From: Ranitomeya imitator
Taxonomy: Eukaryota
Direction: 5' to 3'
Length of the DNA: 64,000 bases
Assembly: GCF_032444005.1 (NCBI RefSeq)
Contig: NC_091283.1
Location: forward strand, 176,762,001 to 176,826,000
The notes under the pieces were generated by a model that did no database searches, was not told the origin of the DNA, and worked only from the letters and a program-made list of their open reading frames with translations. Position numbers and translations under genes: made by a program. Shown one piece after another: positions 1 to 64,000 of this stretch; within the stretch, counting starts at the first letter, position 1, and each line of letters opens with the position of its first letter.

Positions 1-34
1 ATCATTTTTCTATGATCTTTTTTCTACACTTTAA

Positions 35-382
35 AGGGGTTATCAGGAAGCTTATTGTTTTGGTTGCTTAATACCTGCCTGTTCTGCACGGGGAAGATCT
101 CTGCCGGCTCAGCCAGTGATTTTGGACTGCTGATGCAAGGCTGATTGATAGCCAGCCCCCTACTTCCTAACTGAGGGGGCTGGGTATCGATCAGCATGGC
201 ATGGGCAGAGACGCCCCATCAACAGAGCGGAAGAGAAAACTCTACTCTGACGTGAGGTTACCGGAAGTCACAGAATCGCTGGCAGGAGCGGCCCGTGACC
301 ACTGAGCCGGCAGAGATCCACGCCATGCAGTGAATTACCTGCCTGTAAGTTCTAAAAAATATTAAAACTCCCGATAACCCCT
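35..382. mobile_element. T2/Kolobok-like MITE (TTAA target, AGGGG termini)
   Basis: TTAA (31-34) + AGGGGTTATC at the left end; GATAACCCCT + TTTA (383-386) at the right end. Related short TTAA-AGGG elements recur, e.g. 15388-15549 with a perfect TTAA TSD. Confidence 0.6.
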
Positions 383-463
383 TTTAGTGGGGTGTTTTCT
401 GGTTACTCACTGGAAATCTACCCAAGTTGTGCCATCAGATCTGAATCTGTCCTGTGTTCCCAG

Positions 464-3400
464 CCGCATGAGCCAAATGTTAGAAGAAAAGCAGCATGGC
501 GAGCAGAAGTCACGCTCCGAACGGGAATCCATACTAGACCGGCTGCACCAGCAGACAGCAGAGAACACTAGCCTCCGCCTGGAGTATGAGAAGCTTAAGG
601 TCTGTTACTAGAAGGACAACAAATGTTGTGGCCCTTTTGTTTCAGCTTTTGATGGGGTCTCACAGCAAACATTTGTCCCATTGATCTGCTGATGGTGTGC
701 TGTAAGCAAAATCAGTCTCCTTCTCCTTTTTACTATCCCTGCTGACTGTCTCCTCGGCTCCACAACCATGCACAGGCCCCGCTCCTCTTCTGACAAGCCG
801 GCCAGAAAGCTCTATCTATTGGCTGCTCACAATGATCCCTACTCTGCGGCAGTGACTGAGCATGTGTGTCCTCTGGCACTGAGCTCATGGCGTGGACGAG
901 CACATTGCTATACACTTTAAACACCAGGTGGCGCCATACTATGAGTAAATCGCATAAATCTGCGTGTTTTAGTTTTTTTAAGGAGAAGGTAAATGGCAAA
1001 TATTGTTAACATATTATGACCCATTTAGTGATATTTAAAGGGGTTGTCTACCTCTGGATAATTCCTTCTTCACAGCTCTCATAAAAAAGGGCATACTGGC
1101 TTCCTGGAACCGTTCCTCGAATCACAAAGCTGTTTTTCCAGCAGTCACATGACTTTAACATCATGTGACCATTAGTCAATCAGCAACCTCCGATCGACTG
1201 CAACCTTTACATCCTCTCTGATGGAATACTGAAGGCCGCAGCTGTTCAAGTGTTGATTGGCTGCAGCGGTTGAGGGATAGAGGGCAATGGTCGGAGGAAT
1301 GGTGCTGATCTAGTAATCTTGGAAGTTGTAATGTCCTGTGTTACTATTATCTAGGCACAACTAACCACGGTGGAGGAGAAGCTAAGTCTGGCTCACAGCG
1401 AGGTGCAACAGCTCAAGAGCTCTCTGTGGCAGTACGAGGGTCTCGTAGACACCTACAAGGATCAGGTTTGTTCCTCCTTGGTACAACGTAATGGCTGATA
1501 ATCGAATATACACTATGCAAACCGGTACTGATCCTACTACCTACCACGTACCATAGCATGGACCACCCTGAGAAAAGCTGCACAACTGCCCATGTTCAAT
1601 CCATAAAGACCCTAATTCTCTCCTATAGATGAAGAAAACTCGACAGGAGGCCGATCAAATGTGCGTCCAGCTGGAAAGATCGGACATGGAGAATAAGAAC
1701 ATGAAGGAGGAAATGAACGTGGAGCTAGAGCAGGTATAAGTGATTTATTTAAAGGGGTTGGCATGGATGGCCAAACATGGCTTCAAAACAGCGCCACCCG
1801 TCTGCAGGATGGCTGTGGGATTGCAGCACTGCACTATTCATCTTTAAAGGTTATTTTTTTCCGATTTCGGAAAACGTGTCCCCTAGCTGCAGTTTTATAA
1901 AGGGGTGAACAAAGTACGCTTTACTCTTGGGGTCAAGCACCGAGGCGCGGTGTATACATCCGGAGTGACAGAGGCTTCAGATCTACCATAGCTCTTCAGC
2001 TTCATTTGCATATTAAGTCAAACTCTGACTCTCATTAACAGACTGACCATGTGAAGGTATTGCTGGACTTGTCTTTGAAAGGGATAGGAAGCCATGTTTT
2101 TCTAATCCTGGACAACTCTTGAGCTCCCAGTCTATAACCTCTAATAAAGGGTACACGTGCAGTCCTACATGTGCCACATCTGCAGTGTGGTGGCTACAAG
2201 CCTCACATGGGTGCCAGAGCATTCGGCTCATACTGACCAGCCAGCTTAGGGACAAGGCCGACTGCACTGCACCCTTAGGCCGCATTCACAGACTGGACGA
2301 GGGTCTTCTGACCCGAATTTAACAGCCTCATAGGCATATAGGACAGTGTGTCCTGCTGGTTCGTGACTAACAGGCCAATGTGCGTATGCAGTCTTATACA
2401 ATAACCTATAGCCCCCTACAGCGCCCTCTCATATGTATTGTGGGGGCAATGTTAGTAGATCAGCTGCCTTATGTAAAGTGTATGAACATAGTAAACCTTT
2501 GGAGGTACCGTCTGGACACATACCCGCCAGGGCTTCCTTTTGCATAATCCGATGTGTTCTAGGCATTGGTGGACACAGACACAATGGAGGATGGGACATT
2601 TAGAGTTTTCCTATTACCAGATATTTTTAAGTTCATGAAGGTATATAGTTACCAGATGTTACTAGTATCAATACTGAAGCATCGGACAACCGGTCCAGCA
2701 GACGATCAGCGCCGGCTACTGAAGATTACAGGATTGCTCCGAAACAATGAAGTTTCCTTGAGGCTTCAAACTTTTTTCTTACATATGGCTACTTGTGAAT
2801 TTTCCAACTTAGTAAAATGATTGGATGTGATGTCGATTCACAGCACTTCTGTGCCGTCCATCTGTTACATGCACTAGAGGGGTTCTCCGGACTGGACAAT
2901 CCCTACTTGCTACAAGGTTCCCTTGACAATAAGCTGATCACACTACGTCCCCCTTCCTGGGACCCTCCACTGACCTGTGGGAACTCCTGCCAGTAAGTGT
3001 TTAGATTTCCTGCAGTGCCACCATAGAGGAAGTGAAGTATTACACAGTTCCCATTCACATCAATGGTTTGTTACATTTCGGACAGGACGGGTCCTCTGGT
3101 ATCTACTCAGACCAAGACATGGACCCCCTCTACTAACTAATGGCCTGTATGGAAATGGATTTGCCAAATTGGACAACCCTTGTAATTGAGCGCCAGACCT
3201 ATAGCTGGATTTGGGATATGAAACGATGCCAATCTCCGGGACCAGGCATGGCCACCTCTTACTCCACAGAGGGATCCAACTTCTTGGTGTCTGTGTCCAC
3301 CAATTTCCAGAACAGTGCCCGTAGACTAGCCTTTTCCCTGCACGTAGGTGTATCTCAAATTAGCCTCTCCCTTGTCTCCAGATTCATCGAAAATTTCAGA

Positions 3401-6400
3401 ATCGTTTGGAGGAACTGGAAAAGCTACCAGAGATGCAGAGGATGACGGAGTTGAAGCTTCAGGACTGTCAGGACCATCTGCAGGGGTACGAGCAGAAGAA
3501 TGCCGAGCTTTCCTCCATCATCTCCGATCTGCGGATTATGGTAAGGAACAGGCTCTGCCATGAAGATGCTGGAGAAGCAAGGTGGAATTTTGGTAGGAAA
3601 GGAGTCAAAACCACAGTTCTCATACAGTACCGGAAAATCAGACCCTGGATTAGCAAACGCCAGACAGAATGTAGGAAGCTGACCAACAGATGGAGGAATC
3701 TCAGAGATCTGGCTGACAACCAATAATCTCCAGTGTAAGTTGTCAATGAGTACAAATGGCTCTACCTTTTGTTCATGTTGTAGATGGAGCAGCAAGGAGA
3801 CAAGATGGAGTCCACAAGAGATCGCTATCAGTCTGCATTGGAGGAGAATAAACTTCAAGCTCTAAAACTAGAAGAGTTAGAAAGGTAAGTGATCTGTAAC
3901 ATGAGGGCGCCAGGTATCCGCACTCTGGGCATGCATATTGCAAGACCCGACCCATGGGCATCAGAGAGGACCCCCGTGTCCTGTACAGCCCCCAACCTGC
4001 CCCAGACATGACACAGACCCAGCAATGCTGTTGCACACTCACCCACATGGCTAAACTTTGTGATGCTCTTCTGATAAAGGAGACTGGACGACTCTGGAGC
4101 TCAGAACCGGGAACTTCTACAAGTCGTGGCCAAACGAGAAGAGACGATTCATCAGAACCAGCTCCGCCTCGAGGAGAAAACCCGGGAGTGCGCCTCTCTA
4201 TCTCGCCAGTTGGAGGCGTCCATCGAGGATTCCCGTAGACAGGCAAGTAGGGACATTTACGACTCTTCAAACGAAGCACAGGTGCTTAGTGCACTCTTAG
4301 CGCTGCAGAATAGTTCGGTGCCCCTTGTTCGTAATTACTTGTTTTACATCTATCACCCCCTCTGGCTCCTGTAAAGCCAAAGCTGTCAGTCAAGGAAAAG
4401 GAGGGCTGACATGGAGGGGACAACAAGTGGGAGGGAAAACGCATTAAACTGTTTAGCCACACCAAGGGTGCACTGAGCGCCTTTGCTTGGTTTGAATAGT
4501 CATTTTATGCAATCATACTCGCTTTCAAAATACAGGCACCCTGCATTCGGGCTTTAGGGCATGCGTATTCATCATACGTACAGTTTTTAGCCTTCTGTGT
4601 GTGAATAGGGGTTTATGGTAACTTTCAGCCTTATGAGCTATGAGCGTATACAAGGGGCGTAAGGTGACTGCAGTGCATCGAGCAATCACTATAGAAGATA
4701 TCCCCTGCTGTAATTTTCTAAGCCCTAATTGAAAACTCTACATACTTTTTTTTTTTTTTTTTTTTTAGGTAGAGCAGACCAGGGATCGAGCATCATCCAA
4801 AGAGAGGGTCACACAATCCAAAATCCTGGATCTGGAGACACAACTGAGTAGAACCAAAACTGAATTAAACCAGTTCCACCGCAGCAAAGAAGACGTAAGT
4901 TGTGGGTTCAGCGTCATGTGAATGTCAGAATGGAAATATCACATTTCTTATCCCTACAGAAAGGTGGTGATCTGCAGACCTCCAGTGTCTGAGGAGTGTA
5001 GAGACAGGGGTTGGCGGGCGCCCAGGTCCGCTAGCAGAAACCGCATAGATCAGGGATCGTCCCGCCGAACGCCCGCTCTCCCTTTAATGTGGGGATAACG
5101 CTACTCAGACAACACGGGATGAGGGTAAAACAGTGTGGCAATACTTTATTGAACCACAAAACAGGCAGATAACACGTAGAACAGCCCCAGTAAATACCCC
5201 AAGATGGTGCACATTAGAGTCTCACCCTTCCATTGACTCGCTGGGATAATGACAGCTGTTACTTCAGAGCTCCCAGGGTCCACTACCCCACCTGTGGCAC
5301 ACACAGACAGGAGGTAATGACAAGCTTAGGAAGATGAAAGTCCATTGAGGTACAAGGCCAGTTGACATGAGGGTCACAACCTGGCTTCTCCAAACATCTC
5401 CTTGGAGCCAGGTGACCGTCAGGTCCCAATCCTGGCTTTCTCCAAACGGAGACATGGTTCAGCGATGGTCAATGGAGCAGATCTGTATTCTTCCAACCGG
5501 GAGCGATGCACCCTAGGCTGTTTCCTGTAGCATAATAGAGCCGTGTCCCTCCAGATGGAGCAATGATGAATTGGCAGCAGTTCTGTAGGGTCCGGTCCCC
5601 TGGATGCTTGGATGACTTGGCAGAATCTCTGGCTGTCTTTCTCTCTCTCTTTGTACGGTGGCATGTAACCTATTTTGATACGTAAAATGTCCTTCATTCA
5701 GTATTTACATTAAGGGTAAGAATGAATATGAGATCAAGTAGCATTACTTAATTTAATATATTTGCATAGTTTTTCATCCTCTGTTCTCAAAGTCAACAAT
5801 CTATCTGGCCTACACAATGCATAATCGGCATATCAGTAGACCTCACTAGTCATCAAGGATAAGAGCACAATATGCTATAAGACATGTCAATATCACAAGC
5901 TTACAAAAGTAAAATTCTGTTTCTCCTACGCCTCATTGGGGGACACAGGACTGTGTGTGTTATGCTGCTGCCTCTAGGAGGCTGACACTAAGTGAATATA
6001 GATAGATTAACTCCTCCTCTGCAGTATATACCCTCCTGCTGGCTCTAAGTGACCCCGTTCTTGCTTAGTGTCTGTAGAAGGCACTTAGGTCTGGTTTTCA
6101 GACCACAACGTTTTTATGTTATTTTTTACTTTTCTGTAAATTTTTATTTTTAATTAACGGAGTAAAGGGGGCGACGGATCCTTTCAAGGTTCCGATTTCC
6201 CCCGAAACATCAACAGGCGAGAACGCGGAGTGTCGCCTCTCTGTACCCTCTCATGCGATGTGGGAAGCCATGCCTGAGCTCACTTCAGGGGTGACGGTTC
6301 CTTCATGTCCCGATCTCCCCACACCAGCAACAGGCGAGCACATAGTGTCGCCTCTAGGTATCCTCTCCTGGAGCCAGGCCTATAGCCGGACATACGGCCC

Positions 6401-9400
6401 TGTTCCATGGATATACAGAGGGCCCACTATGGCGTCCGTGCAGCCCCCACTGCATCACCACTGATTCTATGCAGATGATGGAAGGAGGCAGAAAGGCTCT
6501 CTCCACCCCCTTTGTCTATATAGATGGTGGATTGAGAGAGAACCCTAGGACCAGCACACCTGCAGCTCTGGCTCTGCTACATCTCCTGGCACTCCGTGTG
6601 TAAGACTGCAGCTGGTTGAAGGCTCCATCTGGGCGCAGAGAAGGGGGTCCTGGTCCCAGGAAAGAGGAGGTGTCCCAGTGTTCGACGGGTTTTTTTCTGC
6701 ACACCGCTTCAGCTCTCCTTACTTTGCTCCCCCTGGCGGCGTTGGGGTTTCCAGTCCCCCGCCCCAAAGCCTGGCACACAGGCGCTGTGGTGAACGACCG
6801 CAGCCCGCACTTTCACTCGGCCCAGAAATTTAGTCACCGGCTTCTCGTAAGCCGCAGGTTCGGTGGGTGCTGCGGTGAACGACAGCGGCCTGCTCTTCCC
6901 CTGGCTCCAAAAATTTAGTCCCCGGCTTCTAGCCAGTATAGGCCGCATTTTTATAGCCCTGCCTACCGAGGGTCGTGCCGCACGTGTGTTCTGACGCTTC
7001 TCATTCTAAACGAGAAGTGCCTTCTTTATCTCGGCGGCCATCTTCCGACATCTCCATTAGCGCAGCAGTGGGTTGTTTTTTTTTAGGAGCCTGGACATCG
7101 GCAGGGACAGCAGGAACAGCGCTGACAGACGCGCTGTGTGGGCGACAGACAGCGGCACCTCCCCAGGGGACTCAAGACACAGGACCTGGGTAAGCTGCAG
7201 GATCTTAGCTTAACTGTTCCTCTGCACGTACATCCTTCCTATCTCTTTCTGGACACCAGGGTACACTATGTCTCAATCCAAAACATCCAAAAAGGCTAAC
7301 AAAACACATACTGTGTTTTTTGCCTCATGTACCATTTGCAAGGTTTCTTTGCCCCGAGGCCACAATACTGTGTTCTGCACGGCCTGTGACCTGGTTTCTG
7401 CCCAGGAGCCGCTCGCCACTGCTACCGACCCTAGCGAGCGTAGTCCCCCTGAGTGGGCCACTTCGCTCTCACGGTCAATGGCTTCTCTGGCTAAGGCAAT
7501 AGACTCTCTCCGGGAGATAGCAGCTATAGTGGTGGTTCCATTCGCACAGCTACACCTCCGCCCCTTGCAACATGCGCTTCTGGCGGCTTGGGACAGGAAT
7601 CCGTTCTCTCTCGACCGTTGATTCCACCACTCTCAGCGGGTCAAACAGACCCTCAAGTGGTGGACGTTGAAGTCTTCGCTGAATCAGGGGAAGTCCTTCC
7701 TTCCAGTGCATTGGCTAGTGGTGACCACAGACGCCAGCTTTCTTGGCTGGGGGGCAGTTTTCCATCATCACACGGCACAGGGGCACTGGTCTTCTCGAGA
7801 GCCGCGTCTGATAATCAACATTTTGGAGATACGGGCAATCAGGCTAGCCCTTCTGCGGTTTCATCACCTGGCAGGTCGACCCATCAGGATTCAGTCCAAC
7901 AATGCCACAGCTGTGGCGTACATCAACCTTCAAGGGGGCACCTGCAGCAAGGCAGCCATGATCGAAGTAGGTCACATTCTCAGATGGGCCGAGATGAACC
8001 GCGCGGTGATCTTGGCAGTCCACATCCCAGGCGTATAGAATTGGGTGGCAGACTCTCTCAGTCGCAGGGTCTCGCCTCGGGAGAGTGGTCTCTATATCCG
8101 GAGGTTTTTTTAGCAGTTCTGCTGTCACTGGGGGACTCCGGATGTGGATCTGATGGCCTCAAGGCTAAACACCAAAGTTCCCAAGTTCATAGCTCAGTCC
8201 CACAACCAGGGGCCATCAGAGCGGACGCACTGGTCCTTCCGTGGCATCAATTTCGGCTTCCGTATATATTCCCCCCCGCTCCCCTTCCAAGGGTCATTAA
8301 GAAGATCAGAGCGGAGGGGGTACCAGTTATCCTGGTTGCGCCGCATTGGCCACGCCGGATGTGGTACACGGAACTAGTTCAACTCGTCACGGACTTCCCC
8401 TGGCGACTGCCGGATCGCACAGATCTGCTGTCACAGGGCCCTATTTACCATCAGAACACCGAGGCCTTGTGTTTAAAGGGAACCTGTCACCCCGTTTTTT
8501 GAGATTGAGCTATAAATACTGTTAAATAGGGCCTGCGCTGTGTGTTCCTATAGTGTATGTAGTGTACCCCGATTCCCCATGTATGCTGAGAAATAACTTA
8601 CCAAAGTCGCCGTTTTCGCCTGTCAATCAGGCTGGTCAGGTCGGGAGGGCGTGGTGACATCGCTGGTTCTTCCTCAGCTTTACGTTGGTGGCGTAGTGGC
8701 GAAGACACAGCGCGCGATCTGCGCTGTCATCCCTTTCGTCGGTGGGGGCGGCCATCTTCCTGGGGCCGCGCGTGCGCAGATCGAGTGCTCTGCTGCACGG
8801 GGCTTCAGGAAAATGGCCGCGGGATGCCGCGCGTGCGCATTAGAGATCGCGGCGGCCATTTTCCCAAAGCCGAGTTTGCATCTCGGCTTTGGGAAAATGG
8901 CCACCGCGATCTCTAATGCGCACGCGCGGCATCCCGCGGCCATTTTCCTGAAGCCCCGTGCAGCAAAGCACTCGATCTGCGCACGCGCGGCCCCAGGAAG
9001 ATGGCCGCCCCCACCGACGAAAGGGATGACAGCGCAGATCGCGCGCTGTGTCTTCACCACTACGCCACCAACGTAAAGCTGAGGAAGAACCAGCGATGTC
9101 ACCACGCCCTCCCGACCTGACCAGCCTGATTGACAGGCGAAAACGGCGACTTTGGTAAGTTATTTCTCAGCATACATGGGGAATCGGGGTACACTACATA
9201 CACTATAGGAACACACAGCGCAGGCCCTATTTAACAGTATTTATAGCTCAATCTCAAAAAACGGGGTGACAGGTTCCCTTTAATGGCGTGGCCATTGAAT
9301 CCTGGGTTCTAGCTCAGGCAGGATTCTCTCATCAAGTGATGTCCACCATGCTTAATGCTAGGAAGCCCGCATCTATGCGCATTTATCACGGCACCTGGAA

Positions 9401-12400
9401 GACGTTCTCATGGTGCAAAGACCGTGGACGTTCTCTTCTTGACTTTTCCATTCCTTTCATTTTGGACTTTCTACAGACTGGATTGGACTCAGGTCTCGAA
9501 CTTAGCTCACTCAAAGGACAGATTTGAGCCTTATCGGTTCTGTTCCAATGCAGGATTGCCAACAAATTACAGATGAAGACCTTCATTCAGGGAGTCTCAT
9601 GTGGTGCCTCTCTATAAGATGCCGCTGGAACCATGGGATCTTAATTTGGTCTTATGGGTTTTACAAGAGGCCCCTTTCGAGCCGCTGCAGGATGTCTCTC
9701 TAACTTTCCTTTCCTGGAAAGTAGCTTTCCTAGTTGCGGTCACTTCAATCAGGCGAGTCTCGGAGTTGGCGGCCCTGTCCTGTTGAGTCCCGTTCCTGAA
9801 TTTTCATCAAGATAAGGTGGTTCTGAGGATGTCCCCATTTTTTCTGACGAAAGTTGTCTCTTCTTTCCATCTCAACGAGGATATTGTTTTGCCCTCACTC
9901 TGTCCGGCACCAGTACATCGCATCAAGAAGGCTCTTTACACCCTGGATCTTGTGAGAGCCCTGAAGAGATATGTCTTGCAGACAGCGTCTTTTCGAAAGT
10001 CAAATGCCCGGTTCGTGCTTCTGGAGAGGCATAGGAAGGGCCTAGCCGCTTCAAAGGCCACAATAAGCCAAGTGGATTCGCTCTGCTATTGAGGAGGCCT
10101 ACCGTGTAAGGCTATGTTCACACTTTGCAGATTCCACTGCGGATTTTTCCGCAGCAGAATTCCAAAATCCGCAGTGAAAACCGCAGCGCGTTTTCACTGC
10201 GGATTTATCGCGGTTTTTACTGCGTTTTCTTCTGCGGATTTTCAACTGCAGTTTTCTATTGGAGCAGCTGAAAATCCGCAGAAAAGAAGTGACATGCTGC
10301 GGAATGTAATCCGCAGCGTTTCCGCGCGGATTTTTCTGCAGCGTGTGCACAGCGTTTTTTGTTTCCCATAGGTTTACATTGAAATGTAAACTCATGGGAA
10401 ACTGCTGCGGATCCGCAGCGGTCAAATCCGCTGCGGATCCGCAGCAAAATCCGCAAAGTGTGAATATAGCCTTAGGGGTGAACCTGTCCCAGCAGGGATT
10501 AAGGCACACTCCACTCGGTCAGTGGGCGCCTCTTGGGTCATTCGGCACCAGGCGTCAGCAGAACAAGTCTGCAGAGCTGCGACTTGGTCTAGCCTGCATA
10601 CTTTCACAAAACATTACAGTATTCATTCTCAGGCCTCTGCAGATGCGGCCCTCGGCAGACAGCTTCTGCAGGCGGTAGTACCGCGTCTGTAACTCGTTGG
10701 TACATGAGGTAATAGTTGATTGTTCCCCACCCAGGGACTGCTTTAGGACGTCCCATGGTCCTGTGTCCCCCCAATGAGGCGTAGGAGAAATGGGGATTTT
10801 TGTGTACTCACCATAAAATCCTTTTCTCCGAGCCAATCATTGGGACACACAGCACCCACCCTGTTAGCCTGATGGCTTGTGTTTGTTTCTTGGTTTTGAC
10901 ATAGTTTATTCTTGTTAATGGTTTTAAGCTCCTTCTGCGGTTACCGAACTAGTTCAGTTAGAGCGAGCAGGAGGGTGTATACTGCAGGGGAGGAGTTAAT
11001 CTTTCTATATTCATTTAGTGTCAGCCTCCTGGCGGCAGCAGCGTAACACCCATGGTCCTGTGTCCCCCAATGATTGGTTCGGAGAAAAGAATTTTACGGT
11101 GAGTACACAAAAATCCCTATTTTCTTGACCAGCCAGAAATAAATACTTACATTCTTTATGGCTTGCTAAAACTACTTGTCTGGTTAATTAAGATACAATG
11201 CTGTGTCTCCGCAAGGAGTCCTAACCTCAGTGTTGTGGCCATACACAAAGGACAAATGTCTGTAGGACCAGATGACCAGCTAATGTGTATAGGGGTATCC
11301 TCAGCTCACAACAACGGCAGATGTGAAAGGGTCGGCGACGTTGCATTTGAACATGCCTGATCCTATTTTCATTTTAGGCGTGCATGTGGTAAGAGGTAAA
11401 TCATGCACGCAGAGGTAATGGTAAGAGATAAATCCACTGGGAATATAGAGTACAGACCAAAAGTTTGGACACACCTTCTCATTTAAAGATTTTTCTGTAT
11501 TTTCATGACTATGAAAATTGTACATTCACACTGAAGGCATCAAAACTATGAATTAACACATGTGGAATTATATACTTATCAAAAAAGTGTGAAACAACTG
11601 AAATTATGTCTTATATTCTAGGTTCTTCAAAGTAGCCACCTTTTGCTTTGATGACTGCTTTGCATACACTTGGCATTCTCTTGATGAGCTTCAAAAGGTA
11701 GTCACCGGGAATGGTCTTCCAACAATCTTGAAGGAGTTCCTTCAAGCCCTTTTGCCTTCACTCTGCGGTCCAGCTCACCCCAAACTATCTCGATTGGGTT
11801 CAGGTCTCGTGACTGTGGAGGCCAGGTCATCTGGCGTAGCACCCCATCACTCTCCTCCTTGGTCAAATAGCCCTTACACAGCCTGGAGGTGTGTTTGGGG
11901 TCATTGTTCCGTTGAAAAATAAATGATGGTCCAACTAAACGCAAACCGGATGGAATAGCATGCCGCTGCAAGATGATGTGGTAGCCATGCTGGTTCAGTA
12001 TGCCTTCAGTTTTGAATAAATCCCCAACAGTGCCACCAGCAAAGCACCCCCACACCTCCTCCTCCATGCTTCACGGTGGGAACCAGGCATGTAGAGTCCA
12101 TCCGTTCACCTTTTTTGCGTCGCACAAAGACACGGTGGTTGGAACCAAAGATATCAAATTTGGACTCAGACCAAAGCACAGATTTCCACTGGTCTAATGT
12201 CCATTCCTTGTGTTCTTTAGCCCAAACAAGTCTCTTCTGCTTGTTGCCTGTCCTTAGCAGTGGTTTCCTAGAAGCTATTTTACCATGAAGGCCTGCTGCA
12301 CAAAGTCTCCTCTTAACAGTTGTTGTAGAGATGTGTCTGCTGTTAGAACTCTGTGTGGCATTGACCTGGTCTCTAATCTGTGCTGCTATTAACCTGCGAT

Positions 12401-13740
12401 TTCTGAGGCTGGTGACTCGGATAAACTTATCCTCAGAAGCAGAGGTGACTCTTGGTCTTCCTCTCCTGGGGCGGTCCTCATGTGAACCAGTTTCTTTGTA
12501 GCGCTTGATGGTTTTTGCCACTGCACTTGGACATTTTCAAAGTTTTCCCACTTTTTGCGGACTGACTGACCTTCATTTCTTAAAGTAATGGTGGCCACTC
12601 GTTTTTCTTTACTTAGAATTTGTATTATGGCAAGAAAAAAGCAGCTAACAGTCTATTCCGTAGGACTATCAGCTGTGTATACACCAGACTTCTGCACAAC
12701 TCAACTGATAGTCCCAACCCCATTTATAAGGCAAGAAATCCCACTTATTAAACCTGACAGGGCCCACCTGTGAAGTGAAAACCATTCCCGGTGACTACCT
12801 CTTGAAGCTGATCAAGAGAATGCCAAGAGTGTGCAAAGCAGTCATCAAAGCAAAAGGTGGCTACTTTGAAGAACCTAGAATATAAGACATATTTTCAGTT
12901 GTTTCACACTTTTTTGTTAAGTATATAATTCCACATGTGTTAATTCATAGTTTTGATGCCTTCAGTGTGAATGTACAATTTTCATAGTCATGAAAATACA
13001 GAAAAATCTTTAAATGAGGTGTGTCCAAACTTTTGGTCTGTACTGTACCTGTTAAAGGGGTTGTCCATTGAAAACAAGCAGGGAAGGTGAATATTTGCTT
13101 ATCGGTGGGTGTGTGACTGCTGGAACCCGAACTGATAATCACAACAGGACAAAATGGAGCGGCAGTGCGTGTGCTTGACCACCACTCCAGTCCCACCTTA
13201 TAGTGCCTTTATTATAAGGGACACCTGTACTTTGGAGGATAAGAATTACGGATACTTATAAGAGGCCCTGCAGCTACTGAATATGTGAGAGTTACGGGGC
13301 GTATTATGTGAATTTGGGCATCTTTAACCCTTTAATTCAGTTTCAATAAGACCATATGAAAATGTTACCTGATGCCTCTCCCTCTTCCTATCCCCTCCCG
13401 CCGTATGGCCGGTGCAGTGGAGACAGTACTGGAAGGTGACAACTTGTGTGCAGAGTATGAGCCGTACCCAGTCTTCCTATAGATGTTTGCTGTTTGCAGT
13501 GGTTTTTGCTTTACTTTGAGGTTCTGGCTTATGTACAAAATCCTAATTTGATCTTCTCCCATCCAGGCTGAGCGACGGTTTCAGAGTCGCTTACAGGATC
13601 TAAAAGATCGACTGGAACAGTCCGAAAGCACCAACCGCAGCATGCAGAACTACGTCCAGTTCCTGAAGTCTTCATACAACAATGTTTTTGGGGAGGCTGC
13701 TTTATCCAGCTCACCGATCCGTCCTCGAACCCCTCTCTGA
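464..13740 (+). CDS. ODF2: Outer dense fiber protein 2 / cenexin, 3' portion (5' exons lie upstream of the window)
   Basis: Phase-consistent exons 464-599, 1355-1465, 1629-1733, 3382-3540, 3784-3884, 4080-4242, 4769-4894, 13567-13740 (TGA). Translation includes LDRLHQQTAENTSLRLE, EEKLSLAHSEVQQLK, AKREETIHQNQLRLEEKTREC, ILDLETQLSRTKTEL and RLQDLKDRLEQSESTNRSMQNYVQFLKSSY..SSPIR, matching the human cenexin C-terminus as recalled. All introns are GT-AG except one GC-AG (4243). AATAAA at 13849 and 15042. Confidence 0.95.
8477..9279. mobile_element. 803-bp palindromic T2/Kolobok-like MITE nested in the DIRS element
   Basis: TTAA TSD at 8473-8476 and 9280-9283; termini AGGGAACCTGTCACCCC; two ~398-bp arms with about 3 mismatches around a 7-nt loop (8875-8881). 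Removing it restores the DIRS reading NTEALCLMAWPLNP. Confidence 0.92.
10110..10471. mobile_element. PIF/Harbinger (Tourist-like) MITE nested in the DIRS recombinase
   Basis: TIR GGCTATGTTCACACTTTGC / GCAAAGTGTGAATATAGCC; flanks TAA and TTA. Excision restores AYRVRGEPVPAGIKAHSTR. Confidence 0.85.
11448..13045 (-). mobile_element. Tc1-like DNA transposon, defective transposase, ~265-bp TIRs
   Basis: TA flanks (11446-11447, 13046-13047); TIRs 11448-~11714 and ~12781-13045. Frameshifted transposase on the minus strand (ORF track 12389-12598, 12006-12521, 11702-12067) with GRPR, WSESKF, NNDPKHTS and DLNPIEIVW motifs; catalytic residues degenerate. Confidence 0.93.
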
Positions 13741-16125
13741 AAAAGACTAAACCTCAAAGGGTTGGATGGAACAGAATGCATTAGATCTCTACTGTCCATG
13801 GATCACAAGACAATCAACAAACTCTGGGGACCAAACTCAGACTAAAAGAATAAATTAGAAACCCTCTCCTAATTTGTTTATTTTTTTACACTTATATTTC
13901 TGAAAACCCCTTTTTGTGTATAAACTCAGGTCTTCTGCACTCAGACTTGGCGGTTCTCATCCACTACTGTGCACCCTGATCATACGGTCTGTAGTAACAA
14001 GGTACAGGCGTTATTCTGAGCACCAGATACCAGGGTTATTATTATTCTACGGTGGTTAAAAAATGGAAGAAGAGATCTGATCAGTTAGAAGTTGGTGCAA
14101 GAATTAATACACAAAGGTCGCTGTACACTGTATGAAGGGGTCTTCTCACTAATTGGGTCCTGGCTGCAGGGACCATACTCCCCATATTTATCTCATTCTT
14201 GGGTGGGCTTTAAAGCTCAGGACAATAGCGGTTTTATGGGGTTTTTTGCACATCAATAATCAGTTGTCTTGGTTTTTAACTCTGATGCACCCCGGAAACC
14301 ATCAACAAGGAGGATAGCTGCAGCTCTGAAGGCGTAATAAGCTTGCTTCACCCATGCAACATTCACGTTCCGAGTGCAGCCCGGTCCTGGGTCTCCTGAC
14401 TCACATACGAGACTGATGCATTTGGGGGTCAAACTCAGGCGTTGAAGGTCGGATGTGGAACATCGGCCTTATGGCAACTTCCACAATTGTCGCATGAATA
14501 TTTAGAGCTACAGGATTACCGTCTTTAGATTGAGACTATTACTAGATTCACTAATAGACCAAACAAAGCCACTGTGAATACTTAAAGAAACTAATCAGGT
14601 GCCCTTAAAGGGATCTCTGCTTTGGACATCCATTGAAGAGTCCCTTAACAAGGAGCTAATCACAGTCTCCTCTTCGGAGAGCCCTATTGGGGCACCTGTG
14701 ATTTGTGCAGAAGCGTTTACTTTCACTGCACGGGAAAAAGGAGGCATTACACAGAGTCCACATGTTGTGTAATACAGGACGGAACTAGTCCTCCAGAGCG
14801 AGACACTCGCCCCCCTCCACTGGTCAGGAGATGGCCACCTCAAACACAGGACCTTCCTCTAATAACTAATCCCTTATGGGGTGCAGGAACCGGACGCCTC
14901 CAGCCAGGCTAAATCCAGAGCACTCGAGACAATTACTGGGTTTGTATTGTGTTTTATATATTTTTTTTCTATTTATGAAAAGTGTTACAGTAATGATTTA
15001 TATTCACATTTGCTGTGTGAACCACAACCCGGACATGCGGCAATAAAAGATTTTGTATGAATTGTAACATGAGTGAATATTTGCTTGGTTAAGAACTGTT
15101 TTGGGGGGTTTTTTTGAGTAGCAGATTATCAGCACGTTCTCTTTTTCATCTATGGCTGTCCCGTAATCCAGAATATTTCATAACATGGCTCTGATCAGGT
15201 TTCATTGATGCCCGTGGATCATAACAGTCAGACTGTGACCTGGACTGACTGAGCAGATACACGCAGAGATATAATTCACTCCTTTTACTTTACACATTAC
15301 AAAAATAAGCACAAATCTATCTAATCATAAATTAAAAAAAATACTAAAACAAAGAAACAAGTAAAAGTTTCACTACTTCACACTTAAAGGGGTTGTCCAA
15401 GACTTAGATACTGGTGACCTTTCCTTAGGATAGGAGCTGGGAATGATCACTACACCGTGTACTTAGCCACCGTAACTGATAACAGCCGATCGTGGAGATA
15501 CCGGGATCGGATACTGATGATCTATCCTTCAGATATCTAGACAAACCCTTTAAAAAGATATTGTAGAAGTAATATAATCACTGCAATGATGACGCCTGTA
15601 GTAAGACTGGGGTGTGGTATCTAGGACGTCCTTAATGAAAGTTACCTAAATAACTGGATGCTTTCGGCCCCACGGCCATCCAGTACCATACATAGGAGGT
15701 CATCAGAATAAACATGGCTTCCAATCCTATTAAAGGGATTGCCTGGTTTTAAGAAAAGTGTCTCTGACTCTGGAACCATTGCTGCAGAGACGCAGCAACA
15801 ATGACTTTGTACTCAGACTTACCTACAATTTTAAAAGCAAATCCTGAAATATCTGTGCAGGAAGCTTTGACTAAATTTGAAATGATTAACCTGTGCAAAT
15901 TAAAATCAATCAAGAATGAGGTGAGGACAGCCATGTCACCCAACAGCCACCACAATTGGAGATATCCCTTTAATATGACCTCAACAGTCACTTGTGCGTC
16001 ACTATCTGGATTTCACAAATAACCGTAATCTTGTGGGGTACAGTAAAAAAACATTTAGACTCTGTTCAATGATGTGAAGCCCTTAAAGTATAGAAATGTC
16101 CCATATAATGTCCTCAAGTATCATC

Positions 16126-20890
<4,765 letters not shown>

Positions 20891-21042
20891 CTTGGCCACA
20901 TCCAAAAACCCCGCCCCTTCATCAGTAGGAGACAGAAAGCGAACCAATCAGCACGCAGAACGCAGCACCCTGTCACGGCCGGCAGAGGTATATAAGGGTA
21001 TGGTCACATGACTGGCGGTCACATGACGAGGTGGCGGCGATC
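20891..21042. promoter_or_regulatory. Compact bidirectional promoter PTGES2/BBLN
   Basis: 152 bp between divergent ATGs, GC/CpG-rich. GC box (CCCGCCCC ~20910), CCAAT 20944-20948, TATATAA 20989-20995, GGTCACATGAC twice (21002-21012, 21017-21027), and a ZNF143/SBS-like ACTACAAGTCCCAGC on the minus strand at 21153-21167. Confidence 0.75.
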
Positions 21043-22295
21043 ATGTCTGGACCTAACGGGGATCCGCGGGTTCCTCTGGGCGAAGAGTCCGCGGAGGAAG
21101 GTGAGATTGTACCTGCTCATTAACCCGCTGCTCCCCGAGCTGGGCGTCTCCTGCTGGGACTTGTAGTTGTACAATACCTGCTATACAGAACACTGGCAGC
21201 AGCCGCCGTCTCTTCTCGGCCACGTCCTGTTTACCTATAAACAGGCACCTGTGATGCAGGCGGCAGAGTCTGTCTCCAGGCGGTCACCCACTGGGTTATG
21301 GGGTCTTTAACCCCTGCACTCCTGGACACATTTTGGTTTTGTGCTTTTTTTTTTTTCCTTCCCATCTTCTGTAAGAGAGAACTCCCCCTTTTTTCTATCC
21401 CCATAGCCGTAATGTTGTTGTTTTTTTTGCTGGATGAGTCGTAGTTTTGTATGACACCGTTCACTTTAATATTAGAACAGATTAGAAAAATCCCACTGGG
21501 ATGAAATGCCCCCCGAGATCCATTACAACTTTGTGCATTTAACCTGGAAAGTAGCGCTGAACTGTAGGCTCATAAATCAGCCAGAAAAGCGCCATCCTCT
21601 CTACCATGAGCTCACTGATGGATCCTCAGTTAGCTCATTCAGCAACCAGATATAGACCATGCAGCACAAAAGCTATCGAAGGCAAGCGGCGCAAAATTTG
21701 TGATGAATCCTGATCGCAAAAATACATAAATTTATCAACAATTCATTTTGCTTCAAGGTGGCCAAATCCTTTAAGTTGGCTTACAGTTTGTTAGGCGTCT
21801 TCAGATACTTATTCCTTGTGGAATTCCTGGACATCAGTGCTCTCCCTCCAGTTTTTGTCTAGATCAAGTTACAACAGCCGGTATCTAGTTCTGGCTGTTG
21901 TAACTTTACTACAAAAGGAAGGTGAAGACGGGGAAACACCAGTCTCTCGCCCTTTTACATCTCACCTGACTGCTCCTAGGATTGTGTGCTGGTCCTGAGG
22001 GAGAAGAAAACAAGGGAAAGGGAATTCCTATTTCATTCTTTGTCCTAATTCAGCCCAAAGTGGCTTTTTTCTTTTTTGAATATCTTCTTCTGCTTATTTT
22101 TCAGACTACGCCGCCTTGGACTTCATGTTGGACCAGATAAATTTCTGCTTGGATCACTTGGAGGAGAAAAATGATCTTCTGCAAGCTCAGCTACAGGATC
22201 TTCTAGAATCCAATCGCCAGGCCCGACGTGACTTCCAGGAGCAGCTAAACCAGAACGGAGCGAGCAGACCCTCGCAGCAGGGTGAGGGGGTCTAA
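21043..22295 (+). CDS. BBLN: Bublin coiled-coil protein (C9orf16), 2 exons, 82 aa
   Basis: Exons 21043-21100 and 22105-22295 (phase 1). MSGPNGDP...DYAALDFMLDQINFCLDHLEEKNDLLQAQLQDLLESNRQARRDFQEQL matches human C9orf16 as recalled. Confidence 0.93.
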
Positions 22296-22679
22296 CCTCC
22301 AGACAATGCCAGCGAGCGTCCTGTATTTCCACGCCGTGGCCCAGCTCCCTCCCCGAATAGACTGAAGACCCTAATTTATTACCTGCAATGTAGAAAATTG
22401 ATGAACGTGAGGTTTTCCTTAGTGCTGCCTCTGGGGGGCGCTATATAGTAGGATAATGTTGCAATAGTGTTACCTGTGAAAAGTGGCCCTTGTCTTAAAG
22501 CATTTTATCATATGGCTAGTTTCATTTAGGCTTTTTTTTTTTTAAGGGAAGTGGGGAATGCAGAGCATAAGGTTGCGACTCGGCCCATGCAGCAGGGGGC
22601 TAACTGACGCTGCCACATATTTCAATTCGATGTGCATCATGCTAAATGTTTGTGCAGAGACCTGCCGGTTGCACTGTAA

Positions 22680-22797
22680 GGCCGGGGTCATACTAGCGTA
22701 AAATATGGACGCGTGCTATCCAAGAAAACATCACATAGCACTGGGACCAGTGTTAATCTATGGGGCAGCTCACATCACTGTAAGTGTGACCCTGGCC
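22680..22797. mobile_element. Short Harbinger-type MITE
   Basis: TAA TSD; termini GGCCGGGGTCATACT / AGTGTGACCCTGGCC. Confidence 0.65.
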
Positions 22798-23408
22798 TAA
22801 TACATGCTGCCTGCCCATCAGAGGCTGGCAGCTGACATCAGCATGGCAGTGAGGGCATGTGCTGCCCATGAATGATGCCCCCAAATCAGCTACTGGCTAT
22901 TGCAGAGGATGCTGCACATCGTGGGAACAGAGGAAGGCAAAAAAATAATCATTTATTTGAAAAAAAGGAAAGGGACCAAACAGAATACATTATACTGGGA
23001 AGGTGCCCATGATGGGGACAATACAGGCTGTGGCGTATTGTATTGGGGGAGGGATCTATGATGCTACAAGGGCCCATACATATAACCAACATGCAGCTGG
23101 GAGCCCAGGTCTAGATTTTGCACCAATGCCCATTGGACTGTAGTTACATCACTGATGCAGAGCAATGATTTAGCACAATCCAATAGTATCAGTGTCTTGA
23201 TATGTAAAAGGAAAAGACTGAGTTAAACTTGTGACTAGAGACAGGTAATCTTAAAGGGATTATCCACCTTGACCAAAAAGGGTCACTATTGGCTTTTAGG
23301 ATTACTGCCTCCAGTAGGTGGCACTAAAGTTCCTGTCGTCTTCTCTGAAGAATATATTTCCATATTTAAATTCCCAGAGGAGCAGTGCATGTCTTAAAAG
23401 TCTCCTTA

Positions 23409-23752
23409 GGCTATGTGCACACGTTGCGGGCGGATTTTGATCCGCAGTGGATTTGACACTGCGGATCTGCAGCTGTTTTCCATGCGTTGTACAGTACCAT
23501 GTAAAGGTATGGAAAACAAAATGCGCCATGAACATACTGCAGAAAAAAAAACACGAAATTGCAGCAGTGTATTTTCCGCAGCATGTCAATTCTTTGTGCT
23601 GATTCCGCAGCGGTTTACACCTGCTCAACAGGAATCCGCAGGTGTAAAACTGAACAAAAACTGGGGGTAATCTGAAGTGCGGTTTACCTGCGGATTTTGC
23701 AAAAACCGTGCGGAAAAATGCACACACCAATCCGCAACGTGTGCACATAGCC
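23409..23752. mobile_element. Harbinger-type MITE (same family as 16585 and 10110)
   Basis: TTA TSD; TIR GGCTATGTGCACACGTTGCGG / CCGCAACGTGTGCACATAGCC. Confidence 0.88.
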
Positions 23753-25930
23753 TTACACTGGCTTGGTGTTCTGCACGTGGAGAGACATTACCCCTCGCGC
23801 CCCACTTTAAAGCCCGTATATCTGACGCAAAGCTAACACTTTCACAGCCTGCAGGTGAAAATACATCTCTAGTGTCCAACTCCTGGTGGCAGAAGCTAGA
23901 ACCCACGGTATTTCTCCAATGGCACAGACAAGAAATGCTTCTCATACAGCAGAAGTGTTGACTCGCAGCAATTAGGCCAAGGCTTGGGCTTCTGTAATCC
24001 TCGGCTATCAGATCACCACAGGGAAATGATGAACGTAGCCCAAACATCTGCTGCGGAATTCTCCAGCCCAATTCACATTAGGAGACGCTCCGATAGCACG
24101 TACAGCTGTTTTCTTGATGGGATGGTCTCTTTGTTAAAGGGTCCTGTGACTATAGAGGCTGTCACTGGGACCTCTACCCTATAGGCAGCTGACAAGAGAT
24201 GAATTCCATTGCAGCATCATAAGGGACAGAGATATATAATATATATATATATATATATAATCTCTGCTTCCCTCGATGGATAATAGATGGTGGTCTTGAC
24301 ATGTAGTTTTTCTTGTAGGTCCCAAACAAGTTAAGGTTATACAAATCATTAAGAAATATTAGGAAGAGAATTAACCACATAACACATTAAGTAGAAGTTA
24401 ACATCACACTTTTAATTGAAATCTAAGTCATATAATGGTAACAAATGAGATGATGGTGGAAGTGGAATTGTCCGACTCGGCTTCCATCTATATTTTCCGG
24501 ACCCTACTCTAGTATACAATGACAGTCGGGACCATGACATGTGAACGGATGCAGCAGTGACCGCACACCTCTGCGGAGCCTATTGTGCCAGATGAGGAGC
24601 ACTCGGATTTGTGGCTGCAGGGAATTGCCTAACTAGCTATTACATAAGCTATATCCATCTTTAGACTGACTGATCACCCTCAATTTTTTCTATCAGACGC
24701 CACAGATTTTACAGTTGTGTGTCCCATAGACAGGATGCCCTAAACAGCAAGCAAAATTCCTCAGGATTGACAGCGGATTATTATGCAACTTCTGAGAGCA
24801 ATCTTACATTGCTTCAAAGCATTGGAAATAAAAAAAAATATTCAAAGCCATTTGGAATCTCAACAAAAATCAGATTTAAAAAAAAAAATCCAACCATTTT
24901 GTGCTTACTGCTCCTGTGCTGACTGACTTTTTTGTCTCTATGGTAAGACAACAAAACCTTGTGTGGTCTGATCATTCAGCCGTGTGTTTCTTCACCCCCT
25001 GCCTCCCAATTCTAACCATCTGTCAGCTGTCAGTCACCATGCGCACACATCAGTCTGCATCAAAGATGAATACACAATCATAGGACTTTATGGTTCTTCT
25101 TTAAATCACTCTCAGCTGTATTAATTAGATTCTGTCTGTAAGGGGTCAATATAGTTGACATTTTGGACAGTAGGAATTTTCCCTTACTGATAACCAAGGC
25201 CACCCATTTGCGCTCTCTGGCGCATTCCTCCCTCAAACTACCTAGATGGTCTGATCGCTACTGGTCGCAGCATTGTAGGGGGTTAAGTGGTTGGGATCAG
25301 CACAGCCGGAAGAGGTCATCTATATATCACAGCTACAAATGAGCTAGTCGCTTCCTGCAGGCCTTGGTCCAGGTCAGGAGCTGCAATATATTCATTAGCT
25401 TTTCGGTTCCCCAGGGTGGTGTATAATTCAATGGCCTGGCGCGACATCATCTGTGAGGTGCACAGGTAACGACGTGCCAGCCTGGCGGATCATACGCCAA
25501 TCTGCAAGAAACGTCACACAGCTTCTGTCCAGGGGCAGAGAGCACGGACCTGGGGTAGAGAGCACTTACCTGGACCAGGGGTTGAGCCAAGCGATCTGCT
25601 CAACTCTAATCGCAGCCAAAACCAGCCATCCACTGCGTCCATTTTTAGCAATACCCTGCAAGTGGGTTAAGTAATTGCTGTTTATGCATATCCCTAATAG
25701 TCAAACAAGGTTTTAAAGGAGTCATTGACTGCTTACCAAACGTAGCAGCTGCTGCTTCTATAATAAAAGAACCAGGGTGACTACACGCCTACATGGTGTA
25801 CTATACCTCTGATCCTACGTCACCTCCTAACAGCTCACACGCTATATAGGAGAACACACAAACCTGGCCATTAAGGTGGAGCACAATCACTAGACTGTGC
25901 TGAGATCGGAGCTCTGTCCCATCATGGCTG

Positions 25931-26058
25931 CACACAGTAGCCCCTCTATCCTCATCCTAGGGCACACAGAAGCCCCTCTATCCTCATCCTAGGGCACACA
26001 GAAGCCCCTCTATCCTCATCTTAGGGTACACAGAAGCCCCTCTATCCTCATCCTAGGG
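25931..26058. repeat. 32-bp tandem repeat, 4 copies
   Basis: Unit CACACAGAAGCCCCTCTATCCTCATCCTAGGG with 1-2 substitutions per copy. Confidence 0.9.
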
Positions 26059-26425
26059 CAATGCAGAAACCTAAAGTTAAGACGCACTTGCAAAATCCTA
26101 GGTTGTGCTGCTCTGTAGACACTAGTGGACTCACGCAGGAGCATAAACCGGAGGGAAGTTAGCTGACATGCAATCAATACTTTTGCTCTTTTGAATAATG
26201 TCTACACCAGTCTGAACTTAGACTGGGAGAAATGGGATGTGCTGTGGAGGAAAAAAAAAAGCTATCAAATTTGGACTTTTTACCAAAGCTGTAGTGGAAA
26301 ACACAACAATACAGTGAATCCTATCATTGTATATATAAAAATGTAAGGTTTGGGGTTAAGCTGTCCTTTAACTACTTATTTGTTGCATCTCGCAGGAGCC
26401 AGTAGGAAGGAACTTCAGCATTGGA

Positions 26426-29400
26426 TTATCTGACTCTGCGGCGCGAGGTCGGTCTGGAGGTCGATGACGTTTCGTCGGTAGAGCGCGTTTTCTCCTCTTC
26501 GGCTTCCTTCTGGTCGAGAAATATTTCTTGATCCAGCAGAAAGCTGGCATCTTCCTTGCTTGCATCGATGACTGCATCAAAGACGGATAGCGAGTCTTCG
26601 GTGTCGCCACACTTGCCGTGTACGGAGGTGCCTCCTCTGGCGCCACGCGCACTTGCTTTAACGCCACCATCTTGCAGCAGCGGGACAGAGCTTTCGTCTG
26701 CTTTATCCGCAGGTGTCACCTCGCCCAGATTTCCACTTTCATCCTCTTGAACGGACAGCTTGTCTTGTAATGCCACACAGCTCTTTTTCTCTGCTTTGGA
26801 TCTCTGGAAACAAAGCGGTGTATGAATTAGGAAGGTATTAACATGGGGAGAATACAAACTAGACTTGCGGGAAAGACACAAAAAAAAAATATCCACACAA
26901 AGTAGATTCATTAAGATTCCCCAATGCACAGTTTTCTATTTGCTTGGCCGAGCCAAAACAGATCCTTAATAGGTAGGGGGGCAATGTTGAAGTACCCCAT
27001 AATGGTGTGTCTAGCATGGTCACCCAAAGAAACTACAGGTGGTCTGTGTGAATAGACCACCAGCACTTACTCTAAAAGAAAGATCCTCTTTTAGGCACTT
27101 TTTAAATCCACACGTCATCCTCCACCCCCTTAGTCTTACACTGGTCAAAACGGACAGCGTATATTGCCCAAAGTGTTCCCGTAAAGGGGCCATCTCCTCT
27201 TGTATAGTAGCAGAATGCTCCCGGTTTGTGGTCCAAACAGCACTGTACTATGCTACAAGCAGAGGCTTCAGAGCAGCGCTTACAAACCCTTCATAAAAAA
27301 AAAAAAATCTTGTATCTCTTCATAGTATACCATTATTTCTGCAGAGTCTCAGGGATCACCGCTTACATTTATGGCAATTTTCAGGTCAGGACTCCTTATC
27401 TCAGCAGATAGCTTTGCATAGGTACCTTCTCTGGCAGAACTCATGGGAAAGTAAAATGAGGCTCTGTTCCCAGATGGTCACATTAAATCTGAAGAAATAG
27501 TTCTATTTTAGCTCCCATGAAAGCAATACAGAGCTTGGCATAATCCAATGGATCCCATGACAAATGATAAAGGCCCATCATGTGACAGATCTGGCACATC
27601 ACTGTAGCTTTAATTATATATGGAAGTCTAATGCTGCCCTCACACGTCCGTGTATCACAGTCCTGGATTCACCAAGTGGCCACGGGTCTCACGATCCGAA
27701 CGGCTCATAAGCAAACATGAGACGGTCAAGGTCAGGAGACCACGGTCGGTGCATGCATCACGACACATGGAAGTGTGAATCCGTCCTAAACCCATAATAG
27801 AAGACTAAAAAGATTACTAATCTGTACAGTTATGAGCTGCTAGTCCTATGTGCAATGGAGGGAGTATTTTGTGTTCCCAGCACGCTCCGACGACTGTGTA
27901 AAAGCGATTAATTCAGGAGGCAGATGTAGAGCTCTGTACAGTGGATGGGACGTAGGAAAGATGATCAGAAAAGCCATGTGATGACATACAACACAGCGAT
28001 CTAGAACAACAGCTAAGGACACTAGATAGGGTGTTCATGTGACAGCAAAGACAAGAGAGCGGGCGTAACGCAACAACAGAAGCCAGGCCATGCAACAGGA
28101 GAAGGGTCTAACCTGGACGTTCTGAAAATGCACCAGAGACTTGCAGTGTGTGAGCCGAGCAGCAGAGTCACTAGGATAGAATTTGTGACACAGCCTGCAG
28201 AGATGACCCGCGACGGGGACCATATAATCCAGGCCTGTTAAACGGGAGGGCAAATCACAGAATGGATATCAAAAGGGGGAAACACAAAATAGAGAACAGA
28301 GCAGAGAGCATGATGGAGGGAACCGGAGCGGGGGTATGACAAGACGGATGGATGTTGGTGTCACAGAAAACAATGCACAGAATTAAAAGCAAAGTGGTAG
28401 AGGGAAGTTACAGCGGGAAACAAGAGAAGACGGTAGGAGGACGTTGTCTGGAAGCATAGGGAAAGAAGCCATGTGGATAATGGAGCGCTTCTCTGGATAA
28501 CGCTCGCTCTGACCCTCCGATCCCGGGGACGCCTGCACTCAGGAATAGGTCTGATACTCACCATAGGCCGTGTCTGCTTTGTATTCTTCTTCGTAATCGC
28601 AAACATTATCCTCTTGCTTTTCCTGTAAAAGAACAGCTTGCTTAGCTATGCGCGTCTTCAAATTGGTTAATAGCAACACAAAAGGAAACGTTTCAACGAC
28701 CATATTTAGCCAAACCCCATTTGGTCACAGGACATCAGAGGGGATTCATGCCCCCATAGTTTACATGACCAGTAACTCATCTGATGTAATAGTAATAGGA
28801 GTTTGTATGTTCTCTCCGTGTTTACGTGGGTTTCCTCCGGGTACTCCTGTTTCCTCCCACATTCCAAAGACATACTGATAGGGATTTTAGATTGTGAGCC
28901 CCATCGGGGCGATGATAATGTGTGCAAACTTTAAAGCGCTGTGAATATGTTAGGGCTCTACAAAAATAAAGATTATTATTAGTGGAGGGTTGCCCAGAAC
29001 TACATACTAACCTCAGAGGTAGAGTTTTACATGGAGAAATAGTCCAGAATTATTATTATTGAGATCCATTGTCAGAATACTGAATGCTAGTCTAGTAAAG
29101 GGGACGGCTACTTGTACCTGCACCACTGACAGCTAATCTTCCCGACCCCTCAGCTTAATAAGCTGCTGCCAGATACCCCTGGCATTGGCTGATCACCCTC
29201 AATAACAAAGAAATAAAGAAATTTTAAAAAATAGGCACGTTCATTCAAAAAGTCAGGTCTTTTTTTGTCCCGGACATCTGCAGTCAGGGGAAAGTTAGGA
29301 CTCCCTTCCCTTACATAAAATGGTCATTCATCCATTTCATCTATTGTGTATGGGCTTCTTAAATGAAGCTAAATCCACAGAAATGGCTCCCTCTCCCTGT

Positions 29401-32400
29401 TTAGATACTACAACTCCCATCATGCCAAAACAGGTGCAAGCGGAGAGTTTAATAGGTTGGAAACTTAGACAAACCAGATATCGACAGTAAGGAATATAAC
29501 CCTAAGGTTGTGCTGGAGAGTCCCACACAAGTACACATTTCTGTTAAAGAGGAGATATCCATTATTTTTACCAATAGACATTCTGTGTCCTCAGAAATGT
29601 CATCAGTGCTGATGCCCTCTTCATCATCATCACCATCATCCTCATCCTCCTCAAAACAACCTACGGCGTCCACTGTGATCAGTTCCTCCGAGTCTTCTGG
29701 ACTCCATGTTTCATTTTCACGAAGCTTCACATGTAAAAGACCGCAGTAAGGAATTAGGAAACCAATAACCATATAATGTAGGGAAAAAAATGCTGTGCAC
29801 ATGGCAGTACGTGCATTTTACCTCTTGAGACTTCTGCTTGTGCTCAGGAGACTTCATGTGCTCCACAAACTTGCGAGGAGTCTTGAAGTGGCGACTGCAG
29901 ACGGTGCAGAATGGTCTCAAGGAGCGTTTAGCCATCTAAAAGAGAAATCCTGTTCAATATGGATCGCTGTACCAATATACAGTATGAATGACAGCAGCAT
30001 TCAGATCACACAATCTTTCCCAGGTCCATTAGTGGTGCTGCACAAGGGTTGGTTGACCACGACAACGTAGTTGCATAATTTTCATGGCTGTCAAAACAGT
30101 CCCTGTACCACTTTTCTATTGACCGTGTTAGGACAGAAAAACATCTTACAGACCCTATTCTAGGAGCCAGAATGAAGAACAGCTACATATCAGTAGATAC
30201 CACTAAGGTGGTCCCAATCCATACATGTATTTCATAATACAGTCCCCCTGTGTTTGCCCCTGCTGATGAAAAATACGGCCAGAGGCTCCTTTCCCCAGTG
30301 ATCAGCAAATCTTTGGCTGTCTCCATGAAGGAGACCCCTTATGTCAGTACATTCAGCAATACTGTGCGTTTGAGACATCTGTGCCGTAACCCAGCAGTCC
30401 CCCATGTTCTAAATGGACCCGTTAGGAGCATTCATGCCCCTTTGGACCTTCGTTCTAGTGACTGATGTTCACTGTGGGATGACCCCACAAACCTACATAC
30501 ATACCTTGTGTTCCTGCGTCCGGCGATGTTTGATGAGGTCACAGCTGAAGTGAACCTGGCAGACATTGCACCACCTCATCTGCTTCTTACTGGAAGAGAA
30601 AAGATAATGTTTATTTTTAATGGAAACAGACCCTGGCATTGCTCCGCACTCATTGTGTCTTGGATGATAGTGCAGTCGTCTCTACAATCATTACGGTTAC
30701 AACTAATGACAAATTTTAAGCCATGAAAGATAAGAGTTGGGATTAATGGGGCAGATTTTTACGGATTCCATCATGTACAACAGACAAACATTACTGAAGG
30801 TTTCGTCCTACACAGACAACACTTTCCCTAATCGCCATTCGGTCACTGTAAAGCGGATTCAATCTGTACTTTTTCAATCCTCAATTCCATTCCCTTGTAA
30901 TCACTTTTCTAATTTTTTATGTCAAATGAGCCACATGTGTTAGGGGCTGGCCCCACACCTACAGGGCTCTGGGCTCCCTCCTATCACTCCTCTGAGAGAT
31001 CTGCCTGCAAAACTGGAGATCTCATGCAGGCACAGTCATTCCCTGGGTGACACATGTGCAAATCGGTTGTTCGACTCTCAAAGTGTCAACAGGACTTGAC
31101 CGGAGACCTGCAAGAGCAAGGCCAAGCCCCCTTCACTTGCAGCCCACCTGACACAGATTAGATCAGTTGGGAAGTGTTAAGAATGCTGACAGGTTCCCTT
31201 TCTAATTATTAGGTTAGGGCCAGACAAACTATGCCCACTTCTGGTCAATTGCTGGATGATTAGATTTCAGAGCGACCATTGGCCAGCTGTGGGTAGGCAG
31301 AACATCAGATGCCACACTGTCTGGCCATACCGCTAGGTGATCGGCAAAGTAGGTCCAGCTGAAATCCTCAGTAATCAGAAGCCATCACTGTGAAAATCTG
31401 CAGGGCAAATATGTTACAGTGGCTCTCCGAACTAAGACCACAGGATCCAGCAATCACCCAAGAAACTGTAGTGCACACGGTTTTGCATAAATAATTTGGA
31501 ACCATTGCCCCCACCAATGACTACGGTCTGGGCCGTGGGCAGCAGGCAGACAGTGTGGGTCCTATCCCAAAAGACAGGGTACACCCCACCACATACTGCT
31601 GGGATGCAGGGTTTTCCACAGAGATCTAATCAGTGTCATGTAAAACTGGCAGAATAACCCAGCGCCACTTACCCATCTCTGCTCCCCATGTCGCCCTGAC
31701 CATCCTTTGCAGTGGGCAGTAGTGTGACCAGGCAGGCGTTGCTGACATGCTGGATCTCCTGGATCTTTTTATGATGTTGTGCAGTCACCAGATGAGACTG
31801 GAAATTCTGAAACGGATATAAGTTTACCAGTGGAACACCAGTGGCCATGACATGACTGCCGTGTCACATTATCAGGATGGGCTCGTACCTGCAGGCTGTG
31901 GTAGTTTGTTTTGCAAATATAACAGCAGAACCTCGGTCCGCTGAGCGTTGAGCTGCCAGATGTACGGCCCTTCTCGGCACATGCCGGCTGCAGAGCTGTG
32001 GTGCGACTCTCACTGCGTACCTGGATGGTGACTTTCAAAGCACGGCCACCGCTTATACCCTGGGTCAGGAGGAAAGTGCAACTTAACATAAGACATGAAA
32101 GACGCACGTGACACCTTCAATTACCTGCTGCACTGACCTTTGCAGACTGTGACTGCACACTGCGCTCCTCAGCAACATCATCTGCATCCGCTGCTGCCTC
32201 TGTAACAAGACAACCCCAATGTGGATCTGTCAGAGACAAATCACACAAACATGGGAACCAGTAGCCCGGTAGAAATCCCCCCATGACGTGCAAATTGTGT
32301 AGCGTTACCTTCTTCAGCGAAGCCCGCCTCATCTGTACCAGTCTCAGAGCTGTCAGGAGAACAGACACAGTGATCAGCCCTCATATTATCGACAAGTGTA

Positions 32401-35400
32401 CATTGTATAAATGCAGAATCACACGTTTTATGAAGGATGGCCATTGTTCTGCAGAATCTGCACTTACAGTGAATACACGTCTATTCCATGATCAGAATTG
32501 GTCTCCATCTCTGGATGTCTACTGTACACTACCGGAATGTGGCTCTGTACAACCCTCCCATAGTCTGTGACCATGTTCAGCCACCAAGTGCTTTCAATTC
32601 TGCAACATCGTGCCATCCAGAAATCGGTGGACGCATCCGAGAAATATGGAATCATTTAGGCTTCTTTCACACTTCCGTCGGTACGGGGCCGTCACAAAGC
32701 GTCGGCGTGATATAACGACAGACGTTGTGAAAATTCGGCACAACGTGTGCAGCGGATGCAGTTTTTCAATGTCATCCGCTGCCCATTCTAAAGTCCCGGG
32801 GAGGAGGGGGCGGAGTTCCGGCCGCGCATGCGCAGTAGGAATTGCAGGATCCGACGTACGAAAAAACGTTCCCTTGAACGTTTTTTCCATAGGACGGTCC
32901 GCCAAAACACGACGCATCCAGTGCACAATGGACGCGACATATGGCCATACGTCGCAATCCATCGGCAATACAAGTCTATGGGCAAAAAACGCATCCTGCG
33001 GGCAACTTTGTAGGATTCGTTTTTTGCACAGAACGACGCATTGCGACGGACAGCAAAAGACGGAAATGTGAAAGAGGCGTTACAGAGATAGTAATATGCT
33101 ATAAACATGCCCCACTGATTATCAGCACCAGGGTAATCTTTAGAGTGCCGCAAAGCCAAAAGCTTTGTGTGGACAGTGAACTAATATGTACAAGATACTG
33201 CAGAGACCAGGGCACAATAGATATGCCAGAACAACGGAGGAGACAGGGAGGAGGGCGCTGTTACATCAGGTTGTCAGCTTCTTTGGCATTACCTCCTTGC
33301 TCTTTTGGCTGCAGGTTCAAGTGTGTCGGTATTGCTGCCTTCAGTTAGATTTTCATTGTCTGCAATCACAAGCCAAAAGAAGAACGTTAGCCCCCAACAG
33401 AAGTAATGTACAGTCACAGCTTCTCAGCCTAGAAGGACCAGTACCTCCAAGTCCCCGTACAATAATTGGGGTTCTAAGGATTTGTCTAAAAGTTTATTAT
33501 GATGAGCACAAACTTTATAAGGTCCTGCACTAATGATCGCTGCAGGGAGTACTGTGTGTGCATAGCCCTTAGACCAACTATAAGCACAGTCTCATTTCAA
33601 TTAACTTTAAAAAAAAAAAATGTTAAATACCTTTAAAGCAGGAGCAGGATTGTGTTAAATGAGTGATAGGGCCTGATCTAGTTGGGTCCTATGTTGGGCA
33701 TGTGCGATAGAAAAGCTCCAGATACCTTGTATATACTGAAGATATCCATAGCCCCATTCAGGCAAGGTATGCCAAGAAGTGTCCATTTGGCATATGCCGA
33801 GCTGGTACACATCCTCCTTGTATGGTAAGAAGCATAAACTATTACATATTAAGGTTATACGGCAAGGCCGGGTTTAGACGGTTGTATATGGACCACAATG
33901 CCAGAACCATCTGCAGGTCTCCTAACCTAATTTGCCACAAAGGCATATATGAGGCTGCATAGAAGGGTCAGGAGATCCGAGGTCAGTCCAGGCATTGTGG
34001 TTCGTATAGAAACCATGAAACACAACAGTCTGAACCCACACTAAGGATACTTCGTCACCTGAGCAGGGCACATCTGTAGTACCAGGGACGATGCTGTGGT
34101 GGGTAAAGCATAGGGGACCCCCACAGACAGCCTGACCAAATGTTACCAACCCTTTGTTTGTTATTACTTATGGAGAACATGTTGGATGTCTTGGAAATTC
34201 TCAGATCTCAGAAGTACAACCTCTCTACTAGATCTGAATGAAATGACTCCCAGGATCCATGAACACACCAGTCTCTTTCTCAGAGGCGGGCAGTATTGTG
34301 CCTACTCACTGACCCGAGTTCAGATTATCATCTGCTTCTGACGCAGTTGGTGGGAGTTCCACGTTGCCCCTCTCAGTGTTTGGATCACTGGAGTATTTGC
34401 CTGGCGCAGATGAGCTATGATCACCATCCCTCTTGGCATCAGTATTCTTGTAGTGATCCTACAATAAGAACAATTTGTATATTTGTACATGATAGAATAT
34501 AAATGTTAAGGTTTAATAGGGTCAAATTCATTTGTCTGACAGAACGTATGGGCAGTCATCTCACGTCAAACTTATTCTTCCAAACAGGTCCGACGTTTCT
34601 GTGTGAAGTCATTCTATAACATGGCTTTGTTTTTCTGCTACATTGTGCCAAATCCCATCAGTACACCAAATTACAAAATTCTGGCTACCTGCAGCCACCA
34701 CTAGGGGGTGCTTACTTTGTATGGTCTTATTGCAAAGTTTAAAGGGATTGCCCACACTGGCGACTTCTCCATAAGATAGGTAATCAATATGGGATCCGAC
34801 ACCTGGCACTCCCAGAAATCAACTGAAAGCAGCTCTGGCAGTGGCTGGATGTAATCACATGGTACGGAGCTGTTCTGCAATACCTAGCAGAGGCCACTAC
34901 ACATTGAATGCATCTACACTCTGCACCATGTGTTTACATCTGCCACAGCCGATCGATCGGCTAACCTAATCCTATAGATATGTAATCAATGCATCTGCTG
35001 GCATCCAAAATCTTGTATTTTAAGACTACATAGAGAATTTAGGTTCAGTTAGGCTACTTTCACACTAGAGTCGGACTCGGCCGAGGTTCCGACGCTAGCA
35101 GTGAATGCGCCGCACAACGGAGGCAGCGGATGCATTTTTCCTGTGCATCCGCTGCCCTATTGTAAGGTGCGGGGAGGTGGGGGTGGAGTTCCGGCCGCGC
35201 ATGCGCGATTGGAAAAAGCGGTCCGTCGGCAGCAAAAAACGTTACATGTAACGTTTTTTGCTCCCGGCAGTCCGCCACAACACGGCGCGACCGTCGCACG
35301 ACGGTTGCGACGTGTGTCAATGCATCGCAATGCGTCGCTAATGTTAATCTATGGGGCAAAAACGCATCCTGCAAACAACTTTGCAGGATGCGTTTCTTCC

Positions 35401-38400
35401 CATAAACGACGCATTGCGACGTATTGCAAAAAACGCTAGTGTGAAAGTAGCCGTAGTCTGACACATTATACCCATTGTCACGGATCCCACTGTGCTGCCA
35501 CCAATTTGTCACGTATCCGCTCAGCACGCGACTTGGGGTTGTGCCTGCAAGGGTTAATCTATCTCCCCCCTCTCAGTCCAGCATTTAACCTCTGTCCTAT
35601 GCTGTAATGGGAGCATAAATCACACACCCGCTCATACACACTGCCACCACTCACCAAACACATGGGTGATGAGTCCCGGAAATATTACTACCACTGTCAA
35701 AAAGGTACAGTGCTTACAATAAAGAAAAAAGGTATAAAAATATGGTAATAAAGAGACACAAATATGAAAAACAGTTCTAAAAATAAACTGGAGAAAACTT
35801 ACAGAAATAGCTAACTGTAGTCTGCTTTCTGCTCCCTGAGGGGGGAATGGATGGACTGGATCACATCAGCTTGGCTGCCCCTCAATCTGTGAACAACTTT
35901 GTACATGTACAAGCCTAATTTAGAGTTACACTGGAGGTCAAATTTTTAGACCAGCCTCCCAGGTTAATATTATAATTGCTTGTTTTTGATTGGACCACGG
36001 CCGCTCCTCCAATGAATATATTTTCCTCTGAACACTCTTTGCCTAAATGTTCTCACAGATAGATAGTGTCAGGCTGTAAATGACCTGTCTTCAAAAGAGC
36101 TAGAAGGTGTGAAATGTTTCCCCTTCTTCCTGGTTCCCAGACAGACCCCCTGGCGAGATTGGAAACAGTAGACTGCCTTCTCAAGATACATGTGTTGTGA
36201 TCTTTGAGAGACCTGCAGTTTCCAGACAGACAAACTACTGCTGGTTACACATATAAACCTATACATATTTCACTACACCTCCCTCCTTTTGAACGTGCAT
36301 GGGGGTTAACTTACAGGTCAGCTCCCGAGCACGTATCTAGTTCCACCCCCCACCCCCCCTTGGCAAGATAGGCCATCAGCATTGCCATGATCGATTCCCT
36401 TCTTATGCTGAATTGTGAAATCATATTGCTGTAATATCCGACGCCATCTACGCAATTTCCCGTTGTCCCCAACTACTCTGTTGAGCCAAGTCAATGGGTT
36501 ATGATCTGTTATCACGGTGAAGTTGCACCCATAGAGGTATGGTTGCAGCTTCTGCAGAGACCACACAATTGCCAAACATTCCTTCTTACTTGTGGCATAA
36601 GCCACTTCTCTGGTCAGGGGTATCTGCCAGTATCCCCTACTTAGGTCCATGATGGTAAGGTATGATGCTTTAGCTAGCTGCTCTAACAGCTCGTCTATCC
36701 TCGGCATGGGGTAGACCTCACATGTAGTCAGTACATTTAATTTCCTGTAGTCTACACAGAACCGGGTAGTACGGTCCTTTTTTGGGACAAGAACCAAAAG
36801 CGAGGTGCAGGCACTCTAGGATTTTTGTATTACCCTGAGGTTCAGTATCTCCTCTACCTGTTTCCTCATGTGTGCTTTCACCTCTGCTGACAGCTGTTAT
36901 GGAGACTGCCGTACTGGGGGATTAGTACTAGTGTCCACATGGTGAGCTGCTAAGTGCGTCCTCCCAGGCTCCCCTGTGAAGACTTTGTTGAACTCGCTGA
37001 GCACCCCATCAGCTCAGACCTCTGACTGTGGGATAGCTTAGGCTGGGTTCCCATTGCGTTATGGGATCACGTTTAACGGACAGCGTTGCACGGCGAAATT
37101 AACGCCGTGCAACGCGTCCGTTAGCGCGCCCATTTAAGGCAATGGGAACGCGCATCGCTAGCGCGTGCCATTTTCGGCACGCGCTAGCGATGTGCCGGTG
37201 TTTTGTAGCGCGCCGCGGACGCTGCAAGCAGCGTCCGCGGCGCGCCCGAGGTCCGTTCCCCGCTCTCGCAGATCAGGGATCTGCGAGAGCGGGGACGTTA
37301 AACGCGACCCCGAAAATCACATTGCGTTAGCGCAACCCGCTAGCGCTTAGCGCTAAACGGATTGCTCTAACGCAATCTGAACTTAGCCTTAGGGTTAAAC
37401 TCTGCTGCCTCCAGGGACTCCATGTACTGAGTCCCAGCCCCCACAACTAGTAACAGATCAGCCTCCCCTTCTTCAGGCAGGCTACAGACAAGTAAGACAC
37501 AGGTCTCCCTGTCATGATGAGCCTTCAGCATATTTACATGAAATATTTTCTGATGCTTTGCATGCTCATCTAGGGTCACCACATAATTAACATAATTCAG
37601 CCGCTTGTGTACAGTGTATGGTCCCTCCCATGCGGCCTGTAATTTTTTCTGTTACATAGGGACCAACACCCAAACCTTCAGCCCCTCCTCGTAGGCCCTC
37701 AGACTGGCATTACGGTTGTACCAGACCTTTTGGTTGATTTGGGCCTGGGTCACGTTCTCAAGGGCCAGGTTGCTCAATTTTTGCATTCTTTCTCTGAGCG
37801 GCAGTACATATTCGACCACTGAGACTCCAGTAGTTCTGGGGTTGTCCTCCCTACTGCCCTTAATCAAATCAAGTGGCCCCCTGACCCTCCTCCCATAGAC
37901 CAGTCCAAAGGGGGAGAATCCTGTAGACGCCTGGGGTACCTCTCTGTATGCGAACAACAGATGGGGGAGGTACCGCTGCCAGTCTCTCCCTTTTGTCTCC
38001 ACCAGCATTTTCAGCATTTGTTTTAATGTTCCGTTAAAATGCTCACAGAGTCCATTGGTTTGGGGATGATGGGCGCTGGCCACAAAATGCTGCCCTTGTA
38101 TTTTCTCGCAGAGGCTTTCCATCAGATCGGACATGAACTGGATTCCCTGATCAGTTAACATTTCCCTGGGGAAACCCACGGAAGCTGAACAGGGCCAATT
38201 GCCAACGCATTTCGAAGGTCACCGTTCAGCTTCCGTTCCCTGCTCCATTCTTTCAGCTCTTGGTGATGTCACCCAGACCACGCCCCCCTCACACACCGCT
38301 ACAGTCTAGCGGCGCCTTCGGCCGAGGCACGCCGCTTGTCGGTCTTCCTGGCGAGCGCAGCGGTACAAATCCAATAGGGGAGGACGCTCCCAGGATTTCT

Positions 38401-40677
38401 ACCACCCTGCATCGCCGCTTCGACCCCCAACTCTGGACTCACGGAGGCATTGCATGTCAGTGTGTTTCATGCAGCAGCGTGCACATTTGTCCCTTTCAAG
38501 CACCAATTGTCTCCACACACTTGGATTCAGCCTAATGGTCTTCTCGCCGGCACATATTGATGCATAAAAGACACAGCACCGGCGCAACACCAGTAAGTGT
38601 TCTTTTCAACTTTTTGTGACTGGGACCTATTGTGCTATTTTTTCTTGGTGCATGATTGCTATTATCGGTGGTTGGTAGCGATTGGTAATCAGTATATCTA
38701 TTAAGATTGGTTATTTATTAATTGGTATATATTCAAAGCACTAAAGCCTCAAGGTTAATATAGAAACGGTCTTATTAACCAACTATTTATTTATTCCATT
38801 CTGAATAGGGTAGCGCGGTGACCTTTGTTTTAACTTTATTAGTTTTTTTTTGGTATTAATAGACTGAGCGCAGCAGCTGTCTAGGCACCAGCAGCTTTAA
38901 CCTATATCTAACTCCTTTGGGAGTGCCAGTGTGTCTAACATTATATAAATTTCTAGACCAGCCTCTCAGGTTAATATTATAATTGCTTGTATTTGATTGG
39001 ACCACGGCCGCTCCCCCAATGAATATATTATTTTCCTCTGAACACTCTTTGCCTAAATGTTCTCACAGATAGATAGTGTCAGGCTGTAATTGACATCTCT
39101 CTTCAAAAGAGCTAGAAGGTGTGAAATGTTTCCCCTTCTTCCTGGTTCCCAGCCAGTCCCCTTGGCGAGATTGGAGACAGCAGACTGCCTTCTCAAGATA
39201 CATATGTTGGCACCTTTGTGAGACCTGCAGTCTCCGGACATATGGTAAACTACTGCTGGTTACCCATATAAACCTATATATATTTCACTACACACATATA
39301 TACCTATGCATATTTCACTACACCCATGATGGCTATGGCCGCCGAATTTGGAGAGATTTGCTGACCATCTAATATGTATTGGGGTCTGCAGACGCTCTCC
39401 CAACAGATTACGTCAAGAGATAAACAAAGGGTGGGAATGTTGTGTTTCAGCACTTGTTCTTTCTGATGCTGCAGAGAGAAGTCATCGATACCGATTTCGA
39501 GCAAGAGAATACTCCACTCTTCTCTCTGAAAACTTGATTGACTGAACGTATACGTGAGTGAGGGTGGGTGGCAGGCGTTAGGAATAGCCATCCGATGAAC
39601 ATATGTACTATGCTTTTACTGCAAATCATCATGGACCTGAACGTCACATAACACAAGTTTACATGGCTGCAGATAGGCTAGGCTCACCTTGTGATACACA
39701 CGCGGCTGCTGAAAAGGCATGTGCGGGAACGTCATGCTCTGAGCTTTCACAGTTACACCCATTGGAGGAATACCCAGGATTGAGTGCCTTGCAGCTGCGG
39801 TAAAGAATGGAGGCATCGGCGGAGGCGCCACCATGCTGAGACCACGTAGGTTACCTACAAAACAAGTGACAAATCTTCAAATATAATAATTGTTGTATTG
39901 CAGGAACTCTCTTATCACAGGCAGGATTGCAATGATAGGTGCTCTGCTTGGAGTGAGACCGGGCATGTACACCATCAACCCACTCAAGTCAGTTATTTAC
40001 AGTGCCCCATTCCTGGTGGGTCCCCACGGTCAGCAAGTTATCCCCCATCTTCCCTCTGGAATCCTCTTAATAGCAGTTCATAATCATGCAAAGAAAATTA
40101 AAACCATATGAAGAAATAAACACCATCCAGTTTTAATGAGCGATTATAATCTGGGCGATGGCTTACACTCTCCTTGTGTTCTCATATGTAGGTCACTGTC
40201 CTAATTCTAGAATGCTGAACATGGAGGGGATCGGACCATCACAAATGAAACGAAAATAATGCAATCTACATACAGACATGGAAAGAACGGAGAAAGGGCA
40301 CGTCGTCCATTAGTAATGGGCATGAATAGGAAGCTTACCTTGCATCTGCTGCATTAGCAGAGCACGCTGTATCATGGGGTGAGTATTGAGAAGTCTGGCA
40401 GGATTGGCAGCCTGCAGGTTCAGCATCTGCTGCGGTTGCTGGTGCTGCACTGGGTTTGGCATTGGCCTGTTCAAAGACTGTATTAGTATGGAGAAGCATT
40501 ATATGGCAGGCGGTGAATGGCAGCAGGGTATGCTTACCTTGGCGCTGCATGCTGGACGGGCAGCGGATGCTGTGCACTCTGCGGATGGTGCGCTGGCGGC
40601 TGCACCGTGTGCTGCTGCTGCTGCAGTAGGTGCTGGAGCTGAATGAGCTGCTGTAACTGCTGCTGGTTGTTAAACAT
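26426..40677 (-). CDS. CIZ1: Cip1-interacting zinc finger protein 1, 15 coding exons, ~655 aa
   Basis: Phase-consistent exons 40677-40538, 40466-40339, 39854-39688, 34458-34314, 33359-33293, 32349-32309, 32199-32138, 32059-31889, 31806-31673, 30589-30505, 29935-29822, 29724-29572, 28622-28562, 28234-28113, 26803-26426 (1968 nt). Motifs: MFNNQQQ, QRALLMQQMQGNLRG, PAAKRARS, LKVTIQ, three zinc fingers (FCCYICK, RWCNVCQ..KHRRTQEHK, RPFCTVCSRHFKTPRKFVEHMKS), ITVDAVGCFEEDE acidic domain and a matrin-type finger (GHLCRLCHKFY..HCKSLVHFQN). The small central exons are less certain. Confidence 0.9.
28798..28980 (+). mobile_element. V-SINE-like retroposon, 3' part
   Basis: Core GGGTTTCCTCCGGGTACTCCTGTTTCCTCCCACA typical of V-SINEs, followed by a LINE-like tail ending AATAAAGATTATTATT. 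Confidence 0.65.
32659..33079. mobile_element. Harbinger-type MITE (second family)
   Basis: TTA flanks; termini GGCTTCTTTCACA / TGTGAAAGAGGCG; homologous to 35052-35452 and 40863-41236. Confidence 0.8.
35052..35452. mobile_element. Harbinger-type MITE (second family)
   Basis: TIR GGCTACTTTCACACTAG / CTAGTGTGAAAGTAGCC; flanks TTA and GTA. Confidence 0.8.
35476..39322 (-). mobile_element. Decayed Gmr1-like (Ty3/gypsy, integrase upstream of RT) LTR retrotransposon in a CIZ1 intron
   Basis: TG...CA ends with 5-bp TSD CCCAT (35471-35475, 39323-39327). LTR copies ~35940-36277 and ~38947-39292; PPT 36278-36290. Minus-strand order: integrase (GFPREMLTDQG..HPQTNGLCEHFN, 38179-37652), IN C-terminus (IFHVNMLK), RT (VLVPKKD..FCVDYRKLN..MDLSRGYWQIPL), RNase H (KECLAIVW..TDHNPL..NADGLS). 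gag/protease and part of RT are missing. Confidence 0.88.
37041..37388. mobile_element. Palindromic Harbinger-type MITE nested in the Gmr1-like element
   Basis: TTA TSD; termini GGCTGGGTTC / GAACTTAGCC; CpG-rich self-complementary interior. Confidence 0.8.
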
Positions 40678-40862
40678 CTTAAAGCAAAGGACCTAAGACA
40701 ACAGAGAAGAGCTGATCCTTTACGTCAATGGGGAGATCGAAAGTCTTGGAGGTGGGCTCCCCTCTGATCTTCAGAAGGAAATGGACACCACCCTGTAGCA
40801 CTGGCACTGCAGCCTAGAAATTGGCACCTTATGCCATCACTTTAAGGTGGAGAACCCCTTTA

Positions 40863-41236
40863 CGCTGCTTTCACACTTGCGTCGGTAAGCGGCCGTCGCA
40901 AAGCGTCGACGCGACGGACGTTGTGCAAATTTTGCACAACGTGGGCAGCGGATGCAGTTTTTCAACACATCCGCTGCCCATCCTAAGTCCCGGGAGGAGG
41001 GGGCGGAGTGCCGGCCGCGCATGCGCGGTAGGAAATGGCGGATCCGACGTACGAAAAAACGTTACATTTAACGTTTTTTTCGTGATGGTCCGCCAAAACA
41101 CGACGAATCCAGTGCATGACGGACGCGACGTATGGCCATACGTCGTGATCCGTCGGCAATACAAGTCTATGGGGAAAAAAAATGCATCCTGCGGGCATTG
41201 CGACAGATTTAAAACGACGCAAGTGTGAAGGTAGCC
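40863..41236. mobile_element. Harbinger-type MITE in CIZ1 intron 1
   Basis: TTA flanks; termini (C)GCTGCTTTCACACTT / AAGTGTGAAGGTAGCC; same family as 32659. Confidence 0.8.
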
Positions 41237-42566
41237 TTAGGGAGATGAATAGCTACGTATGGCAGTGTTACCATTTAGGATTCTGGAGAAGTCACGGATT
41301 GGCCCTTATAAAGTAATGGGGGTCTTTGGGTTCTTAAACTGCTTCCTCAGAGACAGATAACCAAAAAGCTGCCAGTTTTGCCCACAAGTCCCGAGAAGTG
41401 GCCCATAAGGGAAGCTGCTGCGGTAAATCACTTCTAGGAGGAAAGTGCGGGTACATTATTCATTGGGAGTGAAGAAATGTACGCTTGCCCGCAGACTGCG
41501 GGGGGGCATTAATGACAACATAATAACGATGCCAAAAAATCTGATTAATACTGCGGGGGAAGGTAGGGATGCACAATGGCGCCCCCGGTCATTCTCTATA
41601 TAAAGCTTCACATGGAGGGGGCAGAGTACCCCAATATTCACAGAAGTGCCCACTTACTGTCCAGCAACATAGATGCCGATTACTTCACTTCCATGTAAGC
41701 CTCCTACGTCTAGTGCAGCAGCCTGGCATGAATTATGCACGTCCAGCTCCTGTTACATGCCAGCCATCAGCTGCCGACCTGTCTCCTGTTATATATATTG
41801 CCCAATTCACGGCAGAGCGGTGCCACTGCTCATGGGCGACACATGGGGAGAGTAGTCTGACATTTCAGAAGATAAGGCGCATGTATGTGCCCCCCACAAT
41901 GCCCTTTATCTAATGTGTATGCCACCCCTCAATGACCATCTCATGTAACATCACATAAGAGGTGGATGTGGCGATAGATTACATGAGATGGGCATAGAGG
42001 GCGGCACACACAAACACTACTCACCATGAAAAAATGTAGGTGCCATACAGTGCCCTTCTCATGTTACATGGCACTCCATCCAGCCCTATTATGTGATATG
42101 CTGTGAGATGGGCACGGAGGGTGGCACATACAATATTGACAGTCTGTGCCCATTCAATGTAGGATTTCAGCAATGCACAACCTCTGTATGTAGTGTTATG
42201 CGAGGCGGGCATTTAGGGTGGCACAGACATGGCGAGAGATGGTTGTAGGTGCCACCCCTAGAGCCCATCTCCTTATGTAACCACTGGCACTGCCTGCCAC
42301 CCTCAGTGCCCGACTGACCGCTCACGCCCCCACCCCCTCATTATGCAGAATGTCGCACGAGGTGGGCACGGAGGGCGGCACACACACGTTGCATGGTGAG
42401 GGGTGCCTGCTTGTGCCCTTCTGAATGTAAGAATCATGTGCCTTCCTCAGTGCCCACCACACGTAACATGCCACCAATCACATCCAGCCATTATGCCACC
42501 TGCATGTGCCACCCTGGATGCCCTCACTGACACGAGCTGCAGAGCGGGCAGTCTCCCTCATCTTAC

Positions 42567-42900
42567 CGGTTAATGCTGAACGTTAATCCCCGGGCAGCGC
42601 TCCGCTTCCTCTGGACAGCCGGTCCTCCCCGCAGCCCCCAGGCCTCCTCCTCTCCTGCACCACAGCGCAGACAATGGCGCGGACCATGCACCACTGTGCA
42701 GCGCGCCCTCTGGCGGCCGGAGGTCGGACGTGCGCAGCTCACACTTGTTTAGCTTTCTACCACAAGGACACAAATGGGTTAAAAACAAATTGAGTCTCAT
42801 CAATAGAAAGGGTTAATGATGTGGTCCAGGTGGTGACCCCTCATACACCATAGTCTGTTGTAGTGAGCCCCCAAAACTACAGCTCCCAGCAAGCCCTGCC
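42567..42900 (-). promoter_or_regulatory. Probable CIZ1 non-coding first exon and CpG-rich promoter
   Basis: Minus-strand donor CCG|GTAAGA at 42566; CpG-rich 42540-42740; CTCF-like GCGCCCTCTGGCGGCC at 42703-42718; ZNF143/SBS-like ACTACAGCTCCCAGCAAGCCC at 42876-42896. The ATG exon (40677) begins directly after an acceptor, so an upstream exon is required. Confidence 0.6.
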
Positions 42901-43124
42901 AGTGTTACCAGATCTCCGGTCTGTGGCAATACAGCGTCTTGTCCCATCGGCCACTATTCTTCATAAATCTACAAGGTCTAAAATGTGCAGATCCATCCTG
43001 TATAAAGAGCAGTTATTGAGGGGTTAAAATGGTCTCCCCAGAGACCTACACGCTACACAGCACGGGGGTCTATGCTCAGCTGCTGTTGTCACTTCTGATT
43101 GGAAAATGGCCGAGAAATGGCTGC

Positions 43125-46100
43125 CACCCCCCATATAGTCTCCTCCCAGATGTGGGGGTCAGCGGCTGCCACCCCCCATATATTCTCCTCCCAGATGTGG
43201 GGGTCAGTGGTTGCCATCCCCCATATATTCTCCTCCCAGATGTGGGGGTCAGTGGCTGCCATCCCCCATATATTCTCTTCCCAGATGTGGGGGTCAGTCG
43301 CTGCCACCCCCCATATATTCTCCCAGATGTGGGGGTCAGTGGCTGCCATCCCCCATATATTCTCCTCCCAAATGTGGGGGTCAGCGGCTGCCACCCCCCA
43401 TATATTCTCCTCCCAGATGTGGGGGTCAGTGCTTGCCATCCCCCATATATTCTCCTCCCAGATGTGGGGGTCAGTCGCTGCCATCCCCCATATATTCTCT
43501 TCCCAGATGTGGGGGTCAGTCGCTGCCACCCCCCATATATTCTCCCAGATGTGGGGGTCAGTGGCTGCCATCCCCCATATATTCTCCTCCCAGATGTGGG
43601 GGTCAGCGGCTGCCACCCCCCATATATTCTCCTCCCAGATGTGGGGGTCAGTGGCTGCCACCCCCCATATATTCTCCTCCCAGATGTGGGGCTCTGCGGC
43701 ATTCACGCCCCATATATTCTCCCAGATGTGGGGGTCAGTGGCTGCCACCCCCCATATATTCTCCTCCCAGATGTGGGGGTCAGTGGCTGCCACCCCCCAT
43801 ATATTCTCCTCCCAGATGTGGGGGTCAGTGGCTGCCATCCCCCATATATTCTCTTCCCAGATGTGGGGGTCAGTGGCTGCCACCCCCCATATATTCTTCT
43901 CCCAGATGTGGGGGTCAGCGGCATTCACGCCCCATATATTCTCCCAGATGTGGGGGTCAGTGGCTGCCACCCCCCATATATTCTCCTCCCAGATGTGGGG
44001 GTCAGTGGCTGCCATCCCCCATATATTCTCTTCCCAGATGTGGGGGTCAGTGGCTGCCACCCCCCATATATTCTCCTCCCAGATGTGGGGGTCAGTGGTT
44101 GCCATCCCCCATATATTCTCCTCCCAGATGTGGGGGTCAGTCGCTGCCATCCCCCATATATTCTCTTCCCAGATGTGGGGGTCAGTCGCTGCCACCCCCC
44201 ATATATTCTCCCAGATGTGGGGGTCAGTGGCTGCCATCCCCCATATATTCTCCTCCCAAATGTGGGGGTCAGCGGCTGCCACCCCCCATATATTCTCCTC
44301 CCAGATGTGGGGGTCAGTGGTTGCCATCCCCCCTTTATATATTCTCCTCCCAGATGTGGGGGTCAGTCGCTGCCATCCCCCATATATTCTCTTCCCAGAT
44401 GTGGGGGTCAGTCGCTGCCACCCCCCATATAGTCTCCCAGATGTGGGGGTCAGTGGCTGCCATCCCCCATATATTCTCCTCCCAGATGTGGGGGTCAGCG
44501 GCTGCCACCCCCCATATATTCTCCTCCCAGATGTGGGGGTCAGTGGCTGCCACCCCCCATATATTCTCCTCCCAGATGTGGGGGTCAGTGGCTGCCACCC
44601 CCCATATATTCTCCTCCCAGATGTGGGGGTCAGCGGCATTCACGCCCCATATATTCTCCCAGATGTGGGGGTCAGTGGCTGCCACCCCCCATATATTCTC
44701 CTCCCAGATGTGGGGGTCAGTGGCTGCCATCCCCCATATATTCTCTTCCCAGATGTGGGGGTCAGTGGCTGCCACCCCCCATATATTCTCCTCCCAGATG
44801 TGGGGGTCAGCGGCATTCACGCCCCATATATTCTCCCAGATGTGGGGCTCAGCGGCTGCCACCCTCCATATATTCTCCTCCCAGATGTGGGGGTCAGCGG
44901 CATTCACCCCCCATATATTCTCCTCCCAGATGTGGGGGTCAGCGGCATTCACCCCCCATATATTCTACTCCCAGATGTGGGGCTCTGCGGCATTCACCCC
45001 CCATATATTCTCCTCCCAGATGTGGAGGTCAGCGGCATTCACCCCCCATACATTCTCTCAGATGTGGGGCTCAGCGGCATTCACCCCCCATATATTCTCC
45101 TCCCAGATGTGGGGGTCAGCGGCATTCACGCCCCATATATTCTCCCAGATGTGGGGCTCAGCGGCTGCCACCCCCCATATATTCTCCTCCCAGATGTGGG
45201 GGTCAGCGGCATTCACCCCCCATATATTCTCCTCCCAGATGTGGGGGTCAGCGGCATTCACCCCCCATATATTCTCCCAGATGTGGGGCTCAGCGGCATT
45301 CACCCCCCATATATTCTCTTCCCAGATGTGGGGCTCAGCGGCATTCACCCCCCATATATTGTCCTCCCAGATGTGGGGGTCAGCAGCATTCACCCCCCAT
45401 ATATTCTCCCAGATGTGGGGGTCAGCGGCATTCACCCCCCATATATTCTCCTCCCAGATGTGGGGCTCTGCGGCATTCACCCCCCATATATTCTCCTCCC
45501 AGATGTGGAGGTGAGCGGCATTCACCCCCCATATATTCTCTCAGATGTGGGGCACAGCGGCATTCACCCCCCATATATTCTCCTCCCAGATGTGGGGCTC
45601 TGCGGCATTCACCCCCCATATATTCTCTTCCCAGATGTGGGGGTCAGCGGCATTCACCCCCCATATATTCTCCTCCCAGATGTGGGGGTCAGTGGCATTC
45701 ACCCCCCATATATTCTCCTCCCAGATGTGGGGGTCAGCGGCATTCACCCCCCATATATTCTCCCAGATGTGGGGCTCTGCGGCATTCACGCCCCATATAT
45801 TCTCCCAGATGTGGGGGTCAGTGGCTGCCACCCCCCATATATTCTCCTCCCAGATGTGGGGGTCAGTGGCTGCCACCCCCCATATATTCTCCTCCCAGAT
45901 GTGGGGGTCAGCGTCATTCACCCCCCATATATTCTCCCAGATGTGGGGCTCTGCGGCATTCACGCCCCATATATTCTCCTCCCAGATGTGGGGGTCAGTG
46001 GCTGCCACCCCCCATATATTCTCCTCCCAGATGTGGGGGTCAGCGGCATTCACGCCCCATATATTCTCCCAGATGTGGGGGTCAGTGGCTGCCACCCCCC

Positions 46101-49100
46101 ATATATTCTCCTCCCAGATGTGGGGGTCAGTGGCTGCCATCCCCCATATATTCTCTTCCCAGATGTGGGGGTCAGTGGCTGCCACCCCCCATATATTCTC
46201 CTCCCAGATGTGGGGGTCAGCGGCATTCACGCCCCATATATTCTCCCAGATGTGGGGCTCAGCGGCTGCCACCCTCGATATATTCTCCTCCCAGATGTGG
46301 GGGTCAGCGGCATTCACCCCCCATATATTCTCCTCCCAGATGTGGGGGTCAGCGGCATTCACCCCCCATATATTCTACTCCCAGATGTGGGGCTCTGCGG
46401 CATTCACCCCCCATATATTCTCCTCCCAGATGTGGAGGTCAGCGGCATTCACCCCCCATATATTCTCTCAGATGTGGGGCTCAGCGGCATTCACCCCCCA
46501 TATATTCTCCTCCCAGATGTGGGGGTCAGCGGCATTCACGCCCCATATATTCTCCCAGATGTGGGGCTCAGCGGCTGCCACCCCCCATATATTCTCCTCC
46601 CAGATGTGGGGGTCAGCGGCATTCACCCCCCATATATTCTCCTCCCAGATGTGGGGGTCAGCGGCATTCACCCCCCATATATTCTCCCAGATGTGGGGCT
46701 CAGCGGCATTCACCCCCCATATATTCTCTTCCCAGATGTGGGGCTCAGCGGCATTCACCCCCCATATATTCTCCTCCCAGATGTGGGGGTCAGCAGCATT
46801 CACCCCCCATATATTCTCCCAGATGTGGGGGTCAGCGGCATTCACCCCCCATATATTCTCCTCCCAGATGTGGGGCTCTGCGGCATTCACCCCCCATATA
46901 TTCTCCTCCCAGATGTGGAGGTGAGCGGCATTCACCCCCCATATATTCTCTCAGATGTGGGGCACAGCGGCATTCACCCCCCATATATTCTCCTCCCAGA
47001 TGTGGGGCTCTGCGGCATTCACTCCCCATATATTCTCTTCCCAGATGTGGGGGTCAGCGGCATTCACCCCCCATATATTCTCCTCCCAGATGTGGGGGTC
47101 AGTGGCATTCACCCCCCATATATTCTCCTCCCAGATGTGGGGGTCAGCGGCATTCACCCCCCATATATTCTCCCAGATGTGGGGGTCAGCGGCATTCACC
47201 CCCCATATATTCTCCTCCCAATTGGGGGCTCTGCGGCATTCACCCCCCATATATTCTCCTCCCAGATGTGGGGCTCTGCGGCATTCACCCCCCATATATT
47301 CTCCCAGATGTGGGGGTCAGTGGCTGCCACCCCCCATATATTCTCCTCCCAGATGTGGGGGTCAGTGGCTGCCACCCCCCATATATTCTCCTCCCAGATG
47401 TGGGGGTCAGTGGCTGCCACCCCCCATATATTCTCCTCCCAGATGTGGGGGTCAGTGGCTGCCACCCCCCATATATTCTCCTCCCAGATGTGGGGGTCAG
47501 TGGTTGCCATCCCCCATATATTCTCCTCCCAGATGTGGGGGTCAGCGGCTGCCACCCCCCATATATTCTCCTCCCAGATGTGGGGGTCAGTGGTTGCCAT
47601 CCCCCATATATTCTCCTCCCAGATGTGGGGGTCAGTGGCTGCCATCCCCCATATATTCTCTTCCCAGATGTGGGGGTCAGTCGCTGCCACCCCCCATATA
47701 TTCTCCCAGATGTGGGGGTCAGTGGCTGCCATCCCCCATATATTCTCCTCCCAAATGTGGGGGTCAGCGGCTGCCACCCCCCATATATTCTCCTCCCAGA
47801 TGTGGGGGTCAGTGCTTGCCATCCCCCATATATTCTCCTCCCAGATGTGGGGGTCAGTCGCTGCCATCCCCCATATATTCTCTTCCCAGATGTGGGGGTC
47901 AGTCGCTGCCACCCCCCATATATTCTCCCAGATGTGGGGGTCAGTGGCTGCCATCCCCCATATATTCTCCTCCCAGATGTGGGGGTCAGCGGCTGCCACC
48001 CCCCATATATTCTCCTCCCAGATGTGGGGGTCAGTGGCTGCCACCCCCCATATATTCTCCTCCCAGATGTGGGGCTCTGCGGCATTCACGCCCCATATAT
48101 TCTCCCAGATGTTGGGGTCAGTGGCTGCCACCCCCCATATATTCTCCTCCCAGATGTGGGGGTCAGTGGCTGCCACCCCCCATATATTCTCCTCCCAGAT
48201 GTGGGGGTCAGTGGCTGCCACCCCCCATATATTCTTCTCCCAGATGTGGGGGTCAGCGGCATTCACGCCCCATATATTCTCCCAGATGTGGGGGTCAGTG
48301 GCTGCCACCCCCCATATATTCTCCTCCCAGATGTGGGGGTCAGTGGCTGCCATCCCCCATATATTCTCTTCCCAGATGTGGGGGTCAGTGGCTGCCACCC
48401 CCCATATATTCTCCTCCCAGATGTGGGGGTCAGTGGTTGCCATCCCCCATATATTCTCCTCCCAGATGTGGGGGTCAGTCGCTGCCATACCCCCATATAT
48501 TCTCTTCCCAGATGTGGGGGTCAGTCGCTGCCACCCCCCATATAGTCTCCCAGATGTGGGGGTCAGTGGCTGCCATCCCCCATATATTCTCCTCCCAAAT
48601 GTGGGGGTCAGCAGCTGCCACCCCCCATATATTCTCCTCCCAGATGTGGGGGTCAGTGGTTGCCATCCCCCATATATTCTCCTCCCAGATGTGGGGGTCA
48701 GTCGCTGCCATCCCCCATATATTCTCTTCCCAGATGTGGGGGTCAGTCGCTGCCACCCCCCATATAGTCTCCCAGATGTGGGGGTCAGTGGCTGCCATCC
48801 CCCATATATTCTCCTCCCAGATGTGGGGGTCAGCGGCTGCCACCCCCCATATATTCTCCTCCCAGATGTGGGGGTCAGTGGCTGCCACCCCCCATATATT
48901 CTCCTCCCAGATGTGGGGCTCTGCGGCATTCACGCCCCATATATTCTCCCAGATGTGGGGGTCAGTGGCTGCCATCCCCCATATATTCTCCTCCCAGATG
49001 TGGGGGTCAGTGGCTGCCACCCCCCATATATTCTCCTCCCAGATGTGGGGGTCAGCGGCATTCACGCCCCATATATTCTCCCAGATGTGGGGGTCAGTGG

Positions 49101-52100
49101 CTGCCACCCCCCATATATTCTCCTCCCAGATGTGGGGGTCAGTGGCTGCCATCCCCCATATATTCTCTTCCCAGATGTGGGGGTCAGTGGCTGCCACCCC
49201 CCATATATTCTCCTCCCAGATGTGGGGGTCAGCGGCATTCACGCCCCATATATTCTCCCAGATGTGGGGCTCAGCGGCTGCCACCCTCCATATATTCTCC
49301 TCCCAGATGTGGGGGTCAGCGGCATTCACCCCCCATATATTCTCCTCCCAGATGTGGGGGTCAGCGGCATTCACCCCCCATATATTCTACTCCCAGATGT
49401 GGGGCTCTGCGGCATTCACCCCCCATATATTCTCCTCCCAGATGTGGAGGTCAGCGGCATTCACCCCCCATACATTCTCTCAGATGTGGGGCTCAGCGGC
49501 ATTCACCCCCCATATATTCTCCTCCCAGATGTGGGGGTCAGCGGCATTCACGCCCCATATATTCTCCCAGATGTGGGGCTCAGCGGCTGCCACCCCCCAT
49601 ATATTCTCCTCCCAGATGTGGGGGTCAGCGGCATTCACCCCCCATATATTCTCCTCCCAGATGTGGGGGTCAGCGGCATTCACCCCCCATATATTCTCCC
49701 AGATGTGGGGCTCAGCGGCATTCACCCCCCATATATTCTCTTCCCAGATGTGGGGCTCAGCGGCATTCACCCCCCATATATTCTCCTCCCAGATGTGGGG
49801 GTCAGCAGCATTCACCCCCCATATATTCTCCCAGATGTGGGGGTCAGCGGCATTCACCCCCCATATATTCTCCTCCCAGATGTGGGGCTCTGCGGCATTC
49901 ACCCCCCATATATTCTCCTCCCAGATGTGGAGGTGAGCGGCATTCACCCCCCATATATTCTCTCAGATGTGGGGCACAGCGGCATTCACCCCCCATATAT
50001 TCTCCTCCCAGATGTGGGGCTCTGCGGCATTCACCCCCCATATATTCTCTTCCCAGATGTGGGGGTCAGCGGCATTCACCCCCCATATATTCTCCTCCCA
50101 GATGTGGGGGTCAGTGGCATTCACCCCCCATATATTCTCCTCCCAGATGTGGGGGTCAGCGGCATTCACCCCCCATATATTCTCCCAGATGTGGGGCTCT
50201 GCGGCATTCACGCCCCATATATTCTCCTCCCAGATGTGGGGGTCAGTGGCTGCCACCCCCCATATATTCTCCTCCCAGATGTGGGGGTCAGCGGCATTCA
50301 CGCCCCATATATTCTCCCAGATGTGGGGGTCAGTGGCTGCCACCCCCCATATATTCTCCTCCCAGATGTGGGGGTCAGTGGCTGCCATCCCCCATATATT
50401 CTCTTCCCAGATGTGGGGGTCAGTGGCTGCCACCCCCCATATATTCTCCTCCCAGATGTGGGGGTCAGCGGCATTCACGCCCCATATATTCTCCCAGATG
50501 TGGGGCTCAGCGGCTGCCACCCTCGATATATTCTCCTCCCAGATGTGGGGGTCAGCGGCATTCACCCCCCATATATTCTCCTCCCAGATGTGGGGGTCAG
50601 CGGCATTCACCCCCCATATATTCTACTCCCAGATGTGGGGCTCTGCGGCATTCACCCCCCATATATTCTCCTCCCAGATGTGGAGGTCAGCGGCATTCAC
50701 CCCCCATATATTCTCTCAGATGTGGGGCTCAGCGGCATTCACCCCCCATATATTCTCCTCCCAGATGTGGGGGTCAGCGGCATTCACGCCCCATATATTC
50801 TCCCAGATGTGGGGCTCAGCGGCTGCCACCCCCCATATATTCTCCTCCCAGATGTGGGGGTCAGCGGCATTCACCCCCCATATATTCTCCTCCCAGATGT
50901 GGGGGTCAGCGGCATTCACCCCCCATATATTCTCCCAGATGTGGGGCTCAGCGGCATTCACCCCCCATATATTCTCTTCCCAGATGTGGGGGTCAGCGGC
51001 ATTCACCCCCCATATATTCTCCTCCCAGATGTGGGGCTCTGCGGCATTCACCCCCCATATATTCTCCTCCCAGATGTGGAGGTGAGCGGCATTCACCCCC
51101 CATTTATTCTCTCAGATGTGGGGCACAGCGGCATTCACCCCCCATATATTCTCCTCCCAGATGTGGGGGTCAGCGGCATTCACCCCCCATATATTCTCCT
51201 CCCAGATGTGGGGGTCAGTGGCATTCACCCCCCATATATTCTCCTCCCAGATGTGGGGGTCAGCGGCATTCACCCTGCATATATTCTCCCAGATGTGGGG
51301 CTCTGCGGCATTCACGCCCCATATATTCTCCTCCCAGATGTGGGGGTCAGCGGCATTCACCCCCCATATATTCTCCTCCCAGATGTGGGGGTCAGTGGCA
51401 TTCACCCCCCATATATTCTCCTCCCAGATGTGGGGGTCAGCGGCATTCACCCCCCATATATTCTCCCAGATGTGGGGCTCTGCGGCATTCACGCCCCATA
51501 TATTCTCCTCCCAGATGTGGGGGTCAGTGGCTGCCACCCCCCATATATTCTCCTCCCAGATGTGGGGGTCAGCGGCATTCACGCCCCATATATTCTCCCA
51601 GATGTGGGGGTCAGTGGCTGCCACCCCCCATATATTCTCCTCCCAGATGTGGGGGTCAGTGGCTGCCATCCCCCATATATTCTCTTCCCAGATGTGGGGG
51701 TCAGTGGCTGCCACCCCCCATATATTCTCCTCCCAGATGTGGGGGTCAGCGGCATTCACCCCCCATATATTCTCCTCCCAGATGTGGGGGTCAGCGGCAT
51801 TCACCCCCCATATATTCTCCCAGATGTGGGGCTCTGCGGCATTCACGCCCCATATATTCTCCCAGATGTGGGGGTCAGTGGCTGCCACCCCCCATATATT
51901 CTCCTCCCAGATGTGGGGGTCAGTGGCTGCCACCCCCCATATATTCTCCTCCCAGATGTGGGGGTCAGCGTCATTCACCCCCCATATATTCTCCCAGATG
52001 TGGGGCTCTGCGGCATTCACGCCCCATATATTCTCCTCCCAGATGTGGGGGTCAGTGGCTGCCACCCCCCATATATTCTCCTCCCAGATGTGGGGGTCAG

Positions 52101-55100
52101 CGGCATTCACGCCCCATATATTCTCTCAGATGTGGGGGTCAGTGGCTGCCACCCCCCATATATTCTCCTCCCAGATGTGGGGGTCAGTGGCTGCCATCCC
52201 CCATATATTCTCTTCCCAGATGTGGGGGTCAGTGGCTGCCACCCCCCATATATTCTCCTCCCAGATGTGGGGGTCAGCGGCATTCACGCCCCATATATTC
52301 TCCCAGATGTGGGGCTCAGCGGCTGCCACCCTCGATATATTCTCCTCCCAGATGTGGGGGTCAGCGGCATTCACCCCCCATATATTCTCCTCCCAGATGT
52401 GGGGGTCAGCGGCATTCACCCCCCATATATTCTACTCCCAGATGTGGGGCTCTGCGGCATTCACCCCCCATATATTCTCCTCCCAGATGTGGAGGTCAGC
52501 GGCATTCACCCCCCATATATTCTCTCAGATGTGGGGCTCAGCGGCATTCACCCCCCATATATTCTCCTCCCAGATGTGGGGGTCAGCGGCATTCACGCCC
52601 CATATATTCTCCCAGATGTGGGGCTCAGCGGCTGCCACCCCCCATATATTCTCCTCCCAGATGTGGGGGTCAGCGGCATTCACCCCCCATATATTCTCCT
52701 CCCAGATGTGGGGGTCAGCGGCATTCACCCCCCATATATTCTCCCAGATGTGGGGCTCAGCGGCATTCACCCCCCATATATTCTCTTCCCAGATGTGGGG
52801 CTCAGCGGCATTCACCCCCCATATATTCTCCTCCCAGATGTGGGGGTCAGCAGCATTCACCCCCCATATATTCTCCCAGATGTGGGGGTCAGCGGCATTC
52901 ACCCCCCATATATTCTCCTCCCAGATGTGGGGCTCTGCGGCATTCACCCCCCATATATTCTCCTCCCAGATGTGGAGGTGAGCGGCATTCACCCCCCATA
53001 TATTCTCTCAGATGTGGGGCACAGCGGCATTCACCCCCCATATATTCTCCTCCCAGATGTGGGGCTCTGCGGCATTCACTCCCCATATATTCTCTTCCCA
53101 GATGTGGGGGTCAGCGGCATTCACCCCCCATATATTCTCCTCCCAGATGTGGGGGTCAGTGGCATTCACCCCCCATATATTCTCCTCCCAGATGTGGGGG
53201 TCAGCGGCATTCACCCCCCATATATTCTCCCAGATGTGGGGGTCAGCGGCATTCACCCCCCATATATTCTCCTCCCAATTGGGGGCTCTGCGGCATTCAC
53301 CCCCCATATATTCTCCTCCCAGATGTGGGGCTCTGCGGCATTCACCCCCCATATATTCTCCCAGATGTGGGGGTCAGTGGCTGCCACCCCCCATATATTC
53401 TCCTCCCAGATGTGGGGGTCAGTGGCTGCCACCCCCCATATATTCTCCTCCCAGATGTGGGGGTCAGTGGCTGCCACCCCCCATATATTCTCCTCCCAGA
53501 TGTGGGGGTCAGTGGCTGCCACCCCCCATATATTCTCCTCCCAGATGTGGGGGTCAGTGGTTGCCATCCCCCATATATTCTCCTCCCAGATGTGGGGGTC
53601 AGCGGCTGCCACCCCCCATATATTCTCCTCCCAGATGTGGGGGTCAGTGGTTGCCATCCCCCATATATTCTCCTCCCAGATGTGGGGGTCAGTGGCTGCC
53701 ATCCCCCATATATTCTCTTCCCAGATGTGGGGGTCAGTCGCTGCCACCCCCCATATATTCTCCCAGATGTGGGGGTCAGTGGCTGCCATCCCCCATATAT
53801 TCTCCTCCCAAATGTGGGGGTCAGCGGCTGCCACCCCCCATATATTCTCCTCCCAGATGTGGGGGTCAGTGCTTGCCATCCCCCATATATTCTCCTCCCA
53901 GATGTGGGGGTCAGTCGCTGCCATCCCCCATATATTCTCTTCCCAGATGTGGGGGTCAGTCGCTGCCACCCCCCATATATTCTCCCAGATGTGGGGGTCA
54001 GTGGCTGCCATCCCCCATATATTCTCCTCCCAGATGTGGGGGTCAGCGGCTGCCACCCCCCATATATTCTCCTCCCAGATGTGGGGGTCAGTGGCTGCCA
54101 CCCCCCATATATTCTCCTCCCAGATGTGGGGCTCTGCGGCATTCACGCCCCATATATTCTCCCAGATGTTGGGGTCAGTGGCTGCCACCCCCCATATATT
54201 CTCCTCCCAGATGTGGGGGTCAGTGGCTGCCACCCCCCATATATTCTCCTCCCAGATGTGGGGGTCAGTGGCTGCCACCCCCCATATATTCTTCTCCCAG
54301 ATGTGGGGGTCAGCGGCATTCACGCCCCATATATTCTCCCAGATGTGGGGGTCAGTGGCTGCCACCCCCCATATATTCTCCTCCCAGATGTGGGGGTCAG
54401 TGGCTGCCATCCCCCATATATTCTCTTCCCAGATGTGGGGGTCAGTGGCTGCCACCCCCCATATATTCTCCTCCCAGATGTGGGGGTCAGTGGTTGCCAT
54501 CCCCCATATATTCTCCTCCCAGATGTGGGGGTCAGTCGCTGCCATCCCCCATATATTCTCTTCCCAGATGTGGGGGTCAGTCGCTGCCACCCCCCATATA
54601 GTCTCCCAGATGTGGGGGTCAGTGGCTGCCATCCCCCATATATTCTCCTCCCAAATGTGGGGGTCAGCGGCTGCCACCCCCCATATATTCTCCTCCCAGA
54701 TGTGGGGGTCAGTGGTTGCCATCCCCCATATATTCTCCTCCCAGATGTGGGGGTCAGTCGCTGCCATCCCCCATATATTCTCTTCCCAGATGTGGGGGTC
54801 AGTCGCTGCCACCCCCCATATAGTCTCCCAGATGTGGGGGTCAGTGGCTGCCATCCCCCATATATTCTCCTCCCAGATGTGGGGGTCAGCGGCTGCCACC
54901 CCCCATATATTCTCCTCCCAGATGTGGGGGTCAGTGGCTGCCACCCCCCATATATTCTCCTCCCAGATGTGGGGCTCTGCGGCATTCACGCCCCATATAT
55001 TCTCCCAGATGTGGGGGTCAGTGGCTGCCATCCCCCATATATTCTCCTCCCAGATGTGGGGGTCAGTGGCTGCCACCCCCCATATATTCTCCTCCCAGAT

Positions 55101-58100
55101 GTGGGGGTCAGCGGCATTCACGCCCCATATATTCTCCCAGATGTGGGGGTCAGTGGCTGCCACCCCCCATATATTCTCCTCCCAGATGTGGGGGTCAGTG
55201 GCTGCCATCCCCCATATATTCTCTTCCCAGATGTGGGGGTCAGTGGCTGCCACCCCCCATATATTCTCCTCCCAGATGTGGGGGTCAGCGGCATTCACGC
55301 CCCATATATTCTCCCAGATGTGGGGCTCAGCGGCTGCCACCCTCCATATATTCTCCTCCCAGATGTGGGGGTCAGCGGCATTCACCCCCCATATATTCTC
55401 CTCCCAGATGTGGGGGTCAGCGGCATTCACCCCCCATATATTCTACTCCCAGATGTGGGGCTCTGCGGCATTCACCCCCCATATATTCTCCTCCCAGATG
55501 TGGAGGTCAGCGGCATTCACCCCCCATACATTCTCTCAGATGTGGGGCTCAGCGGCATTCACCCCCCATATATTCTCCTCCCAGATGTGGGGGTCAGCGG
55601 CATTCACGCCCCATATATTCTCCCAGATGTGGGGCTCAGCGGCTGCCACCCCCCATATATTCTCCTCCCAGATGTGGGGGTCAGCGGCATTCACCCCCCA
55701 TATATTCTCCTCCCAGATGTGGGGGTCAGCGGCATTCACCCCCCATATATTCTCCCAGATGTGGGGCTCAGCGGCATTCACCCCCCATATATTCTCTTCC
55801 CAGATGTGGGGCTCAGCGGCATTCACCCCCCATATATTCTCCTCCCAGATGTGGGGGTCAGCAGCATTCACCCCCCATATATTCTCCCAGATGTGGGGGT
55901 CAGCGGCATTCACCCCCCATATATTCTCCTCCCAGATGTGGGGCTCTGCGGCATTCACCCCCCATATATTCTCCTCCCAGATGTGGAGGTGAGCGGCATT
56001 CACCCCCCATATATTCTCTCAGATGTGGGGCACAGCGGCATTCACCCCCCATATATTCTCCTCCCAGATGTGGGGCTCTGCGGCATTCACCCCCCATATA
56101 TTCTCTTCCCAGATGTGGGGGTCAGCGGCATTCACCCCCCATATATTCTCCTCCCAGATGTGGGGGTCAGTGGCATTCACCCCCCATATATTCTCCTCCC
56201 AGATGTGGGGGTCAGCGGCATTCACCCCCCATATATTCTCCCAGATGTGGGGCTCTGCGGCATTCACGCCCCATATATTCTCCTCCCAGATGTGGGGGTC
56301 AGTGGCTGCCACCCCCCATATATTCTCCTCCCAGATGTGGGGGTCAGCGGCATTCACGCCCCATATATTCTCCCAGATGTGGGGGTCAGTGGCTGCCACC
56401 CCCCATATATTCTCCTCCCAGATGTGGGGGTCAGTGGCTGCCATCCCCCATATATTCTCTTCCCAGATGTGGGGGTCAGTGGCTGCCACCCCCCATATAT
56501 TCTCCTCCCAGATGTGGGGGTCAGCGGCATTCACGCCCCATATATTCTCCCAGATGTGGGGCTCAGCGGCTGCCACCCTCGATATATTCTCCTCCCAGAT
56601 GTGGGGGTCAGCGGCATTCACCCCCCATATATTCTCCTCCCAGATGTGGGGGTCAGCGGCATTCACCCCCCATATATTCTACTCCCAGATGTGGGGCTCT
56701 GCGGCATTCACCCCCCATATATTCTCCTCCCAGATGTGGAGGTCAGCGGCATTCACCCCCCATATATTCTCTCAGATGTGGGGCTCAGCGGCATTCACCC
56801 CCCATATATTCTCCTCCCAGATGTGGGGGTCAGCGGCATTCACGCCCCATATATTCTCCCAGATGTGGGGCTCAGCGGCTGCCACCCCCCATATATTCTC
56901 CTCCCAGATGTGGGGGTCAGCGGCATTCACCCCCCATATATTCTCCTCCCAGATGTGGGGGTCAGCGGCATTCACCCCCCATATATTCTCCCAGATGTGG
57001 GGCTCAGCGGCATTCACCCCCCATATATTCTCTTCCCAGATGTGGGGGTCAGCGGCATTCACCCCCCATATATTCTCCTCCCAGATGTGGGGCTCTGCGG
57101 CATTCACCCCCCATATATTCTCCTCCCAGATGTGGAGGTGAGCGGCATTCACCCCCCATATATTCTCTCAGATGTGGGGCACAGCGGCATTCACCCCCCA
57201 TATATTCTCCTCCCAGATGTGGGGCTCTGCGGCATTCACCCCCCATATATTCTCTTCCCAGATGTGGGGGTCAGCGGCATTCACCCCCCATATATTCTCC
57301 TCCCAGATGTGGGGGTCAGTGGCATTCACCCCCCATATATTCTCCTCCCAGATGTGGGGGTCAGCGGCATTCACCCCCCATATATTCTCCCAGATGTGGG
57401 GCTCTGCGGCATTCACGCCCCATATATTCTCCTCCCAGATGTGGGGGTCAGTGGCTGCCACCCCCCATATATTCTCCTCCCAGATGTGGGGGTCAGCGGC
57501 ATTGACGCCCCATATATTCTCCCAGATGTGGGGGTCAGTGGCTGCCACCCCCCATATATTCTCCTCCCAGATGTGGGGGTCAGTGGCTGCCATCCCCCAT
57601 ATATTCTCTTCCCAGATGTGGGGGTCAGTGGCTGCCACCCCCCATATATTCTCCTCCCAGATGTGGGGGTCAGCGGCATTCACGCCCCATATATTCTCCC
57701 AGATGTGGGGCTCAGCGGCTGCCACCCTCCATATATTCTCCTCCCAGATGTGGGGGTCAGCGGCATTCACCCCCCATATATTCTCCTCCCAGATGTGGGG
57801 GTCAGCGGCATTCACCCCCCATATATTCTACTCCCAGATGTGGGGCTCTGCGGCATTCACCCCCCATATATTCTCCTCCCAGATGTGGAGGTCAGCGGCA
57901 TTCACCCCCCATATATTCTCTCAGATGTGGGGCTCAGCGGCATTCACCCCCCATATATTCTCCTCCCAGATGTGGGGGTCAGCGGCATTCACGCCCCATA
58001 TATTCTCCCAGATGTGGGGCTCAGCGGCTGCCACCCCCCATATATTCTCCTCCCAGATGTGGGGGTCAGCGGCATTCACCCCCCATATATTCTCCTCCCA

Positions 58101-59391
58101 GATGTGGGGGTCAGCGGCATTCACCCCCCATATATTCTCCCAGATGTGGGGCTCAGCGGCATTCACCCCCCATATATTCTCTTCCCAGATGTGGGGCTCA
58201 GCGGCATTCACCCCCCATATATTCTCCTCCCAGATGTGGGGGTCAGCAGCATTCACCCCCCATATATTCTCCCAGATGTGGGGGTCAGCAGCATTCACCC
58301 CCCATATATTCTCCTCCCAGATGTGGGGCTCTGCGGCATTCACCCCCCATATATTCTCCTCCCAGATGTGGAGGTGAGCGGCATTCACCCCCCATATATT
58401 CTCTCAGATGTGGGGCACAGCGGCATTCACCCCCCATATATTCTCCTCCCAGATGTGGGGCTCTGCGGCATTCACCCCCCATATATTCTCTTCCCAGATG
58501 TGGGGGTCAGCGGCATTCACCCCACATATATTCTCCTCCCAGATGTGGGGGTCAGTGGCATTCACCCCCCATATATTCTCCTCCCAGATGTGGGGGTCAG
58601 CGGCATTCACCCCCCATATATTCTCCTCCCAGATGTGGGGCTCTGCGGCATTCACCCCCCATATATTCTCCCAGATGTGGGGGTCAGTGGCTGCCACCCC
58701 CCATATATTCTCCTCCCAGATGTGGGGGTCAGTGGCTGCCACCCCCCATATATTCTCCTCCCAGATGTGGGGGTCAGTGGCTGCCACCCCCCATATATTC
58801 TCCTCCCAGATGTGGGGGTCAGTGGCTGCCACCCCCCATATATTCTCCTCCCAGATGTGGGGGTCAGTGGTTGCCATCCCCCATATATTCTCCTCCCAGA
58901 TGTGGGGGTCAGTGGCTGCCATCCCCCATATATTCTCTTCCCAAATGTAGGGGTCAGTGGCTGCCACCCCCCATATATTCTGCTCCCAGATGCAGGGGTC
59001 AGCGGCATTTACCCCCCATATATTCTCCCAGATGTGGGGCTCAGCGGCTTTCCCCCCCTATATATTCTCCCAGATGTGGGGGCTCAGCAGCATTTACCCC
59101 CCATATATTCTCCCAGATGTGGGGCTCAGCAGCATTCACCCCCATATATTCTCCTCCCAGATGTGGAGGCTCAGCGGCATTCACCCCCCATATATTCTCC
59201 CAGATGTGGGGCACAGCGGCATTCACCCCCATATATTCTCCTCCCAGATGTAGGGGTCAGCGGCATTCACCCCCCATATATTCTCCCAGATGTGGGGCTC
59301 TGCGGTATTCACCCCCATATATTCTCCTCCCAGATGTAGGGGTCAGCGGCATTCACCCCCCATATATTCTCCCAGATGTGGGGCTCATATA
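43125..59391. repeat. Giant minisatellite/satellite array, 45-bp and 42-bp units, roughly 360-370 copies, with higher-order repeats
   Basis: Consensus CCAGATGTGGGGGTCAGTGGCTGCCACCCCCCATATATTCTCCTC (45 nt). The 42-nt variant lacks one CTC; a second subtype carries GCGGCATTCAC in place of GTGGCTGCCAC. Diagnostic variants recur at fixed offsets. Confidence 0.98.
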
Positions 59392-61639
59392 TACTGCGCT
59401 TCAGAAGGAGGCAGCCTGCTTCTAGCTGGTCTCCCGCTGATGTTCCTCTCCTTTTGCTATGACTTTGTTTCTCACTCACTGCAACACGATTCCTTTCAAT
59501 GTCTCTTTCTTTGGATGCTGCCGCATGGGATGCAGGCGCTGCTCCGTGTACCCTCGCCTTCCGCAGGCCGCAGTCTGGAGCTGGCTGGAACGCACTCCAA
59601 CCAGCCTCTGCCAAACTCGGTCGGGACTCACTGACTATCTCCTACTCCCTCTAGTCAGCTTCTGTCTAACTTCCTACACCTGGCCAGGACTGTGACTCAG
59701 AGACAACTGCATTCCCACCTTCAACCACTGGAGGGAACCCAAAAGCAGAATTCACAACACTCTGATGACAACGGCTCCGAGTCTCTAGGTGGCGATGGCA
59801 GGGAGTCGATGGGCACTAGGAGGGTCTCGTCGGTGGCCGGGGCAGGTTCGGATCGCTTACCTGCCGCCGTGGCGTCTCCGGTGCCAGTCTCCTCCACTAC
59901 AGGTGGCGGCTCCGTCGGCTGGCTACGCTGCTGCTCCTGGACGCTAGCAGTTGTGCGGTACCAGGATTTCTGGAGCTGGCGACACAGCTCCTCGACTTCC
60001 GCGCCGAGAACCTCCGGGTTCATACAAGGCGGGGAGGCCTCTTCGGCTTCTGATTGATGGACAGCACTGCGGGTATTCGCCCCCTCCTCCTCCTCTGGAG
60101 GGCGGTTCCTTCTTCCTCCACCATCCCAGACTAGGAGGTGGATGGGCATATTTTTCTGACATAGTAGTATCTGTGAGGGGATGGCTCCATTTTCGCGCTG
60201 TTCTTCCAGGCTATGCCCACTATGACACGCCCCACTCCTCCTTCATGCCGCATGGCGCTGTAATGGCGGTGGTTTGGGCGGGAATTTTGGCGGTAAATGG
60301 CATTACACAGTCTTTAAGCACAAACAGTTCAAATACGATTCTGGCACAGTTCTTATGCGCACATGACCCGATTTTTCAGGCTTAAGTAGATCCTGTTTGT
60401 GACGCCAAAATGGATCGCCCCCACGTTAGGGCAGTGGGGTACTCGGTACCGGGCCCCTTCGGTTCTCAGTGGGGATGTCACGGTGGCTGACCTGGTCCGT
60501 GGCCCTAGGGGAACGTCCGCTGATAAATGTGGGGATAGGTCTTTAAAAGGATAATGTTCGTGACGCCACCTGTGGTATTCGGTCAGGGTGACCGACGCTG
60601 CTTAGGGGTCCGCTGGGGTGATGTTATGGTAGCTAGATGGTATACCTTCCCACAGGTGAAGTATGTCCCCAGGGCTTCCCAGAATGTAGATGGTGGATGA
60701 TGTAAGGCGCAGTGAATAACGAGGACACAAGGTTGCAGTCTCTTTACCTTTACTGAAGGCTTCAGCATCCACAGTCCAGGGTAGGGACCACAGAGTAGGC
60801 AGAGTCCGGCCGGTCTGAAGGCAAATCCAGAGTCTCCTTATCCAGGTGGAATTCAATAGCCTTCCCCTAGCGCTGGGCGTTGTAGTACCTCCCTGCTGAG
60901 CAACTCGGTAAGGTCCTCACAACTATTGTAGATGTTAAGTCTCTTCTCTCTGTCCCCCTGACGGATAGGATAAACTCGTATGACTGGTGGCCTGAGGCTT
61001 TTTATAGGGACTCTAGAGACGCCCCAGCCCCCACAAGTTGCCACCGTGCCTCCTGAATATATGGTCGGGCAGCCAACATGGAATCAACTGTCCTGCCAGT
61101 CTCTGAAGTAACGGCATAGAGATCCTTACTCCCTCGGTGTTCTGGCTACCGGTACTGCACTTCAGAAGGAGGCAGCCTGCTTCTAGCTGGTCTCCCGCTG
61201 ATGTTCCTCTCCTTTTGCTATGACTTAGTTTCTCACTCACTGCAACACAATTCCTTTCAATGTCTCTTTCTTTGGATGCTGCCGCATGGGATGCAGGCGC
61301 AGCTCCGTGTACCCTCGCCTTCCGCAGGCCGCAGTCTGGAGCTGGCTGGAACCCACTCCAACCAGCCTCTGCCAAACTCGGTCGGGACTCACTGACTATC
61401 TCCTACTCCCTCCAGTCAGCTTCTGTCTAACTTCCTAACCAACCCACCAGTTTTACCCAAGTGTGATGAGTGCCCTAGTAGATGGAAGCTTAGCTCCCCC
61501 TGGCAGACTGGAGTGTGAAGTGTGTTTTGTGGTTGTGATACCTGGACAGAAGAGCTCCTTCATTGCCTTCAGACGTAACATCACTCCCCCTGGTGGAAGA
61601 ATATCATTACTGCAACGACCAGGACTCTGGGGCGCTGCA
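59392..61639 (-). mobile_element. Truncated, internally deleted LTR retrotransposon remnant
   Basis: LTR 60571-61639 (TG...CA); partial second LTR copy 59392-59676 = 61153-61437 (offset 1761); PBS-like matches at 60555-60568 and 60390-60407; degenerate gag-like ORFs at 60162-59721. The left end is cut by the satellite, so no TSD can be tested. Confidence 0.72.
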
Positions 61640-64000
61640 TTAGCACCCATGGAATTCGCCTTCCATGTATTCTCCCAGATGTGAGGGCCAGCGGCATCCA
61701 CCCTCCATGTATTCTACTCCCAGATGTGGAAGTCAGAGATATCCACCCTCCATGTATTCTCCTCCCAAACGTGGGGACCAGTGGCGGCCACCCCCCATGT
61801 ATTCTACCAGATATGAGGGCCAGCGGCATTCACCCCCCCATGTACACTGTGTGCAAAATTATTAGGAAAGTTGTATTTTAGAGGATTATTTTATTATTGA
61901 TCAACAACTATGTTCTCAATTAACCCAAAAGACTCATAAATATCAAAGCTTAATATTTTTGGAAGTTGGAGTGGTTTTTTTTTAGATTTGGCTATCTTAG
62001 GAGGATATCTGTTTGTGCAGGTAACTATTACTGTGCAGAATTATTAGGCAACTTAATAAAAACCAAATATATTCCCATCTCACTTGTTTATTTTCACCAG
62101 GTAAACCAACATCACTGCACAAAATTTAGAAATAAACATTTCTGAGATGCAAAAACAAAACCCCAAAAAATTAGTGACCAATGTAACCACCTTTCCTTAT
62201 GATGACATTCAACAGCCTCCATCCATAGATTCTGTCAGTTGCTTGATCTGTTTACGATCAACATTACGTGCAGCAGCAACCACAGCCTCCCAGACACTGC
62301 TCCGAGAGGTGGACTGTTTTCCCTCCCTGTAGATCTCACATTTTATGAGGGACCACAGGTTCTCTATGAGGTTCAGATCAGGTGAACAAGCGGGCCATGT
62401 CATTATTTTTTCTCCTTTGAGACCTTTACTGGCCAGCCACACTGTGGAGTAGTTGGAGGCATCTGATGGAGCATTGTCCTGCATGAAAATCATGTTTTTG
62501 TTGAACGATACCGACTTCTTCCTGTACCACTGCTTGAATGAGTTGTCTTCTAGAAACTGGCAGTAGGTCTGGGAGTTGAGCTTCACTCCATCCTCAACCC
62601 GAAAAGGTCCCACAAGTTCATCTTTGATGATACCAGCCCATACCAGTACCCCACCTCCATCTTGCTGGCGTCTGAGTCGGAGTGGAGCTCTCTGCCCTTT
62701 ACTGATCCAGCCTCTGACCCATCCATCTGGCCCATCAAGAGTCACTCTCATTTCATTAGTCCATAAAACCTTTGAAAAGTCAGTCTTAAGATATTCCTTG
62801 GCCCAGTCTTGACGTTATATCTTCTGTATCTTGTTCAAAGGTGGTCGTTTTCAGCCTTTCTTACCTTGGCCATGTCCCTGAGTATCGCACACCTTGTGCT
62901 TTTTGTTACTCCAGTAACGTTGCAGCTCTGAAATATGGCAAAACTGGTGGCAAATGGCATCTTGGCAGCTTCACGCTTGATTTTCCTCAATTCATTTGTT
63001 ATTTTGCGCCTTTTTTGCCCAACACGCTTCTTGTGACACTGTTGGCTATTTGCCATGAAATTCTTGATTGTTCGGTGATCACGCTTCAAAAGTTTGGCAA
63101 TTTCAAGACTGCTGCATCCCTCTGTAAGACATCTCACAATTTTGGACTTTTCAGAGTCCTTCAAATCTTTCTTCTGACCCATTTTGCCAAAGGAAAGGAA
63201 GTTGCCCAATAATTAAGCACACCTTATATAGGGTTTTGATTTCATTAGACAACACCCCTCCTCATTACAGAGATGCACATCACCTGAATTACTTAATTGG
63301 TAGTTGGCTCTCAAACCTGAACAGCTTGGAGTAGGACAACATGTATAAAAAGTATCATGTGATCAAAATACAACTTGCCTAATAATTCTGCACACAGTGT
63401 ATTCTCCTCGCAGATGTGGGGGTCAGCGGCATCCACCCTCCATGTATTCTCCTCCCAGATGTGGAGACCAGTGGCGGCCACCCCCCATGTATTCTACCAG
63501 ATATGAGGGCCAGCGGCATCCACTGTGCAAGTATTCTCCTCCCAAATGTGGAGGCCAGCGGCACCCACCCTCCATGTATTCTCCTCCAGAAGTGGGTGCC
63601 ATCGCCATCCAAATCCCATGTATTCTCCTCCCAAAAGTGGGTGCCATTGGTATCCAAACCCCATGTATTCTCAACCCAGATGTGCAGGCCAGCGGCAGTC
63701 ACCCTCCATGTATTCCCCACCCAGATGTGCAGGCCAGCGGTGGCCACCCTCCATGTATTCTCCTCCCAGATGAAGGTGCCAGTGGCATCCACCCTCCATG
63801 TATTCTCCTTCCAGATGTTGGAGCCAGTGGCAGCCACCCTATATGCACAGTATTCTCCCACAAGATGTGGGGGCTGGTGGCATCCTCTTTCCATGTATTC
63901 TCCTCCCAGATGTGGGGGCCAGCTGCAGACACCTCCCATGTATTCTCTACCGAGATGTGGGGGCCAGCGGCAGCCACCGTCCATGCCTTCTTCACCTAGA
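61640..64000. repeat. Older, diverged version of the 45/42-bp satellite (CATGTATTCTC subtype), interrupted by Tc1
   Basis: Units such as CCATGTATTCTCCTCCCAGATGTGGAGACCAGTGGCGGCCACCCC at 61650-61844 and 63401-64000, with much higher unit-to-unit divergence. Confidence 0.9.
61845..63399 (-). mobile_element. Tc1-like transposon (IR/DR type), frameshifted transposase
   Basis: TA TSD (61843-61844, 63400-63401) inside a satellite unit; TIR CACTGTGTGCAAAATTATTAGG / CCTAATAATTCTGCACACAGTG; inner direct-repeat copies ~62033-62055 and ~63200-63222; transposase fragments MGQKKDL.., TDEMRVTLDGPDG, QDNAPS, SPDLNLIENLW. Confidence 0.93.

Follow-up and report, generated by a model that had tools for sequence, protein, structure and literature searches.

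A young, probably non-coding minisatellite with giant open reading frames upstream of a CIZ1-like gene in Ranitomeya imitator

The 16-kb tandem array at 43118–59391 of a 64,000-nucleotide window (the whole stretch of Ranitomeya imitator DNA that was analysed, to which all positions refer) is best explained as a GC-rich minisatellite, or small satellite, that does not code for protein and lies on the upstream side of a CIZ1-like gene of the frog, a reading to which we assign a probability of roughly 90%. The array has a regular and nested structure, a neutral-like mutation spectrum and no protein relatives, while its growth would have proceeded in the nested steps proposed below. The giant plus-strand reading frames that run through it are a passive consequence of an A-poor, pyrimidine-rich unit without stops, of a unit length that happens to be divisible by three, and of copies so recent that few mutations have accumulated in them.

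Tandem Repeats Finder (TRF) reports one tandem array at 43125–59387, with a period of 45, 367.8 copies and 89% matches, together with co-periods of 132 and 177. By eye, a first partial unit can be followed from ~43118, which gives the span above and ~366 units; the arrays, their blocks and edge, and the LTR-like element described below carry no assigned strand. Cutting the array at a 12-nt anchor yielded 365 units arranged head to tail, 261 of them 45 nt and 95 of them 42 nt long, and the two lengths differ by one CTC gained or lost in a CTCCTC micro-repeat. The location and the unit lengths given by an earlier reading made from the sequence alone (hereafter, the sequence-only reading) are thereby borne out. 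Identity as a function of lag peaks at 132 and 177 nt, which represent higher-order periods. The array is strand-asymmetric (GC skew −0.20, AT skew −0.19), with a pyrimidine-rich, A-poor plus strand. The off-length units comprise one of 49 nt at 44301 (+4), two of 89 nt (45 + 44) at 47173 and at 53230 (−1 each), one of 46 nt at 48462 (+1), and a run of 43, 44, 43, 44 and 44 nt at 59070–59330. This last run belongs to the 3′ edge of the young array (59070–59391), which is degenerate: segmentation and reading of the sequence reveal 43- and 44-nt units there, with frame-breaking +1 and −1 indels.

The 365 units represent only 55 distinct sequences, and their order is itself repetitive. In the unit-type map, one string of ~27 units is seen eight times or more, and the map also contains a ~136-unit super-repeat. 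Consistently, the lag scan detected many blocks of 1.2–1.3 kb at 99% identity, and a much larger duplication in which 45649–51219 is repeated at 51706–57275 with 99.65% identity over 2849 + 2734 nt (lags 6057 and 6056). The two 5.6-kb copies share five plus-strand stops and a −1 frameshift, and differ by a 1-nt indel and ~20 substitutions; a +1 insertion at ~48486 is private to the first copy. The array is thus homogenised in blocks as well as periodic at higher order. The two −1 frameshifts (47173 and 53230) go back to a single mutation that was copied with the 6057-bp internal duplication. Similarly, five of the 18 plus-strand stops duplicate five others at a lag of 6056/6057, and the number of independent events is therefore smaller than the count. 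The sequence-only reading had listed four frame-changing events, all of which could be located (44301, 47173, 48462 and 53230); two of these are the one copied mutation, and the five further off-length units at the 3′ edge had been overlooked. More generally, the array contains few independent mutations because it was built by nested, near-identical block copying, and its repeat units are non-independent observations.

How can such an array carry reading frames of thousands of codons? The 4297-codon open frame at 43099–55992 is present, and translation of the plus strand gives the three peptide registers that had been claimed. However, the plus strand is not stop-free throughout: the array contains 18 plus-strand stops (4, 5 and 9 in the three absolute frames) and 540 minus-strand stops. 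The description of the array as largely stop-free in five of six frames holds for part of it and is otherwise overstated. Two minus registers are blocked in 132 of the 356 regular units and three in 16 (~42%), and no minus-strand stretch stays open for more than 729 codons. In the other two plus frames, the longest open stretches are 3523 and 1003 codons. The 4297-codon frame alternates between two peptide registers and begins with a TTG that counts as a start under the bacterial table. A 467-codon frame that runs into the array starts from an ATG at 43029.

Every stop codon requires an A. On the plus strand of the majority unit, TAA, TAG and TGA are all absent; the minus strand contains one stop. 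A stop-free strand is not a rare property: among circular 45-mers matched for composition, 30% lack stops on a given strand, as do 14% of the real 45-mers from the rest of the window on one strand. The multiple-of-three unit length is a one-in-three coincidence and the 42-nt form is one trinucleotide slip, neither of which requires selection. A stop-free tandem unit of such a length automatically generates “ORFs” of several thousand codons, and these should be treated with corresponding caution.

The mutation pattern of the array bears no sign of coding constraint in its stops, synonymous types or indels. Four substitution types, found in 4, 8, 5 and 1 units, account for all 18 plus-strand stops. 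A stop results from 13 (9.6%) of the 135 single substitutions that the consensus could undergo, and from 4 of the 38 distinct substitution types that occur in the array, where 3.7 would be expected (binomial P for ≤4 = 0.70). The copy numbers of stop-creating and other types do not differ (Mann–Whitney p = 0.53). When each variant type was exchanged for a randomly drawn substitution of its own class, with its copy number kept, 18 or fewer stop occurrences were obtained in 28% of the runs. No synonymous excess is significant in any of the six frames, the best being 14 types against 9.2 expected (P 0.056, uncorrected). This borderline value belongs to a plus frame, and the counts behind it are small and non-independent. 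The independent indels comprise one type that preserves the frame, the recurrent CTC slip, and the +4, −1 and +1 changes in the core with the +1 and −1 changes at the 3′ edge, the latter two having been amplified as a 43 + 44 pair.

Neither stops nor frame-breaking indels are depleted relative to the neutral expectation. The array had been called frame-preserving, and a spectrum with at least five independent indels that are not multiples of three, against one recurrent slip, is the opposite of that. The sequence-only reading had also named, as a joint condition that would speak against it, a lack of transcription or ribosome occupancy and stop and indel counts matching a neutral, recently amplified array; on the second half, the counts do match. 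Its default, that the array is non-coding, is supported by this neutral-like pattern. The way of counting is decisive here: when units are treated as independent, a neutral array looks constrained, and when distinct variant types are counted, the signal disappears.

The searches agree with these tests. Among 5.8 billion protein clusters, a 400-residue stretch of the repeat had no match. When a 433-residue query that spans two registers was compared with 1.84 billion representatives, 127 matches were obtained (best E 1.5e-23). The aligned parts of 13 of the best 17 are unrelated repeats whose period is close to 15 residues and which lack the peptide motifs of the array; no true relative was recognised among these 13. 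Several of these 15-residue-period matches resemble translated tandem DNA themselves. An exact-product look-up found no gene on record for the 467-residue ATG-initiated product. On the basis of the stop, synonymous and indel tests and the protein searches, the coding reading is rejected. At the nucleotide level, no Rfam family reached its gathering threshold anywhere in the window, and the array thus has no ribozyme or other RNA family match. A 22-nt degenerate core of the unit was absent from the scanned metagenome contigs, four sub-strings of the unit were not found in the searchable literature, and the literature on poison-frog satellites gave nothing specific. Matches to the anchor at 24588, 31283 and 31956 were considered as further copies in the window and dismissed as chance, since they lack unit context. 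Derivation of the unit from the 5′ flank was likewise rejected: segments of the flank align to the unit no better than shuffled sequences do, and the resemblance in a MAFFT alignment is not significant.

The neighbouring gene, encoded on the minus strand, is identified as CIZ1-like by its zinc fingers, its Q-rich N-terminus and the adjacent PTGES2. Its first coding exon (40540–40677) begins at 40677, and its translation opens with M-F-N-N followed by a Q-rich tract. Further along the gene, a C2H2 zinc-finger exon at 30496–30681 matches Pfam PF23330 (E 1.9e-15; 56.5 bits against a cut-off of 27), a jaz-type zinc finger (zf-C2H2_jaz) lies at 29720–29935 (28.8 bits), and a matrin-type zinc-finger exon is located at 28041–28268. 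For the CIZ1 MH3-like exon, the PDB and the ESM Atlas yielded only generic matrin-type zinc-finger leads. PTGES2, also on the minus strand, occupies 19334–20947, and its exon at 19334–19915 encodes a glutaredoxin-like domain (PDB 1z9h, E 3e-28; Pfam Glutaredoxin). We take the CIZ1-like gene to be the ortholog of human CIZ1, in synteny with 9q34.11.

The putative promoter and non-coding exon 1 of this gene occupy 42568–42895 on the minus strand. A GTAAGA donor lies at ~42567 on this strand, a CpG-richer patch at 42600–42799 (GC 0.61, CpG observed/expected 0.73), and a ZNF143-type motif, the only one in the window, at 42876–42895. These three elements would fit a non-coding first exon with its promoter. 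The array starts ~220 bp past the ZNF143-type motif and ~360 bp past the CpG-richer patch, and on this placement it would begin ~220–550 bp upstream of the promoter, on the divergent side, and ~360–550 bp upstream of the putative first exon. The sequence-only reading had described the array as abutting the CIZ1 promoter, a placement that the PF23330 match, the Q-rich exon at 40677 and the CpG-richer patch make probable.

The array itself is poor in CpG (observed/expected 0.22). The single CpG of the consensus is the most mutated site, and its change to TpG, found in 139 units, is the commonest variant. CpG depletion and TpG decay are the usual signature of a methylated repeat, which suggests methylation in the germline. 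As single-stranded DNA, three plus-strand units fold better than shuffled sequences (z = −3.4), and each unit is predicted to be capable of forming a C6/G5 hairpin.

The position of the array raises the question of whether it serves as a long non-coding upstream-antisense RNA transcribed from the divergent side of the CIZ1-like promoter, or as a cis-regulatory or chromatin element. Its proximity to the ZNF143-type motif and the CpG-richer patch would suit such a role, as would the plus strand, on which no AATAAA or ATTAAA hexamer occurs from the array until 62055 (~19 kb). By eye, the array also appears to carry ~366 repeated E-box, CACCC-like and GGGTCA motifs next to the promoter. However, the low CpG ratio and the CpG-to-TpG decay point to a methylated, silent repeat rather than an active CpG island, the window has no Rfam match, and neutral amplification accounts fully for the structure; we therefore consider a role of this kind improbable. 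It is more doubtful still that divergent transcription from the promoter continues unterminated through the array and yields very long repeat RNAs or polypeptides with a function or a cost. The proposal of giant modular repeat proteins, in which frameshifts switch between peptide types, deserves hardly any credence. It has in its favour the three long plus-strand open frames and the ATG at 43029. Against it, stop-creating variants occur at the neutral rate without a synonymous excess, the independent indels mostly break the frame, the largest frame starts at a TTG and hops registers, and neither a homolog nor a recorded gene for the ATG-initiated product was found in the searches described above. 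Both the protein proposal and the epithet of an exceptional satellite, as put forward in the sequence-only reading, are accordingly left unsupported.

Could the length of the array instead be partly an artefact? The copy number and the internal duplications are those of the assembled sequence, and mis-joined or duplicated reads might have inflated a genuine array and created its 6-kb duplication. Long homogeneous arrays are difficult to assemble, and the 5.6-kb blocks are nearly identical and lie exactly one block length apart. The 1-nt indel and ~20 substitutions that separate these blocks, and the non-trivial, non-periodic order of blocks, fit real sequence better than an assembly that has collapsed or looped, and we regard a partial artefact as unlikely. 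A different origin, in which the array is a tandem repeat internal to a transposable element, was rejected: its 5′ flank is unique, promoter-proximal sequence, and the transposons on its 3′ side were inserted into an older array and are not its carriers.

The preferred reading, a non-coding minisatellite, places the array beside GC-rich minisatellites (VNTRs) of the Jeffreys type and euchromatic satellite-like HOR arrays. It resembles them in its unit of tens of bases, strand asymmetry, head-to-tail order, higher-order periods, homogenised blocks, degenerate edge units, CpG decay and intergenic place near a gene. It differs in size: 16 kb exceeds the usual length of a classical minisatellite and falls short of that of a centromeric satellite. 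Protein-coding tandem-repeat genes, such as the mucin type and those for giant repeat proteins, share with the array a unit length divisible by three and very long open frames. In contrast to them, the array shows no sign of selection in any frame, tolerates frame-breaking indels, and lacks relatives and an evident exon or start context. Polymorphism between individuals is a defining practical feature of VNTRs. The array is likely a hyper-variable site by the CIZ1-like promoter, and it could serve as a VNTR marker.

The sequence downstream of the array records an older phase of the same satellite. An inserted LTR-like element at 59392–61437, bounded by two 285-nt direct repeats (59392–59676 and 61153–61437) that are 98% identical, lies between the young and the old arrays. 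It is followed by a remnant of an older, diverged 45-nt satellite at 61672–61844, found by TRF and a repeat search (74% matches). A Tc1/mariner-type transposon on the minus strand (61843–63401), with 37-nt terminal inverted repeats and decayed transposase frames (ORFs 62209–62751 and 62835–63209), was inserted at a TA, with TA duplication, inside a unit of the old satellite and thereby split the older array. The old satellite resumes at 63398, is detected by TRF with 75% matches, and runs off the end of the window at 64000.

We propose the following history. An old 45-nt tandem repeat would have occupied the region and been invaded by the Tc1/mariner and LTR-like elements, after which one variant of the old satellite may have been re-amplified recently. 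Growth would have been nested, from 45/42-nt units to 132/177-nt higher-order repeats, then to ~1.2-kb blocks and finally to the 6.06-kb block, probably through unequal crossing-over or exchange, or through replication slippage, which the C6/G5 hairpin of each unit possibly favours. Read in this manner, the locus documents the renewal of a frog intergenic satellite, with a transposon-riddled old array lying beside a fresh core.

Neither strand of the old consensus unit contains a stop. In twelve clean units of the old satellite, 2 plus-strand stops were counted against 5.2 in simulation (one-sided P 0.09, uncorrected and from a small, non-independent sample), and 8 minus-strand stops against 9.8 (P 0.33). 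This slight shortfall on the plus strand and the borderline synonymous value of the young array are the two counts that lean against the non-coding reading. The density of plus-strand stops reaches 5.3 per kb in the old copies, as compared to 1.1 per kb in the young core.

The young array (the 45/42-nt minisatellite) is immediately followed by a pair of direct repeats, each 285 nt long and 98% identical to each other, at 59392-61437. The approximately 1.5 kb that they enclose contains no recognisable pol gene, and a possible source of the entire region is the insertion of a small, non-autonomous LTR-type element where the array ends on its 3′ side. In the old satellite, the diverged copy of the same 45-nt repeat, one unit is interrupted at a TA by a Tc1/mariner copy (61843-63401). 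The old units bordering this copy (61708-61833) are repeated at 63398-63523 with 91% identity, and the short, transposon-end-like string CACTGTGCAAG occupies the matching position of the second old-unit copy (63515-63535), where it may represent either an excision footprint or a post-duplication remnant.

Among the matches to the 433-residue translated-array query in 1.84 billion representatives, the public predicted “proteins” P0001, P0008, and P0012 are composed of near-perfect 15-residue repeats. They look like translations of 45-bp tandem DNA repeats, which suggests that gene callers commonly output ORFs from stop-free satellites.

The introns of the CIZ1-like gene harbor three copies of a CpG-rich repeat (32594-33348, 35060-35572, and 40821-41236), with mutually similar ORF translations and a CpG o/e reaching 1.77 (41000-41199). 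The gene also contains minus-strand LTR-retrotransposon pol fragments (RT/RNase H and integrase; 36318-38218; Pfam PF17917, 69.7 bits), and a Tc1-type transposase (PF01498; 11702-12521, minus strand) lies farther downstream. Positions 8473-9283 form a near-perfect palindrome, with two 402-nt arms of 99% complementarity separated by a 7-nt spacer, and both strands carry near-identical 141-aa ORFs (8651-9076, plus; 8680-9105, minus).
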